Assembly (NCBI GenBank): GCA_963758915.1
Contig: CAVWXH010000003.1
Coordinates: 160,001 to 224,000 of the forward strand
Source: an uncultured Methanomicrobiales archaeon
Lineage (GTDB): Archaea; Halobacteriota; Methanomicrobia; Methanomicrobiales; Methanospirillaceae
Direction: 5' to 3'
Length of the DNA stretch: 64,000 bases
Each line of letters opens with the position of its first letter. The stretch's first letter is position 1. The translations under genes and the position numbers were made by a program. Under the pieces are notes generated by a model. That model made no database searches. It was not told the DNA's origin and saw only the letters and a list, made by a program, of their open reading frames with translations. Positions 1 to 64,000 of the stretch are shown in pieces.

Positions 1-605
1 CCAACGAACCTTAAAAAGACAGGGTCTGCAGTATGCGTCCTGTTTGCCATACTCCTGATAGCAGCGATTCCGGTATCCGCTGCAGGGAATGATACACCCA
101 TAATGATGTCAAGTCAGAATATGGAGGCCATCAAGGCCTACAACAATGGTGCCGATCTGGCATCATCCGGGAAATTACAGGAAGCCCTTGTTGAAACTGA
201 AAAAGCGCTGGCAATCCAGCCGAATTTTACCCTCGCACTGACACAGAAAGCGGGAATACTTAATGTCATGGGAAAATACCAGGACGCTCTGGCTGCCACC
301 GATGCGGCAATCTGCAGGGAACCCGAATGTAAGTGAGGCGTGGGCTAATCGGGCCGATGCACTGGTCCACCTTGGCAGGTACCAGGAGGCGGTAGATTCT
401 GCAAGTCGTGCTCTCACGATCGATCCCACTATCGAAGGGGCGAAGACCACCAGGCTGGTGGCGACGAAAATGCTGGAGAATGGCGCGTACCTCCACGCCA
501 ACACCCACGAGAAAAGCCCCGGTATCCCTGGTACCGGTAACTGGTGCACTTATTGTGGCCGGATACTGGTATACCTCCGGAAATGGCAGAAATAAAACCA
601 AATAA
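1..605 (+). CDS. Exported TPR-repeat protein with C-terminal membrane anchor (5' end outside window; split by two indels)
   Basis: Frame 1 from base 1 reads a signal peptide (KKTGSAVCVLFAILLIAAIPVSA). TPR repeats lie in ORFs 103-336 and 263-595 (AWANRADALVHLGRYQEAVDSASRAL). ORF 408-605 gives a TPTPT linker plus hydrophobic tail (KAPVSLVPVTGALIVAG). Confidence 0.7.
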
Positions 606-657
606 AACCTTTATTTTAAAAAAGAAGATCACCCAACCCCGACACAGTCCAAGCTCC

Positions 658-1608
658 TTAAGCACCGCCTCTCCAAATTCCTTTGTCCCAGACAGATCCT
701 CCAAGGTCCCGGGTCTTTATCCCCTTTGAAAATACCGTCTGAATCGCACATTCGATCGCATCCGACCCTGGATTATCCCCTGCATGCCGGAGCAGGAGCG
801 CTGCACTCCGCAATGCTGCAACAGGGTTTGCCAGATTCCGGCCCGCAATATCAGGAGCACTGCCGTGGACCGGTTCAAAAAATGCATGGCGTTCCCCGAT
901 GTTGGCACTGGGCAGCATACCAAGGCCACCGACGAGATACGCAGCAACATCCGACAGGATGTCCCCGAACATGTTCGTCGTCACGATAACATGGTACGAT
1001 GCCGGGTGGAGGAGCACATCCAGGCACAACGCATCAATGAGCCGGTCATTGCAATTCACCCCGGCAACCGACGCTTCGTGGAGGCATATGTCCCTGAAGA
1101 ATACGTCCGATTTCATCACGTTGGCTTTGTGGCCGATGGTCAGGGTCCTGCTCCCTGCAAGGTTGCAGGCAAACCGGGCGATACGCTCACATTCGTGGCG
1201 GGTAATGACCCGGAGCGTCGTCGCCCTGTCCACCCCCACCTCTTCGATCCCCGAGTAAAGACCTTCGATGTTCTCCCGCACAATGGTGATGTCAAACCCG
1301 TTGCCCTTCACCGGCCGTACATTGGCAAAGAGGTCGAGATCTTTTCGTATCCGAAGCAGCACGCTGCGGTAATCGGGAGCAGAAGGTGTTGTTATCGCAC
1401 CAAACAGGATGGCATCTGCCGATTTGAGCAATTCAAAGTCATCATCTCCCATCGCCTCGCCCGTCCGCTCCCACCGCTCGTACCCGACTTCCACCGGGAA
1501 TAATTCATACTCAGGGTGGAGCAGGGATAGCACATCCCTTGCAACGGGTATTACTTCCTTCCCGATACCGTCCCCGCATACGATTGCAACACTTCTGACG
1601 TTCGCCAT
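658..1608 (-). CDS. aksF: Isocitrate/isopropylmalate-family dehydrogenase, probable (homo)n-isocitrate dehydrogenase AksF
   Basis: GDGIGKEV, DLFANVRP, IVRENIEGLY, GHKANV, NMFGDILSD and FFEPVHGSAPDIAG motifs. ATG at 1608 has GGAG upstream. The C-terminus (GTKEFGEAVLKEL) is shifted by an indel near 700, so the end is approximate. Assigned as aksF rather than leuB from operon context. Confidence 0.8.
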   Translation of the reverse strand: MANVRSVAIVCGDGIGKEVIPVARDVLSLLHPEYELFPVEVGYERWERTGEAMGDDDFELLKSADAILFGAITTPSAPDYRSVLLRIRKDLDLFANVRPVKGNGFDITIVRENIEGLYSGIEEVGVDRATTLRVITRHECERIARFACNLAGSRTLTIGHKANVMKSDVFFRDICLHEASVAGVNCNDRLIDALCLDVLLHPASYHVIVTTNMFGDILSDVAAYLVGGLGMLPSANIGERHAFFEPVHGSAPDIAGRNLANPVAALRSAALLLRHAGDNPGSDAIECAIQTVFSKGIKTRDLGGSVWDKGIWRGGA

Positions 1609-2409
1609 TATTTCGATCTCCAGCCGTGTTACGAGGCCGTCGATGGCCTTGAGAATATCACGCGGCGTTGCACCCCAGTGGACAACCGCCCCGAATTTTC
1701 CATTATACCTGCCAATCCCGCCCCGTTCCTTCTGGCAGCACCGGGTGATGAACGGTTCTTCTGTGACAGTTCCGATGGGACAGATGTCGATCAGGGTAAA
1801 ATCATCCCCGTAACATTCCTGGTATATCCCGGAACTGGCCCTGCAGCCTGCTACCGTTTCACCACCAACCATCGGGTCTGCATCAAGAGTCCTCGGGAAA
1901 CCTGCCGCCCTGCAGGGGTGGACATCGGCACCGGTCTGCGAAATATCGGTGATATGGTGCACGAACCTGATATCAAGTTCCCCGAACAGCCCGATCGCCT
2001 CCAGCTCCTTTACCCGGTCTGACAGGACCGGGAGCGGGGGCTTCACGTCGTAGACATGAACGGTCAGCAGTGTTGCAGGGTCAGGGTCGAGCACGAATGT
2101 CACGTGTTCGTCGTGCCCGGAAAAGATAGTGCAGCGTCGCCCTGATTCCGTTGCAAGCCGGATGAGCCCGGCCCGGTTGGCGATATTGACCTGTTCCGGG
2201 TACCAGGTGACCTCATCCGCGGACGCTATCACTTCCTCGGCGATCACCTTCCTCATCAGCCCTTTTTCGGCGGGATCGGTTGTCACCCGGACGATCTCAT
2301 GGCCGGTACCAGTCTTGTGGATGAGGTACTGCGAGAGAAAATACACGCGTCTCCCGCACGGTTCCGTATCCGCATAGCCGATGTCTTTGTATTCACGGGG
2401 GAAGATCAT
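1608..2409 (-). CDS. Uncharacterised Cys-rich protein (about 265 aa)
   Basis: N-terminal part of ORF 658-2409 (VYFLSQYLI, HPCRAAG, AGC, ICP, TRCCQKER, VVHWGA). Its ATG overlaps the aksE stop (ATGA). A one-base shift near 1625 gives ...WRSK-TAA overlapping the aksF ATG (TAATG). Confidence 0.75.
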
Positions 2410-2879
2410 GGCTTCTTTGACCTCCAGAGGGGAACAAGCCCGCCTGCAAGAAGGATCTCCTTCATCCTTGCAGACAGGGGCCGGATTGGAGCACTGGAGC
2501 CTCCGCAGGAAACAACCCCTTTGTCAAGGTCAATGATCACCTCGTCGCCATCGGCACAGTGGCATTCCCCTTCAACAACCGGGAGTCCCACGTTTATGGC
2601 GTTACGGAAGAATATCCGGGAGAAGGAGGGGGCGACAACAGCCTGCAGCCCTGCTTCTTTAAGGGCAACGGCGGCCTGTTCGCGTGAAGACCCGCACCCG
2701 AAATTCCTGCCTGCAACAATGACCGATCCTTTGAGCCTGGCCCCGAGCGACGGGTCGAGGTCTTCGAATACATGTTCGACCCAGACCGTCCGGTCCTTTG
2801 TCCGGAGATACCTCCCGGCGATGATGACGTCGGTGTCGATATCGGGCCCAAGGCAGATCGCCTTCCCTTCAATGTGCAT
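2406..2879 (-). CDS. aksE: Homoaconitase small subunit (LeuD family)
   Basis: DIDTDVII and NFGCGSSREQA motifs. The flexible-loop sequence YLRT is the homoaconitase-type signature (IPM isomerases typically have YLVY-like loops). Confidence 0.85.
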   Translation of the reverse strand: MHIEGKAICLGPDIDTDVIIAGRYLRTKDRTVWVEHVFEDLDPSLGARLKGSVIVAGRNFGCGSSREQAAVALKEAGLQAVVAPSFSRIFFRNAINVGLPVVEGECHCADGDEVIIDLDKGVVSCGGSSAPIRPLSARMKEILLAGGLVPLWRSKKP

Positions 2880-2882
2880 GAT

Positions 2883-4091
2883 TCACGCCTCCGGGACGGT
2901 CAGGACGCCGGTCAGGGCGCTTGCTGCCGCCGTTGCAACCGAGGCGAGATACACGCTGCCACCAATACCCATCCGGTTCGTAAAATTACGGTTTGCCGTC
3001 GAGAGGCAGACTTCACCTTCCCCGATTACCCCCATATGTGCCCCGAGACAGGGGCCGCAGCCGGGTGTGCCGATCGTGCAGCCTGACGAGATAATGGTCG
3101 AGAGGACACCCGTATCGGCTGCTTTGCGGAGGACTTCCGCCGAGGACGGGATTACGATGGTCCTCACGTTCACCTTCTTACCCCGGACGATTGAAGCAAA
3201 ACGTTGTAAATCTTCAAAACGCCCGTTTGTGCAGGTACCGACAAACACCTGGTCAAGGGGCAGCCCTTCAAGCGATTCAACGGGTCTTGCCGAATCGACC
3301 CGTGGCGGCACGGCAACCACGGGGACAAGGTCCGACAAGTCAATCGTTATCTCTTTTCCATACGAGCAGTGCTCAGGTACCTGGTTTTCCACCCGGTGGC
3401 CGAACTGCAGGAGGTACTGGCGGGTCACGTCATCGGCATAAAAGAGGCCGGTTTTTGCACCGGCTTCAGTTGAAAGATTTGAAATGGTGAGCCGGCCTTC
3501 CATGGAGAGCGATTTCGTCCCGTCCCCGACATACTCTAATGCCTGGTAGGACGCTCCCTCCATGCCGAGCTGGGAAATAACCGTAAGGGCCAGGTCTTTC
3601 GCCTCAACCGGATAGTTCAATGTCCCTGACAGGTGGATGCCGATTGTTTCGGGAACACGGAACCACGTAGAACCCGATGCCCAGATGGCAGCCATATCGG
3701 TCGCCCCTACACCTGTTGCAAACGCACCGAATGCACCAAGGGTACAGGTGTGGGAATCGGCCCCGACCACGACCTCCCCGGGGAGCACCTCCCCTTCACC
3801 CATGAGCTGGTGACAGACACCGCCCCCGATATCGGAGAAATGGATCCCGTGTGACCTTGCAAACTCCCTGAGCTCCTTCTGGAGCGTCGCGGTAGTGCTG
3901 TTGTTTGCCGGGACGATGTGGTCGAAGAGGATATACAGTCGTTCCGGGTGCGCCGGGCCCGGGCAACCCATCTCCTTCCAGGCTTCGAGGGTGAGTACAC
4001 CGGTACCGTCATGCACGTATGCCCGGTCAACCTGTACATCGACATAGTCCCCGGCCCCTGCACCGAGGATCCGTTCGGAAAGCGTCCTCAT
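2883..4091 (-). CDS. aksD: Homoaconitase large subunit (LeuC family)
   Basis: FDHIVP, GVCHQ, GADSHTCTLGA, GTCTNGR, PGCGPCLG and STANRNF aconitase motifs. Confidence 0.85.
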   Translation of the reverse strand: MRTLSERILGAGAGDYVDVQVDRAYVHDGTGVLTLEAWKEMGCPGPAHPERLYILFDHIVPANNSTTATLQKELREFARSHGIHFSDIGGGVCHQLMGEGEVLPGEVVVGADSHTCTLGAFGAFATGVGATDMAAIWASGSTWFRVPETIGIHLSGTLNYPVEAKDLALTVISQLGMEGASYQALEYVGDGTKSLSMEGRLTISNLSTEAGAKTGLFYADDVTRQYLLQFGHRVENQVPEHCSYGKEITIDLSDLVPVVAVPPRVDSARPVESLEGLPLDQVFVGTCTNGRFEDLQRFASIVRGKKVNVRTIVIPSSAEVLRKAADTGVLSTIISSGCTIGTPGCGPCLGAHMGVIGEGEVCLSTANRNFTNRMGIGGSVYLASVATAAASALTGVLTVPEA

Positions 4092-5221
4092 GCCAGTGAC
4101 CCCTCTCCCTGGACTCTCTTAATCAGTTCAAGAAGGCGTTCGGGAGTAACCACCGTTTTGTGCTCCCCTTCAGTTTTCACCAGTTCAAGCACACGGCATA
4201 CCTGGCCTTTCGAAAGCTGGAACCCGAGTGCAGATACCACGTATTCGAGCGCCTTCGACCCGGTATGTTTCCCGAGAATGAATTTACGCTCGCCACCGAC
4301 CATTTCCGGGGAGAAATATTCGTACGTTTCCGGGTCCTGGAGAATTGCAGCGATATGGATGCCACTCTCGTGGGAAAACGCATGGGCACCCACGACCGGC
4401 TGGGTCCTTGCCACCGGAATATTGGATGCTTTTTCAACCAGTTTTGAGAGGTTCTGCAGGTGGGTGAGGTCATACCGTTCTACCCCTGCTTTCATGCGGA
4501 GGGCTACGAGAACAGACTCAAGGGGAGCGTTCCCCGCCCGTTCGCCAATGCCATTGACCGTTGTATGGAGCTGGAACGCCCCGGCCTCTGCAGCAGTAAT
4601 CGTGTTCGCCGCAGCGAAACCCATGTCGTTATGGCAGTGTGCACAGACCGGGACACGGACGGTTGATACGAGGTCCCCCATTACCTCGTACATCTCAAGC
4701 GGGGTGAGGCACCCGACCGTATCCGCAAAAGACAGGAGGTGGGCACCGTGGTCTTCACCCTGGCGAAATACTTCCTTTAAGAAACCACGGTCTGTCCGGG
4801 AGGCATCTTCAGCGGCAAACCGGACTGCAATCCCATGGTCGTGGACGAATTCAACGATACCAAGTGCCGCCGAAAGGACCTCCTCCCTTGGTTTTTTGTA
4901 TTTATGCCTGATATGGAGGTCAGAAGTTGCGATGAAAATACTGACCAGGTCTACATCGCAGTCTATCGCACACTCGGCGTCCTCTTTCCGGGCCCTTGCA
5001 AGGCAACAGACCCGTGCATCAAGGCCCATCGCTGCGATCTCGGTCACGCACTTTTTTTCTTCTGCTGATACGATGGGAAACCCGGCCTCGATTACTTCGA
5101 CCCCGACATCGTCGAGGACGCGGGCAATCGACTTCTTTTCATCGCAGGTGAATGATACACCCGGCGTCTGTTCTCCATCCCGGAGCGTCACATCGCAGAT
5201 TTCAACATTCCACGGTTTCAT
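4088..5221 (-). CDS. aksA: Homocitrate synthase-family enzyme AksA
   Basis: DVTLRDGEQTPG, HCHND, GIGERAGNA, AFSHESGIH and LGKHTG motifs. About 377 aa, with no LeuA regulatory domain. Confidence 0.85.
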   Translation of the reverse strand: MKPWNVEICDVTLRDGEQTPGVSFTCDEKKSIARVLDDVGVEVIEAGFPIVSAEEKKCVTEIAAMGLDARVCCLARARKEDAECAIDCDVDLVSIFIATSDLHIRHKYKKPREEVLSAALGIVEFVHDHGIAVRFAAEDASRTDRGFLKEVFRQGEDHGAHLLSFADTVGCLTPLEMYEVMGDLVSTVRVPVCAHCHNDMGFAAANTITAAEAGAFQLHTTVNGIGERAGNAPLESVLVALRMKAGVERYDLTHLQNLSKLVEKASNIPVARTQPVVGAHAFSHESGIHIAAILQDPETYEYFSPEMVGGERKFILGKHTGSKALEYVVSALGFQLSKGQVCRVLELVKTEGEHKTVVTPERLLELIKRVQGEGSLA

Positions 5222-6499
5222 GGTGTCTCCCTTCCGGACAGTTCCCTTCAATAATCACAACTACCGGCGATTCCCGGCGGACGAGAGTTTCCCGGAGGCG
5301 GGCTTCATCATCAGCCCGGCAGATTACGGGGTTGGCCCAGGCAATATAGGGGAGGATATCGTAGGCCTGCTGCCCACCGGTCATCCCCATGCAGTTGTTT
5401 TTCATTATTATGCACAGCAACGGGGTTTTTTTCTCAAACACGTCGATCAACGCAGGGAGCCCGGAATGAAGCAGTGCATAATCGCCGGTAAGTGCAACGC
5501 CCGTGCTTTTCGCAGCCACCCCGATTGAAGACCCCATGCCATAACTGACAAGGCTGGTTTTAAACGGCGGGTTCATGCAGAGGACGCAGCACCCTGCATC
5601 ACAGGTGACCAGAAATCCCCCGTTCGTCCAGGATCTTTATTGCCAGGATAAAGGGGCAGTCCTTGCAGAATGACCGGTAAAAACCACGGTCTTCCCTTCG
5701 CTCCGGTTCCGTGTATGCCGGGGGGTACCATCCTCCGGTGTTCCCTGACAAACGGTCTCCCAAGTTCTTTTACCTCTTTTAACCTGCCGAGCCCGCCGTA
5801 GGAGGATACACGGTAATTATTCTGGATATCTCCCCGGGAAGGGACTGGTTTATCCCCGGCCCCTGCAGCACCAACGAGGGCGGTTGTCCCGTTCATCCGG
5901 TTCAGTGGCGATTTTTCAGACCACTCACACATCGGTCCGAGCAGGTTTCTCGCCCGTTCAACCCTCCCTTTCATGGTGAGGTGTAACGGGGCAATCGTCC
6001 CGGTTTTTCCCTTTCTTTCGGCGTTCCCGGGGGTTACTTCTGCTTCGAGAAGGTCCGGGGTAAGGCGGAGGATCACGATCCTTGAAAATGATTCCGACGC
6101 CCTGAATGCCTCTTCTACGGCTTCGTGGATGTTATCCGGGCCGGGTTCTATTACCGGTACCTCGGCGAGTTCCCCGTAATATCTCGAGTCCTGGGCATTC
6201 TGGGACCCCTCGGCCACCGGGTCATCCCCGGCTACAATGACCACACCGGCGATAAGTCCCTGGGTAGTCGCCTCGACAAACGGGTCTGCACAGGCATTCA
6301 ACCCGACATTTTTGAGGATTACTGCGGCTCTCCTGCCGGAAAGCGAATCGCCAAGGGCATATTCTACTGCCACCTTCTCGTTTATGACCGATTCAGCACC
6401 TGTTTTTTCCAGCACCCCGCTGACAGGAAAACCGGGTACCCCGTAAAACCGGTCTGCGGCAGCAAGGAGTGCCTTCGTTATTGCATCTTCACCTTTCAT
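5202..6499 (-). CDS. Stand-alone thiamine-diphosphate enzyme, IorA-like (split by indels)
   Basis: GVPGFPVS, INEKVAVE, KNVGLNACADP and GDDPxxxGSQNAQDSR in the N-part. An alternate frame near 5650-5690 gives RSFCKDCP. The C-part has GMGSSIG and the ThDP motif GDYALLHSG...NNCMGMTGGQ. No ferredoxin domain and no iorB. Confidence 0.8.
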
Positions 6500-7464
6500 A
6501 GCGGCTCTCCCGGGACGAGGTCACAACCCCTGCACCGGACACACATGGTCAGGGCGTTCCGGGGGTCCAGTCCTTCATCCTGTAATGCTTTTTCATGATA
6601 TCCGGCAATCAGGAGCATCCGTTCAGCACCCGGCCTGCTGGAGCCGGAAAATCCTGCAATCGGGTTCAATGGCCTGATAACAGGAATTACCCCCATTGTT
6701 GTGAGTTCCCTGATACATGCATCCATCTCTTCATCCGTCTCTCCAAGGCCGAGAATTACGTTTGAAAACACGTGGCCGCGTCCGAATAACTCTACTGACT
6801 TCTGAAGGACCCGGATAATGAGATCACGGTCATGGCCCGGGCATAATGAGGCAAACAATTCCGGAGTGGCGCATTCAAGGTTGAACTTTACTTCCTTTAC
6901 CCCGAGTCCGTGCAGGCGGCCGGGTGTTTGTTCTGTCGGGTAAATTGAGACCCCGATCGGGAGACCGAACACTGCCAGGTCACGGACAACCTCGCAGACA
7001 TACTCTTCTTCCTCGTAAATGTCGGAATATACACCGCTTGTTATGGAGATTGCATCAATCCGGTCTTTTATTCCATCGACCATGGCATGGATTTCCTCGA
7101 TTGATTTTCTCCGCTTTGGCAGGCGCGGGACATTGCAGTAACGGCAATTGAAGATACAGCCGCTGCTGACGGTAATATAGGCCTGTTCCGGGCAGTGCAG
7201 GCCAACCGGGTCAAGCCGGCCGGGCAGCACAATTTCACCATAACGGAGTGTTGCAGCCCCTTCACCTGCATGGATAATTTCAACGGGGCTTGTCTCTGAA
7301 CGTGCAAACCGCACCCTCATACCATCGGATGAAAAGAAGACAGACCCTTCTCCCCCTGCGCCCGGACCTGCGGATGAACTCGAAAGGTAAGGAGTCGCAT
7401 CTTTTCCGGTGAGCCGTGCTTTTCCAACGGCAAGGAGGGCTGCTTTTAATTCCTGTCCGTGCAT
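6496..7464 (-). CDS. Radical SAM protein, biotin-synthase-related, with C-terminal CxxCxxC
   Basis: GCIFNCRYC (CxxxCxxC), SNVILGLGETDEE and a terminal CVRCRGCD. ATG at 7464 is preceded by GAGGAGG. The stop overlaps the ThDP gene start. Confidence 0.85.
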   Translation of the reverse strand: MHGQELKAALLAVGKARLTGKDATPYLSSSSAGPGAGGEGSVFFSSDGMRVRFARSETSPVEIIHAGEGAATLRYGEIVLPGRLDPVGLHCPEQAYITVSSGCIFNCRYCNVPRLPKRRKSIEEIHAMVDGIKDRIDAISITSGVYSDIYEEEEYVCEVVRDLAVFGLPIGVSIYPTEQTPGRLHGLGVKEVKFNLECATPELFASLCPGHDRDLIIRVLQKSVELFGRGHVFSNVILGLGETDEEMDACIRELTTMGVIPVIRPLNPIAGFSGSSRPGAERMLLIAGYHEKALQDEGLDPRNALTMCVRCRGCDLVPGEPL

Positions 7465-8340
7465 AAGGTCAGGGCCTCCTCGTATCTTCGTGTAAAACGG
7501 AATTGCCGCTACTGCACCAATGATCCCACGACCATTCCTCACGATCCGCAGGTTGATATCATCGATATCCAGGATCAATCCCTGCGTCACTTCGCCACGT
7601 TTCACCTTCCACGCGAATTCCAGGAGGTTTGAGGGGTCAAACCCCGTGTATACCGCCATGCCGGTATCTTCAGAAAGGGTATAGCGGTCCAGCAGTCCTG
7701 CAAAATGATCGACCAGGCGGGCAGGGTCCGATGATGCAAATTCGGCAACAATGCTGACACAGTTTTTTGTCCGGTACGGGACAGGGTACAACTGCACAAT
7801 CGTATGCGACAGGTAGCGGGACTGCTGGTCCTCAACAGCCCTCGCAATATTATGGACGAGTGTCCAGGTTGCCCCCTGTTCAGGTGTATCGGTATCGTCC
7901 ACGCCAATCAGGACACGCTGTCGCCTTGGCAGCCAGACTGTTGAACCGGCACGTTTTCCACCCCCGGAAGGGTCATTTGTACTTCGCGTAACACCCTGTG
8001 CATAGGAACGGCATATGGACGCACCGACACCACCGCCGCCAAGCCCTACGTAAGATACCCGGATTTCATCCTCATCAACGGAAACAGCACTTATTCCGGC
8101 CGGGAAATGTGAGCCCTCAAGTGCAAGGTCCGACTCCCCCGGGCGCAGCATGTACCGCATGGTCGGTCCGATATTCCTGGCAGAACGGACAAGCGGGCTC
8201 TGTGCATAATGGTGTTGTGCCCACATCGCACCCCCGGTACAATCGAAAAATTCGATCAGTTCGACACGTTCGCCGGCGGAATCCGCTACCGCGACAATCT
8301 GCGGGTACCGTATGATATACGGTTCAGGAAGGTTCACCAT
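7446..8340 (-). CDS. mmp11: Methanogenesis marker protein 11 (DUF1743/TiaS kinase-domain-like)
   Basis: IEFFDCTGGAMWAQHHY, GLGGGGVGASIC, IGVDDTDTPEQGATW, QLYPVPYRTKNC and GRGIIGAVAA motifs. Removing one A near 7487 gives ...PFYTRYEEALTLCTDRN-stop. Confidence 0.8.
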
Positions 8341-9283
8341 AGAGACCTGCCGCTTCGATGCCCCTGTTGGCCCATAATACAGACCCTAATGCACCAATTC
8401 TGCCCTTTCTTCCTGCAGTGTCGATAAACCTGATCCCGGCAGATGCCGCAATATCCTCGGCATCCTTCAGGCTTACGATCTCGGTCTTTATCCTCCGGCA
8501 GGCACCGTTCATTATTTTCGGGAATTCAATACCCCGGTAGTAGGCAATACCCGTGTCGTCACTGAAAGAAAACTCCTCGATATAATCGCGGACATAGGCA
8601 AGAAGTGCATCAACCGACCCGGGTCTGACGGCAAAATTCAACGCAGACCCCACGCAGTTGGTTGTTTTTTCCGGGACCCGCGGGTTGAGCTGGATCAGCC
8701 TCATATTAAGAAATTCCACGCCTGGTACCGGGCACTGTTCACCGCATTTCAGGGCAAGGACCCAGGTGGCTCCTTTTTCAGATGTGTCAGTGTCATCGAT
8801 CCCGATGGTGACCTTCTCGTATAGCGGTGAAAAAATACGTACCCGGTTCACCCTCGCACCGCCGACTACCAGGTCCTCTTCAGTCGGGTATTCAGCCCGG
8901 GTCACACCCGGTGCCTGCGGAAGGCAGGCAGCAATACCAAGACCGGCACCGGCAATACCTGCCCAGGATGTGACGACCTCGTCACCCTGCACCTCGACAC
9001 CTTCGAGGGCCTGGCCCCCGATATTCTCCCCGGCAGCCCCGAAATTCGCCTGAAATGAGCCGATTCGTGCCAGCATCCTCATTTCAGTGCCTTCAACACG
9101 GGCAGAGACTGTGGCCCCTTTTGCACGGATGCGGTTCATCGCGTCCCACTCGATAGGTCCCCTCGCATGGCACTGCTCGATGATCTCTGCAAGGCCGGCA
9201 CCCTTGTCCACCATCACGAGAAACCGCCGGGAAAAGAGTGATCCATACTTCGTTTTTATTTCTTCGGGCTTTTTGACAATCAT
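8324..9283 (-). CDS. Second, divergent Mmp11-like protein
   Basis: GIAGAGLGIAAC, IGIDDTDTSEKGATW, QLNPRVPEKTTNC and GRIGALG motifs. Same architecture as the downstream gene and overlaps its start. Confidence 0.75.
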   Translation of the reverse strand: MIVKKPEEIKTKYGSLFSRRFLVMVDKGAGLAEIIEQCHARGPIEWDAMNRIRAKGATVSARVEGTEMRMLARIGSFQANFGAAGENIGGQALEGVEVQGDEVVTSWAGIAGAGLGIAACLPQAPGVTRAEYPTEEDLVVGGARVNRVRIFSPLYEKVTIGIDDTDTSEKGATWVLALKCGEQCPVPGVEFLNMRLIQLNPRVPEKTTNCVGSALNFAVRPGSVDALLAYVRDYIEEFSFSDDTGIAYYRGIEFPKIMNGACRRIKTEIVSLKDAEDIAASAGIRFIDTAGRKGRIGALGSVLWANRGIEAAGLYGEPS

Positions 9284-9320
9284 TTTGTCACCGGAAATAT
9301 CGTTAACAGAATAATCGGCG

Positions 9321-9334
9321 ATATATTATATAAG
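9321..9334 (-). promoter_or_regulatory. Probable TATA box of the mmp11-aks operon
   Basis: Minus strand reads CTTATATAATATAT about 40-50 nt upstream of the 9283 start. A T-tract after the ftr stop (9367-9380) separates it from ftr. Confidence 0.5.
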
Positions 9335-9380
9335 AAGATCGATCGGGTTACCCCGGCCCGGACCAGGAAGGAAAAAAAGA

Positions 9381-10268
9381 TTAAAGGATTTTGTGGAGTT
9401 CGAACTTGAACGGCCCGAGCGTGCCACCATAGTTACCGGCGCTGATGAATTTTACGCCTTTTACCATGCAGGCGGCACGGATACCTGCTGCCATTGCCTC
9501 TGCAACTGCTGCTTCGGATACACCGTCAATGACGATTTCGAACACGCCATTAATGCCGTCCGGGATCTTGCTGTCCGGGACCTTGCTCTTCAGGGATGGA
9601 CAGTACAGTTCGTTTGTGCTGGCATTCATGAATTTATACTTCTTGCTGCCTACTTTCGAGCCGCTTCCGACAATCCCACCCGGGAATGACGTGATAACGC
9701 CACAGACTTCATTGACCGCAGCCACGGCGGCCTGTGCACCGACCAGTGCTGACATGGTGCTGTCACCCATGATAAAGAAATTGCCACCTGCAACACCCTT
9801 CACGACGCCAATCTCTTCTTCTGTCAGGAAATCTCCACCCATCAGGGGAATTGCCCATACACTCCGGTCTCCGACCTTGGTCTGGTATTCGTAGCCGTCA
9901 CCAAAGAAATGGAGTTTCATCGGGAGTTTTTCTTCGCAGTCAGTGATACCGTTAAACGCTGCGGTGGTTGGTGCAGTAAGCACACACTCTGCGATACGCT
10001 CAATCAGCTGCTCTTTTAATTTTTTCTTGCTCGGGTGGACAATAAGAATACCATATCCAGGCCTGCCGTCAGGGGTCTGCTGCGGGGGGACATACTGGTC
10101 AATACCTGCTTCTGCCGGACATGCGATAACCGATGTCCCGAACCCGGTCGCTTCGACTGCTGAACTGTATGCGAGTTCCTTCGTTGCAGCGGTAATGATT
10201 ACAGAGCTGACCCATGCGGGAAACGCTTCTGCAAACGTGTTGTCAATCTTTACACCGTTAATTTCCAT
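9381..10268 (-). CDS. ftr: Formylmethanofuran-tetrahydromethanopterin N-formyltransferase
   Basis: MEINGVKIDNTFAEAF, ATGFGTSVIACPAEAGI, TPDGRPG, FPGGIVGSGSKVGS and SAGNYGGTLG motifs. Confidence 0.97.
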   Translation of the reverse strand: MEINGVKIDNTFAEAFPAWVSSVIITAATKELAYSSAVEATGFGTSVIACPAEAGIDQYVPPQQTPDGRPGYGILIVHPSKKKLKEQLIERIAECVLTAPTTAAFNGITDCEEKLPMKLHFFGDGYEYQTKVGDRSVWAIPLMGGDFLTEEEIGVVKGVAGGNFFIMGDSTMSALVGAQAAVAAVNEVCGVITSFPGGIVGSGSKVGSKKYKFMNASTNELYCPSLKSKVPDSKIPDGINGVFEIVIDGVSEAAVAEAMAAGIRAACMVKGVKFISAGNYGGTLGPFKFELHKIL

Positions 10269-10780
10269 ATTCAAATACCTCGGACAAAGAATGTACCATG
10301 GCCGTGATAGAATAAATTTTCTAAGTGGTTTTCAAATTGTTGACAGGAGGACGGTAGTACATACGTGGCGGAAGTTACTCACGGATGGACGGGATAAGAT
10401 AACGGGTAATCCTTCGAACATGCAGATTACCACTATTTCTCCCGATAAATCAGCCCAGGATAACCCCGAAATAATCACAAATTATGCTGTAATTTTTGTT
10501 TTTACGCGATATTTCATCTGTAAATACCTCATCACAAAAAATCGAGTCGCATCCAATCATAAACCATATAATGCTATACACTAAAGGGCATAGTTTGCCA
10601 CCTGCCCGGGTTACAGGAAACGAAAGAAGTGAGAGAAACGCCGGGATGCCCCGGTTCGTCGAAGTATCACCGGGGTCTGGCTAAAGCCAGGGATTCCACA
10701 GAACCTGGAGTACCAGCCAACTATTATTACGGGCGACGGTGACCAGTGTCCTGTCACAATTATTTCCGTGGATTGTGAAG

Positions 10781-11692
10781 ATGGCAGGAGATCAGAAGTT
10801 ACCGGGAGACCCTTATGAAGCAGGCGACAGTAATGGACTGGCACATCACCTGATTGCCATCTTTGCCGTGGCAATTGTTATCCTGATAATTGCAGGAGGA
10901 ATTCTTCTCAGCGAGGCAGGGAAAAATCCGCCGCCGGTTCCGGAAAAAACTACCGGGGAACGTGATGTCCTTTACCAGGTATCAACCATTGATGCACTGG
11001 TACTGGGTGCATATGAGGGGGTGCAACCTGCGGGCGAAGTGGAAAAACATGGGAATTTCGGCATCGGAACATTCGATGCACTTGACGGGGAGATGATTGC
11101 CGTTGATGGCCGGTACTACCAGGTAACATCAGATGGTGCAGTCCGTGAGGTTGACCCCTCGGTGATGGTGCCGTTTGCAACCGTTACATTTTTTGACAAC
11201 GATTCGACTATTACCGTAAGCGGGAGCAGGAATTTGTCCACCTTCACAAACGGGATTGATAAAGGACTCCCTTCGAAAAACCTGATCTATGCGGTCAGGG
11301 CTGACGCTACGTTCCCTGAAATGGTCGTCCGGGCCATTCCAAGGCAGGAAAAACCATATCCTCCGCTTACCGAGGCAGCCACCCACCAGGTGGTTACCAG
11401 GCTGGAGAATACATCAGGGACCATTGTGGGGTTCTACCTTCCTGCATTTATGAAAGGGGTCAATATGCCCGGGTACCACCTCCACTATATTTCATCAGAC
11501 AGGAAAAGCGGAGGACATATCCTTGATTTTACCCCGCCTGATACCCCGGTCATGGTGATAATTGATCAGACCCCGGATTTTTCCATGTCTGCCCCCACAA
11601 CAGGTGATTTCGCAGAGATGAACTTTTCCGGGGATGTTTCAGCAGGATCTCATCCAGGTCGAACGTTAAGCGGAAATGAAGTCCCGGGATAG
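10781..11692 (+). CDS. budA: Alpha-acetolactate decarboxylase with N-terminal transmembrane helix
   Basis: LYQVSTIDAL, GNFGIGTFDALDGEMI, PFATVTFF and GYHLHYIS...GGHIL (Zn ligands). Hydrophobic segment LIAIFAVAIVILIIAGGILL. The extreme C-terminus may be frameshifted. Confidence 0.85.
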   Translation: MAGDQKLPGDPYEAGDSNGLAHHLIAIFAVAIVILIIAGGILLSEAGKNPPPVPEKTTGERDVLYQVSTIDALVLGAYEGVQPAGEVEKHGNFGIGTFDALDGEMIAVDGRYYQVTSDGAVREVDPSVMVPFATVTFFDNDSTITVSGSRNLSTFTNGIDKGLPSKNLIYAVRADATFPEMVVRAIPRQEKPYPPLTEAATHQVVTRLENTSGTIVGFYLPAFMKGVNMPGYHLHYISSDRKSGGHILDFTPPDTPVMVIIDQTPDFSMSAPTTGDFAEMNFSGDVSAGSHPGRTLSGNEVPG

Positions 11693-12311
11693 TTCACCCG
11701 TGGCACCGAAAGACATCCCACCCTAAACCGGAACTAACACCATTCCGGCCTTAATATTCAGAAAAAACAGAATATTGAGAGGGATTTTTTTCCCACCCTT
11801 CGATCGGTAAACGGGGCGATTATCAGGGAGTATATTTTATTAAAAGAGCCCTGATTTCATTCTCTTCGGATTAAACCCGGAAAGATGCGATCGGCCCCGT
11901 TTTCAGGTCAACAAAAGCCCCGGATTTCGCCCCGATTTTTCGCATGGTTGGATAACTAGCGAGTAATGTATGGATATTAATTGTAACCTGGATCTTCAGA
12001 TATCTTCCATCCGTGATATTTATATTACTCCAATTCAATCCCGGGTGAATAAAAAAATTGACCTGATAATTCCGCTCGAATTTGCGATCCGGGGTGGGCG
12101 TCACAGCGGAACAATTTAATACACCCGATTTGCCTTCTTTTTCGGGGAAAATTGAAAAATCCTGCTAAAAAGCGCACAAATTGTTTCCTCCTGATGTAAG
12201 GATGTACACTTTATTTCATTAACAGTTAATAGTTATACATTAATTACCGGATTAAACATGCAATAAATGCCCGTTGCAATTCAGAAGAGTTTATCTATCT
12301 TATTTTACAAC

Positions 12312-12322
12312 TTTTTTTATAT
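12312..12322 (+). promoter_or_regulatory. Candidate TATA box of the fwd-hdr operon
   Basis: TTTTTTTATAT about 40 nt upstream of the ATG at 12361, at the end of a roughly 670-nt AT-rich intergenic region. Confidence 0.4.
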
Positions 12323-12360
12323 CGATTTTAATGATCGATCGAGCTGGTGCGTGATTAAGA

Positions 12361-12624
12361 ATGGCATTTGCAGTGCATATTAACATGGAGCATTGTACCG
12401 GCTGTAACAATTGTGTGGTGGCATGCCCGGTTGACGCATTGGAGCTGCATACCGTAGATCCAGTTACCAAAGATAAGATCTACAGGGTCAAGGATGGAAA
12501 ATCCGTCGTCCTTGACTTCAAGGCAGAACTTTGCGCCGGTTGTGGCGTATGTGTCGAAGCATGTCCACATGATGTTATCAGACTGGCCGGACCCTGGAAC
12601 ACAGGGATGGCTAAAGTACAGTGA
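12361..12624 (+). CDS. fwdG: 2x[4Fe-4S] protein, formylmethanofuran dehydrogenase subunit G
   Basis: CTGCNNCVVACP and CAGCGVCVEACP; first gene of the fwd/hdr operon. Confidence 0.8.
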   Translation: MAFAVHINMEHCTGCNNCVVACPVDALELHTVDPVTKDKIYRVKDGKSVVLDFKAELCAGCGVCVEACPHDVIRLAGPWNTGMAKVQ

Positions 12625-12646
12625 GTGAACGGAGTGAGTAAAATAC

Positions 12647-13807
12647 ATGACATTGTTTCCTAAATACTCCAAGGTACGGGATGGAGTCAATTTCGTGAAC
12701 TCGCAGAAACTTCTGCAGAACACGAGTACCCTGATCCTGAATTCGGAGGTCTGTACAGGGTGTGGCGTTTGTGTTGATGCCTGTCCTGAAGAGGCGATCG
12801 TCCTCGGACTTGTAGGGGCTGTAAGACGGGGTGCAGTTGATTATGCTGCACCGGTGGATATTGACGAGCAGAAATGCGTTTATTGTGGCGTCTGCGTCAT
12901 AATGTGCCCATTCAATGCACTTACCCTGAAAGTCGACGGCGAAGAGAGACTCCCGATTATCGAAAAGGAAGGGTTCCCACAGTATGACATAACAGCAAAG
13001 ATCGACCAGGAAAAGTGTGTAAAATGCACTATCTGCGATGAGGTCTGCCCAAGGGACGCAATTCTTCGTGATGTCCCGGTATATGAGGGCGTCGATGCAG
13101 CCGCAAATGAACGGCAGGTTGCATTGAAGAGCAAGACCACGTTCAAGGTCGATGACGAGAAATGCACACTTTGTGGAATCTGCGGGGCAGTCTGCCCGGC
13201 AATCGTTGTGAAGCACAAGCCGTTCACAGCCGAAAGCGGCAAAGTCGAAGGGGAAGTTGTGTGGGACGAGACAAAGTGCGATGCATGTAAAGTCTGTGTT
13301 GAACTCTGTCCGGAAGAGTGCATCACGGTAGAACGCGAGGTTGTCAGCGACAAGATGGCCGGTGAAGTCAACATCGATCAGAAGCAGTGCTGCACCTGTA
13401 CATGGTGTTCAACGAACTGCCCGACAGAAGCCATCACGATTGAAAAGATCTTTTCCGGCGATATCGAGTTTAATGCAACAAAATGTCCCGGCGGTTGCTC
13501 AACCTGCGTGGATATCTGCCCTGCAAATGCCATCTACCTGCCAACCCCGAAGGCAGCAGCTGACATGAAAGGCGAGATCGAGTCCACAATCGCGGTCAAC
13601 AAGGATTTCTGTATCCTTTGTGGTGCATGTGTCAATGCATGCCCGGGTGAGGATATTATTGTTCTCAAGAGAGACGGGATCCGGATAAAAGGCGAAGAAA
13701 CTGACCTGTTCAAGAAGATCAAGGCAAAACTCTTCGAGAAGCGGACATCAAAAGTCAAGGAAGATATCCCGGCCCAGGTTAACCTGAAAATGATGGAGAA
13801 GGCGTGA
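12647..13807 (+). CDS. fwdF: Polyferredoxin, formylmethanofuran dehydrogenase subunit F
   Basis: Eight CxxCxxCxxxCP-type motifs; operon position. Confidence 0.88.
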   Translation: MTLFPKYSKVRDGVNFVNSQKLLQNTSTLILNSEVCTGCGVCVDACPEEAIVLGLVGAVRRGAVDYAAPVDIDEQKCVYCGVCVIMCPFNALTLKVDGEERLPIIEKEGFPQYDITAKIDQEKCVKCTICDEVCPRDAILRDVPVYEGVDAAANERQVALKSKTTFKVDDEKCTLCGICGAVCPAIVVKHKPFTAESGKVEGEVVWDETKCDACKVCVELCPEECITVEREVVSDKMAGEVNIDQKQCCTCTWCSTNCPTEAITIEKIFSGDIEFNATKCPGGCSTCVDICPANAIYLPTPKAAADMKGEIESTIAVNKDFCILCGACVNACPGEDIIVLKRDGIRIKGEETDLFKKIKAKLFEKRTSKVKEDIPAQVNLKMMEKA

Positions 13808-13817
13808 GGTAACAGGT

Positions 13818-14399
13818 ATGGCAAGAATAAAAGGATACCCTGAAGCATTGGAGGCAAAACTCCGTGACCGGTATATGTATGGGGATGATGCTCATCCTGA
13901 ATTCACGGATTCGGTAGAGAAAATCTCGATGTCAATTCCCCATATGTGCTACCAGTGTGGTACCTGTACCGCCTCCTGTCCGTCAGCTCCCCGCAGCTCA
14001 TACCGGATCAGGAAATTTGTAAGGCGTGTTGTGCTTGGTCTCGAGACCGAAGCACTGACCGACCCGGACCTCTGGCTCTGCACCACCTGCTACAGCTGCA
14101 CTGACCGGTGCCCGCGTGATATTGCACCAACCGATGTCATCATGGCGATGAGAAATCTCGCCTTTAAACGTGATATCATCCCGGTCAATTTCTTAAAGAC
14201 CGTGCAGGCAATTTATACAACCGGCCATGGTGTCCCGAATAATGATGTAAACCGTGCAGCCCGTGTGAAACTGGGAATGAATGCCGATCCACCAACAACC
14301 CACACCTATAAGGAATTCATACCCGGCATCCAGAAGATCCTGGACTATTACAAACTCAAGGCAAATGCCGACAGGATCGTCAAGGAAAGGGAGGGGTAA
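13818..14399 (+). CDS. hdrC: CoB-CoM heterodisulfide reductase subunit C
   Basis: CYQCGTCTASCP and LWLCTTCYSCTDRCPR motifs. Confidence 0.96.
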   Translation: MARIKGYPEALEAKLRDRYMYGDDAHPEFTDSVEKISMSIPHMCYQCGTCTASCPSAPRSSYRIRKFVRRVVLGLETEALTDPDLWLCTTCYSCTDRCPRDIAPTDVIMAMRNLAFKRDIIPVNFLKTVQAIYTTGHGVPNNDVNRAARVKLGMNADPPTTHTYKEFIPGIQKILDYYKLKANADRIVKEREG

Positions 14400-14405
14400 G
14401 CAATC

Positions 14406-15320
14406 ATGGAAGCAAAACATAAATACGCATTTTATCTCGGCTGCATTGCCCCCAACCGGTACCCCGGTTCCGAAGCGGCTGCAATCAAGACAAGTAAGAA
14501 ACTCGGTATCGAACTTGTGCCCCTTAAGGGTGCAAGCTGCTGTCCTGCACCGGGTGCATTCGGTTCCATTGACTTAAATGTCTGGTATGCAATGGCAGCA
14601 CGTAACCTCGTGCTCGCCGAGCAGATGAAAATGGACATTGCCCTGCTTTGCAATGGGTGTTACAAGTCAATCTGGGAAGTAAACCACAAGCTGAAACACC
14701 ACGATGAACTCCGTGACGGGGTAAACGAGGTGCTGAAAACGATCGACATGGAATACAAAGGCTCGATCAATGTCTACCACCTTGCAGAACTCCTCTATGA
14801 CAAGAATATCGTCGGTGTTGACAAGATCAGGGACAGCGTGACCAACCCCCTGACGGGTGCACGGATTGCAGTCCACTATGGATGTCACCTCGTAAAGCCA
14901 AGGAAAGACCGTGAATTTGAAGCGACGGAGTTACTGAATACCGAAGCACCGACCTGGATGGAAGAACTGGTTGCAGCCCTTGGTGCAACTCCGGTAGAAT
15001 ACCGCCAGAAGATGCAGTGCTGCGGTGCCGGTGGCGGTGTACGGGGCTACGATATTGTCCATGCTCTCGATATCGCCAACGAGAAACTGATCAACCTGCA
15101 GGAAGTAAAGGTTGATGCCCTTACCGATATCTGCCCGTTCTGTCAGCTCCAGTTTGACCGTGGCCAGATTGAAATCGAAGAGAAGTTCGGGGTTAAATAC
15201 AACCTTCCTGTACTTCACTTCTGTGAACTGCTTGGACTGGCACAGGGAATGAGCCCGCAGGACCTTGCACTTGATCTCCATGCGATCAGCTGCGAACCGT
15301 TCCTGCAGAAGGTGCTGTGA
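14406..15320 (+). CDS. hdrB: CoB-CoM heterodisulfide reductase subunit B
   Basis: LGCIAPNRYPG, SCCPAPG, HYGCH, CCGAGGG and CPFCQLQFDRGQ (CCG domains). Confidence 0.97.
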   Translation: MEAKHKYAFYLGCIAPNRYPGSEAAAIKTSKKLGIELVPLKGASCCPAPGAFGSIDLNVWYAMAARNLVLAEQMKMDIALLCNGCYKSIWEVNHKLKHHDELRDGVNEVLKTIDMEYKGSINVYHLAELLYDKNIVGVDKIRDSVTNPLTGARIAVHYGCHLVKPRKDREFEATELLNTEAPTWMEELVAALGATPVEYRQKMQCCGAGGGVRGYDIVHALDIANEKLINLQEVKVDALTDICPFCQLQFDRGQIEIEEKFGVKYNLPVLHFCELLGLAQGMSPQDLALDLHAISCEPFLQKVL

Positions 15321-15334
15321 AGGAGGTACTGAAC

Positions 15335-17449
15335 ATGGCTGAAAGAAAAACCAAGAAAGAAACAGCGTCCAAGAAAGAGACCACCGCTGCAGTAAAGAAG
15401 CAGGCACCAGCGAAAGCCGCAATCGGAGAACAACCCGAAGGCAAGAAAGAGGCACGGATTGGGGTTTTCATCTGCCACTGTGGTACAAACATTGCCGGTT
15501 CAATGGATATCAACGCAGTACAGGAATATGCAAAAACCATTCCGAATGTCGCCTATGTTGACAACTACAAGTACATGTGTTCGATGCCCGGGCAGGCTGT
15601 GATTGATAAGGCAATCCATGATAACAAGCTCACCGGTGTCGTCGTCGCTGCATGTTCACCACGTCTCCACGAACCAACGTTCAGGACGGCAACCAAGGAA
15701 GGTGGCCTCAACCCGTTCAAGTTCGAGATGGCAAACATCCGCGAGCAGAACTCGTGGGTGCACATGCATGACCAGGAAGGGGCAACAGACAAAGCAAAGG
15801 ACGCAATCCGCATTGCCGTTGCAAAGGCATCGCTCCTTGAAGACCTCTTCCCGAAGAGTGTTCCCGTTGAGAGGGCCGCAATGGTCGTCGGTGCAGGTGT
15901 TGCAGGAATGCAGGCCGCTCTCGACCTGGCAAACGCCGGTATCAAGACCTACCTGATCGAGAAGACCCCGACCATTGGTGGTCGCATGTCCCAGCTCGAC
16001 AAGACGTTCCCGACCCTCGACTGTTCACAGTGTATCCTTACACCGAAAATGGTGGATGTCGGAAGGAGCGAGAATATCGAGCTGATGACGTATTGCGATG
16101 TTGAATCCGTAGAAGGGTACATCGGTAACTTCGATGTCACCATCAGGAAGAAAGCCCGTGGTGTCCTTACTCCCAAAGAAGCAGAGGCAAAGGGTATTGT
16201 CGGTGGTGGCTGCAACGGTTGTGGTGACTGTGAGACTGCATGCCCGGTCGTCCAGCCAAACACCTTTGAAGAAGGAATGAAGCCACGAAAGGCAATCTAT
16301 ATCCAGCACCCGCAGGTCGTCCCCCTGATTTACACCATTGACAAAGAGTCCTGTATCAAGTGTGGAATCTGTGTCACGGTATGCGGTAATGAAAAGAAGG
16401 CTATCGACCTCGACCAGGAAGATGAATTCGTCAAGGTAAAGGTAGGTACAGCAATTCTTGCAACAGGGTATGATATCTTCCCAATCGAGAACAAGACCGA
16501 GTGGGGCTACAAGAGGTTCGAAAACGTCATTACCAGCCTCGAGTTCGAACGCCTGATCTGTGCATCCGGTCCGACCGGCGGCCACATGGTCCGCCCGAGT
16601 GACGGGGTCGCACCAAAGAAGGTCGCATTCCTCCTCTGTGCAGGTTCAAGAGATAATACCGGGATCGGCAAGCCCTATTGTTCAAGGTTCTGCTGCATGT
16701 ATTCACTGAAACATGCCCACCAGCTCATTGAAAAGATGCCCGGTTGCCAGCCCTATATCTTCTACATGGATATCCGGTCCTTCGGTAAGATGTACGAAGA
16801 GTTCTATTACCGTATCCAGGACGAGGGTGCAAAGTTCATCCGTGGCCGTGTCTCGAACATTCTCGAAGACCCGGTATCAAAGAACCTCATGGTGTTTGCA
16901 GATGACACCCTGCTTGACCGGCCGATGAAACTCGAAGTAGACCTTGTCGTGCTTGCTGCAGCAGTACAGCCCGCAGCCGACACGAACCGGACCAGGAAAC
17001 TCTTCGGTGTATCCTGTTCCATGGACGGATGGCTCCTTGAAGCACACCCGAAACTGAACCCATGCGGTACCACCACAGCCGGTGTTTTCCTTGCAGGGGC
17101 CTGCCAGGGACCAAAGGATATCCCTGACACGGTTGCTTCAGCAGAAGGCGCTGCATCAGCAGCAAGTATCCCGATCCATACCGGACACGTTGAACTTGAA
17201 CCGTACTTCGCCCAGTGTATCGATGAGAAATGCGCAGGATGCGGTATGTGTGTCAATTTATGCCCGTACACCGCACTTGCACTCGTAGAAAAAGATGGAA
17301 GAAAAGTCATGCAGGTTACAGAAGCGAAATGTAAAGGCTGCGGTACCTGCGGTGGATTCTGCCCTGGTGGCGCAATCTGGATGAACCACTTTGCAACACC
17401 ACAGATTATTGCTCAGATTGATGCATTCCTCCTCGGAGGCGAGCAGTAA
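15335..17449 (+). CDS. hdrA: Heterodisulfide reductase flavin/Fe-S subunit A
   Basis: RIGVFICHCGTNI, ACSPRLHE, GAGVAG, LDKTFPTLDC, YCSRFCCMY, GPKDIPD and ferredoxin motifs. GGAGG upstream. Confidence 0.97.
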   Translation: MAERKTKKETASKKETTAAVKKQAPAKAAIGEQPEGKKEARIGVFICHCGTNIAGSMDINAVQEYAKTIPNVAYVDNYKYMCSMPGQAVIDKAIHDNKLTGVVVAACSPRLHEPTFRTATKEGGLNPFKFEMANIREQNSWVHMHDQEGATDKAKDAIRIAVAKASLLEDLFPKSVPVERAAMVVGAGVAGMQAALDLANAGIKTYLIEKTPTIGGRMSQLDKTFPTLDCSQCILTPKMVDVGRSENIELMTYCDVESVEGYIGNFDVTIRKKARGVLTPKEAEAKGIVGGGCNGCGDCETACPVVQPNTFEEGMKPRKAIYIQHPQVVPLIYTIDKESCIKCGICVTVCGNEKKAIDLDQEDEFVKVKVGTAILATGYDIFPIENKTEWGYKRFENVITSLEFERLICASGPTGGHMVRPSDGVAPKKVAFLLCAGSRDNTGIGKPYCSRFCCMYSLKHAHQLIEKMPGCQPYIFYMDIRSFGKMYEEFYYRIQDEGAKFIRGRVSNILEDPVSKNLMVFADDTLLDRPMKLEVDLVVLAAAVQPAADTNRTRKLFGVSCSMDGWLLEAHPKLNPCGTTTAGVFLAGACQGPKDIPDTVASAEGAASAASIPIHTGHVELEPYFAQCIDEKCAGCGMCVNLCPYTALALVEKDGRKVMQVTEAKCKGCGTCGGFCPGGAIWMNHFATPQIIAQIDAFLLGGEQ

Positions 17450-17901
17450 TGGCAGGACATGAAGCTCCCCCGAAACGCGAGGAAGGCGCATTTAAGCCCA
17501 AGATCATCGGGATCCTCTGCAACTGGTGTTCGTATGCCGGTGCAGATCTCGCCGGTGGTGGCCGTATCCAGTACCCGCCTGATGTCCGGATTGTCCGTGT
17601 CATGTGCACGGGACGTGTGGACCCGCTCTTCATCATGAAGGCATTCACAGACGGTGCAGACGGGGTATTGATTTCAGGCTGCCACTTCGGTGACTGCCAC
17701 TACCTCGAAGGGAACTATAAGGCTGCGAAGAGGTTGTTCCTTGTCAAGAACCTGTTGAAAAACATCGGTCTTGAGGACAAGAGGTTAAGAATGACCTTTG
17801 TTTCTGCATCAGAAGGAGCAAAATGGGGTAAGGTTATCACTGACGTCGTAAAGACAGTGGAAGAACTTGGCCCAAGCCCACTGGCAGAACTGACGAAATA
17901 A
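17449..17901 (+). CDS. mvhD: [2Fe-2S] MvhD adaptor subunit
   Basis: LCNWCSYAGAD, VMCTGRVD and GCHFGDCHY motifs. Confidence 0.95.
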   Translation: MAGHEAPPKREEGAFKPKIIGILCNWCSYAGADLAGGGRIQYPPDVRIVRVMCTGRVDPLFIMKAFTDGADGVLISGCHFGDCHYLEGNYKAAKRLFLVKNLLKNIGLEDKRLRMTFVSASEGAKWGKVITDVVKTVEELGPSPLAELTK

Positions 17902-18018
17902 TAGCATAACAATTCCGGCTCAAGGGTCCGGCAGGAACTGGTGACAGAGGGGGGAAAGACCTCTGCCGCAAAAGTCTGCCTTATAATTGAGCTGGATAAT
18001 AAAATAAGAGGAAAAAAT

Positions 18019-18420
18019 ATGGCAAAGATTACCCTGAACCTTATTTCCGGCCGGACTATATCCCAGGGTGTGGCGATGGAGGGAGGAAAAGAGAAAGACC
18101 TCTATCGCAAAGCCTGCGGGATTATTGAGATGGACGATTCTGACTTCAAGAAGCTCGGGTGCTGGAAAAATACCAATGTCCGCGTGACCAGCCCGTATGG
18201 CACCGTCATTGTAAAAGCACAGGAGACCTCCCAGGGACCACACCCTGGTGTTGGTTTTATCCCCATGGGACCCTGGGCCAACCTGATCGTTAACCCGAAC
18301 ACGTACTCGACCGGTATGCCCACATTCAAGGGAATACCCGTTGAGGTTGAAGTCGCAATGGACCAGCCTATCCTTCTCGGCGTTGAACTTGTACAGAAAG
18401 CATGCAGGGGTGAATCCTGA
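18019..18420 (+). CDS. fwdD: Formylmethanofuran dehydrogenase subunit D
   Basis: LISGRTISQG, FIPMGPWAN and TGMPTFKG motifs; ATG at 18019 after GAGG. Confidence 0.93.
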   Translation: MAKITLNLISGRTISQGVAMEGGKEKDLYRKACGIIEMDDSDFKKLGCWKNTNVRVTSPYGTVIVKAQETSQGPHPGVGFIPMGPWANLIVNPNTYSTGMPTFKGIPVEVEVAMDQPILLGVELVQKACRGES

Positions 18421-19736
18421 TGACAAAGACAGTTACTGATGTTGTGTGCCCATTCTGCGGTACCCTCTGTGACGATCTCGAGGTCGCAGTTACCGATGAC
18501 GGTAAACAGATCCTCGACGTGTACAATGCCTGTGCAATTGGTGCAGAAAAATTCCTGCATTCACAGGCAAAAGACCGGATCACCAGGCCGAGACTCCAGC
18601 AGCCGGACGGGACCTGGAAAGAGATCAGCTACGACGAGGCGGCAGATTACACGGCAAAAATGCTTGCCGGTGCAAAGAAACCGCTGATGTACGGGTGGAG
18701 CTCGGTCAATTGTGAAGCCCAGAGCGTTGGAAACGAGATCGCAGAGATGTGCCGTGCATGTGTTGATAATACGGCAGCAGTCTGCCACGGCACCACCCTG
18801 ATTGCAGTGCAGGACATAGGCCTGCCTACCTGCACCCTTGGTGAAGTAAAGAACCGGGCTGACACCATTATCTTCTGGGGATGCAACCCCTGTCACGCCC
18901 ACCCACGCCACATGTCCCGGTACTCGATATTCCCACGTGGATTCTTCACCGGAAAAGGACATAAAAGCCGTAAACTGGTGGTAGTTGACCCCCGTGTCAC
19001 CGACACCGCCAAGATGGCAGATATTCACCTCCAGGTCACCCAGGGACAGGACTACGAACTCCTCAACGCCTTCCGTGTTGCATTCAAAAACGAATGGCTG
19101 CCGGATGTCGTAGCAGGTATACCAAAAGAGAAGATCATCGAGGCTGCAAATATCATGAAGGCAGGCCGGTTCGGGATCATCTTCTTCGGTATGGGTGTTA
19201 CCCAGTCGCTTGGAAAGAACCACAATATCGATGAGGCAATCGCGGTCACAAAAGACCTCAACGAATACACGAAATTCTCCATCATGCCAATGCGTGGTCA
19301 CTACAATGTGACAGGCTCCGGAGAGGTCCTCGCATGGCAGTTCGGGTACCCGTATTCCGTTGACCTTACCCGCGGGTTCCCGCGGTATAACCCGGGCGAC
19401 ACGAGCTCTATCGACCTCCTTACCCGTGGTGAAATTGATGCAGCATTTGTTATCGGAAGCGATCCGGGAGCACATTTCCCAATCAGTGCCGTCAAGAAGA
19501 TTTCACAGGTCAATTCAGTATGCATCGATCCCCACATCACACCGACCAGCGGTGTCTCAAAACTTCATGTGCCGGTTGCATTCAATGGTGTTGAGACCGG
19601 TGGAAACGCATACCGCATGGATAACGTCCCAATCGACTGCCGTAAGGTCGTGGATCCTCCGGAGGGCATGCTCACCGATGAAGAGTTCCTGACAATGGTC
19701 CGCGATCGTGTGAAGAAACTCAAGGGGGTCGCATAA
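18420..19736 (+). CDS. fwdB: Formylmethanofuran dehydrogenase subunit B (Mo/W, Cys-ligated)
   Basis: CPFCGTLCDD, VCHG, TLGEVKNRAD, HPRHMSRY and MRGHYNVTG motifs. Confidence 0.96.
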   Translation: MTKTVTDVVCPFCGTLCDDLEVAVTDDGKQILDVYNACAIGAEKFLHSQAKDRITRPRLQQPDGTWKEISYDEAADYTAKMLAGAKKPLMYGWSSVNCEAQSVGNEIAEMCRACVDNTAAVCHGTTLIAVQDIGLPTCTLGEVKNRADTIIFWGCNPCHAHPRHMSRYSIFPRGFFTGKGHKSRKLVVVDPRVTDTAKMADIHLQVTQGQDYELLNAFRVAFKNEWLPDVVAGIPKEKIIEAANIMKAGRFGIIFFGMGVTQSLGKNHNIDEAIAVTKDLNEYTKFSIMPMRGHYNVTGSGEVLAWQFGYPYSVDLTRGFPRYNPGDTSSIDLLTRGEIDAAFVIGSDPGAHFPISAVKKISQVNSVCIDPHITPTSGVSKLHVPVAFNGVETGGNAYRMDNVPIDCRKVVDPPEGMLTDEEFLTMVRDRVKKLKGVA

Positions 19737-19738
19737 TT

Positions 19739-21450
19739 ATGGCAGAATATATCATTAAAAACGGATTTGTATTTGACCCCGTCCAGGGTATCAAGGGCGA
19801 TAAGTCCGATGTTGCCATCAAGGATGGTAAAATCGTCAAGGACGTCTCAAAATCTGCAAAGGTCATCGATGCCGCAGGAAAGACGGTAATGGCCGGTGCA
19901 GTGGAGATCCACGCCCATATCGCAGGCCCGAAGGTGAACCTCGGCCGGATCTACCGTCCGGAAGACAAACTCTTCACCTGTACTGCAACCAAGGGAATTG
20001 AACGGACAGGCTCCGGGAACTCGATCCCGAGCACCTTCAAGACAGGCTACGAATATGCCAAGATGGGTTACACGACGGCATGGAGGCAGCAATGCCACCC
20101 ATGTTCTCACGCCACGTGCATGAGGAGATCCGGGACACCCCGATCATTGACGAGGGTGCATTCCCTGTCTTCGGCAACAACTGGTTCGTGATGGAGTACC
20201 TGAAAAACAACGAGGTAGAGAACACCGCTGCGTATATCGCCTGGCTGCTCCGTGCAACCAAGGGATACGCCGTCAAGGTCGTCAACCCCGGTGGCACCGA
20301 AGCATGGGGATGGGGACTGAACTGTCTCTCGATCCATGACCCGGTACCCGTACTTCGATATCACCCCGGCAGAAATTGTGAAGGGGCTTATCGAGGCAAA
20401 CGAGTACCTCGGTCTCCCGCACTCGATGCACATCCACCCGAATAACCTCGGGAACCCCGGATGTTACCAGACAACCCTGGACACCCTGAACCTCGCAGAC
20501 GGCTACAAGGCAAAGAACAAGTTCGGTCGTGAGCAGGTCATGCACATTACCCACATGCAGTTCCATTCCTACGGTGGAGAGAACTGGGGTAATTTCGAGT
20601 CCAAGGCCACAGAGATCATGAACCACGTGAACAGTCACAAGAACCTCACGATTGACACGGGTAATGTTACTCTCGACGAGACCACCACCATGACAGCCGA
20701 CGGTCCGTTCGAGCACCACCTGACAGGTCTCAACCACCTGAAGTGGGCAAACTGTGACGTGGAACTCGAGACTGCAGCCGGTGTCGTGCCGTATATCTAC
20801 AGCCCTGATATCAAGGTCTGCGCAATCCAGTGGTCAATCGGTCTTGAACTTGCACTCCTCGCAAAAGACCCGATGCGTTGTTTCATTACGACTGATCACC
20901 CGAATGCAGGACCATTCACCCGGTACCCCCGTGTCTTCAAGTGGCTGATGTCAGAGAAGGCCCGTAACGAGCGGCTCAACACCTTCAAGAATGCTGACAA
21001 GGTAATCGCTGCATCAACACTGTCAGCCTTGACCGTGAGATCACGCTCTACGAGCTTGCCCAGATGACCCGTGCAGGGCCGGCAAAGTCCCTCGGACTTG
21101 CCAGTATCTGTGGTGGCTTAAAACCAGGCATGGACGCAGACGTTGCAGTGTATGATTTCAACCCGGACAAGCCACTAGCTGACCCCGAAATGATTGAGAC
21201 TGCATTCTCACGTGCGGCATATGTCTTCAAGAGTGGTGTGCAGGTTGTCACTCATGGTGACATCGTGAGCACCGGTAACAAGCGTACCCTCTGGGTCGAT
21301 GCCAAGGTAAAGGACAACCCGCAGGTAATGCGTGATATCAGGGAGAAATTCCTGAAGTATTATAGCATGACCCAGGCAAACTACGAATCACTCGGGCACC
21401 ACTTCGTCCCGAATCCATTTGCATTAGAGGTTGATGCAACCCAGGTGTAG
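19739..21450 (+). CDS. fwdA: Formylmethanofuran dehydrogenase subunit A (split by three indels)
   Basis: Consecutive ORFs 19739-20191, 20080-20445, 20336-21067 and 21064-21450 carry HAHIAGPKVN, EAAMPP, KVVNPGG, HIHPNNLG, TDHPNAGPF and MTRAGPAK. Confidence 0.93.
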
Positions 21451-21459
21451 GTGTAGAAC

Positions 21460-22261
21460 ATGGAAACCGTAACAATCACCATGAAAAACCCTCCGGCGTT
21501 GTACCTCGAAGCAGAACACATCTGCCCGGATGAATTTGCGGGAAAAACAGCCGCACAGATCGCAGAACTCCATGTATACGAAGGGAATACGAAATATACA
21601 CTGGGCAAGTATTTCGAAGTCTCCGGGAATGCAGGGGCAACAGCCGCAGAGACGAAGATCGTTGTCAGGGGCGATGTGAAGAAAGTCAAGTACATCGGCA
21701 TGAAGATGAGTGCCGGTGAGGTCGTCGTCGAAGGCAGCACCGACCTGTATGCCGGCGCATGGATGTCCGGCGGCAGGATGCTTGTCAAAGGCGATATCCA
21801 GGCCTTTGCAGCAACAGGCAATGAAAGGCGGGGAACTCATTATTGAGGGGAACGCCGGCAATTACCTTGGTGCTGCATACCGCGGCGACTGGCGTGGCAT
21901 GTCCGGCGGGAAGATCCTCGTAAAGGGGAACGCCGGCAGTGATGTTGGCATGTACATGACGGGTGGTGAGATGGTCATCAACGGGAACGTGGATGTCCAC
22001 CTTGCGACCCATGCGGAAGGCGGGAAAATCATCGTCAAAGGAAACACACCAGGCAAAGTTGCAGGACAGATGGTGGAGGGAGATGTCATCATCTTCGGTA
22101 CCATCGATGTGATGATGCCGGGTTTCAAGTATGTCGATGATGTAGACCTTGAAGTCGAGGGAACCACCGCAAAATTTGCCCACTATATTGGCGACACCGG
22201 CGAACGCCACAAGAAAAGAAAAGGACAGATGGTATACGGTAACTTATACCAGAAAATCTGA
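21460..22261 (+). CDS. fwdC: Formylmethanofuran dehydrogenase subunit C (one indel near 21815)
   Basis: GxxMxGG beta-helix repeats and YRGDWRGMSGG across ORFs 21460-21846 and 21710-22261. Confidence 0.93.
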
Positions 22262-22301
22262 TCTTTTTCACCAAAAGAGCGCACTGCAAATTCATACAAT
22301 T

Positions 22302-22468
22302 GAAGTATTAACATAATACTTCGTAATACTATTTTTACTTTTATTCATACCAACTTTATTGATGATTCCGAATATGGGGGTAATATTTGAATATTCCCCC
22401 ATTATAAGTAATTATTTTAATAGTATTATATTAAAATTTAAAAATAAAAAACACAACACTTATATTAA
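22302..22468 (+). promoter_or_regulatory. mcr promoter region with two inverted repeats and a TATA box
   Basis: GAAGTATTA-aca-TAATACTTC (22302-22322), ATGGGGGtAATATT-tg-AATATTCCCCCAT (22374-22402), and TTATATTAA at 22460-22468 after an A-rich tract. Confidence 0.55.
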
Positions 22469-22606
22469 GAGTATATGAATATACAACTGTCCCATGAGGG
22501 GACGTGCAATAGTGACCGTCAACCTGCATCCGTGAGCCGTGGCGCTCATACACTCTCAGTGAACGTATTGTACAATTTGGTAAACGTAAATTAACGGAGG
22601 AAAATT

Positions 22607-23922
22607 ATGGCAAAATACAAGGAAACAATTGACCTTTATGACGATGAGGGGAAGCTGCTCAAGAGTGGCGTCACCCTTGAAAAAATCAGCCCACTGGTCA
22701 ACCCGGGGATGAAGAAGATCATCGACCTGACCAAGAGAACGGTCGCAGTCAACTTCGCCGGTATCGATGAGGCATTGAAGACCGGAAAGGTCGGCGGCAA
22801 GAGCAACCAGATCCTTGGGCGCACCATGAAAGTGGACTGTGTCAAGGACAGCGATGCACTCTCAGCCAAGATCAAGGAAATGGTCGAAGTCACCGCCGGT
22901 GACAACACCAAGATCACCAAGGTCGGCGGCGGCAAGATGATCCTCGTCGAGTGCCCGTCAGCCCGTCTTGACTCAGCAGCAACCTATGATGCAGCCTCAA
23001 CGGCAGTTGCAGCAGCAACCACCTATGCACTGATGGAACAGTACAAGGTCGACATGTTCGACATGTCGATGGTCAAGGCAGCAGTCTGGGGTACCTACCC
23101 GCAGACAATGGACATGCAGGGCGGCAATGTCGTCTCAATCCTGTCCATCCCACAGAACAACGAAGGTCTCGGGTACGCACTCCGTAACATCCCTGCGAAC
23201 CACGCAGCAATGATGACCCACCGGAATGCAATCCAGGGTGCAGCACTTTCGTCCATATTCGAGCAGGCCGGAGAGTTCGAGATGGGTGCCGCAATCGGCC
23301 CCTTCGAGCGTGCACAGCTCCTGCTTCTCGCATACCAGGGACTTAATGCAAACAACCTCGTCTACGACCTCGTCAAGAAGAACGGCAAGACAGGAACTAT
23401 CGGTACCGTCGTCCAGAGCCTTGTAGAGAGGGCACTTGAGGACAAGGTCATCAAGGCAGGAAAGAAGGCCAAGAGCGGTTACACATTCATGGACACCAAG
23501 GACCCAATGATGTGGAATGCCTACGCCTCAGCAGGAACCCTTGCAGCAACCATGGTAAACTGTGGTGCAGGACGTTTCGCACAGGCAGTATCTGCAACCC
23601 TGTCTGTACTTCAACGACCTGCTCGAGCATGAGACCGGCCTCCCAGGCTCTGACTTCGGTCGTGCAATGGGTGTCGCAGTCGGGTTCTCATTCTTCAGCC
23701 ACTCGATCTATGGTGGCGGTGGCCCAGGGGTCTTCAACGGTAACCACGTCGTGACCCGTCACGCCGCCGGTGTTGGTATGCCCTGTATCGTCGCAGCATG
23801 TTGTCTCGACGCAGGTACCCAGATGTTCGGCCCAGAAGCCACATCGAAGATCTACGCAGGACACCTTCGGCCAGATTGAAGAGTTCAAGAAGCCGATGCA
23901 GTCAGTTGCGAAAGTTGTATAA
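22607..23922 (+). CDS. mcrB: Methyl-coenzyme M reductase beta subunit (two indels)
   Basis: [41 protein letters not shown] and NGNHVVTRH motifs. The last frame ends [13 protein letters not shown]-stop at 23922. Confidence 0.96.
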
Positions 23923-23939
23923 CTTCATTAAGGATTCGA

Positions 23940-24410
23940 ATGACAGATGCCAAATATCCTCAGGTAAGGATCGTCACCGAGCGTTTACTCAACCCGGAAA
24001 CCGTGGAACGTCTCCTCAACCAGATTGTTACCGTGGAAGGAATCCGGAGGATCATCCTGAATGGTCCCCGGCTGCCTTCCACGGTCCCTTACGGGCCTGC
24101 CCGTAATGTAACAAATCCTCATTCCATGAGAGGAATGATCAAGGTTGGCGAACAGGAGATGGAACTCGCCGTTCATGTTGGAACATTACTGCTCGAACTT
24201 GAAAGCCGCGATGTGATTCCATCACTCAAGGCTGCATGTGACCCGGTCTTTACCGAGTTTACGTACCGGATCCAGGAAGGACGGTATATGAAGACGGAAC
24301 CATCACTGTCTGACTATGCAAAATACGGACCGGATGCGGATAAGAGTATTATCGGAATGGCGGATCCGAAAAGCAAAACGGGCCCCGTAATTCTACAGGG
24401 AATAAAATAA
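23940..24410 (+). CDS. mcrD: Mcr operon protein D
   Basis: RLLNPETVERLLN, GPRLPSTVPYGPAR and DYAKYG motifs. Confidence 0.95.
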   Translation: MTDAKYPQVRIVTERLLNPETVERLLNQIVTVEGIRRIILNGPRLPSTVPYGPARNVTNPHSMRGMIKVGEQEMELAVHVGTLLLELESRDVIPSLKAACDPVFTEFTYRIQEGRYMKTEPSLSDYAKYGPDADKSIIGMADPKSKTGPVILQGIK

Positions 24411-24412
24411 CT

Positions 24413-25051
24413 ATGCCGATGGGAAGAGTTACCCAGGTTGTCGATTGCCGCGAGGCGATGGGCATGGGAAAAGGTGGTGGAATAGCCCAGCGTGGGACTA
24501 TATCAGAATGCCGTTACCCGGATGTTATCGTGGTCGGCATGTCCCCGGGACGGCGCCATGTCACCAAGCCCGTGTGCGATATCACCTCAGCACTCAGACA
24601 ACAGGGGATCGAGTACAGTATCAGTACCCTGGTGCTGAACGCCGGAAGCGGCGTACCACCCGATGCACAGCATATTGGCGGTGGCGTACTCGGAGCATAT
24701 TTCGGCATAACCGATAAAGAGATCCGGCAGATCGAGAAGCATAAACTAGCCATTCTGCACCATGGAAATGTACGCTCCCATGTAGTCCACAAGGTGAGAT
24801 ATATTCTCCAGGCATGCGATATCAGGGCAGTCGTGGTCTCCCAGGCCCCGATTGACTTTGAAGATCTCGCAAAGGAAGGCGTAAAGACTGCGGTGGTAAT
24901 GCCCCCCGCGGATAAGGTGAAGACCAGGGGCACCGTCATGGCAATTGTCAGCGGTGTTACACGAGGTCAGACACCAACACGTGAAAAAATGGCAGAAGTC
25001 ATTCATGCAGTAATGAAATTAATGAAATCTGAAAAAAATCAGGAGAGATAA
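24413..25051 (+). CDS. mcrC: Mcr operon protein C
   Basis: VVDCREAMGMGKGGGIAQRGT and MSPGRRHVTKPVCDIT motifs. Confidence 0.96.
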   Translation: MPMGRVTQVVDCREAMGMGKGGGIAQRGTISECRYPDVIVVGMSPGRRHVTKPVCDITSALRQQGIEYSISTLVLNAGSGVPPDAQHIGGGVLGAYFGITDKEIRQIEKHKLAILHHGNVRSHVVHKVRYILQACDIRAVVVSQAPIDFEDLAKEGVKTAVVMPPADKVKTRGTVMAIVSGVTRGQTPTREKMAEVIHAVMKLMKSEKNQER

Positions 25052-25054
25052 AAC

Positions 25055-25819
25055 ATGGCTTACAAACCACAGTATGGACCTGGTTCATCCACTGTCGCCG
25101 CAAACAGGCGCAAGTACATGGACCCGGATCAGAAGCTGGAAAAGGTCCGCGATGTGACCGATGAAGATATCGTACTGATCCTCGGGCACCGTGCACCAGG
25201 GTCTGCATACAAGACTGCCCACCCCCCGCTTGCAGAACAAACGGAACCAGCATGTCCAATCAGGAAACTCGTGACCCCGACAGACGGCGCAAAGGCCGGG
25301 GACCGCATCCGTTACATCCAGTTCGCTGACTCGATGTACAATGCACCCTGCCAGCCATACCTCAGGTCCTACCTCGAGGCATACAAGTTCCGTGGCATTG
25401 ACCCAGGTACCCTTTCAGGACGTCAGATCCTCGAATGCCGTGAGAGAGACCTTGAAAAATACTCCAAGGAACTCGTCAACACCGTACTCTTTGACCCGGC
25501 ACTGACCGGTGTCCGTGGTGCAACCGTGCACGGTCACTCACTCCGTCTCGCAGAAGACGGGATGATGTTCGACATGCTCCAGCGCTGCGTCCTCGACAAG
25601 AAGAGCGGCATTGTAAAATACGTCAAGAACCAGATTGGTGAGCCCCTCGACAAGGAAGTCAAGGTCGGAAAGCCAATGGATGCAAAGTGGCTCAAGGCAC
25701 ATTCAGGTATCTTCCACTCACTCGTCGGTGTAGCCTTCCGTGATGATGCAGAATATATCGAATATGTCCAGCGTGTCCACTCGCTGAGGACCAAATACGG
25801 CTTCATGCCAAAGGAGTGA
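25055..25819 (+). CDS. mcrG: Methyl-coenzyme M reductase gamma subunit
   Basis: [26 protein letters not shown] and [10 protein letters not shown] motifs. Confidence 0.97.
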
Positions 25820-25824
25820 TTGAA

Positions 25825-27510
25825 ATGGCAACAAAGAAAATCGAAAGAACCCAGAAGCTCTTCCTGAAGGCGCTCAAGACAAAATTCGCAGAGGACCCAC
25901 AGGCAACCCAGACCGTGTTCGCACGTGAAGGCCTGAAACAGTCCAAGAACAAGATGGATTTCGTCAAGGAAGGCCAGAAGGTAGCAATGGAACGTGGAAT
26001 CAGCCAGTACGACCCAATCCGCTGCCACCTTGGTGGTATCCCGCTCGGTCAGCGCCAGCTGATGACCTACGAAGTCTCCAACACCGGTGTCTTCGTTGAG
26101 GGTGATGACCTCCACTTCGTCAACAACGCTGCCATGCAGCAGATGTGGGACGACATCAGGAGGACCATCATCGTAGGACTCGACCTCGCTCACCAGACCC
26201 TCCAGAAGCGTCTCGGTAAGGAAGTCACCCCTGAGACCATCAACGAGTACCTCCACGTACTGAACCACGCAATGCCCGGTGCAGCCGTCGTTCAGGAACA
26301 CATGGTCGAGACTCACCCATCCCTCGTTGACGACTGTTACGTCAAGGTATTTACCGGCGACGACGAGATGGCAGACGACATCGAGCCACAGTTCCTGATC
26401 AACGTTGAGAAGCTCTTCCCAGGCAAGAGTGCAGAGGCACTCAAGGCCGCAGTCGGCAAGTCAATGTACCAGGCAGTTCACATCCCAACAACCGTATCAA
26501 GGACCTGCGATGGTGGGACCACCTCAAGATGGTCAGCCATGCAGATCGGTATGTCATTCATCGGAGCCTACCACATGTGCGCCGGTGAAGCAGCAACCGC
26601 AGACCTTGCATACGCCGCAAAGCACGCCGGTGTCATCCAGATGGCCGACATCCTGCCAGCCCGCCGTGCCCGTGGTCCAAACGAGCCCGGTGGTATCAAG
26701 TTCGGTCACTTCGCCGATATGATCCAGGGCGACCGCAAGTACCCGAACGACCCGGTCCGTGCAGCCCTTGAGGTTGTCGGTGCAGGAGCAATGCTCTTCG
26801 ACCAGATCTGGCTCGGGTCCTACATGTCCGGTGGTGTCGGGTTCACACAGTATGCAACCGCAGCATACACCGACAACATCCTCGACGACTACACCTACTA
26901 CGGTATGGACTATGTAAAGTCCAAGTACGGTGGAGCCGGCAAGGTACCATGCAAGCAGGACGCAGTCAACGATGTTGCAACTGAAGTCACGCTCTATGGT
27001 ATGGAACAGTACGAACAGTACCCGACTGCACTCGAGACCCACTTCGGTGGCTCACAGCGTGCATCCGTACTCGCAGCAGCAGCAGGTCTGTCAGCTTCAA
27101 TCGGTACCGGAAACTCCAATGCCGGTCTGAACGCCTGGTACATGTCGATGCTCCTGCACAAGGAAGGATGGTCACGTCTCGGCTTCTTCGGCTACGACCT
27201 GCAGGACCAGTGCGGTTCAGCAAACTCGATGGCTATCAGAGGCGACGAGGGTTGTATCGGAGAACTCCGTGGACCAAACTACCCGAACTACGCAATGAAC
27301 GTCGGTCACCAGGGAGAGTACGCAGCAATTGCAGCCGCAGCTCACTACGGACGCAAGGACGCATGGACCCTCAGCCCCCTGATCAAGATCTGTTTCGCAG
27401 ACCCCTCGCTCAAGTTCGACTTCTCCGAACCACGCAGAGAGTTCGCAAAGGGTGCAATCCGCGAGTTCATGCCCGCCGGAGAGCGCTCACTGATCATACC
27501 AGCAAGGTAA
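25825..27510 (+). CDS. mcrA: Methyl-coenzyme M reductase alpha subunit
   Basis: [52 protein letters not shown] and YAMNVGHQ motifs. Confidence 0.99.
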
Positions 27511-27523
27511 GATCAATTCATCC

Positions 27524-27541
27524 ATTTTTTTTCCTTTTTTT
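27524..27541 (+). terminator. Oligo(T) terminator after mcrA
   Basis: T-tracts (TTTTTTTTTCCTTTTTTT) starting 14 nt after the stop. Confidence 0.6.
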
Positions 27542-27882
27542 GCGTAATCACTTTCCCACAAACACCGCCCCCTCCCTGTTCCTGCCATCCAGCACCACTA
27601 ATACCGATCGTAACAGGCCATGTGAAAAAAGCGGGATTCTGACACTTGTTAATTATTCCGGGAATTTTGTGATGTGCCAACGGAACTAAATTATTGTTGA
27701 AATTATTGGTTTGGTACTTCACCCGGTTGATTACCATCTTTACCCAGATGATTACCGAACGCGTTAGTATCAGAGTGGAATTAGCTGGAATTATCCTCAT
27801 TATCCTGATAACCAGGATGTGTGGGGGGATTGTAAATTGAATGCATGAAAAAAACAGAGAATATCGGATTAATTCCCCCTAA

Positions 27883-28059
27883 CTATTTACATGGATATAT
27901 ATCATCGGTATCTGAGACGACAGTTTCGCCCCAATACAACCAGTTCCGATAGATGATTGGGGTGATAATTGTCGTGACAAGACTCATCATGACAAGGGCA
28001 ACGTAAATATTCTGGTCGATGATCCCCTGCTGGAGCCCGATCAATGCGACGATCATGGC
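27883..28059 (-). pseudogene. C-terminal remnant of a CPA2/Kef-type cation:proton antiporter
   Basis: Minus strand reads AMIVALIGLQQGIIDQNIYVALVMMSLVTTIITPIIYRNW...-stop, with an in-frame stop just upstream. Confidence 0.6.
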
Positions 28060-28089
28060 CTCAAATGGCTACCCTCATCCCATGTCGTG

Positions 28090-28350
28090 CAAGTCAAGCT
28101 TACACCAAACGAAGTCACATTCCTTTCGCAACTTGTCCAGCTTTTAAAGACCTTTTTCTTCATTTACCTCGGCATGTCGATTATCCTCAGCAATACAGAG
28201 GCGTTGAAGATCGGGCTCGTTATTACCCTGATCCTGTTTGTTACGAGAATCCTGATCGTACGGTTTTTCATCCCGAAATCCATTCCATTCTGGGATGCGA
28301 GCATTATGGCAGTTATGATCCCGGAAAGGGCTTGCCGGTGCGGTCCTCGC
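28090..28350 (+). pseudogene. Internal remnant of an NhaP/CPA1-type antiporter
   Basis: FLSQLVQLLKTFFFIYLGMSI...VTRILIVRF...MAVMIP; a one-base shift continues KGLAGAVLA. No N- or C-terminus. Confidence 0.6.
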
Positions 28351-28359
28351 CGCAAACGA

Positions 28360-28490
28360 CGAACTTCTGGATGATACCGCCCTTGCCTTGCGGACGGATA
28401 AAGGACTGGTCATCATCACCGGTTGTTCGCCCTCGGGGATTTGCAATATCACAGAACACGCAAAAATGGTATGTGAAGAGGACCGTGTTA
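28360..28490 (+). pseudogene. Remnant of an MBL-fold metallohydrolase
   Basis: LLDDTALALRTDKGLVIITGCSPSGICNITEHAK matches the DDxAL...GLVIITGCSHSGICNI motif, with the His lost. Confidence 0.6.
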
Positions 28491-28658
28491 TAGTTTGGAT
28501 TATCCTGCCCCGGACGTATTTCCGAAATATCAAAAATTGCGTACGGGTAACAAAAAAGCAACTTGTGACATGCCGGGTCAGTAATCTTTTTTGCCGGGCC
28601 TGAACTATCAACAAAATGGGCAGCAATATTCTGCACCATTAGATCATGTTTTTACTCA

Positions 28659-28680
28659 TTATGCGCATATGTGTAATTAT
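28659..28680 (+). promoter_or_regulatory. Operator-like motif, copy 1
   Basis: TTATGCGCATATGTGTAATTAT just downstream of TTTTTACT; near-identical copies at 31059 and 34799. Confidence 0.7.
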
Positions 28681-28713
28681 AGTGCGGGCAACCGTACACC
28701 AAGGGTAGACACA

Positions 28714-28953
28714 ATGCCAGAACAAACAACAAACAAAACCAGCAACGAAGAATCAGTTACCCCCGTTCGAAGGGGTTGTATCGATGAAAACACCTGTGCT
28801 TGCGGAGAAACGCACGAGCACCATGAAGGTGATGGCAGCCACCGGGAAGCCTGCACGTCCCCGATGAAATTTGGAAACACCTGCTGCTGCGAACCTGGTG
28901 AAAACGCCGATAATGCGCCCCACCGCTGCGGGCACGGGCCCCGCTGCCGATAA
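28714..28953 (+). CDS. Small Cys/His-rich protein (79 aa), metallothionein-like
   Basis: 9 Cys and 6 His (CAC, THEHH, CCC, HRCGH); preceded by the shared operator/TATA unit. Confidence 0.6.
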   Translation: MPEQTTNKTSNEESVTPVRRGCIDENTCACGETHEHHEGDGSHREACTSPMKFGNTCCCEPGENADNAPHRCGHGPRCR

Positions 28954-29259
28954 AAGGTACCCTTCACGAAATAGTGAGCGTGATATCAGATTATCGTGTA
29001 TTCCTGAATGAATGGAAATACTATACGCGGGTATTGATAGTAACAAGGGTTTTTCCGGTACCTGTTGTCCTTTTACAGAGCAACAAGTGATCGATGCAGG
29101 ACCCAAATCACCATACAGATTTTGAAGCAGAATGAATTTTCTGCTCCCACCGTTTTTTGAATTTCTACGCAGGAATTGTCAGGAAGGGCCCTTATCCTGC
29201 CATAACAGGTAGGAATGAATCGATAATAAGAGGGAAAAAATGTATGGCTCCAACTGCGT

Positions 29260-30340
29260 TCACCGTTCGGCACATCCTATACAGGGATCTATCGATAGCA
29301 CAATTACCGGCACATCCGCGAGGTCGCATCCTTTCAGCGCTTTTACGAGGAACGGAACATTTGCAAATGTAGGTGTCCTGACCCTGTGCCGGAGCAGATG
29401 ACGGGTCCCGTTTCCCTTTACATAATGCATCACTTCACCACGGGGCTGTTCTGCCCGTGCCCAGCACTCACCATTGGGCGTTCCGGTAACTTTAACTTCA
29501 ACCGGTCCATCGGGAATGTTATCTACCGCCTTTGTGATAATATCAATCGATGTCAGCAGACTCCTTTCCCCGGACAACACAGCGGGCATAACAATCTCCA
29601 CTTGTTTCCACCACGGGCTCAAAATCGATCTTGTCATAGGCTGCATACCCAAGCATTCGGGCGTCCTCTGCAATGCCACTTCCACGCCCTGTCGGACCGA
29701 CTGCACCAAGTTCATAGGCCTCCTTTTCCGGAATTATCCCAATCCCTTTCGTACGGTGCCGGACCGAACTGTCATTGAAAAAAACATTGTTCAATTCCCT
29801 TATTTCAGTCCCCAAATCTTTTAGACCTGTGACCATCTCGTCGAGTTTCTTACTCTCAATATCCCTGCGGACACCTCCAATCTTGCACGCCCCCTGGATA
29901 ACACGTCCTCCTGTGGTTGCCTCAAGGTCGTCAAGGATATGTTCCGCAACCGCCACGACTGCATAAAGAGGTTTTCAAATCCGAGGGAATCGGCAAACAA
30001 ACCAAGCCAGAGGAGATGAGAATGCATCCTTGAATATTCAGACCATATCGTTCGAAGATACAGGGCCCGCTCAGGGACATCGATACCCATAACCGTCTCA
30101 ATTGCTGTCACGTACGGTACTGCCATGAATAAAGCTACAAATACCGCATATCCGTTCCGCAACGTACACATATTCAGGGAATTCACGTTTTTCGACCAGT
30201 TTTTCCAGCCCACGGTGGACATATCCTATAGAGGGAATTGCCTCAACCACTATTTCATCCTCAAGGACGAGGTCGAGGTGGATAGGTTCCGGTAGCACCG
30301 GGTGCTGTGGCCCGAATGGGATGATTATTCGCCGGGACAC
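29260..30340 (-). CDS. echE: Group 4 [NiFe] hydrogenase large subunit, EchE-like (three indels)
   Basis: PFGPQHPVLPEP, GYVHRGLEK, ERICGICS (L1), EQPRGE and terminal DPCIGCAER (L2, no maturation tail), spread over four ORFs. May be a true pseudogene. Confidence 0.85.
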
Positions 30341-30714
30341 GAGTCATCCTCCTTGCGGTCGGTATTTACACTGAACGGGTATTTGACAGCGGTCCGGAAG
30401 AAATTTCCATTGAAATCGACAGCATTCCCATCAACGGTAATACCAAAGAGATCATGGATCTCGTTCTGGTACGGGAACGCAGCCCAATAAATCCCGGTGA
30501 TACTGGGAAGCGGGGTTTCCCGCGAGATAAGCAGGCGTATCGTCCGGAATGAAAAATTAAGGTCAAACGAATAGTCCACCTGGAACAGCTCACCGAGTTT
30601 GGTTATGCTTATCGCAACGAGCCTGTACCCTTCATTCCTGAGCGCGGAAACACCGGGTAAAAGATCTGGAGTTTCAGTTGGAATAACAGGTTGTTCTTCT
30701 GCCTTCATACTCAT
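30325..30714 (-). CDS. echD: EchD/NuoC-like subunit
   Basis: GYRLVAIS, YSFD and LPSITGIYWAAFPYQNEIHDLFGI motifs; overlaps the echE start. Confidence 0.85.
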   Translation of the reverse strand: MSMKAEEQPVIPTETPDLLPGVSALRNEGYRLVAISITKLGELFQVDYSFDLNFSFRTIRLLISRETPLPSITGIYWAAFPYQNEIHDLFGITVDGNAVDFNGNFFRTAVKYPFSVNTDRKEDDSCPGE

Positions 30715-31058
30715 CGATCACCCTGCTTTTGCAGCTCCTATAATTTCCATATCCTTTTGATGATGATGAATTGATTATCGACGTAATGAGCACGTGCACA
30801 TCATTACTGAGGAGATGTGTCGGGGAATGACACGGATATTGATTAAGAATTTTCATAGGCACGATCTATTAGCGCTCGTATGAGTAAAAATTAACCTTGG
30901 TGCCATTTTATTAAAGACAGGCAATATTGGATCAACATAAGGCTGAACTGTCGAAAAGATGTTGCATGCCGGACAAAGACCAGCATACCGCAAGATACGA
31001 TCCATAATTTTTCCTAAAAATCCCCAGGACATCTGCTGCGATCCATACATTTATACTA

Positions 31059-31080
31059 TTATGCGCATATGAGTAATAAT
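31059..31080 (+). promoter_or_regulatory. Operator-like motif, copy 2
   Basis: TTATGCGCATATGAGTAATAAT directly after the TATA-like TTTATACT. Confidence 0.75.
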
Positions 31081-31094
31081 CAAAGGTTGAGATC

Positions 31095-31429
31095 ATGAAG
31101 ATTATGTTTTACCGCAAAAGGGGCAACCCTCGACTCCCTGACAGAGGACAGGTTCGGACGTGCACCGTATTTTATCATTGTTGAGAGCGAGAACGGATCC
31201 TTTGAAGCAATCCAGAACCCGTACGCCGATGGTGCGGGAGGCGTTGGCCCAAAAGCAGCGCAGGTACTCATCGCGACACAATGTCAAGGCATTGATCAGC
31301 GGGCAGGTGGGCGGGAATGCACAGGAAGTGCTCGCTGCCGCAGGAATTGCGATGTACACGTACAATGCCGGCGGATCGGTGAAGGACGCATTCGACCAGT
31401 TCACGAACAATACCCTTGTACGCTCATAA
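31095..31429 (+). CDS. NifB/NifX-family Fe-Mo cluster-binding protein (one indel)
   Basis: MKIMFTAKG...DRFGRAPYFIIV...GAGGVGPKAAQ, then NVKALISGQVGGNA in the shifted frame. Confidence 0.85.
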
Positions 31430-31494
31430 CAGGGAGACGCAGGGAAGTATCGCGGCAGGAGACACGCCAATGAGATCACAAGGTGGATGAAGCC

Positions 31495-32350
31495 ATGAAA
31501 CTCGCAATTGCAAGCGGTAAGGGCGGTACCGGTAAGACCATGGTGGCCGCAAATCTTGCCTTCACGCTCTCCCGGACGGAACAGGTCACGCTTGTTGACT
31601 GCGATGTTGAGGAACCCAACCTCCACCTTTTCTTTCCGACAACTGCCACGACTAACGGAAATTACCGTACCGGTGCCGGTTATCGACGAAAACACCTGCC
31701 AGCATTGTGGACTATGCGGGGAGTTCTGCCAGTATCGGCGCGATGACGGTACTTTCTGACCGGGTCCTTTTCTTTCCCGAGCTCTGCCACTCCTGCGGGG
31801 GGTGCATGCTGGTCTGCCCGAATGACGCCATCCATGAAGAGCCAAAACGGATAGGGACCGTGGCAATTTCCACGCCTTTGCCCCACCTGAAACTTATTTC
31901 CGGGATGCTGGACACAGGGAATCCCTCATGCAGTGCCGGTTATCAGGGCTGCAAAAAAGCTGGCAGCAGGACGACCCCCTTGTGATCTGCGATTCGGCAC
32001 CAGGCACTTCCTGTCCGGTCGTCGAGACACTGGACGGGTGTGATGCCTGTATCCTTGTGACGGAATCAACGCCGTTCGGCCTGCACGACCTCCGGCTTGC
32101 CGTCGATGTCGCTGGCCGGCTGGGTATTCCCACAGGGATCGTCATCAACCGGAGCGATGGAAAGGACCAGGCAACACTCGAATTCTGCAGGGACCAGGAC
32201 CTTGAGGTGATGATGACCATTCCCTTCGACCGGGAGATTGCCGCCATCCAGAGCAGGGGAGATCTCCTCTGCCAGGTACAACCGGAATGGCAGAAGGCAT
32301 TTACCGCTCTGTTTGTTAAATGCAGCAAACTTGCCGGGGTGACCCGATGA
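31495..32350 (+). CDS. MinD-superfamily P-loop ATPase with inserted ferredoxin domain (several indels)
   Basis: SGKGGTGKT, DCDVEEPNLHLF, CQHCGLCGEFC, CHSCGGCMLVCP, DSAPGTSCP and TESTPFGLHDL across four ORFs. Confidence 0.85.
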
Positions 32351-33232
32351 TCCGGGTTGCGGTTATCAGCGGCAAGGGTGGGACGGGAAAGACAATGATC
32401 ACCGCTGCGCTTGCCCAGTTGCTCCCCGGAAGCCTCGTGCTTGCGGACTGCGATGTGGACGCAGCGAACCTTGAGCTACTCCTTTGCCCGGGACTCATCC
32501 GGACAGAACCGTTTATGGGGATGAAAACCGCGGTGATCGATCCCGCCTGCTGCAACCAATGCGGGGAGTGCATGGAGCACTGCCGGTTTGGTGCAATCGG
32601 ACATGACGGGGATCAATACAGGGTAAATCCGATCCGCTGTGAAGGGTGTGCCGTATGCGTCCATGTCTGTCCCATCGCCATCACGATGCAGCCACGACAG
32701 ACTGGAGAGGTGATGTATTCAGACACAGAACGGGGCCACCTTGTACATGCCAGGCTTGTGCCGGGCGCAGGCAACTCCGGTCTGCTCGTCCATGCGGTGA
32801 AAAAAACTGCCATGGAACGGGATCGGAATTGCGACCTTTTCCTGATCGATGGTCCACCCGGGACCGGTTGCCCGCTCATCTCCACGATCAGCGGCGTGGA
32901 TATTGTACTGATTGTAACTGAACCGAGTGTTTCAGGGTTACATGATCTCAAGCGGGTGGTAGCAGTCTGCAGGCAGTTCCGGCCACGGGTCCTTGTTGCC
33001 ATTAACAGGTTCGACCTGGAACAGCACACTTACTCAAGCAATACAAACATGGTGCAGTGAAGAGAATATTCCGGTAATCGGTAAGATCCCCTTTGATCCT
33101 GCAGTCATTGAATCAGTCCGGAAAGGAGTTCCCGTCACGCAGGCAGGAACATCTCCCGCAGCAGAAGCCATTCAAATGCTGAAGTCTAATCTTGAACAGG
33201 AGTTGATGCACTATAGAGACCAGCGGAAATGA
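32347..33232 (+). CDS. Second MinD-superfamily ATPase with ferredoxin domain (indel near 33025)
   Basis: SGKGGTGKT, DCDVDAANL, CNQCGECMEHC, CEGCAVCVHVCP, DGPPGTGCP and EPSVSGLHDL motifs. Confidence 0.87.
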
Positions 33233-33656
33233 GGGGGCCTGCTGCCGGCGGCGTGGAAGACCCCGGATGAACCGGTCATTTAATGGCTCACCATCTGCAC
33301 GGTGCTATGCGCCACGATGCGGCCCGGACAACAACGGGGAGTGTGTTTCGCTGCTCCCCGAAGAGCTGGCAGTACTTGACCTGATCGACCTTCAGGGCCT
33401 TGAGCAGGAAATGGCTGCAGCAGCACTTGGGATTTCCCGGAAGACGGTCTGGCGGGATATCCATGAGGCACACCGCAAGATCGCCGATGCTCTTGTTCAT
33501 GGTAAAGCCCTTGAGATTGGAGGATGCCTTCGCAGGAGAAACGGGATATGCCCGCTTCGGAATACAGGTATCTGCCCGAAAGATAAGGGTAGTAACGGTC
33601 ACCTCCAGCCAGATGACAGGGTGGACGCAGAACAGAGTGATATCTATCAGGAATAG
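33206..33656 (+). CDS. DUF134-family HTH DNA-binding protein (start uncertain)
   Basis: In-frame upstream CCRRRGRPR; EELAVLDLIDLQGLEQEMAAAALGISRKTVWRDIHEAHRKIADALVHGKALEI; Cys-containing tail. Confidence 0.85.
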
Positions 33657-33796
33657 CGATAGTAAATTCTGAGGAGGCTCGTTGGATCGAATAGTTTTTT
33701 TCCCCTATTCTTATTAAACGATGATTCATTGGCAGGCTATTTCTCTAAAAAATCCCTAACAGTAATAGAAAGTTTTCTCATCAGGAGCAAGTGACC

Positions 33797-34243
33797 ATGG
33801 GAGATACAATCAAACTCGGAATCATCATCTGCGACCGGTACCGGACCTGTGCAGGGGGCAAGTGCATGCGTGCGCTGCATAACCGTGAAGGCGCGTTTGA
33901 GCGGTACAAAGGAAAAGACGTGGAACTGGTCGGGTTTGCCACCTGTAACGGGTGCCCCGGCGGCAATGTCGAGTACGTACCCCAGGAGATGAAGAACAAC
34001 GGCGCTGAGGTCATCCACCTTGCTACAGGCATGATCGTCGGGTATCCTCCGTGTCCCCGGATTTCCTATTTTTCCAGGTTCATTAAAGAAAAATACGGGA
34101 TGGACGTCGTGGTCGGCACGCACCCGATCCCGGAAAAATATTATAAAACCCACCAGGAACTCGGCTCGTGGGATACAAACGCCTGGAAAGATCTCATCGC
34201 ACCAACGCTTTCTGACGAGAAAATGCGGCTCGCATATGATTAG
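33797..34243 (+). CDS. CGGC-domain protein
   Basis: IIICDRYRTCAGGKC, TCNGCPG, IHLATG, PPCP and VVGTH motifs. Confidence 0.85.
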   Translation: MGDTIKLGIIICDRYRTCAGGKCMRALHNREGAFERYKGKDVELVGFATCNGCPGGNVEYVPQEMKNNGAEVIHLATGMIVGYPPCPRISYFSRFIKEKYGMDVVVGTHPIPEKYYKTHQELGSWDTNAWKDLIAPTLSDEKMRLAYD

Positions 34244-34308
34244 GGAGTCCTTGAACTTTTGAAAAAAAAGTCTGGTCTTTATCATATCCCCACACCAACA
34301 GTCCACGG

Positions 34309-34620
34309 ATGACTACCCGATCGACCATGACCATTCCGGAAGCTGCTGGGGTGCTGGGTATTACCGGTAAGGAAAGCCTGAACGGAATTCATGCCCGATT
34401 CCATTCACTGATCAAAGAGTGGCACCCTGATGTCTCACAGCATGATCCTAACCTTTCCCATATCATGCTCATCCGCATAAAAGAGGCATATGTCATTCTG
34501 GTGGAGTACGGTATGAATTATGAATTGTCGTTCAAAGCAGAGGATATCAGGAAAGGCTCTGAATATGACTCAAAGGAGTTCTGGATGAGTCATTTTGGTG
34601 ATGACCCTATCTGGAACTGA
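34309..34620 (+). CDS. Small DnaJ (J-domain) protein
   Basis: LIKEWHPD (HPD motif), IKEAY, and C-terminal WMSHFGDDPIW. Confidence 0.75.
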   Translation: MTTRSTMTIPEAAGVLGITGKESLNGIHARFHSLIKEWHPDVSQHDPNLSHIMLIRIKEAYVILVEYGMNYELSFKAEDIRKGSEYDSKEFWMSHFGDDPIWN

Positions 34621-34798
34621 GTAATATCCACAAGCACATCCGGTACCTCCATCATTACGTAAAAAAAAAATTACATAGAATTTAACTCTGGCGTGGTAGG
34701 TACAACGGTTTACTCCCCGGATATCAGAATAAAAATTACTATGATGCAGGATTGCAGCCTGTCACACGATGGTTGCCCTTAACAATCTTTTTAAGTAT

Positions 34799-34820
34799 TT
34801 ATGCGCATATGAGTAATTAT
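34799..34820 (+). promoter_or_regulatory. Operator-like motif, copy 3
   Basis: TTATGCGCATATGAGTAATTAT directly after the TATA-like TTTTTAAGT. Confidence 0.75.
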
Positions 34821-34849
34821 GGTGCCTGAGTGGTACCAGGAGAATATCA

Positions 34850-35104
34850 ATGCCAGTATTAAATGGAACGGGACCACAAGGAAATGGTCCATTCGGCGGC
34901 AGAAGATTTCGCCGATGCCACATACCAGAGGTCCCCTCACAGGAACCGGTAACAGCGGCACTGCCAGATCAGGAAATCAATGTGGGTGTGGTATCACAGG
35001 ATTCCCCACAGAAGACAACATTATACGGCCGGGGCCGTGGTGGAGTGCCCTGTGGGTGCGGACCAGGTTTAGGTTTCAATGGCTCCAGGCGCCTCCAGAG
35101 ATAG
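34850..35104 (+). CDS. Small Gly/Arg-rich protein (DUF5320-like)
   Basis: MPVLNGTGPQGNGPFGGRRFRRC start and YGRGRGGVPCGCG; AGGAG upstream. Confidence 0.7.
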   Translation: MPVLNGTGPQGNGPFGGRRFRRCHIPEVPSQEPVTAALPDQEINVGVVSQDSPQKTTLYGRGRGGVPCGCGPGLGFNGSRRLQR

Positions 35105-35131
35105 TCCATTCAATATTTTTGAGGTTTTTTT

Positions 35132-35491
35132 ATGAAAGTTGCTATCGCAAAAGAAGGAGATATGGTATCCGAGCATTTCGGCCACTGTACTGAATATGCA
35201 GTGTTCGTTATCGAAAAGTCAAAGATCATCTCACGGGAAATTCTCGAGAGCCCCGGGCACGAGCCGGGAAAGTTGCCGCCATTCCTTGCCTCGCATAAGG
35301 TTACGCACGTCCTCGCAGGCGGCATGGGCCCACGGGCAGTAGACCTGTTCTGCGCAAATAATATCGAGGTTTTCCTTGGGGTACGGGGCAGGATCGATAC
35401 CGTGATTAAGGATTTCATAGCAGGAAACATCGCACAGGGTGAGAGCAGCTGCACCCATGGCGAAGAAGGGCACGAGTGCAGCGGGCATTAA
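35132..35491 (+). CDS. NifB/NifX-family protein with His/Cys tail
   Basis: MKVAIA...VSEHFGHC, GHEPGKLP, AGGMGPRA and tail CTHGEEGHECSGH. Confidence 0.88.
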   Translation: MKVAIAKEGDMVSEHFGHCTEYAVFVIEKSKIISREILESPGHEPGKLPPFLASHKVTHVLAGGMGPRAVDLFCANNIEVFLGVRGRIDTVIKDFIAGNIAQGESSCTHGEEGHECSGH

Positions 35492-35664
35492 CCCCCGTTG
35501 ATCACTGCACCACCCTCAGTGATGAGGATGCACTCCGCATTTTACTATGATGGGAAGGGAATCTTCATTCAATAGTTGAAAAACGGCCCCTCAATCGTAT
35601 AATTTGAATAAACTGGGATTAAGACAGTAAATACTCACGAGCACGATACCAGGATGAAATCATT

Positions 35665-36537
35665 ATGACCAAACCACAATCTTCCAAAGCATCGAGTTGC
35701 GATGAGAACTGCAGCTCATGCTCATCAGAACAAGCAACGCATGCCCAAAAAGGGCTTCCACCAAAAGCGAACATCGATGTGAAACATGTAATCCTTGTGT
35801 TGAGCGGCAAGGGAGGCGTTGGTAAATCAACCGTCGCCGTCAACCTTGCCTTTGCGCTTTCCAACCACGGAAGGAATACAGGGTTGCTCGACCTTGATTT
35901 CCACGGCCCCAGCATTCCGAAAATGCTCGGCATCGAAGACCAGAGGCCTGCTGTGCTTGATAAAGCCCTGGAGCCGGTCCATGTCACCGGCACCCTCGCG
36001 GTCATGTCAATGGCATTCCTGTTGCCGGACACGAGCAGCCCGGTGGTGTGGAGAGGGCCGATGAAGATGGCTGCAATCCAGCAGTTCCTTACTGAAGTGA
36101 ACTGGGGCCCGCTTGATTACCTGGTCGTCGATCTGCCACCAGGGACCGGAGACGAGGCACTGAGTATCGCGCAACTGGCCCCGAACCTGCGTGGTGCGGT
36201 CATCGTCACGACACCACAGGATGTCGCCGTCCTTGATGCCGTCAAGGCAATAAAATTTATCGAAAAACTGGAGATGCCGGTGATAGGAGTCATCGAAAAC
36301 ATGAGCGGGATGGTCTGTCCACACTGTGGGGTTACGATAGATCTGTTCGGCATGGGTGGCGGGGAGAAAGCAGCACATGATTTCGGCGTGCCTTACCTGG
36401 GAGCTATCCCCCTTGATCCGGCAATGGTAAAAGCAGGTGACGAAGGACGCCCGTACATCCTTCGCCATGCAGATTCACCCACCTGGAAAGCGGTGGATGC
36501 CGTGATGGAGAACCTGGTTAACGTGGTTGAGTCATAA
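35665..36537 (+). CDS. Mrp/NBP35 (ApbC) Fe-S carrier ATPase
   Basis: N-terminal CDENCSSC, SGKGGVGKST, WRGPMK, DLPPGTGDE and ENMSGMVCPHC motifs. Confidence 0.93.
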   Translation: MTKPQSSKASSCDENCSSCSSEQATHAQKGLPPKANIDVKHVILVLSGKGGVGKSTVAVNLAFALSNHGRNTGLLDLDFHGPSIPKMLGIEDQRPAVLDKALEPVHVTGTLAVMSMAFLLPDTSSPVVWRGPMKMAAIQQFLTEVNWGPLDYLVVDLPPGTGDEALSIAQLAPNLRGAVIVTTPQDVAVLDAVKAIKFIEKLEMPVIGVIENMSGMVCPHCGVTIDLFGMGGGEKAAHDFGVPYLGAIPLDPAMVKAGDEGRPYILRHADSPTWKAVDAVMENLVNVVES

Positions 36538-36582
36538 TGAAGATTATTTTTTTAATGGACCTTAATTGAACGTCACGAGGGT

Positions 36583-36897
36583 GTGCCTGGTATGGGAAGG
36601 TATTCCGGTATTCCCGAACTGCTCGAACAGTTCATGGATGAGCATGAGACTGATGAGCGGTGGATCACCGTTCACGAACTCCGTGACCGTTTCAACCTCA
36701 CACGGTACCAGTGTAATACCGTTTCCGGGTTCCTGCGCCGGCTCAAATTCGGGACATTCGGGCGGTTCCAGTTTATTGTCGTAACAATTGAGCGGGTGCA
36801 TGGTGCGAACCCGTCAGATCCTAAAAACTGCCGTTACCTGGTCAAGCGAAAAAGCTGGCTGCTTCAAAAGAACAGTCTGAACGAAAAGATGGAATGA
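36583..36897 (+). CDS. Hypothetical protein, possibly winged-helix
   Basis: Compact basic ORF (WITVHELRDRFNL...VSGFLRRL) with GAGG upstream; no family recognised. Confidence 0.55.
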   Translation: MPGMGRYSGIPELLEQFMDEHETDERWITVHELRDRFNLTRYQCNTVSGFLRRLKFGTFGRFQFIVVTIERVHGANPSDPKNCRYLVKRKSWLLQKNSLNEKME

Positions 36898-37225
36898 AAA
36901 CCTGGTAATTAAGAGATAATTACTCCACGAACTGATGACTACCTGATCGCCAACATCGCTGCATCCCATCTGCCCCGGGAACACCGCCAGTATCCTTCAC
37001 AGGTCCCGATCATTTGAGCGATACGCTGTGTCGGTCTTATCAGATTTTTAAGCCCGAATTCATGGAAAATCGTTGTATCAGTCTTCTAATCGGGAGTGCA
37101 TGGTTCTTTTTCCGTAAGAAAACGACCACCTGATTCGCAAATAGTTTATTCAAAAACGGGGCAGATACCCTGGATTGATAGTATGATTTTTGCATCGGTT
37201 GAGTGTGTTGTTAACAGTTCATCCC

Positions 37226-38428
37226 TTAATTATTCAATTGCCGGATAACCTCTTCTCGCACCTTGTTCAGGGGGATTTTCAATGTTCGTGCGATCTGTTT
37301 CAGGTCCTCGTATTCCGGCTTTTTAGCGATGATGCTGCCATTCACGGTGGAGGTCTTCACACTGATAGCAAATTCCTGCCCCCGGACTATTACCTTCATC
37401 GTTTGTCGGGAACGATGAGCGACTAACCTGGGAATATCAAGAATCCTCACGCCAAGAGTCCCGGTTTCTTCCATCAGAATTTCCATTAGCCCCGGGTAGT
37501 CCAGTTGATTCGTAATGACATGCAGGATCTGTACTGGCCGGTTCTTTTTTCCGGATGCCGTTGTGACATATACGTCAACGGCACCTGCTTCGCGGAGTCG
37601 TTCAAGCGTGTAACCGACGGTTTCTCCTGGGACGTCATCGAGATTAGTCTCGAGCATGATGATCCGGTCCTGGATAGCATCAAAATTTGTTCCTTCAACA
37701 ACTCTCAGGACAGAGGGCCTTTCCTTTATGCTCCGTGAACCTGTCCCATAACCTGTTTTCAACGGTGTCATGGGCGGATATGCATCGACAATTCTCTCTG
37801 CGAGGTTGGCAAAAATTGCGATTCCTGTCGGGGTAGACAACTCCGTATCCGCCGGAAATGATGAATACGGGACCTGGTGGCGACAGAGGATCTCTAATGT
37901 TGCAGGGGCCGGGCAGGCAATTTCACCGGTTGCAATCCGGGCAAACCCGGACCCAAGTACCGGAGGGGTCCCGTAAATTTGCCCTTCCAGAAATCCGTGG
38001 TGATCGAGAAGGGATATTGATCCGAGAATGTCAAAGAGCGTATCGACAGAAGCCATCTCGCGATGATGAAAACCGGAGCGATGGAGTTTCGCATCGGCTG
38101 CAAAAAGGTCAGAAATAATGGATTGTGTTTTTTGTTGTGCTGTCTCTGACAGGCCTGCCTTTTTTGCGATAGTGTCTGCTGAACTCCGCATATCGTCATG
38201 ATTCCTGTGATTTTTCTCCTTGATATCGAGGATAAGTTTCTTTGCAGAAATTCCACCTGCGTCGACATCCTGGACCTGGCAAGAAAAATGTTCACAGGAG
38301 GGTAGCTCGTTGATAGCATCCACCAGTGGAACGAGAAGATCGCCGGACCCCGTAAGGTCCACGAGCGCTGCAAGAAGCATATCTCCGGATATTCCGGCAA
38401 TTTTAGGGTCAATTACCAGGACTTTCAT
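37226..38428 (-). CDS. larC: LarC-family nickel insertion protein (divergent)
   Basis: AGISGDMLLAAL, PAPATLEIL, ELSTPTG, ETNLDD, KKNRP, ETGTLGVR and KPEYEDL motifs. Confidence 0.85.
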   Translation of the reverse strand: MKVLVIDPKIAGISGDMLLAALVDLTGSGDLLVPLVDAINELPSCEHFSCQVQDVDAGGISAKKLILDIKEKNHRNHDDMRSSADTIAKKAGLSETAQQKTQSIISDLFAADAKLHRSGFHHREMASVDTLFDILGSISLLDHHGFLEGQIYGTPPVLGSGFARIATGEIACPAPATLEILCRHQVPYSSFPADTELSTPTGIAIFANLAERIVDAYPPMTPLKTGYGTGSRSIKERPSVLRVVEGTNFDAIQDRIIMLETNLDDVPGETVGYTLERLREAGAVDVYVTTASGKKNRPVQILHVITNQLDYPGLMEILMEETGTLGVRILDIPRLVAHRSRQTMKVIVRGQEFAISVKTSTVNGSIIAKKPEYEDLKQIARTLKIPLNKVREEVIRQLNN

Positions 38429-38440
38429 GCCAGATATTTC

Positions 38441-40282
38441 CTATGCTGCCACGGGCTGGTTCAAACGGGTATAGATCTTTTTTGCGAGCCGGGCTACTTC
38501 AAACGCCCGGTCACGGGCACCGGGTATCGCCTTGGTAAGGTAGGCACCGGTTTCTGCCCGTTTTGATGCGGCCTTTGCATCTTCGCCAAGCAGGGTCGCG
38601 ACTGCTGCGGGTACTGTTACATTGATGATAGTATGGCCGATATATTGCAGTTCCTGGGTGAGTACAGCTCCTGCAAAAAGAGCCGTCCCCATATCCGGGT
38701 TTTCCCGGGCTTTTTCGTTGAGAGCGAATTCAGGGACGGCTTTTGCCGCCAGGTTTTCAATGTGGTACGGTTTACCATCAATGGTGATATCATAGGACAC
38801 ATGGGAGTCAAAGGCCCAGTACCTTTTGGTGAATTCGTCAGTCCGTCTCCCCTGTGGTTTTATTGTGGTAAATTTCAGTGAGATTTTATGACCGGTAAAC
38901 CCGGATAACACCGCTGAACCACGGGACTCGACTGCCGCTTTTCGTTCTTCATCGAGTGCTCGTGCCGCCTCTTCTACGGATTTACCTGCCTTCATCATCT
39001 CGTACACCGTTACTGCCCGGCGGTAGATTGCCCGGTCACGGACATCCTCGCTTGCAAGGATGCAGGCGTGGGAGACTGAACCCCTTGAAACCGTCTCGGC
39101 TTTCCGTGCGATGGTATTGAGTGAGCAGAGCGCCATCTCGGGGTCGATAAAGGAATTCATCTTATAATCGGTGATGGCTTCAGCAACAGGATATGGATCT
39201 CCCCTGTGTTTGATGAGCAGTCGAATTGCAGGCATGCAGTCCCCGCACACATGACCCAGGGGCGGGTTGACCGGACCTCCTGAGAACCCTGCTCCTATCA
39301 TCGGGGCCTCTTCAAAACCCGCAAATATTTCTTCGAATGCCATTGACGCAATGACTGAAGGGCCGCCGATATCTTTGAGTATGAGTCCGAAATCCCCGAT
39401 TACCCTGGCTGTATCATACTCCTCATGGGTCCCCCGGACATGGATCTTCGGGGGTAGTTTTGCTGCATCTCTCGCACCCTTTCCTGCAATATAGGCAGTA
39501 TCAACATCCCCGAAGGTCCCGAATTCCTCCCCGAGTGCTGCATCCGGATGAATCATCTCGAGCGCCACAGCCGCTCCAATAAGTGCCGGCCAGAGCGGGT
39601 ATGCAGTTATTCCGGCGCCATGCATGCTTTTCAATATCGCTTCGGTACCCACTCTTGCGGTATTGCTGGCAAGCTCGGGGATATTAATGTCCTCCCCAAG
39701 CGCACTGTGGCCGTAAATCGCCCCACCTGCAATGAATGGCGGAAGCACCGCCCCGTCCACCCGGGTGAGTTTCTTATCCATGAGCTCGTTATAGACAGCC
39801 AGGTACGCAGGGAATGCAGGTATTTTATGGGTAAACTTTCCCGTCGTGAGTGCGATTGCACTCGTCCGTGGCGCTCCCGCGTGCATCCTCGCGATCGCAC
39901 CGAGCTTCCGGTTCCCGAGGGGGACGCCTGACCGTGCACAGGAACCTGTGAAATAGGCTAGGGTTGCGACGATCAATGCCGCATTCTCGGGAGCTGCACC
40001 GGCCAGCATTGCCTGGCGGATCGCCTTTTGCATTACCATGTCAAGCGGCAGACTTCCCGCAGCAGCATCAACAAGAGTCATCCGGCTCAGAAGTTCCATA
40101 TCCGAGGAGCCTGTACTGCAGAATACGTCCTCTGCAAGTGAATTTGCTGCACAATAGACAGGTATTACTAATGATCCGTGCCCTTTGGTCGCCGCTTCAA
40201 GCTTGTCGTTTGTCATATAATCTGGTTTAAAGGTGGCTGCAGCCTGTGTAGCCAGTAAGATCTTCTCCCTCTCTTCGGTCAT
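38441..40282 (-). CDS. Uncharacterised 613-aa protein
   Basis: Long uninterrupted ORF, Ala/Gly-rich, ending 12 nt before larC. Motifs GVPLGNRKLGAIARM, GHSALGED, HPDA and GGPVNPPLGH. No family recognised. Confidence 0.8.
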   Translation of the reverse strand: MTEEREKILLATQAAATFKPDYMTNDKLEAATKGHGSLVIPVYCAANSLAEDVFCSTGSSDMELLSRMTLVDAAAGSLPLDMVMQKAIRQAMLAGAAPENAALIVATLAYFTGSCARSGVPLGNRKLGAIARMHAGAPRTSAIALTTGKFTHKIPAFPAYLAVYNELMDKKLTRVDGAVLPPFIAGGAIYGHSALGEDINIPELASNTARVGTEAILKSMHGAGITAYPLWPALIGAAVALEMIHPDAALGEEFGTFGDVDTAYIAGKGARDAAKLPPKIHVRGTHEEYDTARVIGDFGLILKDIGGPSVIASMAFEEIFAGFEEAPMIGAGFSGGPVNPPLGHVCGDCMPAIRLLIKHRGDPYPVAEAITDYKMNSFIDPEMALCSLNTIARKAETVSRGSVSHACILASEDVRDRAIYRRAVTVYEMMKAGKSVEEAARALDEERKAAVESRGSAVLSGFTGHKISLKFTTIKPQGRRTDEFTKRYWAFDSHVSYDITIDGKPYHIENLAAKAVPEFALNEKARENPDMGTALFAGAVLTQELQYIGHTIINVTVPAAVATLLGEDAKAASKRAETGAYLTKAIPGARDRAFEVARLAKKIYTRLNQPVAA

Positions 40283-40525
40283 TATTCAAACCCCGGTTTC
40301 TAATTGGTAATAGGTGGTGGTTCAGATAATAGTTGGGATGTGCAGCGGTCAATATTTACGCCCATTGTGGCCTCATTCGACCAAGCATTCACCCGCCTGG
40401 AGGTCCGCTTTATGGAGATCTGCTGTATGAGGTCCGATTTTTAATATTCACACATATTGCACAGGTTACCCGTATACCCGGGGCCATTGGTCACGATGAT
40501 GATATGAACCAATTAAAGGGGAGGG

Positions 40526-42361
40526 TTACGATGCATCCCGCCTCATCGGACAAACATCTGCCCCTTCCAGCTCCCCGCCTGCCCATGCATACCGGTCCCT
40601 GATCGTGGGGGGAAGATCGTTCTCCCCAATCGGGATGAACCCGAACTGGCGATAAAAGTCCACCAGGTGCAGCACTGAATGCATATAGAGCGTATTTTTT
40701 CCGCACGCTTCAACCAGGCCGGCAACAACGCCCTTCGCAAAGCCGTGGCCCCTCATCGGTTCTGGCGTAAACACTGCATCCAGCTCGTAACCATCCGTAT
40801 GCTTCCTGCACCGGGCAAGGGAAACAGGTTCATTTTCCCTATAGGCTGCGAATATCCGGTCTATTCCAGGGTCACCTTTTGTCTGATGATAATCCACCCA
40901 GAGCGACGCTGCAATCGGGAATTCTGCACTGAGCAATTCCCTTACCTGGATGCCATTCATATTATTCGTGCAATTACTCCCTGATCCACGCTGGGAAAGG
41001 CCAGCGGAAGGGATACCTTCGCCGGAACCTTCAACCCGGTAACAGGCTGCCGGAATATGGATTTCAAACCTCGCTCCCCGGCCTTCCTCACCTGTTTCGA
41101 CGATGGTCATCCCTGAAACTCCGACAATCTGGCTACAGATAAAGAGGCCGATCCCCTTGTGACCCCCGGAATCATATTCAAATATCTCCTGCTTTTTCGA
41201 TTCCGGGATACCCGGGCCGTTATCTTCAATAGAAAGGACCAGTCCCCCCCCGTGTTCAAAATACCTGACAAGGAGAAGGTCGAACCTCCCTGCATACTGG
41301 AATGAATTTGCAACAATATGGCGGAGCACATCCCTTATGAGCGGGTCTGCATTCACTTCCAGTCTCTCACACCAGAACCTGACGGCCACATCCTCTCTCA
41401 TTTTTGAAAGGGCCATGGATACGAGATATCCCTGGACCTGTTGCCATACCGGCGGTGTGGTCCCCAGGTTCCTGTACGATAAAGAAAGGTCGAGGCGGCG
41501 GGATATCGTCGATATCTTCTCCCCGATCTTTGTAAAAAAAACATCCGAAAGCGTGTCACTGACCTGGATTTTCGCCTGCCTGACTATCTCCTTGATCTCG
41601 TTGACATCCCGCTGGAGATGATCTGTTGATATACTCGACAGGAGGTTGAGCTTGTCATTTGCTGATTGTAATGCGTTTTCAGCCCTGACCCGCGGAGTAA
41701 TATCGATAAACGTCAGGATTGCACGGCGATCAGGAAGCAATGCCCCGGAGACGATTACCCGGGCAGACCTCTTCTCTCCGGCAATAAAGGTAGTCTCACC
41801 GGAATACACGGGCTTCTGTGCAGTCAGGCTGGAAAGTACTCCATTTTTCCCACCCTCGTTTTCCCAGAATAATGTTACTGGTGCCCCTTTGAGGTCCGGA
41901 AGGTCTTTCTTGAAAAATTTACGGGCCCGGTCATTCGCTTCCTCAATTACCCACCCTTCAGGCGTATCATGGACAAGGAGACTTCCCGCCCATGAATGGT
42001 CAAAAAGCCCGCGATACAGGGCCTCATTCTCGCGGAGCCGGGTAGTAATCGTTGCCACCAGCCATCCGATCCCGATAATGACGGCAAGTCGCAGGACAGT
42101 TTCAAAAAGGACTCCTGAATCAGCCCCTAAAAAAACAATGACCATGATAAAATATGTCCCACCCAGCAATATCGATGTTAACAGCCCGTACCGTGGGTAA
42201 CGGTATGCTGAAAGGACAACCGGAATATACAACAGATGAGAGAATACAACAGTAATCCCGGAGAGGAGGCCGCCAAGTATCAGGCCAAGGCTAATGGCAC
42301 TGCTGGCGATAATTGCGAAATTCCATGCCCTGTCACGTCGTTTGAGTATAGATAATTCCAT
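40526..42361 (-). CDS. Membrane PAS/histidine-kinase-like protein fused to a C-terminal GNAT domain
   Basis: N-terminal hydrophobic helices (SHLLYIPVVL), PAS (FIDITPRVRAE), HATPase G boxes (IEDNGPGIP, GIGLFIC) and GNAT (VFTPEPMRGHGFA, FYRQFGF). Confidence 0.85.
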   Translation of the reverse strand: MELSILKRRDRAWNFAIIASSAISLGLILGGLLSGITVVFSHLLYIPVVLSAYRYPRYGLLTSILLGGTYFIMVIVFLGADSGVLFETVLRLAVIIGIGWLVATITTRLRENEALYRGLFDHSWAGSLLVHDTPEGWVIEEANDRARKFFKKDLPDLKGAPVTLFWENEGGKNGVLSSLTAQKPVYSGETTFIAGEKRSARVIVSGALLPDRRAILTFIDITPRVRAENALQSANDKLNLLSSISTDHLQRDVNEIKEIVRQAKIQVSDTLSDVFFTKIGEKISTISRRLDLSLSYRNLGTTPPVWQQVQGYLVSMALSKMREDVAVRFWCERLEVNADPLIRDVLRHIVANSFQYAGRFDLLLVRYFEHGGGLVLSIEDNGPGIPESKKQEIFEYDSGGHKGIGLFICSQIVGVSGMTIVETGEEGRGARFEIHIPAACYRVEGSGEGIPSAGLSQRGSGSNCTNNMNGIQVRELLSAEFPIAASLWVDYHQTKGDPGIDRIFAAYRENEPVSLARCRKHTDGYELDAVFTPEPMRGHGFAKGVVAGLVEACGKNTLYMHSVLHLVDFYRQFGFIPIGENDLPPTIRDRYAWAGGELEGADVCPMRRDAS

Positions 42362-42663
42362 GCGATCCTCTCCTGGATAATTGCCACACTATTGGCCGGG
42401 AATCAATTATGGTACAAATAATGTGAGTTCTGAGTGAACTGATGACCCTCACAAGGGAAACCGGGACATTTGTATAACATGAAAGAGTGTACTCCGGGAA
42501 TATAGTCATTTCATTTTAGATCTGCCAGGGGTTGATTGGCTACCTCTCATAAGGGTTTCCTGAATCTTATGCTCCATCCTGCTTATTGGCATTGGAGTCT
42601 CCCGACAGGATCACCTGATAAAAATACCAAAATAATCCCCTGTCAATCGTACGATTGTTTTTC

Positions 42664-43410
42664 CTACATCCCCTTCATCATATTCCTTATCTGTATGACC
42701 CGTGCTGCAAAAATAAATCCAACAGAGGCAATGAAGAGAACACTACAGTCAACAAGCGGGGAAAATACTGATCTCCCGGACATGGCCGCGTTGAACAGAT
42801 CAACCAGGTACGTAAGTGGTGAGCAGTACGCAAGGGTGAGAGCCCATCCCTCCATCTGCTGTAGCGGGACGAATATCCCGGAGATGAAGATGAGCGGGAA
42901 CCGTATAAGGTTGGAAAAAATCATCACGTTGGGCGGGCTGTCGGATGCCGGAGACGCAAGCAGGGCGCCGAGTGCGGCACAGGAAAGTGTGCCGAGGAGG
43001 AACGCCAGGACAAAGAATTCCGGGTTTGCGATCGCAATCGGAACGAAGAATATACCCGCTATCCATACGAGCAGCGATATGCCAATCCCGAAGATCGCTC
43101 CCGCCATAACGTCACCCAGTATGATACTATCCTGCGTTATCGGATACGAGAGGAGCCGTTCATACGTCTTTTCCCTTTTTTCCCAGGGTGTGATAAGCGG
43201 GCCAACCGATGATGCAGTGAAAAACAGCATCATCGCGAGAAACGCCGGGAAGAACGTGGTGAGGTCGAGATGACGGCCGACAAAGAATGCGAAGAACATG
43301 AAGAGCGGGAACAGGAGCCCGAACATCAGGACGGGTGGCTTGGTATAATACAGCCTCATATTTTTACCGGTAATGACGAGGATGCCACGCAGGGACAGCG
43401 GGATTTCCAT
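42664..43410 (-). CDS. ABC-2 type permease
   Basis: About six hydrophobic segments; EKREKTYERLL, FISGIFVP and PLTYLVD motifs. Start approximate. Confidence 0.88.
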   Translation of the reverse strand: MEIPLSLRGILVITGKNMRLYYTKPPVLMFGLLFPLFMFFAFFVGRHLDLTTFFPAFLAMMLFFTASSVGPLITPWEKREKTYERLLSYPITQDSIILGDVMAGAIFGIGISLLVWIAGIFFVPIAIANPEFFVLAFLLGTLSCAALGALLASPASDSPPNVMIFSNLIRFPLIFISGIFVPLQQMEGWALTLAYCSPLTYLVDLFNAAMSGRSVFSPLVDCSVLFIASVGFIFAARVIQIRNMMKGM

Positions 43411-44327
43411 CATGCACACTCCGTGATCTGGACAAATGCTTCTTCAAGGCTCGGGCCGGAGGTCGACAGGGAGGTAATTCCGAGGGATTCACGTTCAGCC
43501 CGTCCGACAAGGTATTTTAAAACCAGGTCTGGATTATCGGTATACAGCCGCCACTTGTCACCGCACGGTTCTGCCCGAAAAATCCCTTCCACTGCAAACA
43601 GGTCCCGGGTTACGGTCCGGTCAAAGGAGACTTCGACCGATTGCGTGGTATCAAACATTTTTTTGAGCCGTTCGGGGCTGTCCTGCGCAACGATCTTCCC
43701 CTTGTTGATGATACAGACCATCTGGCACAGCGTATTGGCCTCCTCGATATTGTGGGTGGTGAGAAAGATCGTGCTGCCCTGTTCATTCATGTCATGAATC
43801 GTCTCGATCACGAGCCGGCGGCTCTGCACATCAAGTCCGCTGGTCGGCTCATCGAGAAACAATACGCGGGGCCGGTGGATGATGGCGCATGCGATACTTA
43901 CCCGCTGCTTCATTCCTTTTGAGAATGACCTGACAGGGTAATGTCTTTTATCAGAAAGGCCAAGCCGCAACAGGATCTCATCAATACGCTCTTCTCTGAG
44001 TACCCGGGGCATGCCATACATTTTTCCGCTCAGCTGGAGGTTCTGCTCCGCGGAAAGGTCACCGTAGACCGTGCTGTTCTCCGGAATGACTCCCATCTGC
44101 ATCTTGGCGTCGAGCGGATGGCGGTGGATGTCAATGCCGTTGATCTGGACGGTCCCTGCATCAGGTGTGAGGACCCCCGTAAGCAGCCGGATCGTGGTGG
44201 TTTTCCCGGCCCCGTTGGGCCCGAGGAACCCGAATATTTCTCCTTCTTTCACAGACAGGTTTACATCATCAACAGCTGACACCGATCCGAACGTCTTCTT
44301 CAGATGTTCAGCCCGGATTGCGTCCAT
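43410..44327 (-). CDS. ABC transporter ATP-binding protein (DrrA-like)
   Basis: GPNGAGKTT, FSKGMKQR, LFLDEPTSGLD, TTH and SLEEAF motifs. Confidence 0.93.
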   Translation of the reverse strand: MDAIRAEHLKKTFGSVSAVDDVNLSVKEGEIFGFLGPNGAGKTTTIRLLTGVLTPDAGTVQINGIDIHRHPLDAKMQMGVIPENSTVYGDLSAEQNLQLSGKMYGMPRVLREERIDEILLRLGLSDKRHYPVRSFSKGMKQRVSIACAIIHRPRVLFLDEPTSGLDVQSRRLVIETIHDMNEQGSTIFLTTHNIEEANTLCQMVCIINKGKIVAQDSPERLKKMFDTTQSVEVSFDRTVTRDLFAVEGIFRAEPCGDKWRLYTDNPDLVLKYLVGRAERESLGITSLSTSGPSLEEAFVQITECA

Positions 44328-44804
44328 GTAAACCTCCTGAAAAAAATTATTCCGTCAGATTGCACAATTCTGAAGTTCGTAGTCATTTACATCATTCTTC
44401 GTGAGTTGTAGTTGAATACAATTTCTTAATGCAGCATAAGATATTGGTTTTAGATTTTCCCGGGCTTTTGAAACCCTGCATAATTAAAAAAAAAGAGGGA
44501 ATCCGTTGACAGGAGGGGGTGAAACCCCTCCCTGCCCCATCCCCGATAAGATAGTAATTAACATGGTTCGGGGGGGCATTCAGGAAAATTTGCGAGATTT
44601 GGATAGGATTCCCTATCCTGACCGGGATCGCCACAGCGACGGGCCATCAGCCACGGGAGCGTGACTAAATTTTTTAATGCCTGCACAATGATGTGATTGC
44701 ACCAATTCATGAGAAAAAGAAAAGCATGGTGGTTTACAGCTTTTAATCGTAAACCGGGCTGAAAAGAAAACTATTATGCTACCCTGAACAGTAATCTGAT
44801 TGTA

Positions 44805-45965
44805 ATGAAAAATGCATTCCATATCATGCTCATCCCGACATTAGGTTGTCCCTCAAAATGCAGTTATTGCTGGAGTTCCGAGGAGGGATCGCCGGTTATG
44901 AGTATTGAAACAGTACAGGAAGTGGTTACATGGTTAAAAGATCTCAAGAAGAACCGGATCACTATTACATTCCATGGGGGTGAACCACTCCTTGCCGGGG
45001 CTGATTTTTACCGGAATGCATTACCACTCCTTTCAAACGGTTTACGGCACCAGAACCCGGAGTTTGCGATGCAGACCAACCTCTGGAAGATGACCCCGGA
45101 AATAGCCAGGGTACTGGCAGAATACCATGTCCCGATAGGGTCAAGCATCGACGGTCCTGAGGATATCAACGATTCACAGAGGGGGGACGGCTACTTCAAA
45201 AAGACCATGAACGGTTACCGTATTGCGAGGGAACATGGTCTTACGGTCCGGTTCATCTGCACATTCACATGTGAATCAGTGAAGTCCAGGGAGGAAATAA
45301 TTGAATTTTTCCACCGGAACGGGTTTGTACTCAAACTGCACCCGGCATTACCCTCTCTGCGATCAGAAAACCCCAGACAATGGGCCCTGGATCCGGAAGA
45401 TTACGGGGACCTGCTCGTGTACCTGCTGGACAAGTCCCTTGATCACTACGGGGAGATGGAGATCATGAATATCAATGACCTCTGCAGGTGCGTATTTACC
45501 CGCCATGGTTCGGTCTGTACCTACGTGGACTGCATGGGGACCACGTTTGCCGTGGGACCGGATGGGAGCATATACCCCTGTTATCGTTTTGTAGGCATGC
45601 CGGAATATGTCATGGGAAATGTACGTGATCGCCCCACTCCTGAAGACCTTGCCGAATCCGGACCGGGAAAGCTGATGGCCCGGTACAAGGAATACGTGGA
45701 CAGGGAATGTGGGGAATGCCCCCATATCAGGTACTGCAGGGGAGGGTGTCCGTACAATGCAATTGCACCGACAGATGGAGAAATAAAGGGTGTTGACCCC
45801 CACTGTATCGCATATAAACGGATATTTAGTGAGATCAGTGAAAGGCTCGATCGGGAGATGTTTGAATCACCCCCCATGGAGATGGCAGGTTTCGGTTCAG
45901 TTCACGGGAAAAGAAAAAAACCCGGAGTAATGGCACTGATGCATAAGTCCGTCTCGGACTATTGA
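44805..45965 (+). CDS. Radical SAM/SPASM protein resembling the methanogen putative peptide-modifying family (TIGR04083-like)
   Basis: GCPSKCSYC, FHGGEPLL, SIDGPE, and SPASM cysteines CTYVDC, IYPCYRF, CGECPHIRYCRGGCP, DPHC. Confidence 0.85.
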   Translation: MKNAFHIMLIPTLGCPSKCSYCWSSEEGSPVMSIETVQEVVTWLKDLKKNRITITFHGGEPLLAGADFYRNALPLLSNGLRHQNPEFAMQTNLWKMTPEIARVLAEYHVPIGSSIDGPEDINDSQRGDGYFKKTMNGYRIAREHGLTVRFICTFTCESVKSREEIIEFFHRNGFVLKLHPALPSLRSENPRQWALDPEDYGDLLVYLLDKSLDHYGEMEIMNINDLCRCVFTRHGSVCTYVDCMGTTFAVGPDGSIYPCYRFVGMPEYVMGNVRDRPTPEDLAESGPGKLMARYKEYVDRECGECPHIRYCRGGCPYNAIAPTDGEIKGVDPHCIAYKRIFSEISERLDREMFESPPMEMAGFGSVHGKRKKPGVMALMHKSVSDY

Positions 45966-46379
45966 CAGCTTTTTTCTGAAACACAAGGGCAATCACCCGT
46001 TACGAGTGTCACTCCCGGACACCGGGGATAGTCATATCGTTTCCTGTTACAGGCTGTTTTTCCAACATGTGCAGGAATCCCGGAGCGGTGAGTCCGGATG
46101 GCCAATTGCAGATATGAGCGCTCAATACAGTATATATACCAAAACATCTGCACAACTTTTTTTTAGTTAATGAAATATAACATTCGTTGATATACCCATT
46201 ATGGCATTATTTTCTTAATCCGGCCAGAATAACGCCATTAAACCCTCAAATCGTTTCGAAACCTTTAATTAAGTTATAACCAACCTCTTAATTGAACCAC
46301 AAAGGGTTTGTACTCGATGTGAGTCGTAATGCAGCATGAACACTCTCGTGCACTATTACAGCACGCAGGAGGAGGCTAA

Positions 46380-47282
46380 ATGGACAACATTGTATTTAGC
46401 ATTGGAATTACTGCACTGGCAGGAGCACTTGCCGCTGTAGCCGGTGCTGCGGAAAATGTTGAATCTGATATCGGATCACAGGGAGACCCGAACTCACAGG
46501 TTCAGCTGGCACCGCAGATGGGTTACATCCATAGAATTTATAACAAGGCAATTGCTGGTGAACCACCCGCCTGGGGTCTTTGGATCGCGTTGGGGGCTGG
46601 AATTGCATGGGCATTTATGGCCATGCAGATCAACCCGATTCTCGCGATCGTCCTCGGGGCCGGACTGGCCACCTTTGTCCAGGGAGTATATTCAACCACG
46701 GCTTATTTAGGAAGGACCGCAAGTCTTTCCAAGTTTGGACAGCCGGTGTATATCGATATCATCAAGTCGATGACCACCGTGACCATGGCACATGCATTTG
46801 TCGCCATATTCGCAACGGTGACACTCTGTCACCTGATGAATGCCGCACTCGGCCACCCGTTCCCACTGCCCTTACTCGGATTAGTATGGGGTATTGCACT
46901 CGGTGCAGCCGGATCTGCAACTGGCAACCCGTACTACGGGAAAGAACGCCAGTACCAGACACAGAATTTCGGTGCAGGCGTCCCGATATCAGCATCGGGT
47001 AACATCGTCCGTTACGCAGAAGCAGGCGAGCGCAACTCGCTTGATAATGGTTACTTCACCGCTAAACTCGGCGGGGCTGCAGCAGGGGTCTGCTTCGGAC
47101 TGATCGTATTCCTTGAACTCTGGAGGACAGTTCTCTTTGAGAACGTTGGTGCCGGGTGGGGAGCGATTATCGTTGGTGTTATTATTATCCTTGTCTTCAC
47201 GGTAATCGACCGCTACATTGAGGTCTGGGCACGGAAGAACTACGGACCATACACAAAACCAACGGAGGAGACGTCCTCATGA
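46380..47282 (+). CDS. mtrE: Tetrahydromethanopterin S-methyltransferase subunit E
   Basis: ESDIGSQGDPNSQVQLAPQMG, NKAIAGEPP and HPFPLPLL motifs; GGAGGAGG RBS. Confidence 0.97.
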   Translation: MDNIVFSIGITALAGALAAVAGAAENVESDIGSQGDPNSQVQLAPQMGYIHRIYNKAIAGEPPAWGLWIALGAGIAWAFMAMQINPILAIVLGAGLATFVQGVYSTTAYLGRTASLSKFGQPVYIDIIKSMTTVTMAHAFVAIFATVTLCHLMNAALGHPFPLPLLGLVWGIALGAAGSATGNPYYGKERQYQTQNFGAGVPISASGNIVRYAEAGERNSLDNGYFTAKLGGAAAGVCFGLIVFLELWRTVLFENVGAGWGAIIVGVIIILVFTVIDRYIEVWARKNYGPYTKPTEETSS

Positions 47283-48118
47283 GCGCTCTTGGAGGTGCGA
47301 AGCCGGCAGGAGGCTCAACAGGGATTGCGCCTGTTCCGGCAGTAATCTCGCTGGTTATCTTCGTAATTATTTTCGCATTGATGTACATGCTCGGCACACC
47401 ACTTGCCATGACAGCCCTTATCGGGATCGTCATCGGCGGGCTTCTCATCGGTTTCGGTGTGCACTTTGTTCCGGTTGGCGGTGCACCCGCTGCAATGGGA
47501 CAAGCCCCGGGTATTGCGACGGGTGTCGCGATGCTGGCAGCTGGTGGCGGTCTTGCCGGTCTCTTTGGCGGCGCATGGGCGGCCTCACAGGGTACCCTTG
47601 TTGCCGTCGTCACCGGTGCTATCGGTGGCGGCCTTATGCTTGCAATCACGTGTTTCTTCGTGAACTTCGTTTATATCTATGGAATGGGTATTCCTGCTGC
47701 GTCCGGAAAGGTCAAGAAAGACCCGATTACCGGAGACACTCAGGCTGAATACAAGTCCCAGGGTACGGAAGGTCATGGATTACCGTTTGTATCGTTTACG
47801 GGCGGAGTCATTGGCGGTCTCCTTGGTGGTGCAGGTGGCACATTGATCTACCTGATGCTGCTCGATGTATACCAGGCATCCCTGCCGGGTGTCATGAAGG
47901 CAACCGCAGTCCAGGTCGAACCAATTGCAGTCTCGCTCGCCGGGATGTTCGCGATCGGTATGTTCCTTGTTATTGCAGTGCTTGCAGCATACAACATCAC
48001 AGGAACGATCGAAGGCCCGCACGACCCGAAATTCAAGCGGTTCCCGCGTGCATTAATTGCATGTGCCGTTGCATCCGCACTCTGCGGAGTCGTAGCAATT
48101 CTGCTGGTAATGGTGTGA
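47279..48118 (+). CDS. mtrD: Mtr subunit D
   Basis: VHFVPVGGAPAAMG, DPITGD, GTEGHG and GTIEGPHDPKFKR motifs. Confidence 0.97.
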   Translation: MSALGGAKPAGGSTGIAPVPAVISLVIFVIIFALMYMLGTPLAMTALIGIVIGGLLIGFGVHFVPVGGAPAAMGQAPGIATGVAMLAAGGGLAGLFGGAWAASQGTLVAVVTGAIGGGLMLAITCFFVNFVYIYGMGIPAASGKVKKDPITGDTQAEYKSQGTEGHGLPFVSFTGGVIGGLLGGAGGTLIYLMLLDVYQASLPGVMKATAVQVEPIAVSLAGMFAIGMFLVIAVLAAYNITGTIEGPHDPKFKRFPRALIACAVASALCGVVAILLVMV

Positions 48119-48129
48119 GGTGTTAGAAA

Positions 48130-48999
48130 ATGTCGGTAAAAGTTGAAGTTATCGAAGGTGGTGTACCCCACCAGAAGATCCTCATAGCCGGGCTCGTCCT
48201 CGCAGTGATCGGGCTTTATCTCTCATACCTCAACGTAATTGTCGGGACGCAGATGTTTGCATTCTTCGGCGGGCTTGCAGCAATTGCAGCCCTTGTCTGG
48301 GGTAGCCACACAATCAAGGTCCTTGCAAGTTACGGTATAGGAACAGGAGTTCCATCTGCCGGTATGATTGCATTCGGCTCAGGTGTTATTGCATTCCTGT
48401 TTGCGACAAAATATGGATTATATGCCCCAATCGTTGCGATAATTCTCGCAGCGGTCATCGGTGCAATCCTTGGTTACCTCGCAAACGAAGTGCTGGCTAT
48501 GCATATCCCGGTGATGATAAAGTCTCTCACAGAGATGGCCGTGGTCGGCGCACTAAGCCTCATGGGATTCTCTGCAATGATTACTGGATCGTTCACGTTC
48601 TCTCCGCAAGGTACGTTCATATTTTCACTGACCACCGGGTCAATGAAAGTCCTTGGCATGAGCCTGCCGTCCTACCAGTCATCTTACATTGGCGGGGCGC
48701 TCATTGCAACCGTCTTCATGCTGGGAGCAATTGCGATACAGCACGGATTTAATGCCTGTCTCGGACCTGGCTGGAAACAGGACCGCATGCTTATGCTCGT
48801 TGCTGAGTGCGGGTTCCTTTCCATGATGGTCGCAGCAGTTATGTCAGCAGCATTGATCAGTCCGGCCGCAGCAATACTCTCGTTCCTGATCGGGCTCGTC
48901 GGGTGGTATTACACCTACATGAAATATATCGAGCTCTCAAAGAGGGATGCAGCTGCATGGCTTGATATGAAACCAATTCCAGAAGTGGAGGGACACTGA
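48130..48999 (+). CDS. mtrC: Mtr subunit C
   Basis: YGIGTGVPSAG and HGFNACLGP motifs. Confidence 0.96.
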   Translation: MSVKVEVIEGGVPHQKILIAGLVLAVIGLYLSYLNVIVGTQMFAFFGGLAAIAALVWGSHTIKVLASYGIGTGVPSAGMIAFGSGVIAFLFATKYGLYAPIVAIILAAVIGAILGYLANEVLAMHIPVMIKSLTEMAVVGALSLMGFSAMITGSFTFSPQGTFIFSLTTGSMKVLGMSLPSYQSSYIGGALIATVFMLGAIAIQHGFNACLGPGWKQDRMLMLVAECGFLSMMVAAVMSAALISPAAAILSFLIGLVGWYYTYMKYIELSKRDAAAWLDMKPIPEVEGH

Positions 49000-49001
49000 T
49001 T

Positions 49002-49283
49002 ATGTATATCCAGGTACTTCCGGAATATGGACTCGTTGCAGACCCGATGGTCGGAATTGTCACAACAGCCGGAGAATCGCTCTCACCCATACTCGAGAAA
49101 GTAGCGATTCTTGAGGCAGTCTCAGACGACCTTGTGAACATGCTCTCAGGGGAAGGCAATTACCTTGCTTCATTCCCCGGAAGAGAGAAATCTCTGGTTA
49201 TTGCCGGTAGCATGAACGCGTTCTGGTATGGACTCGCTATAGGCCTGTTCATCGCAGGGATAATGGTGTTCCATCTTATTTGA
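49002..49283 (+). CDS. mtrB: Mtr subunit B
   Basis: [17 protein letters not shown] and a C-terminal TM helix. Confidence 0.94.
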
Positions 49284-49293
49284 GGTGAAAAAA

Positions 49294-50013
49294 ATGGCAG
49301 AAAAGAAATCACCAGCAAGTGGATGGCCAATCGCAAAGGGCGACTTCCATTCAGGAGATGCCAACAGCCCGGTCGCAGTCGTGACCATGGGGTCTCACCT
49401 TGATGAACAGGGTATCTGCGATGGCGGCGCCGCACTCTGCGGTTCCTGTAAGACTGAAAACCTCGGTCTTGAGAAGGTCATTGCAAATATTATCTCCAAC
49501 CCGAACATCAGGTTCGTGCTCCTCTGTGGTACAGAAGTGAAAGGTCACCTCTCCGGACAGACCCTCGTGGCTCTCCACAAGGGCGGGGTCAAGGAAGGCA
49601 GGGTTGTCGGTGCAGAAGGGGCTATTCCTTTCATCGAGAACTTAAACGATGCCGCTATCAAGCGCTTCCAGGAGCAGGTCGAATTCGTCAATATCATGGA
49701 GTCTGAGGACGTCGGGGCCATCAAGGCCAAGATCGGCGAACTCACAAGCCGTGATCCGGGCGCATTCGCCGCTGACCCGATGATCGTCGAGGTCAAGGAA
49801 GCTGCGGGCGGAGAAGAGGCGACCGGAGAAGTGCAGCCACTCTCAGGAGAGGTAGCACTTATCCACGCACGGATGAAGATAATCGAGAGGATGGTAACGG
49901 ATATCGGATACCGCGACAAGTTTGCCGCGGGGGTCTATGGCGGTAAAATAGAAGGTCTCATGATCGGCCTCCTGGTATCGTTTGCCATCATCGGGTTCAT
50001 GTTGATGGGGTGA
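49294..50013 (+). CDS. mtrA: Mtr subunit A (corrinoid protein)
   Basis: [33 protein letters not shown] and a C-terminal TM helix. Confidence 0.97.
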
Positions 50014-50018
50014 TAAAG

Positions 50019-50225
50019 ATGGCAGAAGAAGAAGTTAAAACAGCAGGACCCATCCGGATGGTCGCAATAGACAGAATGGTGGAGCAAATCCGCTATAAGG
50101 GACAGATCCTGGCCCGGACCAACAAGCCCGAATCGGGGATTATGGACTCGGGAATGATAGGATTTGCAATCGGAATGCTCATTGCCCTGGTCCTGATCGT
50201 TGTGCCGGCATATCTTGTGGGGTGA
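50019..50225 (+). CDS. mtrF: Mtr subunit F
   Basis: [10 protein letters not shown] plus TM helix [10 protein letters not shown]. Confidence 0.9.
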
Positions 50226-50230
50226 AAAAA

Positions 50231-50968
50231 ATGGCAGAAAAGAAATCACCAGCAAGTGGATGGCCAATCGCAAAGGGCGACTTCCATTCAGGAGATGCCA
50301 ACAGCCCGGTCGCAGTCGTGACCATGGGGTCTCACCTTGATGAACAGGGTATCTGCGATGGTGGCGCCGCACTCTGCGGTTCCTGTAAGACTGAAAACCT
50401 CGGTCTTGAGAAGGTCATTGCAAATATCATCTCCAACCCGAACATCAGGTTCGTGCTCCTCTGTGGTACAGAAGTGAAAGGTCACCTCTCCGGACAGACC
50501 CTCGTGGCTCTCCACAAGGGCGGGGTCAAGGAAGGCAGGGTTGTCGGTGCAGAAGGGGCTATTCCTTTCATCGAGAACTTAAACGATGCCGCTATCAAGC
50601 GCTTCCAGGAGCAGGTCGAATTCGTCAATATCATGGAGTCTGAGGACGTCGGGGCCATCAAGGCCAAGATCGGCGAACTCACAAGCCGTGATCCGGGCGC
50701 ATTCGCCGCTGACCCGATGATCGTCGAGGTCAAGGAAGCTGCAGGCGGCTCAGAAGTCGCTGCTGCAGGTGTAAACCCGCAATTCCTTGAAATCGAAAAG
50801 AGACTCGACAAGATTGAGAAAAATATTGAGTTTACCGATGCGGAGATTGCCCAGCGCGTGGGCAGGAAAATCGGTCGCGATATCGGTATACTCTACGGAC
50901 TGGTCGCAGGATTAATGGTATTTGTCATGTTGTTAGTTTTGCTGCCAAAATTGAATGTATTGCTGTAA
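50231..50968 (+). CDS. mtrA: MtrA-MtrG fusion
   Basis: MtrA domain followed by the MtrG sequence [33 protein letters not shown]. Confidence 0.94.
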
Positions 50969-50984
50969 TGGAGGTCGATAAAAA

Positions 50985-52022
50985 ATGTTCAGATTCGAAA
51001 AGGAACAGAAAGTCTGGGATTTCAATGGCACCATGATAGGTGGTCAGCCGGGAGAATATCCGACTGTATTAGGTGCATCCATCTTCTACAACAAGCACGA
51101 AGTTGTTCTTGATGACCACAAAGGCACCATCAACAAGGAAACGGCTGAGGCACTCTGGAACCGCTGTCAGGAACTCTCTGACATGACCGGTATCAAGCAC
51201 TTCATCCAGATCATCGCCGAGTACGGCGAAGCTTTCGAGAGCTACTTCAACTGGTTTGACAGTATTGATAACAAGACTGCATTCCTGATGGACTCTTCGG
51301 CGCCAGCAGCACTGATTCACGCATGCAAATACGTGACAGAGGTCGGGCTTGCAGACCGTGCGATCTATAACTCGATCAACGGATCTATCCTGCCGGAGAG
51401 TATTGAAGCGCTGAAGAACAGCGACGTCAACGCGGCAATTGTGCTCGCATTCAACCCCGGTGACCCATCGGTTGCCGGAAGGGAGAAAGTGCTCACAGAG
51501 GGTGGCGTCGCAGGGCAGTCAAAGGGTATGCTCCAGATCGCAGAAGAATGCGGGATTACCCGCCCGATTCTCGATACTGCAGCAACACCCCTTGGCCTTG
51601 GTTCCGGTGGCTCATACCGTGAGATCCTCGCCTGTAAGGCAATCCACGGCTACCCGACCGGTGGTGCATACCACAACATGACGGTATCATGGACCTGGCT
51701 CAAGCGCTGGAAAGGCTCAAAGAAGAACCCATCCAAGCTCGCAGAATCCTTAAACGGCAAGGATTTATACAAATCCCAGCTCTTACACCACTACCAGGGT
51801 GGTATGGAAGGGGTCATCCAGGCCGCCTGGTCGGCCCCGGATATCGGCTGTAACATGATCGCAAGCACACTCGGTGCAGACTTAATCATGTACGGGCCTA
51901 TCGAGAATTGTGAGGCAATGATGACGGCGCAGGCCTACACGGACATTGCAGTCCTCGAGGCAACCAGACAGCTCGGCATCGATGTCAAGGCTGATGAGCA
52001 CCCCATCTTTAAACTCATCTAA
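50985..52022 (+). CDS. mtrH: Mtr subunit H
   Basis: MFRFEKEQ, GGQPGEYPT, IYNSIN and YGPIEN motifs. Confidence 0.97.
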   Translation: MFRFEKEQKVWDFNGTMIGGQPGEYPTVLGASIFYNKHEVVLDDHKGTINKETAEALWNRCQELSDMTGIKHFIQIIAEYGEAFESYFNWFDSIDNKTAFLMDSSAPAALIHACKYVTEVGLADRAIYNSINGSILPESIEALKNSDVNAAIVLAFNPGDPSVAGREKVLTEGGVAGQSKGMLQIAEECGITRPILDTAATPLGLGSGGSYREILACKAIHGYPTGGAYHNMTVSWTWLKRWKGSKKNPSKLAESLNGKDLYKSQLLHHYQGGMEGVIQAAWSAPDIGCNMIASTLGADLIMYGPIENCEAMMTAQAYTDIAVLEATRQLGIDVKADEHPIFKLI

Positions 52023-52038
52023 TTTTTTTTTGCTTTTG
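52023..52038 (+). terminator. Oligo(T) terminator after mtrH
   Basis: T-tract immediately after the stop codon. Confidence 0.6.
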
Positions 52039-52232
52039 TATCAGATCTAATTAATTCCGGCTTATTTGCCGATTTTTATGTCCCATCATGATATAACCTT
52101 ATAGCACTAATGATACTGTATCACAAAAACCACAGAGGCGCCAGCGGCCATCATCAACAGGATGGATGGGGAAAGATCCGGGCCTCAATCACGTACAGGT
52201 TATACAGTGAGACTACCACCAGATCATACAAA

Positions 52233-52451
52233 ATGACAAAGGAATCCTTAATCCCTACTATTATCGGATCGAGAAGCGGCTATGCGATCCGGTTCACGTG
52301 TCCCTCCTGCCATAATGAAAATAAAATTTTGTACAACATGCCAAAACCGTATTATAAAGAGACCCGCGAGGCGAATTGTAAGCGGTGCAGGACACGCTAC
52401 ACCATACTTGTTCCTGATGATAACTCCAAAAACGTATTGAATCCAATTTAA
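52233..52451 (+). CDS. Small zinc-ribbon protein (72 aa)
   Basis: FTCPSCHNEN and CKRCRTRY, two CxxC pairs. Confidence 0.65.
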   Translation: MTKESLIPTIIGSRSGYAIRFTCPSCHNENKILYNMPKPYYKETREANCKRCRTRYTILVPDDNSKNVLNPI

Positions 52452-52615
52452 CTATTGTTTTCCGGCTGATTTCCGAGCCAGAAAAGCCTCCGGTTGTCAA
52501 TATCACAGACATTGTTGTTACGTTCCCGTAACGTGGAATTTCCCCCGCTGTTTATGGTTTTCCTGGAGCCCGGTCCTACAACAGGTTCTTTTAGTCCTAA
52601 AACCTCCAGATCATT

Positions 52616-53476
52616 ATGGAACTGGAACTTAAGGGAACGGATATTCCCACCAGAATCCGCCAGATGACTCGGGGCGAAGCGGATACAGCTATTGCCTGGG
52701 CCGCAGACGAGGGGTGGAACCCCGGCCTGCATGACGCGGATGCATTTTACCAGACTGATCCTTCAGGGTTTTTTTCTATCGAAACCGAAGGCAGCATGAT
52801 CGGGAGTGTATCGGTCGTCCGGTACGACAATACCTTCATGTTCGGTGGGCTGTATATCGTCCATCCCGACTACCGGGAGATGGGAATCGGACGTGCAGTT
52901 TACGATTTCGTGATGAATTATGCCGAAGGAACTAACCTTGGGATCGATGGGGTTTTTGCCATGCAGCCCGTCTACGAAAAATCAGGGTTTAATTTCGCAT
53001 ACCGGAATATCAGGTTCGAAAGCGTCGGAAAGGGGATTATTGACAAAACACTCACCCCGTTGAGGGAGGTCCCGTTCCCCCGGATCCTCGCATACGATAG
53101 TTTGTTCTTTCCCACCGTGCGGGAACAGTTCCTGAAGCATTACCTGTACCAGCCCGACTGCAAAGGATACGCAAGCATTACGAATGGATCGCTGGACGGG
53201 TATGGTTTTATCAGAAAGTGTTTCACCGGTTATAAAATCGGACCCCTGTTCGCAGGTAATTCACAAATTGCGGAAAAAATATACTCGGCCCTTTCTGCGT
53301 TTGCCGACGGCATGCCGGTTTTCCTCGATGTACCGGAACCAAACGCTGCAGGTATGGCTCTTGCAAAAGCACACGGGATGACAGAAGTCTTTGGAACGGC
53401 ACGGATGTATACCCGGGAAATCCCGAAATTACCAGTTGGGCAGATATTCGGGGTAACTTCGTTTGAACTCGGGTGA
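52616..53476 (+). CDS. Two-domain GNAT acetyltransferase (YitH-like)
   Basis: EGWNPG, YIVHPDYREMGIG, YKIGPLFA and TARMY motifs. Confidence 0.88.
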   Translation: MELELKGTDIPTRIRQMTRGEADTAIAWAADEGWNPGLHDADAFYQTDPSGFFSIETEGSMIGSVSVVRYDNTFMFGGLYIVHPDYREMGIGRAVYDFVMNYAEGTNLGIDGVFAMQPVYEKSGFNFAYRNIRFESVGKGIIDKTLTPLREVPFPRILAYDSLFFPTVREQFLKHYLYQPDCKGYASITNGSLDGYGFIRKCFTGYKIGPLFAGNSQIAEKIYSALSAFADGMPVFLDVPEPNAAGMALAKAHGMTEVFGTARMYTREIPKLPVGQIFGVTSFELG

Positions 53477-53544
53477 AAAGGAGGACCTTAATGCGGATAT
53501 TTTTTTATTTTTTAAAAAAAAACTGGTTCTAAATTTTTTTTCAC

Positions 53545-53928
53545 TCATACAAAAAGCGGCTCGAACCCGTTTGTCCCAACCGGTCCGAATTCCTTTTTTA
53601 TCTTCGGGTCCAGGTTGCAAACAGGGCACCGGTAATCATCGGGCAACTTTGAAAACGGGGTACCGGCTTTAATACCCCGGTGGGGCTCACCGCGGCTCTG
53701 GTCATACACGTACCCACAGACACTGCAGACAAATTTCGTAGGTACCCATTCATCGAATCCCCACTTTCCGATCTTGCCTTTCCCTTCCATACCGCAGATT
53801 GGGCATACATAGGTCTCGGGCAGGTCTTCGAAAAGCGTCCCGGCAGGGATCCCGTTGTGCGGCTCTCCACGCAGGGGGGAATATACATAGCCACACAATT
53901 TGCATTTATATCGATTTACTTCCGCCAT
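53545..53928 (-). CDS. Tandem (double) rubredoxin
   Basis: Two CxxCGYVY...GEPH.GI.AGT.F..LP..Y.CPxC units. Confidence 0.92.
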
Positions 53929-54160
53929 GGTTTTAACACCACCATTTTGCAAGCCCATTCCAAAATGAACAAGCCTGATATATAGTGATGGTACCTGGAT
54001 CACATAAATGTGAAGGATGTGGTAATTCAAAGGAGCTACACTTTGGAGGGTTATCAGGAAAAATTGCAGCCTTCACAAGGCTAATCACCTCCAAGATTAC
54101 AATATGGTTCATAAAGCGGGTTTGGAATTATGATGCATGATGAAATGAAGGATATTCAAA

Positions 54161-54850
54161 ATGGATGTTAAGCGGTCACTGTTATTAATTCTCATTCTCG
54201 CGGTGGCAGTGGTATACGTCGCAGATATCTCCGGGTTGTTAATAAAACCGGGGGTGCCGGAAGCCAATACCAGCAGGGTACTTGCCGCTGCCGAAGTACG
54301 GAATTACCAGGGGGAGAAACTATCCTCTGTCACGGATTTTCGCGAAAATTCTATTAAAGGGCCTCAACATGTGAATATGAGTAATTACAGGCTGCAAATC
54401 GGCGGGTTGGTGACTACACCCCGAAGCCTGACCTATGATGAAGTGAAGGGGTTTCCAGGTTACCAGAAGGTCATAACCCTGCATTGCGTGGAGGGGTGGG
54501 ACGCAACAATTCTCTGGGAAGGTGTTAAAGTCAGTGACCTGATCACTACAGCAGGTGCAAGTCCCGATGCCAATACCGTGATCTTCTATGCATATGATGG
54601 CTATTCAACGTCATTGCCTCTTGATTATATCGAAAATAACGATATACTACTCGCTTACGGGATGAATAACGTGACCCTGCCTGAAGACAGGGGGTACCCG
54701 TTCCAGCTCGTAGCAGAAGATAAGTGGGGCTACAAATGGATCAAATGGGTAACAAAAATTGAGCTTTCCAACGATCCGTCCTACCGGGGATACTGGGAAC
54801 AACGCGGGTATTCCGTTGGGGGGGATACACGCAGCTCATTCTTTGCATAA
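54161..54850 (+). CDS. Membrane-anchored molybdopterin oxidoreductase (sulfite oxidase/MsrP-like)
   Basis: N-terminal TM helix; LHCVEGW, GYSTSLPL, GYPFQLV, GYKWIKWV and GYWEQRGY motifs. Confidence 0.88.
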   Translation: MDVKRSLLLILILAVAVVYVADISGLLIKPGVPEANTSRVLAAAEVRNYQGEKLSSVTDFRENSIKGPQHVNMSNYRLQIGGLVTTPRSLTYDEVKGFPGYQKVITLHCVEGWDATILWEGVKVSDLITTAGASPDANTVIFYAYDGYSTSLPLDYIENNDILLAYGMNNVTLPEDRGYPFQLVAEDKWGYKWIKWVTKIELSNDPSYRGYWEQRGYSVGGDTRSSFFA

Positions 54851-54910
54851 TACTATTGCGAAAACCAGGCAGTTGTAAATATATGAGGAAAAACTAAAAA
54901 GGTCATCTGA

Positions 54911-55141
54911 ATGAAAGATCGCGATGTAAAACGGCTGGTCATCTGGCTCCTCGGGGGGGTAACGGTTATATTTCTTCTTTCCGGATTCGGGATTACAAAT
55001 CCGGATCTGTTCACACCACTTACCCTGGGTGTTTTTTCGAAATCGTTCTCCTACCAGTTGCATACCTATCTCTGGGGCCCGTTCCTCATCCTTCTCCTGC
55101 TCCATATCTACCTCGCCCAGAAAAAAACTCCACGCCTATAA
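54911..55141 (+). CDS. Small two-TM membrane protein with two His residues
   Basis: LLSGFGIT and YQLHTYLWGPFLILLLLHIYL; directly downstream of the Mo enzyme. Confidence 0.7.
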   Translation: MKDRDVKRLVIWLLGGVTVIFLLSGFGITNPDLFTPLTLGVFSKSFSYQLHTYLWGPFLILLLLHIYLAQKKTPRL

Positions 55142-55293
55142 CAACAGGCATACCGGATCACCAGTCCCAGAATCCTGTAACATGGAGCAGGTCACTATCT
55201 GATAACAGAACAGATGGATAACAGGAATTAACTCCGGGTGTAATTCCCGGGGTAATAACAGAACAGTTAAGAGCGTTCACTCAATACAGTTTC

Positions 55294-56652
55294 GTGATGG
55301 ATGAGCCCCGGTATTATAACAAGGCAGTAGAGACACTTGGCCGCGATGACCTTGATGCCCTGATCGATGAGCGTGTCAGCTATACCATTTCTTATGCCGC
55401 AGAACATTCCCCATTTTACCGGGACTGGTTCCGTGCACATCACATTGACCCACGGGATGTCAGGACCCACGAGGACCTCCTTTCACTTCCGATAATCTCC
55501 GGAAAGACCGTGCGGGAGAACCAGCCTCCGCAGACACCAGAGTTCCGTTTCAGGAGTGCTCCCATGGAAGATATTTTTACTATTCATGAAACGAGCGGAA
55601 CATCGGGGGTACCAAAGAGTTTTTTCCTTACGTACGAGGAATGGCTCAGGTATTCTGAAAAATATGCCCGAATATTTGTTTCACAGGGTTTTAAAAAGGG
55701 TGACCGGGTGGTGGTCTGCACCACGTATGGTATGAACGTCGGGGCAAACACCATGACCCTCGCCGCTCACCGGATTGGCTTTACCATGATCCCCACCGGG
55801 AACTGTAATTTTCCTGTACGCACACTGACGAGTTACCACCCGACCGCGATAATCGGCAGTGTATTCAAACTTCTCCATCTTGCACGAAGACTTGGCAATG
55901 AAGGGATTAATATCCAGGATCTGGGCCTTGAGAGGCTGGTTGTCGGAGGCGAGGGTTTTGCACAGGAAGCCAGGGAATATGTCCGGGAATTGTGGGGCTG
56001 TGGTATCTACAATACATATGGGAGCACAGAGGGCAGCATGTGCGGGGAATGTGACCAGCTTACCGGGCTCCATGTACCCGAAGACCTGGTCCACCTCGAT
56101 GTTTATGACCCGGGGATGGCAGAATTTGTGAGGGAGGGAGAATGCGGACGGGCGGTCCTCACCACCCTGCTGCCAGTTGGTGCAAAATGCGGAACGCTCC
56201 TGATTAATTACGATACCGAAGATACCACGGTTGTCATTTCCAGTGAGCAATGCTCCTGCGGCCGGACACATATGAGAATCATGAATCCGCAACGGGAGGC
56301 CGAGACCGTCTGGGTAAACGGGGCCCCTTTTAACCGCGTCGATATTGAACGGGGGGTATTCCAGCATGAAAATATGCAGTACCTGACCGGTGAATATGAG
56401 GCATTCCTCTACTCCGGCCATGACGAGCACGAGACCATCATGAAGGTAGGGCTCGAAAGCGAGGAACCTGACCACTGCAATACACAACGGATCGGTGAGC
56501 GGTTCCTTGATGCTTTCCTGAAAGGGCGCCCGGCGCTCTCAGCTGCACATGCGGACGGGTCCTTTAAAATCCTCTTCGGGTTTACAAAGATGGGCGGGCT
56601 TGAATTGCATACCCTGAAAGGGCGCCCGAAACGACTCGTTGACCGCCGCTGA
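55294..56652 (+). CDS. ftsA: Coenzyme F390 synthetase (phenylacetate-CoA ligase-like)
   Basis: HETSGTSGVPKSFFLT, YGMNVGANTM, YGSTEG, LINYDTED and GRPKRLVDRR motifs. Confidence 0.88.
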   Translation: MMDEPRYYNKAVETLGRDDLDALIDERVSYTISYAAEHSPFYRDWFRAHHIDPRDVRTHEDLLSLPIISGKTVRENQPPQTPEFRFRSAPMEDIFTIHETSGTSGVPKSFFLTYEEWLRYSEKYARIFVSQGFKKGDRVVVCTTYGMNVGANTMTLAAHRIGFTMIPTGNCNFPVRTLTSYHPTAIIGSVFKLLHLARRLGNEGINIQDLGLERLVVGGEGFAQEAREYVRELWGCGIYNTYGSTEGSMCGECDQLTGLHVPEDLVHLDVYDPGMAEFVREGECGRAVLTTLLPVGAKCGTLLINYDTEDTTVVISSEQCSCGRTHMRIMNPQREAETVWVNGAPFNRVDIERGVFQHENMQYLTGEYEAFLYSGHDEHETIMKVGLESEEPDHCNTQRIGERFLDAFLKGRPALSAAHADGSFKILFGFTKMGGLELHTLKGRPKRLVDRR

Positions 56653-57046
56653 CTACCTGCCAGGAGCCGGTGCGGTGGAGGAACAGACCCCACATGAAGT
56701 TTGGGAACTGCACCAATCGACGATTTATTTACTATAAACTGCATACGATGTAATGCTCTTGATATGGCACCTGGCTTTATTGTTTTGCCGGACCCCCCAG
56801 AAACTGGCATCAACCCCCTAGCAGGTTGTCCAGATTCAAGAGCATTTTACTTTCCCAGCCGATTTTGACGTTATAATTCAATTGTCATTTCATCAATCAA
56901 TACCGGCGGACCCTTTCCGGCGATCGCGGCATTAGCCTTCATTCAACTACATAGGAATGAACGGTATCCAGTTATCAGGGGATGTAATGGACCGGGACTG
57001 ACCACCTGCTTTATCCGTGAAAAAACCAAAAATACTGGTTAGATTT

Positions 57047-57646
57047 ATGACGGATACGATCTCTGCAATAGTATACTCCTTCGGGGCCCTCTTTATTATC
57101 CTTGATCCACTCCTGTCGGTCCCAATCTTCACTGCAATGACAAAAGGACAGTCGAAGGCGGAGATCAGCAGGCAGGCACTTATCGCCGTTGCTGTTGCAG
57201 GGTTCCTGATGTACATCTTCCTTTTCTTTAACTTCCTGATCTTTGACGTGCTCCGTATCAGCCTGCCGAGTTTTCAGGTTGCCGGAGGTATACTTCTCTT
57301 TATTCTTGGTATGCAGATGTCACTTGGCATTGATATAGGAAAATCAAAAGACCATTCAAAAACGGTTGCGGGTGTTGTAATCGGAACTCCCCTCCTCTGC
57401 GGGCCCGGGGCAATAACAACAGTCCTCCTCCTTTCGAAAGATTACGGGATCCTGGTGCCGGCCATTGCAATAGGCCTGTCACTCCTTGCAACGTTCCTTA
57501 TCCTGAAATACTCAGCCTATATCCAGAAGATCCTCGGTGACTGTGTCACAGACATTATGGCAAAAGTGCTGGGAATGCTTGTTGCTGCGATTGCGGTAAA
57601 AATAATCATCGACGGGGTTATTGCACTGATCCCATCAGCCCTCTGA
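57047..57646 (+). CDS. MarC-family membrane protein
   Basis: LFIILDP, FQVAGGILLF and TPLLCGPGAITTV motifs. Confidence 0.9.
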   Translation: MTDTISAIVYSFGALFIILDPLLSVPIFTAMTKGQSKAEISRQALIAVAVAGFLMYIFLFFNFLIFDVLRISLPSFQVAGGILLFILGMQMSLGIDIGKSKDHSKTVAGVVIGTPLLCGPGAITTVLLLSKDYGILVPAIAIGLSLLATFLILKYSAYIQKILGDCVTDIMAKVLGMLVAAIAVKIIIDGVIALIPSAL

Positions 57647-58109
57647 TCTTCTCTCGCGTGAGAAGCAGGGGTAACAGTACCAGTTTCTATTTTTAACGGT
57701 ACTGAATTGGAGGACCCTAAAATGAGGGGATCCATGGTTTCAAACGCACCATATACCAGTTATTAGAGGCTTTATTGAGACCCTGTGGGTTGAAGGCCAT
57801 TAATTTCAGAGTATTGGGGATAGTCCATATCCCAACCGGGGCCACCAAAGCGGCGGGGCCATGAGCCCCCAGCGTGGATAAAATTCGGAGCTGCCGAAAT
57901 CGATACTGTCATTACAGCATTTTTAAAGAGCCGTTATTGCTCTATCCCAGGTGAAGATAGCGGCCTGTCATCTCCAGTGATTTGGAACAGCCCGGGATAC
58001 CACAGCAGGACCGGTTTTTTTTAACCATACAGGCATTTGAATGGGTTTCCTGGTAATCGAATCCTTTTTGAGGCCGGAAGACATGTTGTAGGTTTTTAAA
58101 CTTGGGATT

Positions 58110-58571
58110 ATGAAGGGTAAGATTGTGAAGAACGAGATCGAAGACTCTCTGGATTATACATTTAATAACCGCAATCTGCTCGAGCGTGCCCTGACCCGCA
58201 AGGCCTTTGCCAATGAACAGGGTCAACGGGGTATCTCATGCGAAGACCAGGAGATATTCTGCACGCTGGGTGATGCCGTGCTGAAAACAGTCCTGATCGA
58301 TCTCCTGATCCGGAACGGTATAACCACACCCGATATGATTACCAGGAGAAAGATTGAACTGGAACGTGAGGAAAACCTTGCAGCAATTGGCAGGAAAATT
58401 AATATCGGCCCTTTTATCAGGCTTGGTAAGGGGGAGGCGAAACATAATGCAGGTGAACAGCCATATGTCATTGCGGAGACTCTTGAGGCAGTTGTCGGTG
58501 CGGTTTTTCTTGACGGAGGATATATCTGTGCAGAAGAGCGGATCAAAGAGTGGTTTAAAGGGCTCTATTGA
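58110..58571 (+). CDS. RNase III-domain protein without dsRBD
   Basis: LDYTFNNRNLLERALT, LGDAVL, IRLGKGE and AETLEAVVGAVFLDGG motifs. Confidence 0.85.
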   Translation: MKGKIVKNEIEDSLDYTFNNRNLLERALTRKAFANEQGQRGISCEDQEIFCTLGDAVLKTVLIDLLIRNGITTPDMITRRKIELEREENLAAIGRKINIGPFIRLGKGEAKHNAGEQPYVIAETLEAVVGAVFLDGGYICAEERIKEWFKGLY

Positions 58572-58742
58572 AACAAGGGATTCTGTTGAACCACACCTGA
58601 ACAGGAAGTATGGAGCCGGACCATGAAAATGCCCGTTTAAAATCTCCTTGAACAAAGGGTCAGTTCAGGCATGGAAGGCAGATGGTTCCTGCCAGCTCCT
58701 GACAAAAAAACGGTTATCCGGGAGTTTGCGGTTTCCCGCACA

Positions 58743-59675
58743 TTAAAGAGGCCGCCCGGGCTGCTTCGCAATCACGTTGATGAGGTCTTCTTTCCTTGCG
58801 TAATACACCTCTATCATGTGATCCGGGTGGTACCGCATCTTTGCCTCGCGAAGCCCCGAAACCCCCATATCACTTTCCCGGTTTATAAAAGGGAACCTGT
58901 CAAGAAGCAACTGGGCGGTTTCTTTATTGATGGATTTGTAAATACCCTCACAGTCAGGCAAACCTTTCTCAAAATGCACGAGTGCCGTGGTCTCGTTAAG
59001 AGGCTCAAACAGGGCCATGGCACCAATGGATCCCTTCACACGGATCGCAAGGCCCATCAGGCCAAGTTCCAGGAAATGCGAGGCTGCAAAGAAAACCGCA
59101 TCTTTCTCATGTGCAAGGAACGGTTCGGAATCACAGTTCTTCCACTCGCACCACCGGATAAGAAAATCCCTGACATCATTCAGGTTTTTTCCGGTAATGG
59201 GTTCTATTTCGGGCATACAGTTCCTCTGGAATTTATTCAGGTGGTGCCGGATAGTCAGGAATTTCTTTCCGGGGAGGTCTGCGAGGTCCCTTGTGCGATA
59301 AAGGTACTCGTGGTAATTACGGTCCGGGTAAAGCGGCAGACCAGGATAGGTGCTCGTGATCCATGATTTCGAGGGGTTATCCACCAGGACAAGGGGTATA
59401 TCATCGCCTTCCGCTACTGCGAGCCGGATTACATCAGCCAGGACAGACTCATCCCTGGGACCAATCGGTGGCCGGAAGGTTGTTTTCTCTTCAATGGTAC
59501 TGGATAAAACGAGGTTTCCCCGGACATATGCATATTCGTAATGTGCATAATGGTTCCAGCACACCATATTCGTAAATGTATTGTCGCTGTGCACCTGTGG
59601 GTATTTCTGGTAATGGCGTGCAAAGAATTCCCGGTCGCCCATTGTCACCGGTCTGAAATCACGTTTGGTCAGCAT
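58743..59675 (-). CDS. DUF2156-type (aminoacyl-transferase-like GNAT fold) protein
   Basis: EYLY...LADLPGKKF, VHFEKG, INRESDMG and GLREAKMRYHP motifs. Confidence 0.85.
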   Translation of the reverse strand: MLTKRDFRPVTMGDREFFARHYQKYPQVHSDNTFTNMVCWNHYAHYEYAYVRGNLVLSSTIEEKTTFRPPIGPRDESVLADVIRLAVAEGDDIPLVLVDNPSKSWITSTYPGLPLYPDRNYHEYLYRTRDLADLPGKKFLTIRHHLNKFQRNCMPEIEPITGKNLNDVRDFLIRWCEWKNCDSEPFLAHEKDAVFFAASHFLELGLMGLAIRVKGSIGAMALFEPLNETTALVHFEKGLPDCEGIYKSINKETAQLLLDRFPFINRESDMGVSGLREAKMRYHPDHMIEVYYARKEDLINVIAKQPGRPL

Positions 59676-60126
59676 GAAATTTTTCTCCTTTTTTAGGATT
59701 CTGAAATATCATCGGTACATAACCTTCCATCCTTTCGAACCCCGATGGCAGGTAGAACTGCTCAGTCCCAGGTTCTGCAATCAGCGCAATCCACGTAATG
59801 CCCCGGTCCTGGCAGTACCTGACAAGTGTTATGAGAATTTTCCGGCCGATACCGCTTTGGCGGTACTCTGATTTCACGACCATATCCTGGATATAGGCAT
59901 CAGATGAACCATCTGATATCACCCTTCCCATCGCCACCGCCCTGCCACTTTCGTGGTCAACAGCCACGGCAAATGCCAGTGAACCCGATATCAGGAGACT
60001 GAGGTGCGCGGGGTCCCATTCTTCTTTCCACCACCCTGCTTCCCGGTATAGCGAGCGGATCTCCTCTGTATCCCAGTTCCTTACAAGGAGCACTTCGGTC
60101 CTGTCCCCCTTTGCACCATTATCCAT
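59659..60126 (-). CDS. GNAT acetyltransferase
   Basis: MGRVISDG, AYIQDMVV, YRQSGIG and FYLPSGF motifs; overlaps the DUF2156 start. Confidence 0.88.
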   Translation of the reverse strand: MDNGAKGDRTEVLLVRNWDTEEIRSLYREAGWWKEEWDPAHLSLLISGSLAFAVAVDHESGRAVAMGRVISDGSSDAYIQDMVVKSEYRQSGIGRKILITLVRYCQDRGITWIALIAEPGTEQFYLPSGFERMEGYVPMIFQNPKKGEKFHADQT

Positions 60127-60261
60127 GATATTGCCCTGCTGTCTTTGATGATCGGGTTACCCGTAATACCGGATTAAACCTTATGACATGGTAACATTGT
60201 TTTGATCATTTGCCCGGCCTTCCCCGGTATAGTCAGATGAAAATAAGTAAGAACCTTCAGA

Positions 60262-60792
60262 TTATTTCCTGGTCACCGCAATCGCGGTATCAACAATCGC
60301 ACCAAGCTGCTCAATACCCCAGTGCTCTGAGTTCAGGATCATATGGTAGAGCCCGAGGTCGGTGATATCAATCTGGTAATACATCCGGTACCGCAGCGCT
60401 TCACACTTTTCCCTCTCTTCGGTCGTATGTTTCGCTGTTTCCTCGTTAATGACTTCATCTCTGGACTGGATTCTCCTGACCCGGCAGTCAAGTGGAGCAT
60501 TAATCCAGATCTTTAAGTCCGCGGAGGGGACCATCCAGCCGGACAGCCTGCCCTCAACAATGATATTATCCCGGGATTCTGCAATTTCTTTCTGGCGTTC
60601 GTCAATCATCCGGTCAAACGATGGATCACTCTCTGCGAGCGCACCGAATTCAGGAAGGTCCATGTTATGCTCTTTTGCCATCTGGCGAAAGACCTCCCCT
60701 GCGGAGATCAGTTGAAAATTATGTTTTTCAGATAGGTAGCGTGCCAGTGAGGTCGTCCCGCTCCCGGGAAGTCCGCTCACGGTGATACGCAT
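60262..60792 (-). CDS. cmk: Cytidylate kinase
   Basis: MRITVSGLPGSGTT, SAGEVFR and EGRLSGW motifs. Confidence 0.94.
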   Translation of the reverse strand: MRITVSGLPGSGTTSLARYLSEKHNFQLISAGEVFRQMAKEHNMDLPEFGALAESDPSFDRMIDERQKEIAESRDNIIVEGRLSGWMVPSADLKIWINAPLDCRVRRIQSRDEVINEETAKHTTEEREKCEALRYRMYYQIDITDLGLYHMILNSEHWGIEQLGAIVDTAIAVTRK

Positions 60793-61391
60793 CAGAGGCC
60801 CCCGATGTTGAGGGACTTCCTGATTACCTGGCTGATCGCAAGGGAACAGAACATGTACCAGAGCATCCATGCCGGGATGGGGCCGATGACACCTGCAGCC
60901 AGTGTACTGGCGCCAAAGAATGGCATCACGATGGTACTGGTATCGCTGGCAAGCCGAAACAGCAACCAGAAAAAGATTGGTACCGTAAGCAGGAGAATGT
61001 ACGCCATCGGTTTGAACTGCTGCTGTGAGAGTTGCAACTGCTCTTTCATCATCCTGTCACGTTTTACATCAAGTTTCTTGACCCGTTTTTCGTCCTGCGA
61101 GAGCTGGGCTTCCCGGTATTCTTTCTGGAACTCCTTCATCCGTTCCTGCGTGTCCTGCATTTTTTCGTAGTCAATCGTATACTTCTGGATGAGAGATGAA
61201 TAGAGTGCTGTGATTGTCGAGAGAATGATAATCAGGATAAAGAACGGAATTTTCAGCGTATCAACAAGCGGACCGAAAGCTGTATCAATGCCCTGTCCGA
61301 CAGCAGTATGGATGAACGGGATACTGTAGGAAATGATCAGGAGCATCGCCAGTACAAGGGCGATGTACCCGCTGTATTTTTTCAGGTCCAT
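60792..61391 (-). CDS. DUF106 / EMC3-TMCO1-family membrane protein
   Basis: TM-coiled-coil-TM layout, FKPM and WYMFCS; conserved position between adk and cmk. Confidence 0.9.
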   Translation of the reverse strand: MDLKKYSGYIALVLAMLLIISYSIPFIHTAVGQGIDTAFGPLVDTLKIPFFILIIILSTITALYSSLIQKYTIDYEKMQDTQERMKEFQKEYREAQLSQDEKRVKKLDVKRDRMMKEQLQLSQQQFKPMAYILLLTVPIFFWLLFRLASDTSTIVMPFFGASTLAAGVIGPIPAWMLWYMFCSLAISQVIRKSLNIGGL

Positions 61392-61395
61392 TTAG

Positions 61396-61968
61396 TCACC
61401 TGAGGACATCGGCCATGTCCGTTGTAGCCCTTTCAAGAAGGAAGTCCTGGTTCCGGATAATTTTTACCGTGCAACCAGTAGTCATTGCATAGGAAGCACC
61501 AAATGAGCGGTTAAACTGCTGGTGTTCAGCAATGCCACCCGCGCCTTCCATATCACGGACCCTGGTTGCATCACTGAGACGCCTGAGCAGGATCTGGTCC
61601 TCATCCGTCTCCACGAGCACGATGAGGTCGGGCATCAGTTCCCGCAACACCCATTCGGGGAGACCGGGGAGGTACCCTTTCGGGGTCTTCACTGATGCAT
61701 GGGTATCGATAAGTACATTCCCTGATATCTGGGACATTGCCTTTGCTGCGAGTTTCTGCAGGTTTTTCTGGACGTCCTTGTCCAGCTTCCGCATCTCATC
61801 CCGGTCCTTTGCATACCCTTCCTTCTGGGCGACCTCAAACATGAACGTCCCAAAATTGAGGGACTGGTAGGTGATCCCTTCCTCTTTCAGCTTTGCAAGG
61901 GCCCCGTTTACAACGGTAGTCTTTCCCACACCCGGTACACCAGTAATGATCACTTTCCTTCCGGCCAT
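61396..61968 (-). CDS. adkA: Archaeal adenylate kinase
   Basis: TGVPGVGKTT, NFGTFM, DRDEMRKL, DTH and GYLPGLP motifs. Confidence 0.95.
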   Translation of the reverse strand: MAGRKVIITGVPGVGKTTVVNGALAKLKEEGITYQSLNFGTFMFEVAQKEGYAKDRDEMRKLDKDVQKNLQKLAAKAMSQISGNVLIDTHASVKTPKGYLPGLPEWVLRELMPDLIVLVETDEDQILLRRLSDATRVRDMEGAGGIAEHQQFNRSFGASYAMTTGCTVKIIRNQDFLLERATTDMADVLR

Positions 61969-61992
61969 CTCTCTCACACCAATCCTGAAATT

Positions 61993-63426
61993 TTACTCTT
62001 TACCAAAGAATGTTCTCATGAACGGATACATTTCCATAATCTGCTGGCTGGCAATCTCTTCGTAGAGACGATACGTAATACTTACCGTCAGTAACAACCC
62101 TGTGCCGCTCACACCGCCGATTACACCGAAAAGGTTGGCAACGACACTGAGCACACCGATTGTTACCCCGCCGATCACCGTGACACGGGGAATATAGCGG
62201 TTAAGGTACTTCTCAAGCACCTGCGGGTTTCTCCGGTACCCGGGAATTGACATCCCGGAACCCTGGATCTGCCGTGCCACATCTTTCGAATCGAGCCCTG
62301 CGGTCTTGATCCAGAACAGTGCAAATATTGCACCACCGATGACGACCACGGCGGTATCAATCCCAAGGCGGATCAAGATCTGCCATGGCTCATTAACAAT
62401 TGGATATGCCCACCACATCCAGTCATAGGGCCCGTTAATTGGTGCAAGGTAATACATCAGGCCGTTAATCGGCGTCGTTCCCACATAGGTCCCGAATATC
62501 GTTATCCCGATGTTATTGAGGAACAACCCGATCATCTGGATATTCGCCTGCAGGACACGGACAAGGATCATCGGCAGGACAGATGCATAAATCAGTTTTA
62601 CCGGGAACCTTGCCCGTGCACCACGGACCTGGGCATGGGCGAGAGGGATCTCGATACGGGTGGATTCCACGTATACAATGATGAGGAAAATAACAACCGT
62701 CGTGATGAGCGCAAGCATCTCGGGCCCCATATACTGCAGGAAGTTTGCACCACTGGCGATAACCGCCACGATCCTCGGGAAGAAACCAACAGGATACTGG
62801 TCACTGAGTGGTGCCCAGTTGATAAACCCGTTGACAATTGCCTGAGATATACCTGCAATAATGAAGAGTCCCACACCGGATCCGATTCCCCACTTGGTGA
62901 CTACTTCATCCATGAATACGACGAGCAACCCACCAATACAGATCTGGACGAAAATAATGAACGAAACGGCGAACAGGTTCCCGCCAAAGAAGGTCATGGC
63001 AATCTGGGGATCTGGTTGCATGAACCCTCCGATAAGGTTGGGTGCCGCTTCGAGTATGATCATGACAAAGATGAGTAACTTCTGCAGGCCCATGTACAGG
63101 ACCTGGCCCCTTGCTTCAGAGGTATCGATATGGAGAATGTCTGCCCCTTTCAGCAACTGCAGGACGATCGAAGCCGTCACGATTGGCCCGATACCGAGTT
63201 GCAACAGTGAGCCGCTCTGACCTGCGAGGAGCGCACGCCAGTAGGAGAAAAGGTCCTGTGAAGTGGGAGAAATCCCCCAGAGGGGGACGTTAGTCAGCGC
63301 AAAATACAAAATTAAAATACCCGCCGTCCACAGCAGCTTGTTCTTGAAGTGAACGTGGCCATCGGGACTCCTCACCGTAGGCATTGCTGCGAGCAGGGGT
63401 TCCATTCGATCCAACAGGCTTCCCAT
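61993..63426 (-). CDS. secY: Protein translocase subunit SecY
   Basis: LGIGPIVTASIVLQLL, KWGIGSGVGLFI, IPGYRR and GTGLLLTVSI motifs. Confidence 0.98.
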   Translation of the reverse strand: MGSLLDRMEPLLAAMPTVRSPDGHVHFKNKLLWTAGILILYFALTNVPLWGISPTSQDLFSYWRALLAGQSGSLLQLGIGPIVTASIVLQLLKGADILHIDTSEARGQVLYMGLQKLLIFVMIILEAAPNLIGGFMQPDPQIAMTFFGGNLFAVSFIIFVQICIGGLLVVFMDEVVTKWGIGSGVGLFIIAGISQAIVNGFINWAPLSDQYPVGFFPRIVAVIASGANFLQYMGPEMLALITTVVIFLIIVYVESTRIEIPLAHAQVRGARARFPVKLIYASVLPMILVRVLQANIQMIGLFLNNIGITIFGTYVGTTPINGLMYYLAPINGPYDWMWWAYPIVNEPWQILIRLGIDTAVVVIGGAIFALFWIKTAGLDSKDVARQIQGSGMSIPGYRRNPQVLEKYLNRYIPRVTVIGGVTIGVLSVVANLFGVIGGVSGTGLLLTVSITYRLYEEIASQQIMEMYPFMRTFFGKE

Positions 63427-63452
63427 TATTTCACCTAAAAACTATTCAGTGA

Positions 63453-63878
63453 TCAGATGACCAGTGCCTGGCCACCTGATGATTCAATTTTTACCTTCGC
63501 CTGTTCAGAAAATGAACCTGCAGAGACCTGGATTTTGTGGGTTACTCTTCCACTGCCAAGGATTTTATCAATCCCCATATCTGCAGCATTAAAGATAACC
63601 TTACCGCCTTCTTCTTTTGCAAGGCCCTGCTGGATTAATGAAGGGATCATCTGGTCAATGGTCCCGATATCCACTGCTTTGACATGGGTTGTAGTCGGGT
63701 TTGAGAACCCGTTTTTACCAAATACAGGTCCTTCCTTGAGGTAATACCGCACAAAATGGTGAGCGTTGATACCTGCACGGCCCCTGCCGCCACGGTTTCC
63801 TGCGCCGCGCCGGTTCTTATGGGTCCCGCCGCCACATGTCCGCGATCCTCGGTATTTAGAGCGTTTATTGACTGGCAT
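63453..63878 (-). CDS. rpl15: Ribosomal protein uL15
   Basis: RGSRTCGGGTHKNRRGAGNRGGRG and KILGSG motifs. Confidence 0.96.
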   Translation of the reverse strand: MPVNKRSKYRGSRTCGGGTHKNRRGAGNRGGRGRAGINAHHFVRYYLKEGPVFGKNGFSNPTTTHVKAVDIGTIDQMIPSLIQQGLAKEEGGKVIFNAADMGIDKILGSGRVTHKIQVSAGSFSEQAKVKIESSGGQALVI

Positions 63879-63884
63879 CTCTGA

Positions 63885-64000
63885 TCACCTCATCTTATAG
63901 AGAAGCGCGTTGATCTCGTTACCGTAGTAACCGAGAGCACCACCCTGTGGAAACGTTCTCTTGATAGTCTTATATCCCTTGCGTGGCGGGTGGAGCCTGA
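63885..64000 (-). CDS. rpl30: Ribosomal protein uL30 (C-terminal part)
   Basis: Minus strand reads [37 protein letters not shown]-stop. Confidence 0.93.

What the first reader, a model, noticed from the sequence alone, without database searches (positions are those of the whole stretch)
658..9283. Candidate complete coenzyme B biosynthesis operon, including the unassigned late steps
Seen: nine minus-strand genes with overlapping or near-abutting starts and stops behind one TATA box: mmp11-like, mmp11, radical SAM, ThDP enzyme, aksA, aksD, aksE (YLRT loop), Cys-rich unknown, aksF. The operon sits beside ftr, hdr and mcr; Hdr and Mcr use CoB. Established: AksADEF elongate 2-oxoglutarate to 2-oxosuberate. 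The remaining CoB steps are decarboxylation, sulfur incorporation to 7-mercaptoheptanoate, ATP-dependent coupling to threonine and O-phosphorylation; to my knowledge these lack firmly assigned genes. Inference: four of the five uncharacterised genes supply those chemistries (a 2-oxoacid decarboxylase fold, a possible sulfur-inserting radical SAM enzyme, two ATP-using kinase folds).
Basis: partly seen in the sequence, partly recalled or inferred. Interest (0 to 1): 0.92.

Follow-up and report, generated by a model that had tools for sequence, protein, structure and literature searches.

The report
Candidate coenzyme B biosynthesis operon
A methanogen operon joins the four known coenzyme B chain-building genes to five uncharacterised genes whose folds fit most of the missing later steps, which turns an old gap in methane biochemistry into a short list of testable genes.

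Summary
The cluster is real and lies where stated. It holds nine minus-strand coding regions: Mmp11-like, Mmp11, radical SAM, ThDP enzyme, AksA, AksD, AksE, DUF7714 and AksF. They sit behind a TATA-like box, beside ftr, hdr and mcr. As assembled, four single-base indels fuse two gene pairs and break the ThDP gene. The same defect hits mcrB, so these are most likely sequencing errors.

The linkage is strongly conserved. All 65 Methanomicrobiales loci with enough flank keep the colinear cluster. Other Mcr-bearing families keep sub-modules: Mmp11-ThDP, ThDP-Aks-DUF7714 and AksE-DUF7714-AksF.

New here:
- DUF7714 is a full-length homologue of XcbA, the bacterial thioaldehyde-to-thiol reductase of coenzyme M synthesis. 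All five invariant cysteines are kept.
- Mmp11 carries the TiaS kinase fold, including the DDTD motif and the Thr18-equivalent.
- The ThDP enzyme is IorA-like, with four invariant cysteines and no ferredoxin insert.

Against a "complete" operon:
- The radical SAM role is unsupported.
- Mmp11-like is patchy.
- Mmp11, ThDP and DUF7714 were not found in several Mcr-bearing families.
- Mmp11 occurs in some Mcr-less genomes and sometimes sits beside ycaO-tfuA.

Verdict: partly supported, high interest.

The parts
9326..9333 (-). TATA-like box (TTATATAA) in the 97-nt gap between the ftr stop and the first ATG. GGTGA lies 4 nt before the ATG.
   Evidence: Read directly. No transcript data.
8324..9283 (-). 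Mmp11-like paralogue (319 aa) with TiaS-type kinase domain and DDTD motif.
   Evidence: TIGR03280 200.1 bits, under the 255.8 cut-off. PF22641 TiaS_TCKD 43.3 bits. Found in 42 of 68 Methanomicrobiales loci with enough upstream flank.
7446..8340 (-). Mmp11 (methanogenesis marker protein 11). Its last 16 codons and stop (7446-7448) lie in another frame because of an extra T in the run 7494-7497.
   Evidence: TIGR03280 330.6 bits, over the cut-off. Junction read. Separate ORF in relatives. TiaS fold.
6496..7464 (-). Radical SAM protein (322 aa). It has CX3CX2C plus five more invariant Cys, including a C-terminal CxxCxxC.
   Evidence: PF04055 56 bits. Invariant Cys. Tree.
5202..6499 (-). IorA-like ThDP enzyme without ferredoxin insert. 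It is broken in this assembly by extra bases in a C6 run (5720-5725) and a G5 run (5617-5621).
   Evidence: Intact 423-439 aa in relatives. Four invariant Cys and the GD...N motif. Atlas structure match to IorA clusters.
4088..5221 (-). AksA-type homocitrate synthase. The likely start is the ATG at 5221, as in relatives.
   Evidence: HMGL-like 267.7 bits and HCS_D2 80.5 bits. Start by comparison.
2883..4091 (-). AksD/HacA-type large subunit of homoaconitase.
   Evidence: NF001614 490.9 bits. HacA_Meth 418.8 bits, under the 550 cut-off.
2406..2879 (-). AksE/HacB-type small subunit with YLRT loop.
   Evidence: HacB2_Meth 166.3 bits, under the 230 cut-off. Loop read. A second LeuD-type copy lies elsewhere in the genome.
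1608..2409 (-). DUF7714 protein, a homologue of XcbA. In this assembly it is fused in frame to AksF by one extra base just upstream of 1612. The native stop is probably the TAA at 1608-1610, overlapping the aksF ATG.
   Evidence: PF24830 294.1 bits. NF052538 XcbA family 79.9 bits, under the 150 cut-off. Alignment with Xaut_5070. Junction read.
658..1608 (-). AksF-type homoisocitrate dehydrogenase.
   Evidence: Iso_dh 282.5 bits. AksF2_Meth 282.8 bits, under the 540 cut-off.
9381..10274 (-). ftr, the conserved upstream neighbour. Probably not part of the operon, since a T-run and the TATA-like box lie between.
   Evidence: FTR and FTR_C domains. Beside the cluster in 67 of 68 loci with enough flank.

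Best explanation
This is a coenzyme B (7-mercaptoheptanoylthreonine phosphate) biosynthesis operon of a Methanoregulaceae methanogen.

Shown by homology: AksA, AksD/E and AksF are the 2-oxoacid elongation set that builds 2-oxosuberate.

Inferred steps:
1. The IorA-like ThDP enzyme removes C1 of 2-oxosuberate to give the C7 aldehyde level (7-oxoheptanoate, or an enzyme-bound equivalent). Its likely [4Fe-4S] site may serve electron transfer.
2. The DUF7714 protein takes the sulfur adduct of that aldehyde (thioaldehyde or hemithioacetal) to the thiol 7-mercaptoheptanoate. This mirrors its homologue XcbA, which reduces sulfoethanethioaldehyde to coenzyme M.
3. Mmp11 uses ATP through its TiaS-type kinase domain. 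It would activate the carboxylate for amide formation with threonine, phosphorylate the threonine hydroxyl, or both.

Mmp11-like is a lineage-limited paralogue with a helper or split function. The radical SAM protein works with Mmp11 in a way not yet clear; sulfur supply is only one guess.

My odds for the single assignments: ThDP as 2-oxosuberate decarboxylase 0.6; DUF7714 as thiol-forming reductase 0.5; Mmp11 as ligase and/or kinase 0.45; radical SAM as sulfur inserter 0.2.
For: Linkage:
- The cluster is colinear in 65 of 65 Methanomicrobiales loci with enough flank. The radical SAM gene is present in 64 of 65. It is also complete in 8 of 8 loci of the window's order fetched by handle.
- In other families the gene order is rearranged but the links are kept. 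ThDP-AksA-AksD-AksE-AksF-DUF7714 occurs in L106, L107, L116 and L015. AksE-DUF7714-AksF occurs in L108, L109 and L115.
- By coordinates, Mmp11 lies next to ThDP in f7 16 of 16 and f23 6 of 6. In f14 they lie within 4 kb in 7 of 10.
- ThDP is thus the bridge between Mmp11 and aks.

Profile:
- In the 66 genomes of f1-f7, f10, f14 and f23, G000 included: Mmp11 over its cut-off 65, radical SAM 65, ThDP 66, DUF7714 66.
- Across 151 genomes: Mmp11 is in 68 of 83 McrA+ and 7 of 68 McrA- genomes. DUF7714 is in 63 of 83 and 3 of 68.
- In genus g15 the 2 McrA+ genomes have Mmp11 over its cut-off and the 3 McrA- ones do not.

Chemistry:
- DUF7714 aligns over its full length with Xaut_5070, the gene just upstream of phosphosulfolactate synthase on pXAUT01. 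All five invariant Cys are kept.
- XcbA is an Fe-S protein that reduces a thioaldehyde to CoM (PMC9457059, passages).
- The Mmp11 model (pLDDT 87.1) matches TiaS 3amt at E 1e-7 over 150 columns.
- DDTD and the Thr aligned with residue 18 of the TiaS-like chain 3u02 are invariant in 12 of 12 Mmp11.
- ThDP orthologues keep GD...N and four Cys in 12 of 12.

Against the biotin rival: bioB, bioF and bioD were not found over their cut-offs in this 94% complete genome.
Against: - CoB is needed wherever Mcr works, yet Mmp11 over its cut-off is missing from 15 of 83 McrA+ genomes (all of f12 and f20, and the McrA+ genomes of f15). DUF7714 is missing from 20 of 83. Some of these are fragmented genomes of 85-99% completeness.
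- DUF7714 and the radical SAM family do not ring in M. jannaschii, which has Mmp11. At least two of the proposed steps must therefore have other enzymes there.
- Mmp11 over its cut-off occurs in 7 genomes with no McrA match. Five of them belong to families f8 and f17, which mostly or wholly lack McrA.
- In f10 and in L123, Mmp11 sits beside ycaO-tfuA, the McrA thioglycine genes, not beside ThDP.
- A 2025 preprint proposes Mmp16 and L-ASST for the sulfur step of CoB (10.1101/2025.02.10.637553, passage).
- The ThDP enzyme is oxidoreductase-like, while the pathway as I recall it from White's labelling work needs a non-oxidative decarboxylation.
- There is no expression, genetic or enzymatic data.
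- Class I methanogens and other phyla could not be sampled for synteny.
Confidence: 0.55

Rival explanations
1. Split function. Only ThDP and DUF7714 belong with Aks and make 7-mercaptoheptanoate. Mmp11, with its radical SAM partner and Mmp11-like, serves another Mcr-linked task, such as a modification or maturation step of Mcr or of another cofactor. It lies here only because methanogenesis genes cluster.
For: - Mmp11 lies beside ycaO and tfuA in L021, L022 and L123.
- A radical SAM gene follows Mmp11 directly in 5 of 8 loci of other families, three of them from genomes with no McrA match. The pair therefore travels without aks.
- In f10, Mmp11 is apart from the ThDP-aks-DUF7714 cluster in 11 of 11 genomes.
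- The window itself is a methanogenesis neighbourhood with ftr, hdr, fwd and mcr.
Against: - Mmp11 is directly next to ThDP in f7 16 of 16 and f23 6 of 6, where aks lies elsewhere. The Mmp11-ThDP tie is therefore not a by-product of one large cluster.
- An Mcr-modifying role fits the Mcr-less holders no better.
- The TiaS chemistry (carbonyl activation for amine attack, Thr phosphorylation; details recalled) matches the two unassigned ATP steps of CoB.
Confidence: 0.25
2. The extra genes turn Aks products into something other than CoB, such as pimelate for biotin by oxidative decarboxylation of 2-oxosuberate, a lipoate-like thiol, or a lysine-pathway product.
For: - The ThDP enzyme is of the oxidoreductase (IorA) type with four invariant Cys.
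- The radical SAM protein's nearest named families include LipS2, BioB and lipoyl synthase, though far under their cut-offs.
- I recall that 2-oxosuberate is also held to be the biotin precursor in methanogens.
Against: - bioB, bioF and bioD are not found over their cut-offs in this genome.
- DUF7714 and the ThDP orthologue are confined to Mcr-bearing families in the 151 genomes searched. DUF7714 occurs in 3 of 68 McrA- genomes, all three from Mcr-bearing families.
- Mmp11 is a curated methanogenesis marker.
Confidence: 0.07
3. Conserved neighbourhood without a shared pathway: gene order inherited within related lineages, with no functional tie.
For: Kin share gene order. 80 of the loci come from one order.
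Against: The links survive rearrangement of order and strand in four other families. Genes overlap by 1-20 nt. The link partners differ by lineage but always connect to aks or to each other.
Confidence: 0.05

Closest known systems
XcbA of Xanthobacter autotrophicus Py2 (bacterial coenzyme M pathway)
   Same: Full-length homology with the DUF7714 protein at 25% identity. All five Cys invariant among methanogen DUF7714 are kept. Both lie in operons that make a terminal-thiol coenzyme. XcbA reduces a thioaldehyde to the thiol (PMC9457059, passages).
   Different: The score is under the NCBIfam XcbA-family cut-off (79.9 against 150). The substrate would be a C7 carboxylate, not a C2 sulfonate. The XcbD/XcbE-type cysteine route that supplies the thioaldehyde in bacteria is not in this operon. 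The predicted fold has no PDB match at E 0.001 or better.
TiaS (tRNA-Ile2 agmatidine synthetase)
   Same: The Mmp11 C-terminal half has the TCKD plus ferredoxin-like domains, the DDTD motif and the Thr18-equivalent. TiaS couples ATP use to replacement of a carbonyl oxygen by an amine and phosphorylates its own Thr (recalled; dual RNA and protein kinase per PMC11938285).
   Different: No match beyond TiaS profile positions 2-151 of 422, so the tRNA-binding part is absent. Mmp11 has its own 140-aa N-terminal domain without a PDB match. A true TiaS-like gene lies elsewhere in the genome (C10).
IorA, alpha subunit of indolepyruvate:ferredoxin oxidoreductase (2-oxoacid:ferredoxin oxidoreductase superfamily)
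   Same: Same domain order and fold: TM 0.84-0.87 to IorA clusters for the f7 orthologue. The ThDP motif and a four-Cys pattern are invariant.
   Different: There is no Fer4 insert. The score is far under the IOR_alpha cut-off. No IorB-type gene is in the cluster. The Methanomicrobiales form also lacks about 80 residues of the middle domain.
AksA, AksD/E and AksF of Methanocaldococcus jannaschii (characterised CoB chain elongation; recalled)
   Same: Same four families and the YLRT loop of the small subunit.
   Different: Scores are under the NCBIfam equivalog cut-offs built on class I methanogens. Here the genes are clustered with five further genes.
ComDE, Mmp16 (ComF) and L-ASST: decarboxylation and aldehyde-to-thiol steps of coenzyme M and homocysteine synthesis in methanogens
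   Same: Same logic: a 2-oxoacid is decarboxylated by a ThDP enzyme, then the aldehyde is converted to a thiol (10.1101/2025.02.10.637553 and PMC12713407, passages).
   Different: Different protein families. The preprint suggests that Mmp16 and L-ASST may themselves serve CoB, which competes with the DUF7714 assignment.

Membership tests
Aks 2-oxoacid elongation set (AksA, AksD, AksE, AksF) | Homocitrate synthase, aconitase-type large and small subunits, and isocitrate/isopropylmalate dehydrogenase domains | tested here: met
   Pfam HMGL-like 267.7, HCS_D2 80.5, Aconitase 304.9, Aconitase_C 66.2, Iso_dh 282.5 bits.
Aks 2-oxoacid elongation set (AksA, AksD, AksE, AksF) | Score over the NCBIfam equivalog cut-offs for methanogen HacA, HacB and AksF | tested here: not met
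   418.8 under 550; 166.3 under 230; 282.8 under 540. Subfamily models for the large and small subunits are passed; LEU3_arch for AksF is not (350.6 under 409.8).
Aks 2-oxoacid elongation set (AksA, AksD, AksE, AksF) | YLRT loop in the small subunit (recalled marker of homoaconitase specificity), and a separate LeuD-type copy for leucine synthesis | tested here: met
   YLRT read. Two matches in G000, the second at C16 with 47% identity.
Methanogenesis marker protein 11 (TIGR03280) | Score over the curated cut-off of 255.8 bits | tested here: met
   The gene at 7446-8340 scores 330.6 bits. The upstream paralogue at 8324-9283 scores 200.1 and does not pass.
TiaS | TCKD plus ferredoxin-like domain fold, with DDTD motif and Thr18-equivalent | tested here: met
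   3amt E 1e-7 over 150 columns, rmsd 2.7. PDB profile hits 3u02, 3amt and 4rvz. D148, D149, T150, D151 and T158 are invariant or nearly so in 12 Mmp11.
TiaS | C-terminal tRNA-binding domains and a score over the TiaS equivalog cut-off of 600 | tested here: not met
   19.7 and 39.9 bits, matching only profile positions 2-151 of 422. It may work like TiaS but is not a member.
XcbA family (thioaldehyde reductase of bacterial CoM synthesis) | Full-length homology with conserved cysteines | tested here: met
   Alignment A5 with Xaut_5070 keeps C166, C189, C210, C224 and C225. tblastn hits only CoM-type plasmid loci, in 6 records. Locus context.
XcbA family (thioaldehyde reductase of bacterial CoM synthesis) | Score over the NCBIfam cut-off of 150 bits | tested here: not met
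   79.9 bits, E 1.9e-22. The Pfam DUF7714 cut-off of 25 is passed with 294.1 bits.
XcbA family (thioaldehyde reductase of bacterial CoM synthesis) | Fe-S cluster and thioaldehyde-reducing activity | not testable with these tools
   Needs purified protein.
IorA / 2-oxoacid:ferredoxin oxidoreductase | Pyrimidine-binding and pyrophosphate-binding domains, GD...N motif, four-Cys site next to ThDP | tested here: met
   IOR_alpha N and C parts. TPP_enzyme_C. G330, D331, N359 and C270, C273, C295, C412 are invariant in 12 of 12. That the four Cys bind a cluster is inferred.
IorA / 2-oxoacid:ferredoxin oxidoreductase | Two-cluster ferredoxin insert, and a score over the IOR_alpha cut-off of 650.9 | tested here: not met
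   No Fer4 hit. 109.9 and 34 bits for the two window pieces; 327 bits for the intact f7 orthologue. Atlas neighbours without Fer4.
Sulfur-inserting radical SAM enzymes (LipA, LipS2, BioB, MiaB/RimO) | CX3CX2C plus further conserved Cys for an auxiliary cluster | tested here: met
   C103, C107 and C110, plus C91, C208, C308, C311 and C314, are invariant in 13 of 13. An auxiliary cluster is inferred and is not specific to sulfur insertion.
Sulfur-inserting radical SAM enzymes (LipA, LipS2, BioB, MiaB/RimO) | Score over any of these families' cut-offs | tested here: not met
   LipS2 53.5 under 270; BioB 22.3 under 225; lipoyl synthase 22 under 203. RimO in the PDB only at E 0.005.

The most novel reading that the evidence does not exclude
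The operon holds the whole missing gene set for CoB and includes new chemistry.
- An Fe-S/ThDP enzyme of the oxidoreductase type, an XcbA-like reductase and a radical SAM partner together turn a 2-oxoacid into a terminal thiol. This could run through an acyl- or thioacyl-level intermediate rather than a free aldehyde.
- The TiaS kinase fold, known only from tRNA modification, has been recruited as a small-molecule amide synthetase and threonine kinase.
- XcbA-type thiol formation would then be shared between archaeal CoB and bacterial CoM synthesis.
Probability: 0.3. Interest if true: 0.9.

Novelty: new variant of a known kind. Interest (0 to 1): 0.8.

Why it matters
CoB is one of the two substrates of methyl-coenzyme M reductase, so every biological methane molecule depends on it. 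As far as my searches show, the genes for its last steps are still unassigned decades after the chemistry was outlined: decarboxylation, thiol formation, coupling to threonine and phosphorylation.

This cluster and its conserved sub-modules give named candidates for most of these steps, and each can be tested with one enzyme assay. Confirmed genes would:
- complete the parts list needed to rebuild Mcr function in other hosts;
- give new targets for methane mitigation;
- improve the reading of metagenomes, showing who can make CoB and who must obtain it;
- add new activities to the TiaS, XcbA and IorA families.

Tried and rejected
- Gene fusions as biology: rejected. Mmp11-radical SAM and DUF7714-AksF are single frames only in this assembly. 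Relatives have separate ORFs. Searches for longer fused relatives of Mmp11 and DUF7714 found none, which is weak evidence. The junctions show single extra bases.
The same kind of frameshift breaks mcrB and other core genes nearby.
- Biotin route: bioB, bioF and bioD are not found over their cut-offs.
- Third Mmp11-like paralogue as the missing homoserine kinase: not supported. thrB is absent over its cut-off, but the proposed homoserine kinase TIGR02535 is present.
- PDB sequence search with the ThDP enzyme: no hit. With the radical SAM protein: only RimO and TM_1862 at E 0.005.
- Fold search of the DUF7714 model: nothing at E 0.001 or better.
- Conserved neighbours of the radical SAM copies that are not next to Mmp11: none shared widely. 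ThiI-like and Cys/Met PLP genes occur beside it in a few loci only.
- Complex prediction for Mmp11 with the radical SAM protein: no verdict (score 0.00, controls not run). This counts neither for nor against binding.
- The search for related loci in genome contigs returned only Methanomicrobiales, because the best 80 are ranked by likeness to the first row.
- Paper searches found no assignment of Mmp11, the ThDP enzyme, the radical SAM protein or DUF7714 to CoB. They found no link of XcbA to methanogens either. The search library lacks most subscription journals, and supplements were closed and not asked for. Supplementary transcript tables of PMC11619418 could bear on co-regulation.

Full report
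WHAT IS THERE

Table 11 gives eight minus-strand ORFs between 658 and 9283. Pfam and NCBIfam read them as follows:
- 8324-9283: an Mmp11-like protein. TIGR03280 scores 200.1 bits, under the cut-off of 255.8. It has a TiaS_TCKD domain.
- 6496-8340: a 614-aa frame holding Mmp11 (330.6 bits) followed by a radical SAM domain.
- 5573-6499 and 5202-5576: two pieces of a ThDP enzyme, like the N and C parts of IorA.
- 4088-5251: AksA-type synthase.
- 2883-4091: AksD/HacA.
- 2406-2879: AksE/HacB, with the YLRT loop.
- 658-2409: a 583-aa frame holding DUF7714 followed by AksF.

ftr lies just upstream on the same strand (9381-10274). Between its stop and the first ATG lie a T-run, a TTATATAA at 9326-9333 and a GGTGA. 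T-rich tracts follow aksF. Further on are a polyferredoxin, HdrC/B/A-like genes, fwd-like genes and mcrB, mcrG and mcrA.

THE ASSEMBLY IS DAMAGED, NOT THE OPERON

In three relatives (L006, L007, L009) the same stretch holds separate ORFs that overlap or abut. The ThDP gene there is one ORF of about 423-439 aa.

In the window:
- The conserved C-terminal tail and stop of Mmp11 lie one frame off, after a T4 run at 7494-7497.
- The ThDP gene changes frame at a C6 run (5720-5725) and again at a G5 run (5617-5621).
- The DUF7714 tail with its TAATG stop/start overlap lies one frame off, just upstream of 1612.

I ran a screen with proteins from 10 relatives' loci against 70 kb around the window. It found like frame changes in other genes. 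mcrB is read in three frames at 84-96% identity (22607-23602, 23601-23855, 23857-23919), and its ORF stops at position 144 of 249 of the MCR_beta model. An organism cannot live on a broken mcrB, so I read all of these as sequencing or assembly errors. That comes to roughly one per 2 kb in the 23 kb that the screen covered. The true layout is then nine genes.

WHOSE GENOME

The genome held (G000) has 2.38 Mb in 18 contigs and is 94% complete. The 80 public loci nearest to a relative's Mmp11 (first row of A1, L007, of the window's family) carry titles of Methanoregula, Methanoregulaceae, Methanolinea, Methanoculleus, Methanospirillum and other Methanomicrobiales. The nearest rows in the radical SAM tree are from the window's own family. 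This is a Methanoregulaceae methanogen.

HOW WELL THE LINKAGE IS KEPT

Within Methanomicrobiales, 65 of the 80 loci had at least 7.3 kb downstream of Mmp11.
- All 65 have ThDP, AksA, AksD, AksE, DUF7714 and AksF in the same order.
- 64 have the radical SAM gene.
- Mmp11-like is present in 42 of 68 loci with enough upstream flank, and ftr in 67 of 68.

The 8 loci of the window's order fetched by handle agree.

Outside the order, the links persist while order and strand change:
- L015, L106, L107 and L116 hold ThDP, a divergently placed AksA, then AksD, AksE, AksF and DUF7714.
- L108, L109 and L115 hold AksE-DUF7714-AksF.
- A genome paper on Methanohalophilus mahii names aksE as Mmah_0127 and aksF as Mmah_0129 and says nothing of the gene between them (PMC3017947, passage). 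This fits the same triplet, although I did not see that gene.
- By the coordinates, Mmp11 is directly followed by the ThDP gene in f7 (16 of 16) and f23 (6 of 6). In f14 they lie within 4 kb in 7 of 10. In f10 they are apart in 11 of 11.

ThDP thus ties Mmp11 to aks, and DUF7714 sat next to aksE or aksF in every locus I examined.

WHO HAS THE GENES

I searched the same 151 genomes of the phylum with each query.
- McrA: 83 genomes.
- Mmp11 over its cut-off: 75.
- Radical SAM family at E 1e-15 or better: 75. I counted 73 after dropping two weak matches.
- DUF7714: 66.

In the 66 genomes of f1-f7, f10, f14 and f23 (G000 included), Mmp11 and the radical SAM protein are each in 65, and ThDP and DUF7714 in all 66. 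The cross-table gives:
- Mmp11: 68 of 83 McrA+ and 7 of 68 McrA-.
- Radical SAM: 68 of 83 and 5 of 68.
- DUF7714: 63 of 83 and 3 of 68.

Results against a simple 'CoB gene' reading:
- Every McrA+ genome of f12, f15 and f20 lacks Mmp11 over its cut-off.
- Every McrA+ genome of f8, f12, f15, f16 and f20 lacks DUF7714 and a clear ThDP orthologue.
- Four f8 genomes and one f17 genome have Mmp11 but no McrA match.
- Among named controls, M. jannaschii has Mmp11 but neither DUF7714 nor the radical SAM family. M. acetivorans rings for all three.

In f15, 16 of the 18 genomes with any match have only one LeuD/HacB-type gene, against two or three in the core families. A dedicated Aks set may be missing there too. 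That would make the joint absence a co-variation rather than a contradiction, but this is inference.

Mmp11-like (190-214 bits) is listed in 24 of 151 genomes: G000 and one other in f1, and all of f2, f5, f6 and f14.

WHAT THE PROTEINS LOOK LIKE

Mmp11:
- A model from 12 sequences has pLDDT 87.1.
- Its C-terminal 150 residues match TiaS structures (3amt E 1e-7, rmsd 2.7). The N-terminal 140 residues match nothing at E 0.001 or better.
- A profile of the 12 sequences hits 3u02, 3amt and 4rvz in the PDB.
- DDTD, and the Thr that aligns with residue 18 of the TiaS-like chain 3u02, are invariant or nearly so.
- I recall, without having read the paper here, that it activates a carbonyl oxygen of cytidine for attack by the amine of agmatine and phosphorylates its own Thr18 (Terasaka 2011).
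- These two reaction types are what the two ATP-dependent CoB steps need: an amide bond to threonine, and O-phosphorylation of threonine.

DUF7714:
- NCBIfam gives a sub-threshold, full-length hit to the XcbA family (79.9 bits, E 1.9e-22).
- tblastn against plasmids finds six records. They are from Xanthobacter autotrophicus Py2, Mycolicibacterium chubuense NBB4, Nocardioides JS614 and Methylocystis iwaonis.
- The Xanthobacter hit is Xaut_5070, directly upstream of phosphosulfolactate synthase and two lyase genes. That is the position of xcbA.
- In the alignment all five Cys invariant in methanogen DUF7714 are kept (C166, C189, C210, C224, C225).
- The XcbA paper reports a [2Fe-2S] protein that reduces sulfoethanethioaldehyde to CoM. 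It says XcbA resembled no known protein (PMC9457059, passages).
- The DUF7714 model (pLDDT 88.7) has no PDB match at E 0.001 or better.

ThDP enzyme:
- The f7 orthologue is structurally an IorA without the ferredoxin insert.
- Twelve orthologues keep GD...N and four Cys (CxxC, one about 22 residues on, and one near the C-terminus). I recall this pattern as the cluster next to ThDP in 2-oxoacid:ferredoxin oxidoreductases.

Radical SAM protein:
- It has CX3CX2C plus five more invariant Cys.
- Its best named families are 'variant rSAM' and MSMEG_0568, then LipS2 and BioB, all under their cut-offs.
- The tree shows one clade of 21 rows from Mcr-bearing families, with local duplications. A distant clade of four comes from f8, f16 and f17, and all four lie next to Mmp11.

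MOST LIKELY MECHANISM

1. Aks enzymes build 2-oxosuberate. The families are shown here; the function is established for M. jannaschii (recalled).
2. The ThDP enzyme removes C1 (inferred).
3. The resulting aldehyde takes up sulfur, and the XcbA homologue reduces the thio-adduct to 7-mercaptoheptanoate (inferred by homology and by its fixed place between aksE and aksF).
4. Mmp11 activates the acid and joins it to threonine, phosphorylates the product, or both (inferred from fold and from the Mmp11-ThDP link).

Mmp11-like cannot be a general step because it is patchy. The radical SAM protein is a steady partner of Mmp11 and follows it directly in 5 of 8 loci from other families. Nothing here shows what it does.

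RIVALS

The main rival keeps ThDP and DUF7714 with CoB but gives Mmp11 and its radical SAM partner another Mcr-linked task. Mmp11 lies beside ycaO-tfuA in L021, L022 and L123, and it occurs in Mcr-less genomes. A preprint proposes Mmp16 and L-ASST for the sulfur step of CoB. A biotin or lipoate reading is weak, since bioB, bioF and bioD are not found over their cut-offs and the genes follow Mcr.

KNOWN OR NEW

Nine paper searches found no assignment of these genes and no XcbA-methanogen link. The papers I opened speak only of the aksA-type gene as 'CoB biosynthesis' (PMC11619418 and PMC12713407, passages). Curated libraries still list Mmp11 as a marker protein and DUF7714 as unknown. Work in journals outside the library, or in supplements, may exist.

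The cluster itself is visible in many public genomes. What is new is the reading, above all the XcbA link and the modular conservation.

LIMITS

- There are no reads, transcripts or enzyme data.
- Only one phylum was sampled by handle. Class I methanogens are seen only through two named controls.
- Adjacency counts for f7, f10, f14 and f23 were made by eye from the coordinate tables.

Noticed in passing
window 15400-23900 (for example mcrB 22607-23919, hdrA-like near 17450, fwd-like 20050-20350): Frequent single-base frameshifts in core methanogenesis genes. mcrB is read in three frames at 84-96% identity to relatives. The assembly seems to carry about one indel per 2 kb in the 23 kb screened, so any ORF-based annotation of this genome will split or fuse genes.
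   Followed up: partly
L118:9105-11879 (G000:C3, outside the window) and L126, L131-L135, L137-L139, L141: A third Mmp11-like paralogue (TrmB-type wHTH plus Mmp11-like body, 374 aa) directly follows homoserine dehydrogenase and a 227-aa protein with no Pfam hit. This holds in G000 and in 10 of 16 loci fetched, from three families. It suggests a tie between this kinase fold and homoserine or threonine metabolism. A homoserine kinase role is not needed, since TIGR02535 is present.
   Followed up: partly
L021:7144-9008, L022, L123:11552-13419: Mmp11 lies beside ycaO and tfuA, the McrA-glycine thioamidation genes, in two f10 genomes and one McrA-bearing f8 genome.
   Followed up: partly
L019:8523-9560, L020:10383-11417, L023:10518-11573, L122:5321-6400, L123:10535-11572: A radical SAM protein of the MSMEG_0568/variant type (231-275 bits on TIGR04043, just under the cut-off, for the two scanned) directly follows Mmp11. 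Three of the five loci come from genomes with no McrA match. What an Mmp11-radical SAM pair does without Mcr is unexplained.
   Followed up: partly
window 10739-11692 (+): An alpha-acetolactate decarboxylase-family gene (264.5 bits) lies divergent from ftr. This is an unusual neighbour for methanogenesis genes.
   Followed up: no
plasmid records (NZ_AP027143.1, NZ_CP143315.1): XcbA/DUF7714 homologues on two Methylocystis iwaonis plasmids gave the best E-values of the plasmid search (3e-14 and 9e-14). A coenzyme M-type thiol pathway in a methanotroph would be worth a look.
   Followed up: no
L113:3973-5103 and 6617-7912; L117, L124, L125: The second radical SAM paralogue in some genomes lies near ThiI-like and Cys/Met-metabolism PLP genes, both sulfur-handling families. 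This is seen in up to 4 of 11 loci only.
   Followed up: no

Follow-up and report, generated by a model that had tools for sequence, protein, structure and literature searches.

To our knowledge, every methyl- and alkyl-coenzyme M reductase depends on coenzyme B (CoB), and we know of no enzymes identified for the last steps of its synthesis (decarboxylation, formation of the threonine amide and phosphorylation) since the pathway was outlined around 1990. The window analysed here, the whole stretch of 64,000 nucleotides from an uncultured Methanomicrobiales archaeon, carries two overlapping genes of the Mmp11 family, and the question raised by this locus is whether their products act in those steps. 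A preliminary description of the DNA had proposed that both proteins carry the TiaS kinase fold and that they form the amide and phosphorylate the threonine, either with one paralogue per step or as a heterodimer.

No published function for Mmp11, Mmp4 or DUF7714 was found in literature searches. CoB thiolation is still treated as unresolved in the accessible part of a 2025 preprint (10.1101/2025.02.10.637553), and the available portion of the HdrED-depletion paper reports only the AksA-type gene MA4615 as up-regulated and says nothing on its neighbours. Late CoB genes are not discussed in the accessible main text, supplementary tables aside, of an ANME comparative-genomics paper (PMC9012536) and a Methanocellales paper (PMC11176372).

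The Mmp11 gene pair

The upstream gene encodes Mmp11A, a paralogue of methanogenesis marker protein 11 that is divergent and restricted to certain lineages, and the downstream gene encodes the canonical Mmp11 (Table 1). The stop of the former overlaps the start of the latter, at 8340(-), by 17 nt. Both open reading frames of the tandem pair were recovered with all the motifs previously named for them, IG(I/V)DDTD, QLxP...(K/R)TxNC and GxIGA, as was the Gly-rich N-terminal domain claimed for each (WAGIAGAGLGIA in Mmp11A and YVGLGGGGVGAS in Mmp11), which in Mmp11A is followed by a TiaS-TCKD-like C-terminal domain. The motif segments are TIGIDDTDTSEKGATW, IQLNPRVPEKTTNC and GRIGALG in Mmp11A, and LIGVDDTDTPEQGATW, VQLYPVPYRTKNC and GIIGAVA in Mmp11, with DDTD, GATW, KTxNC and GxIGA common to the two. 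Over 310 aligned columns the proteins share 28% identity (E 3e-23), a resemblance that, judged from the alignment, is not chance.

Mmp11 scores above the curated TIGR03280 cut-off (255.8 bits, a whole-protein score) over residues 12-285 of the ORF 6496-8340, and Mmp11A scores below it, yet matches at full length (model positions 4-289). Mmp11A formed a separate clade in a quick tree, and a third Mmp11 paralogue, with an HTH domain (118 bits), lies elsewhere in the genome. Residues G99, G102, D148-D151, G156, T158, T191, N193, G272 and G275 are invariant in 31 canonical Mmp11 members. Other positions are conserved within each subfamily and differ between Mmp11 and Mmp11A, namely N50/R51 versus H/Y, L121 versus R, and T208 versus Q. 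The best 120 homologous proteins of the search came from close relatives only.

Table 1. Positions of the cluster features in the window, with the model matches or remarks that apply to each.
Feature	Position	Strand	Match or remark
Ftr, formylmethanofuran--tetrahydromethanopterin formyltransferase	9381..10274	(-)	NF002554 440 bits; upstream neighbour
Mmp11A (319 aa)	8324..9283	(-)	TIGR03280 200.1 bits, TiaS_TCKD 4.7e-11
Mmp11, canonical, residues 1-284	7487..8340	(-)	TIGR03280 330.6 bits
Surplus base	7486..7489	(-)	Shifts Mmp11 frame into radical SAM frame
Radical SAM enzyme, 322 aa from ATG 7464	6496..7464	(-)	PF04055 2.3e-15
Short TPP enzyme, IOR alpha-like	5202..6499	(-)	IOR_alpha N-terminal match and TPP_enzyme_C
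AksA-type homocitrate synthase, 387 aa	4088..5251	(-)	HMGL-like and HCS_D2
AksD-type homoaconitase large subunit	2883..4091	(-)	HacA_Meth 418.8 vs LEU2 389.9 bits, both below cut-offs
AksE-type homoaconitase small subunit	2406..2879	(-)	HacB2_Meth 166.3 bits, best equivalog match
DUF7714 protein, distantly XcbA-like	1609..2409	(-)	PF24830 297 bits; CoM_XcbA_fam 83 bits
AksF-type homoisocitrate dehydrogenase	658..1608	(-)	Iso_dh 7.1e-85; AksF2_Meth 285.5 vs leuB 208.3 bits

An apparent fusion with a radical SAM enzyme

As sequenced, the Mmp11 frame stays open from 8340 to 6496, giving a 614-aa ORF in which Mmp11 is joined to the radical SAM domain. The Mmp11 of relatives has about 13 more codons, ending ...YEEALTLCTDRN*, and its stop corresponds to the TAA at 7448-7446 of the window. 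In the present sequence that stop holds only when one surplus base at 7486-7489 is ignored. The span 7446-9283 given for the pair in the preliminary description thus holds at its upper end, that of Mmp11A, and fails at its lower end, where the TAA is out of frame.

The surplus base was absent from all five same-genus loci counted (L014 and L015, of seven comparison loci, being excluded from this count), from L025 and L027, and from all five relatives' contigs that cover the site (from three of four sequencing runs, all of them runs of relatives, with a best word share with the window of 0.10). Among 29 genomes with a canonical copy, a 629-aa open frame occurs in one (G000) only, the others having 297-415 aa. 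Within the same 10 kb, two further single-base surpluses, at 5611 and 1627, disrupt or join adjacent genes. No relative examined has the base at 7486-7489, which therefore probably stems from an error of assembly, and the 614-aa fusion is, on this comparison of sequences, most likely an assembly indel. A natural 'Rosetta stone' fusion of Mmp11 and the radical SAM enzyme was also considered and set aside as probably artefactual, the base occurring in none of those relatives.

Predicted structure and relation to TiaS

The TiaS kinase fold proposed for both proteins was borne out by structure prediction of each. AF2 models of Mmp11 (pLDDT 92.8) and Mmp11A (pLDDT 94.1) matched TiaS 3amt_A in Foldseek searches (E 3.3e-7 and 2.0e-8, respectively), and VIA-align placed residues 140-284 of the Mmp11 model on 3amt_A with a Z of 20.0 and an rmsd of 2.1 over 145 residues. 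The likeness is confined to the C-terminal ~150 residues of both models. At the sequence level, the Mmp11 family profile matches TiaS with an E of 1.2e-15 and DDTD falls on TiaS residues 8-11 (4rvz_Z), the invariant GATW threonine of the family aligns with TiaS residue 18, and the Pfam domain TiaS_TCKD (PF22641) is found in Mmp11 (1.2e-12) as well as in Mmp11A.

The N-terminal domain, which is specific to the family, has an invariant strand-GxGGxxV-helix loop. Foldseek and VIA-align wide gave no clear PDB fold match for this domain, the matches below Z 8 in the latter all lying on residues 139-284, and residues 1-138 had no usable match in the protein atlas. The tRNA-binding domains of TiaS are lacking in both Mmp11 and Mmp11A.

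The only characterised relative, TiaS, being a tRNA and protein kinase, Mmp11 might be thought to modify a macromolecule, such as a methanogen-specific tRNA or rRNA nucleoside or a residue of methyl-coenzyme M reductase. Such a role is highly improbable. Against the TiaS model NF040849 (cut-off 600) the two paralogues score 19.7 and 39.9 bits and match only positions 2-151 of 422, with nothing in place of the tRNA-binding part, and a separate, full-length TiaS is encoded elsewhere in the genome (NF040849 positions 5-413). The conserved neighbours of Mmp11 are small-molecule enzymes, and Mmp11 is also present where McrA is absent.

Complex prediction for Mmp11 with Mmp11A gave a median ipSAE of 0.58 (runs 0.64, 0.58 and 0.45), compared with 0.00 for the best of three controls, and the runs had at least 78% of contacts in common and a partner pLDDT of at least 82. 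Among solved complexes 58 of 80 attain the pass mark, as do 2 of 110 mismatched pairs; 7 of the 80 solved complexes and both mismatches do so with an ipSAE of 0.60 or below. The models suggest the heterodimer put forward previously only weakly, and as stated it is not supported; the score may mirror only a homodimer interface of the family, since the chains are paralogues.

A related alternative is that Mmp11A is a partner or regulatory subunit which, in a heterodimer with Mmp11 (or Mmp4), tunes one reaction. The overlap of the two genes and the complex score would fit this, as would the dispensability of Mmp11A, which 6 of the 29 same-order genomes with Mmp11 do without. Yet DDTD, GATW, KTTNC and GxIGA are kept in 14 of 14 A-type sequences compared, a pattern that argues for catalysis, and a homodimer interface common to close paralogues can be enough for a pass in the complex test. 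Moreover, in one other family (f14; f numbers denote families) Mmp11A is unlinked from Mmp11 and adjoins Mmp4 in all ten genomes (by coordinates, with the families confirmed in two). A purely auxiliary Mmp11A is accordingly regarded as unlikely.

Gene content of the cluster

The cluster runs in the order ftr-Mmp11A-Mmp11-rSAM-TPP enzyme-AksA-AksD-AksE-DUF7714 (XcbA-like)-AksF, and mcrA lies within the window about 16 kb away. The radical SAM protein contains a CX3CX2C motif (CIFNCRYC) and a conserved C-terminal CxxCxxC. Its ATG is preceded by GGAGG 9 nt upstream, and in relatives the gene begins before Mmp11 ends. Only weak matches were obtained for this protein, to the variant_rSAM, MSMEG_0568 and LipS2 models; it scores 55.9 bits against TIGR04043 (MSMEG_0568), below the cut-off of 303.7, and the Mmp11-adjacent radical SAM proteins of other lineages score 231-305 bits.

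The gene of the short TPP enzyme, a candidate 2-oxosuberate decarboxylase, is split here (5573-6499 and 5202-5576), with indels seen relative to the copies of relatives, where it is a single ORF of ~423 aa; a ferredoxin domain was not among the Pfam matches of the intact L016 enzyme. The AksA-type protein has no C-terminal regulatory domain, and two longer AksA paralogues (open frames of 503 and 511 aa) are found elsewhere in the genome, as are separate Leu-type paralogues, with a second LeuD-type gene on contig 16. The AksE-type protein falls below the HacB2_Meth (NF040625) cut-off of 230, scores 139.5 against leuD, and exceeds the LEUD_arch subfamily cut-off; it carries a YLRT loop, which we take to be a homoaconitase signature. 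The DUF7714 protein, a candidate thioaldehyde reductase, scores 83.1 bits against the XcbA family NF052538 (cut-off 150), and in the present assembly the surplus base at 1627 joins it to AksF in one frame.

Conservation of the gene context

Taken over the same order, other families and metagenome loci, gene context links Mmp11 to CoB much more strongly than the window alone had done. Within the order, Mmp11-rSAM-TPP-AksA-AksD-AksE-DUF7714-AksF occur in identical order in eight of eight loci from eight genomes, and ftr adjoins the cluster in six of these. In other families of the phylum, an IOR-alpha-like TPP enzyme lies directly beside Mmp11 in all six f7 loci and in the single f23 locus, one f14 locus holds Mmp11, TPP, AksA, AksD, AksE, AksF and DUF7714 together, and Mmp11 and Mmp4 are adjacent in the sole carrier genome of f15 and in that of f17. 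A profile scan of genome contigs with a smaller Mmp11 alignment gave 80 loci, all from Methanomicrobiales.

Aks genes also adjoin distant canonical Mmp11 genes on metagenome contigs, in 46 of 80 loci (43 of the 57 that are at least 8 kb long) and in several different arrangements. In the two metagenome loci whose gap gene was examined, an ALS-type TPP enzyme, of another TPP family than the IOR-alpha-like one of the window, was directly upstream of Mmp11. Cysteate synthase and ComDE-like genes adjoin Mmp11-rSAM in one McrA-less family and also in two metagenome loci; such genes belong to coenzyme M chemistry, in which no amide bond or phosphate is needed.

Mmp11 and the radical SAM enzyme could serve an aldehyde-to-thiol step common to CoB and coenzyme M rather than amide or phosphate ester formation. 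Phosphorylation of 7-oxoheptanoate or sulfoacetaldehyde at the carbonyl oxygen would then allow sulfur to attack, as in YcaO thioamides. Three unrelated TPP decarboxylase types (IOR-alpha-like, ALS-like and ComDE-like) lie directly beside Mmp11 and each would release an aldehyde, the cluster includes an XcbA-like putative thioaldehyde reductase, and the radical SAM protein combines its C-terminal CxxCxxC with a weak likeness to the sulfur-inserting LipS2, LipA and BioB. However, aldehydes and sulfide react without ATP activation, and this route leaves no obvious role for Mmp4, whose occurrence tracks that of Mmp11. The accessible part of the 2025 preprint, furthermore, assigns aldehyde thiolation in Methanosarcina to MMP16 and names L-ASST as a back-up and likely CoB route (10.1101/2025.02.10.637553). 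An involvement of Mmp11 in thiol formation is considered fairly unlikely.

Phyletic distribution

Among the 151 genomes surveyed, canonical Mmp11 and Mmp4 were found together in 73, Mmp11 alone in one, Mmp4 alone in three and neither in 74, and the same 6 of the 24 f8 genomes carried both. This pattern speaks for a function late in the synthesis of coenzyme B. Of the 74 Mmp11-bearing genomes 65 also had DUF7714, which was missing from all 77 others.

The Mmp11 family is described as found only in methanogens. As a strict methanogen marker it failed in both directions, with McrA in 68 of the 74 genomes that have canonical Mmp11 and six without it (McrA was still not found in five of five rechecked at E 0.01), and with 22 of 90 McrA-bearing genomes lacking canonical Mmp11 (17 of f15, two of f12, two of f20 and one of f27). 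In five of five such McrA-bearing, Mmp11-less genomes that were rechecked, genuine TiaS was the only family match. Since canonical Mmp11 is absent from these lineages, their CoB would have to be made or obtained in another way.

The occurrence of canonical Mmp11, Mmp4 and the radical SAM partner in genomes without McrA, and the faint BioB and LipA likeness of the radical SAM protein, would also be expected if the cluster made another derivative of 2-oxosuberate or of a 2-oxoacid (pimelate for biotin, or another thiol or amide cofactor) and not CoB. This is quite improbable, given the large share of Mmp11 genomes that have McrA, the neighbouring Aks genes, XcbA-like reductase and Ftr with mcrA close by, and the mere 24 bits of the radical SAM protein against a BioB cut-off of 225.

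Of 31 same-order genomes 23 had Mmp11A, which turned up in only one further family, and the copy-number survey revealed a single Mmp11 copy in most Mmp11-bearing genomes; the earlier suggestion of one paralogue per step does not hold as a general rule. The number of LeuD/AksE-type subunits was tried as a proxy for the Aks pathway and discarded as uninformative, two copies being found in f8 both with Mmp11 (three checked) and without it (five checked). There were two in f12, and one only in f15 (2/2) and f27 (1/1).

A proposed role in late coenzyme B synthesis

The reading favoured here, with a probability of about 0.5, is that the pair are Mmp11-family small-molecule enzymes of a CoB operon, which would use ATP as TiaS does for late CoB steps. 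From the fold, motifs, gene context and co-occurrence observed, we infer the substrates, the reactions and the way in which Mmp11 and Mmp11A share the work, as follows. AksA, AksD, AksE and AksF would build 2-oxosuberate, which the short TPP enzyme would decarboxylate to 7-oxoheptanoate, and the aldehyde would be converted to the thiol with the XcbA-like DUF7714 protein as the likely thioaldehyde reductase. The Mmp11-type enzymes would then act with ATP in the manner of TiaS, an oxygen being phosphorylated for displacement by an amine, and a threonine hydroxyl being phosphorylated. The heptanoyl carboxylate may thus be activated as an acyl phosphate, giving the amide with threonine, and/or the threonine hydroxyl of 7-mercaptoheptanoylthreonine may be the group phosphorylated. 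Mmp4/MtxX, which has a phosphotransacylase fold, could aid the acyl transfer to threonine.

In single-copy genomes the lone Mmp11 would carry the whole task of the family, and duplication in this lineage would have given rise to Mmp11A. As its catalytic core is kept and its conserved N-terminal residues differ, Mmp11A may be a sub-specialised second enzyme or a partner subunit. A more tentative, and on balance doubtful, version is that Mmp11-type kinases and Mmp4 together constitute a coenzyme B synthetase, with tasks split between Mmp11 and Mmp11A in this lineage; the kinase would make 7-mercaptoheptanoyl phosphate and phosphorylate the threonine hydroxyl, and Mmp4 would pass the acyl group to threonine.

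The proposed model does not explain the radical SAM partner. The position of Mmp11-rSAM beside coenzyme M genes, the existence of McrA-bearing lineages without Mmp11 and of Mmp11-bearing genomes without McrA, the dispensability of Mmp11A and the failure of LeuD/AksE-type subunit counts to discriminate weigh against this model.

The analysis yields concrete candidates for CoB synthesis, namely the IOR-alpha-like or ALS-like TPP enzyme, Mmp11, Mmp11A, Mmp4, DUF7714 and the radical SAM enzyme. If correct, the proposal would close the gaps in the synthesis of a cofactor that is central to methane production worldwide, offer methanogen-specific inhibitor targets and provide a case of the TiaS kinase fold acting on a small molecule. 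The more tentative synthetase version would also mean that McrA-less archaea with Mmp11, Mmp4 and the radical SAM enzyme produce CoB, or a thiol resembling it, for some use outside methane metabolism, and that McrA-bearing lineages without these three obtain or build CoB differently.

Comparison with known systems

ATP-dependent amide formation through an acyl phosphate is carried out in methanogen cofactor pathways by ATP-grasp amide ligases, and the hydroxyl of threonine is phosphorylated by the L-threonine kinase PduX. These reactions are like those proposed here, and the folds are unrelated to Mmp11; no ATP-grasp ligase or PduX-type enzyme was seen in the cluster. The accessible part of PMC9457059 describes XcbA as the [2Fe-2S] thioaldehyde reductase with which coenzyme M synthesis in bacteria is completed. 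The XcbA family model matches nearly the full length of the cluster DUF7714 protein, whose proposed substrate is 7-thioxoheptanoate and not sulfoethanethioaldehyde, and which only some methanogens possess (65 of the 151 genomes sampled; the M. jannaschii control had no match).

In terms of family, the downstream gene is a member of Mmp11 (TIGR03280; 'methanogenesis imperfect marker protein 11' at JGI), and the upstream Mmp11A is below the cut-off. The best sequence and profile match was 3u02 from Pyrococcus furiosus (E 1.5e-23 with profile A4; Z 14.8), a structural genomics entry of 252 aa that represents a short stand-alone TCKD protein without the tRNA-binding half. It lacks the N-terminal Gly-rich domain of Mmp11, and the match starts at Mmp11 residue ~141.

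TiaS itself (PDB 3amt, 3amu and 4rvz) differs from Mmp11 in that its part beyond the TCKD/FLD region, where the tRNA is held by an OB fold and a zinc ribbon, has no Mmp11 counterpart, and Mmp11 in turn has an N-terminal domain of ~140 residues without a match in PDB searches. The two are alike in the TCKD fold over ~145-150 residues, in the DDTD, K-T-x-N and G-x-I-G-A motifs and in the threonine at TiaS residue 18. In work by Terasaka and by Osawa, both of 2011, TiaS is said to phosphorylate a carbonyl oxygen, which is followed by attack of an amine, and also to phosphorylate a threonine. By analogy, this chemistry would match the needs of the two last steps of CoB synthesis.

Boundaries and gene order of the Mmp11 cluster

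Canonical Mmp11 (methanogenesis marker protein 11, TIGR03280) and its divergent upstream paralogue Mmp11A stand at the head of a cluster of ten genes on the same strand, in the order Ftr, Mmp11A, Mmp11, radical SAM, short TPP, AksA, AksD, AksE, DUF7714 and AksF. The stretch from Mmp11 to AksF was found in the same gene order in all eight loci compared (eight genomes of the same order), with Mmp11A in six and Ftr in six. AksA is of the homocitrate synthase type, AksD and AksE are homoaconitase subunits and AksF is a dehydrogenase. These assignments were made because Aks-type models were the best equivalog matches (all with scores below the cut-offs), separate Leu-type paralogues occur elsewhere in the genome, and AksE has a YLRT loop, which we take to be a homoaconitase signature. 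The short TPP enzyme resembles the IOR alpha subunit and has 423 aa when intact; its Pfam matches include no ferredoxin domain.

DUF7714 is distantly related to the XcbA family (83 bits against a cut-off of 150). PMC9457059 describes XcbA as a [2Fe-2S] enzyme that reduces a thioaldehyde to a thiol, the final reaction of coenzyme M (CoM) synthesis in bacteria. DUF7714, encoded between AksE and AksF, is a candidate enzyme for forming the thiol in coenzyme B (CoB) synthesis. Given the Aks set, the short TPP enzyme and the XcbA-like DUF7714, the cluster plausibly holds enzymes for 2-oxosuberate synthesis, decarboxylation to 7-oxoheptanoate and thiol formation, which would leave over the ATP-dependent amide and phosphate steps. 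In the window, mcrA is situated some 16 kb away from these genes.

The preliminary description ended Mmp11 at 7446. Members of the family do normally stop there, but in the window this stop is not in frame. The frame instead remains open to give a 614-aa protein, the final 322 residues of which are the radical SAM enzyme, a gene with a GGAGG-ATG start of its own. Among 29 genomes of the order with canonical Mmp11, only that of the window has a long open frame (629 aa vs 297-415 aa). Comparison with relatives revealed one extra base in the window near the end of Mmp11. It is absent from all five correctly aligned loci of the same genus, two misplaced rows having been set aside, from L025 and L027 (the two closest named MAG contigs) and from all five relatives' contigs covering the site, which derive from three of four sequencing runs, the fourth having no cover there. 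Relative to both L025 and L027, two further single extra bases were observed, one splitting the TPP gene into two ORFs and the other fusing DUF7714 to AksF. Three single-base surpluses within 10 kb indicate indel errors in the assembly, and judging from these sequence comparisons the Mmp11-radical SAM fusion is probably an assembly artefact. Other odd ORF boundaries in this seemingly indel-prone assembly deserve caution. The end of Mmp11 and the start of the radical SAM gene overlap in relatives, an arrangement that would fit translational coupling of the two genes.

Features of the Mmp11 region and related loci (positions in the window unless a contig is named; G000 is the genome of the window)
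Feature	Position	Strand	Remark
Mmp11A	8324-9283	minus	319 aa
Mmp11	8340 (start)	minus	
Open frame through Mmp11 and radical SAM	6496-8340	minus	614 aa
Radical SAM start	7464	minus	
Extra base near the end of Mmp11	7486-7489		
TPP gene	5202-6499	minus	
Extra base in TPP gene	5611		
DUF7714 fused to AksF	658-2409	minus	
Extra base at DUF7714-AksF fusion	1627		
DUF7714	1609-2409	minus	
mcrA	25852-27504		G000:C3:185852-187504
Third Mmp11-like paralogue	L003:1438-2562		374 aa, contig 3 of G000
Further gene in a distant Aks-Mmp11 cluster	L144:10929-12116		
Further gene in a distant Aks-Mmp11 cluster	L161:8105-9304		

The two paralogues

Mmp11 and Mmp11A align end to end with 28% identity (E 3e-23). 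Mmp11 scored 330.6 bits against TIGR03280 (NCBIfam cut-off 255.8); Mmp11A matches the full length of the model, yet reached only 200.1 bits. The kinase domain (TCKD, Pfam) of the tRNA(Ile2) agmatinylcytidine synthetase TiaS was found in both. Just as first read from the sequence, both also contain the motifs IG(I/V)DDTD, QLxP...(K/R)TxNC and GxIGA, and have a Gly-rich stretch in their N-terminal halves. Residues G99, G102, D148-D151, G156, T158, T191, N193, G272 and G275 are invariant across 31 aligned canonical Mmp11 proteins, and the motifs are therefore family signatures rather than chance matches. D148, D149 and T158 correspond to D163, D164 and T173 of Mmp11A. The genome also encodes a separate full-length TiaS. 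A third Mmp11-like paralogue, carrying a TrmB-type HTH domain at its N-terminus, is located about 41 kb past the end of the window, immediately downstream of an ORF of 328 aa that by eye only is homoserine dehydrogenase-like. HTH-type copies were also found in McrA-less families (f9, four of four sampled).

Mmp11A formed its own clade in a quick tree (seven representatives vs 38 canonical proteins). It adjoins Mmp11 in 23 of 31 genomes of the order and is absent from six of 29 with Mmp11, two of these absences being confirmed at the locus. Among the sampled families outside the order, it occurs only in f14, where it is unlinked from Mmp11 and adjoins Mmp4 in all ten genomes (families confirmed in two). 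Every other sampled family with Mmp11 has a single copy. The catalytic motifs are kept in Mmp11A, while conserved N-domain sites differ (N50/R51 vs H/Y; L121 vs the canonical R), a three-residue GQA insert is present in the N-domain and T208 stands against Q. Since the motifs are retained alongside these differences, Mmp11A would fit better as a second enzyme that binds another ligand than as a dead partner.

The suggestion that the two proteins form a heterodimer was met by a prediction pointing weakly that way: the median ipSAE was 0.58 (runs 0.64, 0.58 and 0.45; best of three controls 0.00), in a range where, by calibration, most passes (those of up to 0.60) are wrong if the pairing was not already likely. 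At least 78% of contacts were common to the runs and partner pLDDT was at least 82. Paralogues may also pass such a prediction through a shared homodimer interface.

Distribution

Our own tallies cover 151 genomes of the phylum with a completeness of 90% or more. Canonical Mmp11 was found in 74 and McrA in 90, with both in 68. The view of Mmp11 as a methanogen marker thus has explicit exceptions: six genomes with Mmp11 alone and 22 with McrA alone (17 in f15, two in f12, two in f20 and one in f27). Five McrA-only genomes were rechecked, and in all five a true TiaS was the sole family match; McrA was not found at E 0.01 in any of five rechecked Mmp11-only genomes. In the McrA-only genomes of these four families (e.g. 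G039, G103, G036, G047 and G170), Mmp11, Mmp4 and DUF7714 were not found, and two f15 and one f27 McrA genomes checked have only one LeuD/AksE-type small subunit. Counts of such subunits did not help as a discriminator.

Mmp4/MtxX closely follows Mmp11 (both 73, Mmp11 alone one, Mmp4 alone three, neither 74), and one of the three Mmp4-alone genomes has an Mmp11-like gene (233.7 bits) directly adjacent. The match holds in exceptional families: the same six of 24 f8 genomes carry both, and the two genes are adjacent in the single f15 and single f17 genome carrying them. DUF7714 was present in 65 of the 74 Mmp11 genomes and absent from the remaining 77. The families f8, f16 and f17 lack it, and no match was obtained in the M. 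jannaschii control. The short TPP form was restricted to f1-f7, f10, f14 and f23, apart from a single case of 493 aa in f19. Radical SAM homologues of the window's type are more widely spread, including about six of 19 f15 genomes, often in two copies.

Gene context in other lineages and proposed role

Twenty loci from 18 genomes of the phylum were compared. An IOR-alpha-like TPP enzyme directly follows Mmp11 in all six f7 loci and in the single f23 locus. One f14 genome has Mmp11, TPP, AksA, AksD, AksE, AksF and DUF7714 all together, and another has a radical SAM gene after Mmp11. The partner of Mmp11 in f8 and f16 is an MSMEG_0568-like radical SAM protein (231-275 bits); none of the TPP, Aks, DUF7714 or radical SAM neighbours was found beside Mmp11 in the f10 loci and one f16 locus. 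Four loci with canonical Mmp11 and such a radical SAM gene, L110 (genome G084), L109 (G070), L187 and L205, had no detected McrA. Cysteate synthase-like, fused ComDE-like and thioredoxin reductase-like genes lie beside the pair, and in G084 and G070 Mmp4 is elsewhere in the genome. The gene content of McrA-less Mmp11 carriers hints that a CoM/CoB-type thiol may be made outside methane metabolism.

A further 80 metagenome contigs were retrieved with a Methanosuratincola-type Mmp11 alignment, and the copies tested were canonical (336.7 and 421.1 bits). Mmp11 has Aks genes as neighbours in 46 of the 80 loci; among the 57 that span 8 kb or more, the figure is 43. The loci are inter-related, so that such counts overstate independence, which is better gauged by how many distinct arrangements occur. 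The arrangements were AksD-AksE-AksF-...-Mmp11 (26 loci), AksA-Mmp4-AksD-AksE-x-Mmp11 (10 loci with Mmp4), AksA-x-Mmp11 (five), triplets of radical SAM, Mmp11 and Mmp4 (three) and Mmp11-radical SAM-cysteate synthase(-ComDE) (two). In the two loci examined, gene x is an ALS-family TPP enzyme, well under the ALS cut-offs, so that the place next to Mmp11 is taken by a TPP family other than that of the window's enzyme. The Aks-Mmp11 clusters of distant lineages also hold further genes: a GMC/FAD oxidoreductase directly follows Mmp11, and the interval from AksF to Mmp11 contains RibH and a class-V aminotransferase that resembles cysteine desulfurase.

Three unrelated aldehyde-forming TPP decarboxylases, a ComDE-like CoM enzyme included, stand beside Mmp11, as would be explained if Mmp11 and its radical SAM partner took part in aldehyde-to-thiol conversion. 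Such a role, the main alternative, is unlikely and conflicts with the assignment of this step to MMP16 and L-ASST in a preprint (10.1101/2025.02.10.637553). On the present evidence, Mmp11-family enzymes are best explained as acting late in CoB synthesis, applying TiaS-type chemistry to a small molecule. The heptanoyl carboxylate would be phosphorylated and the phosphate displaced by the threonine amine, and/or the threonine hydroxyl would be phosphorylated by an Mmp11-family enzyme; Mmp4, with its phosphotransacylase fold, would be the likely acyl-transfer partner. We place the probability that the family belongs to the pathway of CoB, or of a closely related thiol cofactor, at roughly 0.65, while the chances of a ligase and/or kinase role appear evenly balanced. 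The role of the radical SAM enzyme is explained neither by late CoB synthesis nor by aldehyde-to-thiol conversion.

A full-text literature search, with most subscription journals outside its coverage, found no paper on the function of Mmp11/TIGR03280, nothing linking TiaS with CoB and nothing on late CoB enzymes. The new findings are the tandem duplicate Mmp11A together with its linkage to Mmp4 in another family, the TPP neighbours of Mmp11 that are not orthologous, and the genomes that explicitly break the marker pattern.

Comparison with TiaS

The TiaS kinase fold proposed for each protein was borne out by AlphaFold2 models built from family alignments (pLDDT 92.8 for Mmp11 and 94.1 for Mmp11A), both of which matched the TiaS structure 3amt_A in Foldseek (E 3.3e-7 and 2.0e-8, respectively). 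The likeness is confined to the C-terminal 150 or so residues; VIA-align to the same chain gave Z 20.0 and rmsd 2.1 over 145 residues (model residues 140-284), followed by 3u02, a 252-aa stand-alone TiaS-like protein (Z 14.8). A family profile matched TiaS at E 1.2e-15. DDTD falls on residues 8-11 of TiaS, and the GATW threonine, which is invariant, aligns with residue 18, reportedly the autophosphorylated threonine in work by Terasaka and by Osawa, both in 2011.

The N-terminal 140 or so residues gave no structural match in Foldseek, VIA-align or a protein atlas search; they include a strand, Gly-rich loop and helix element (E92-100, H101-112). Where the Mmp11 family has this region, TiaS has its tRNA-binding half.
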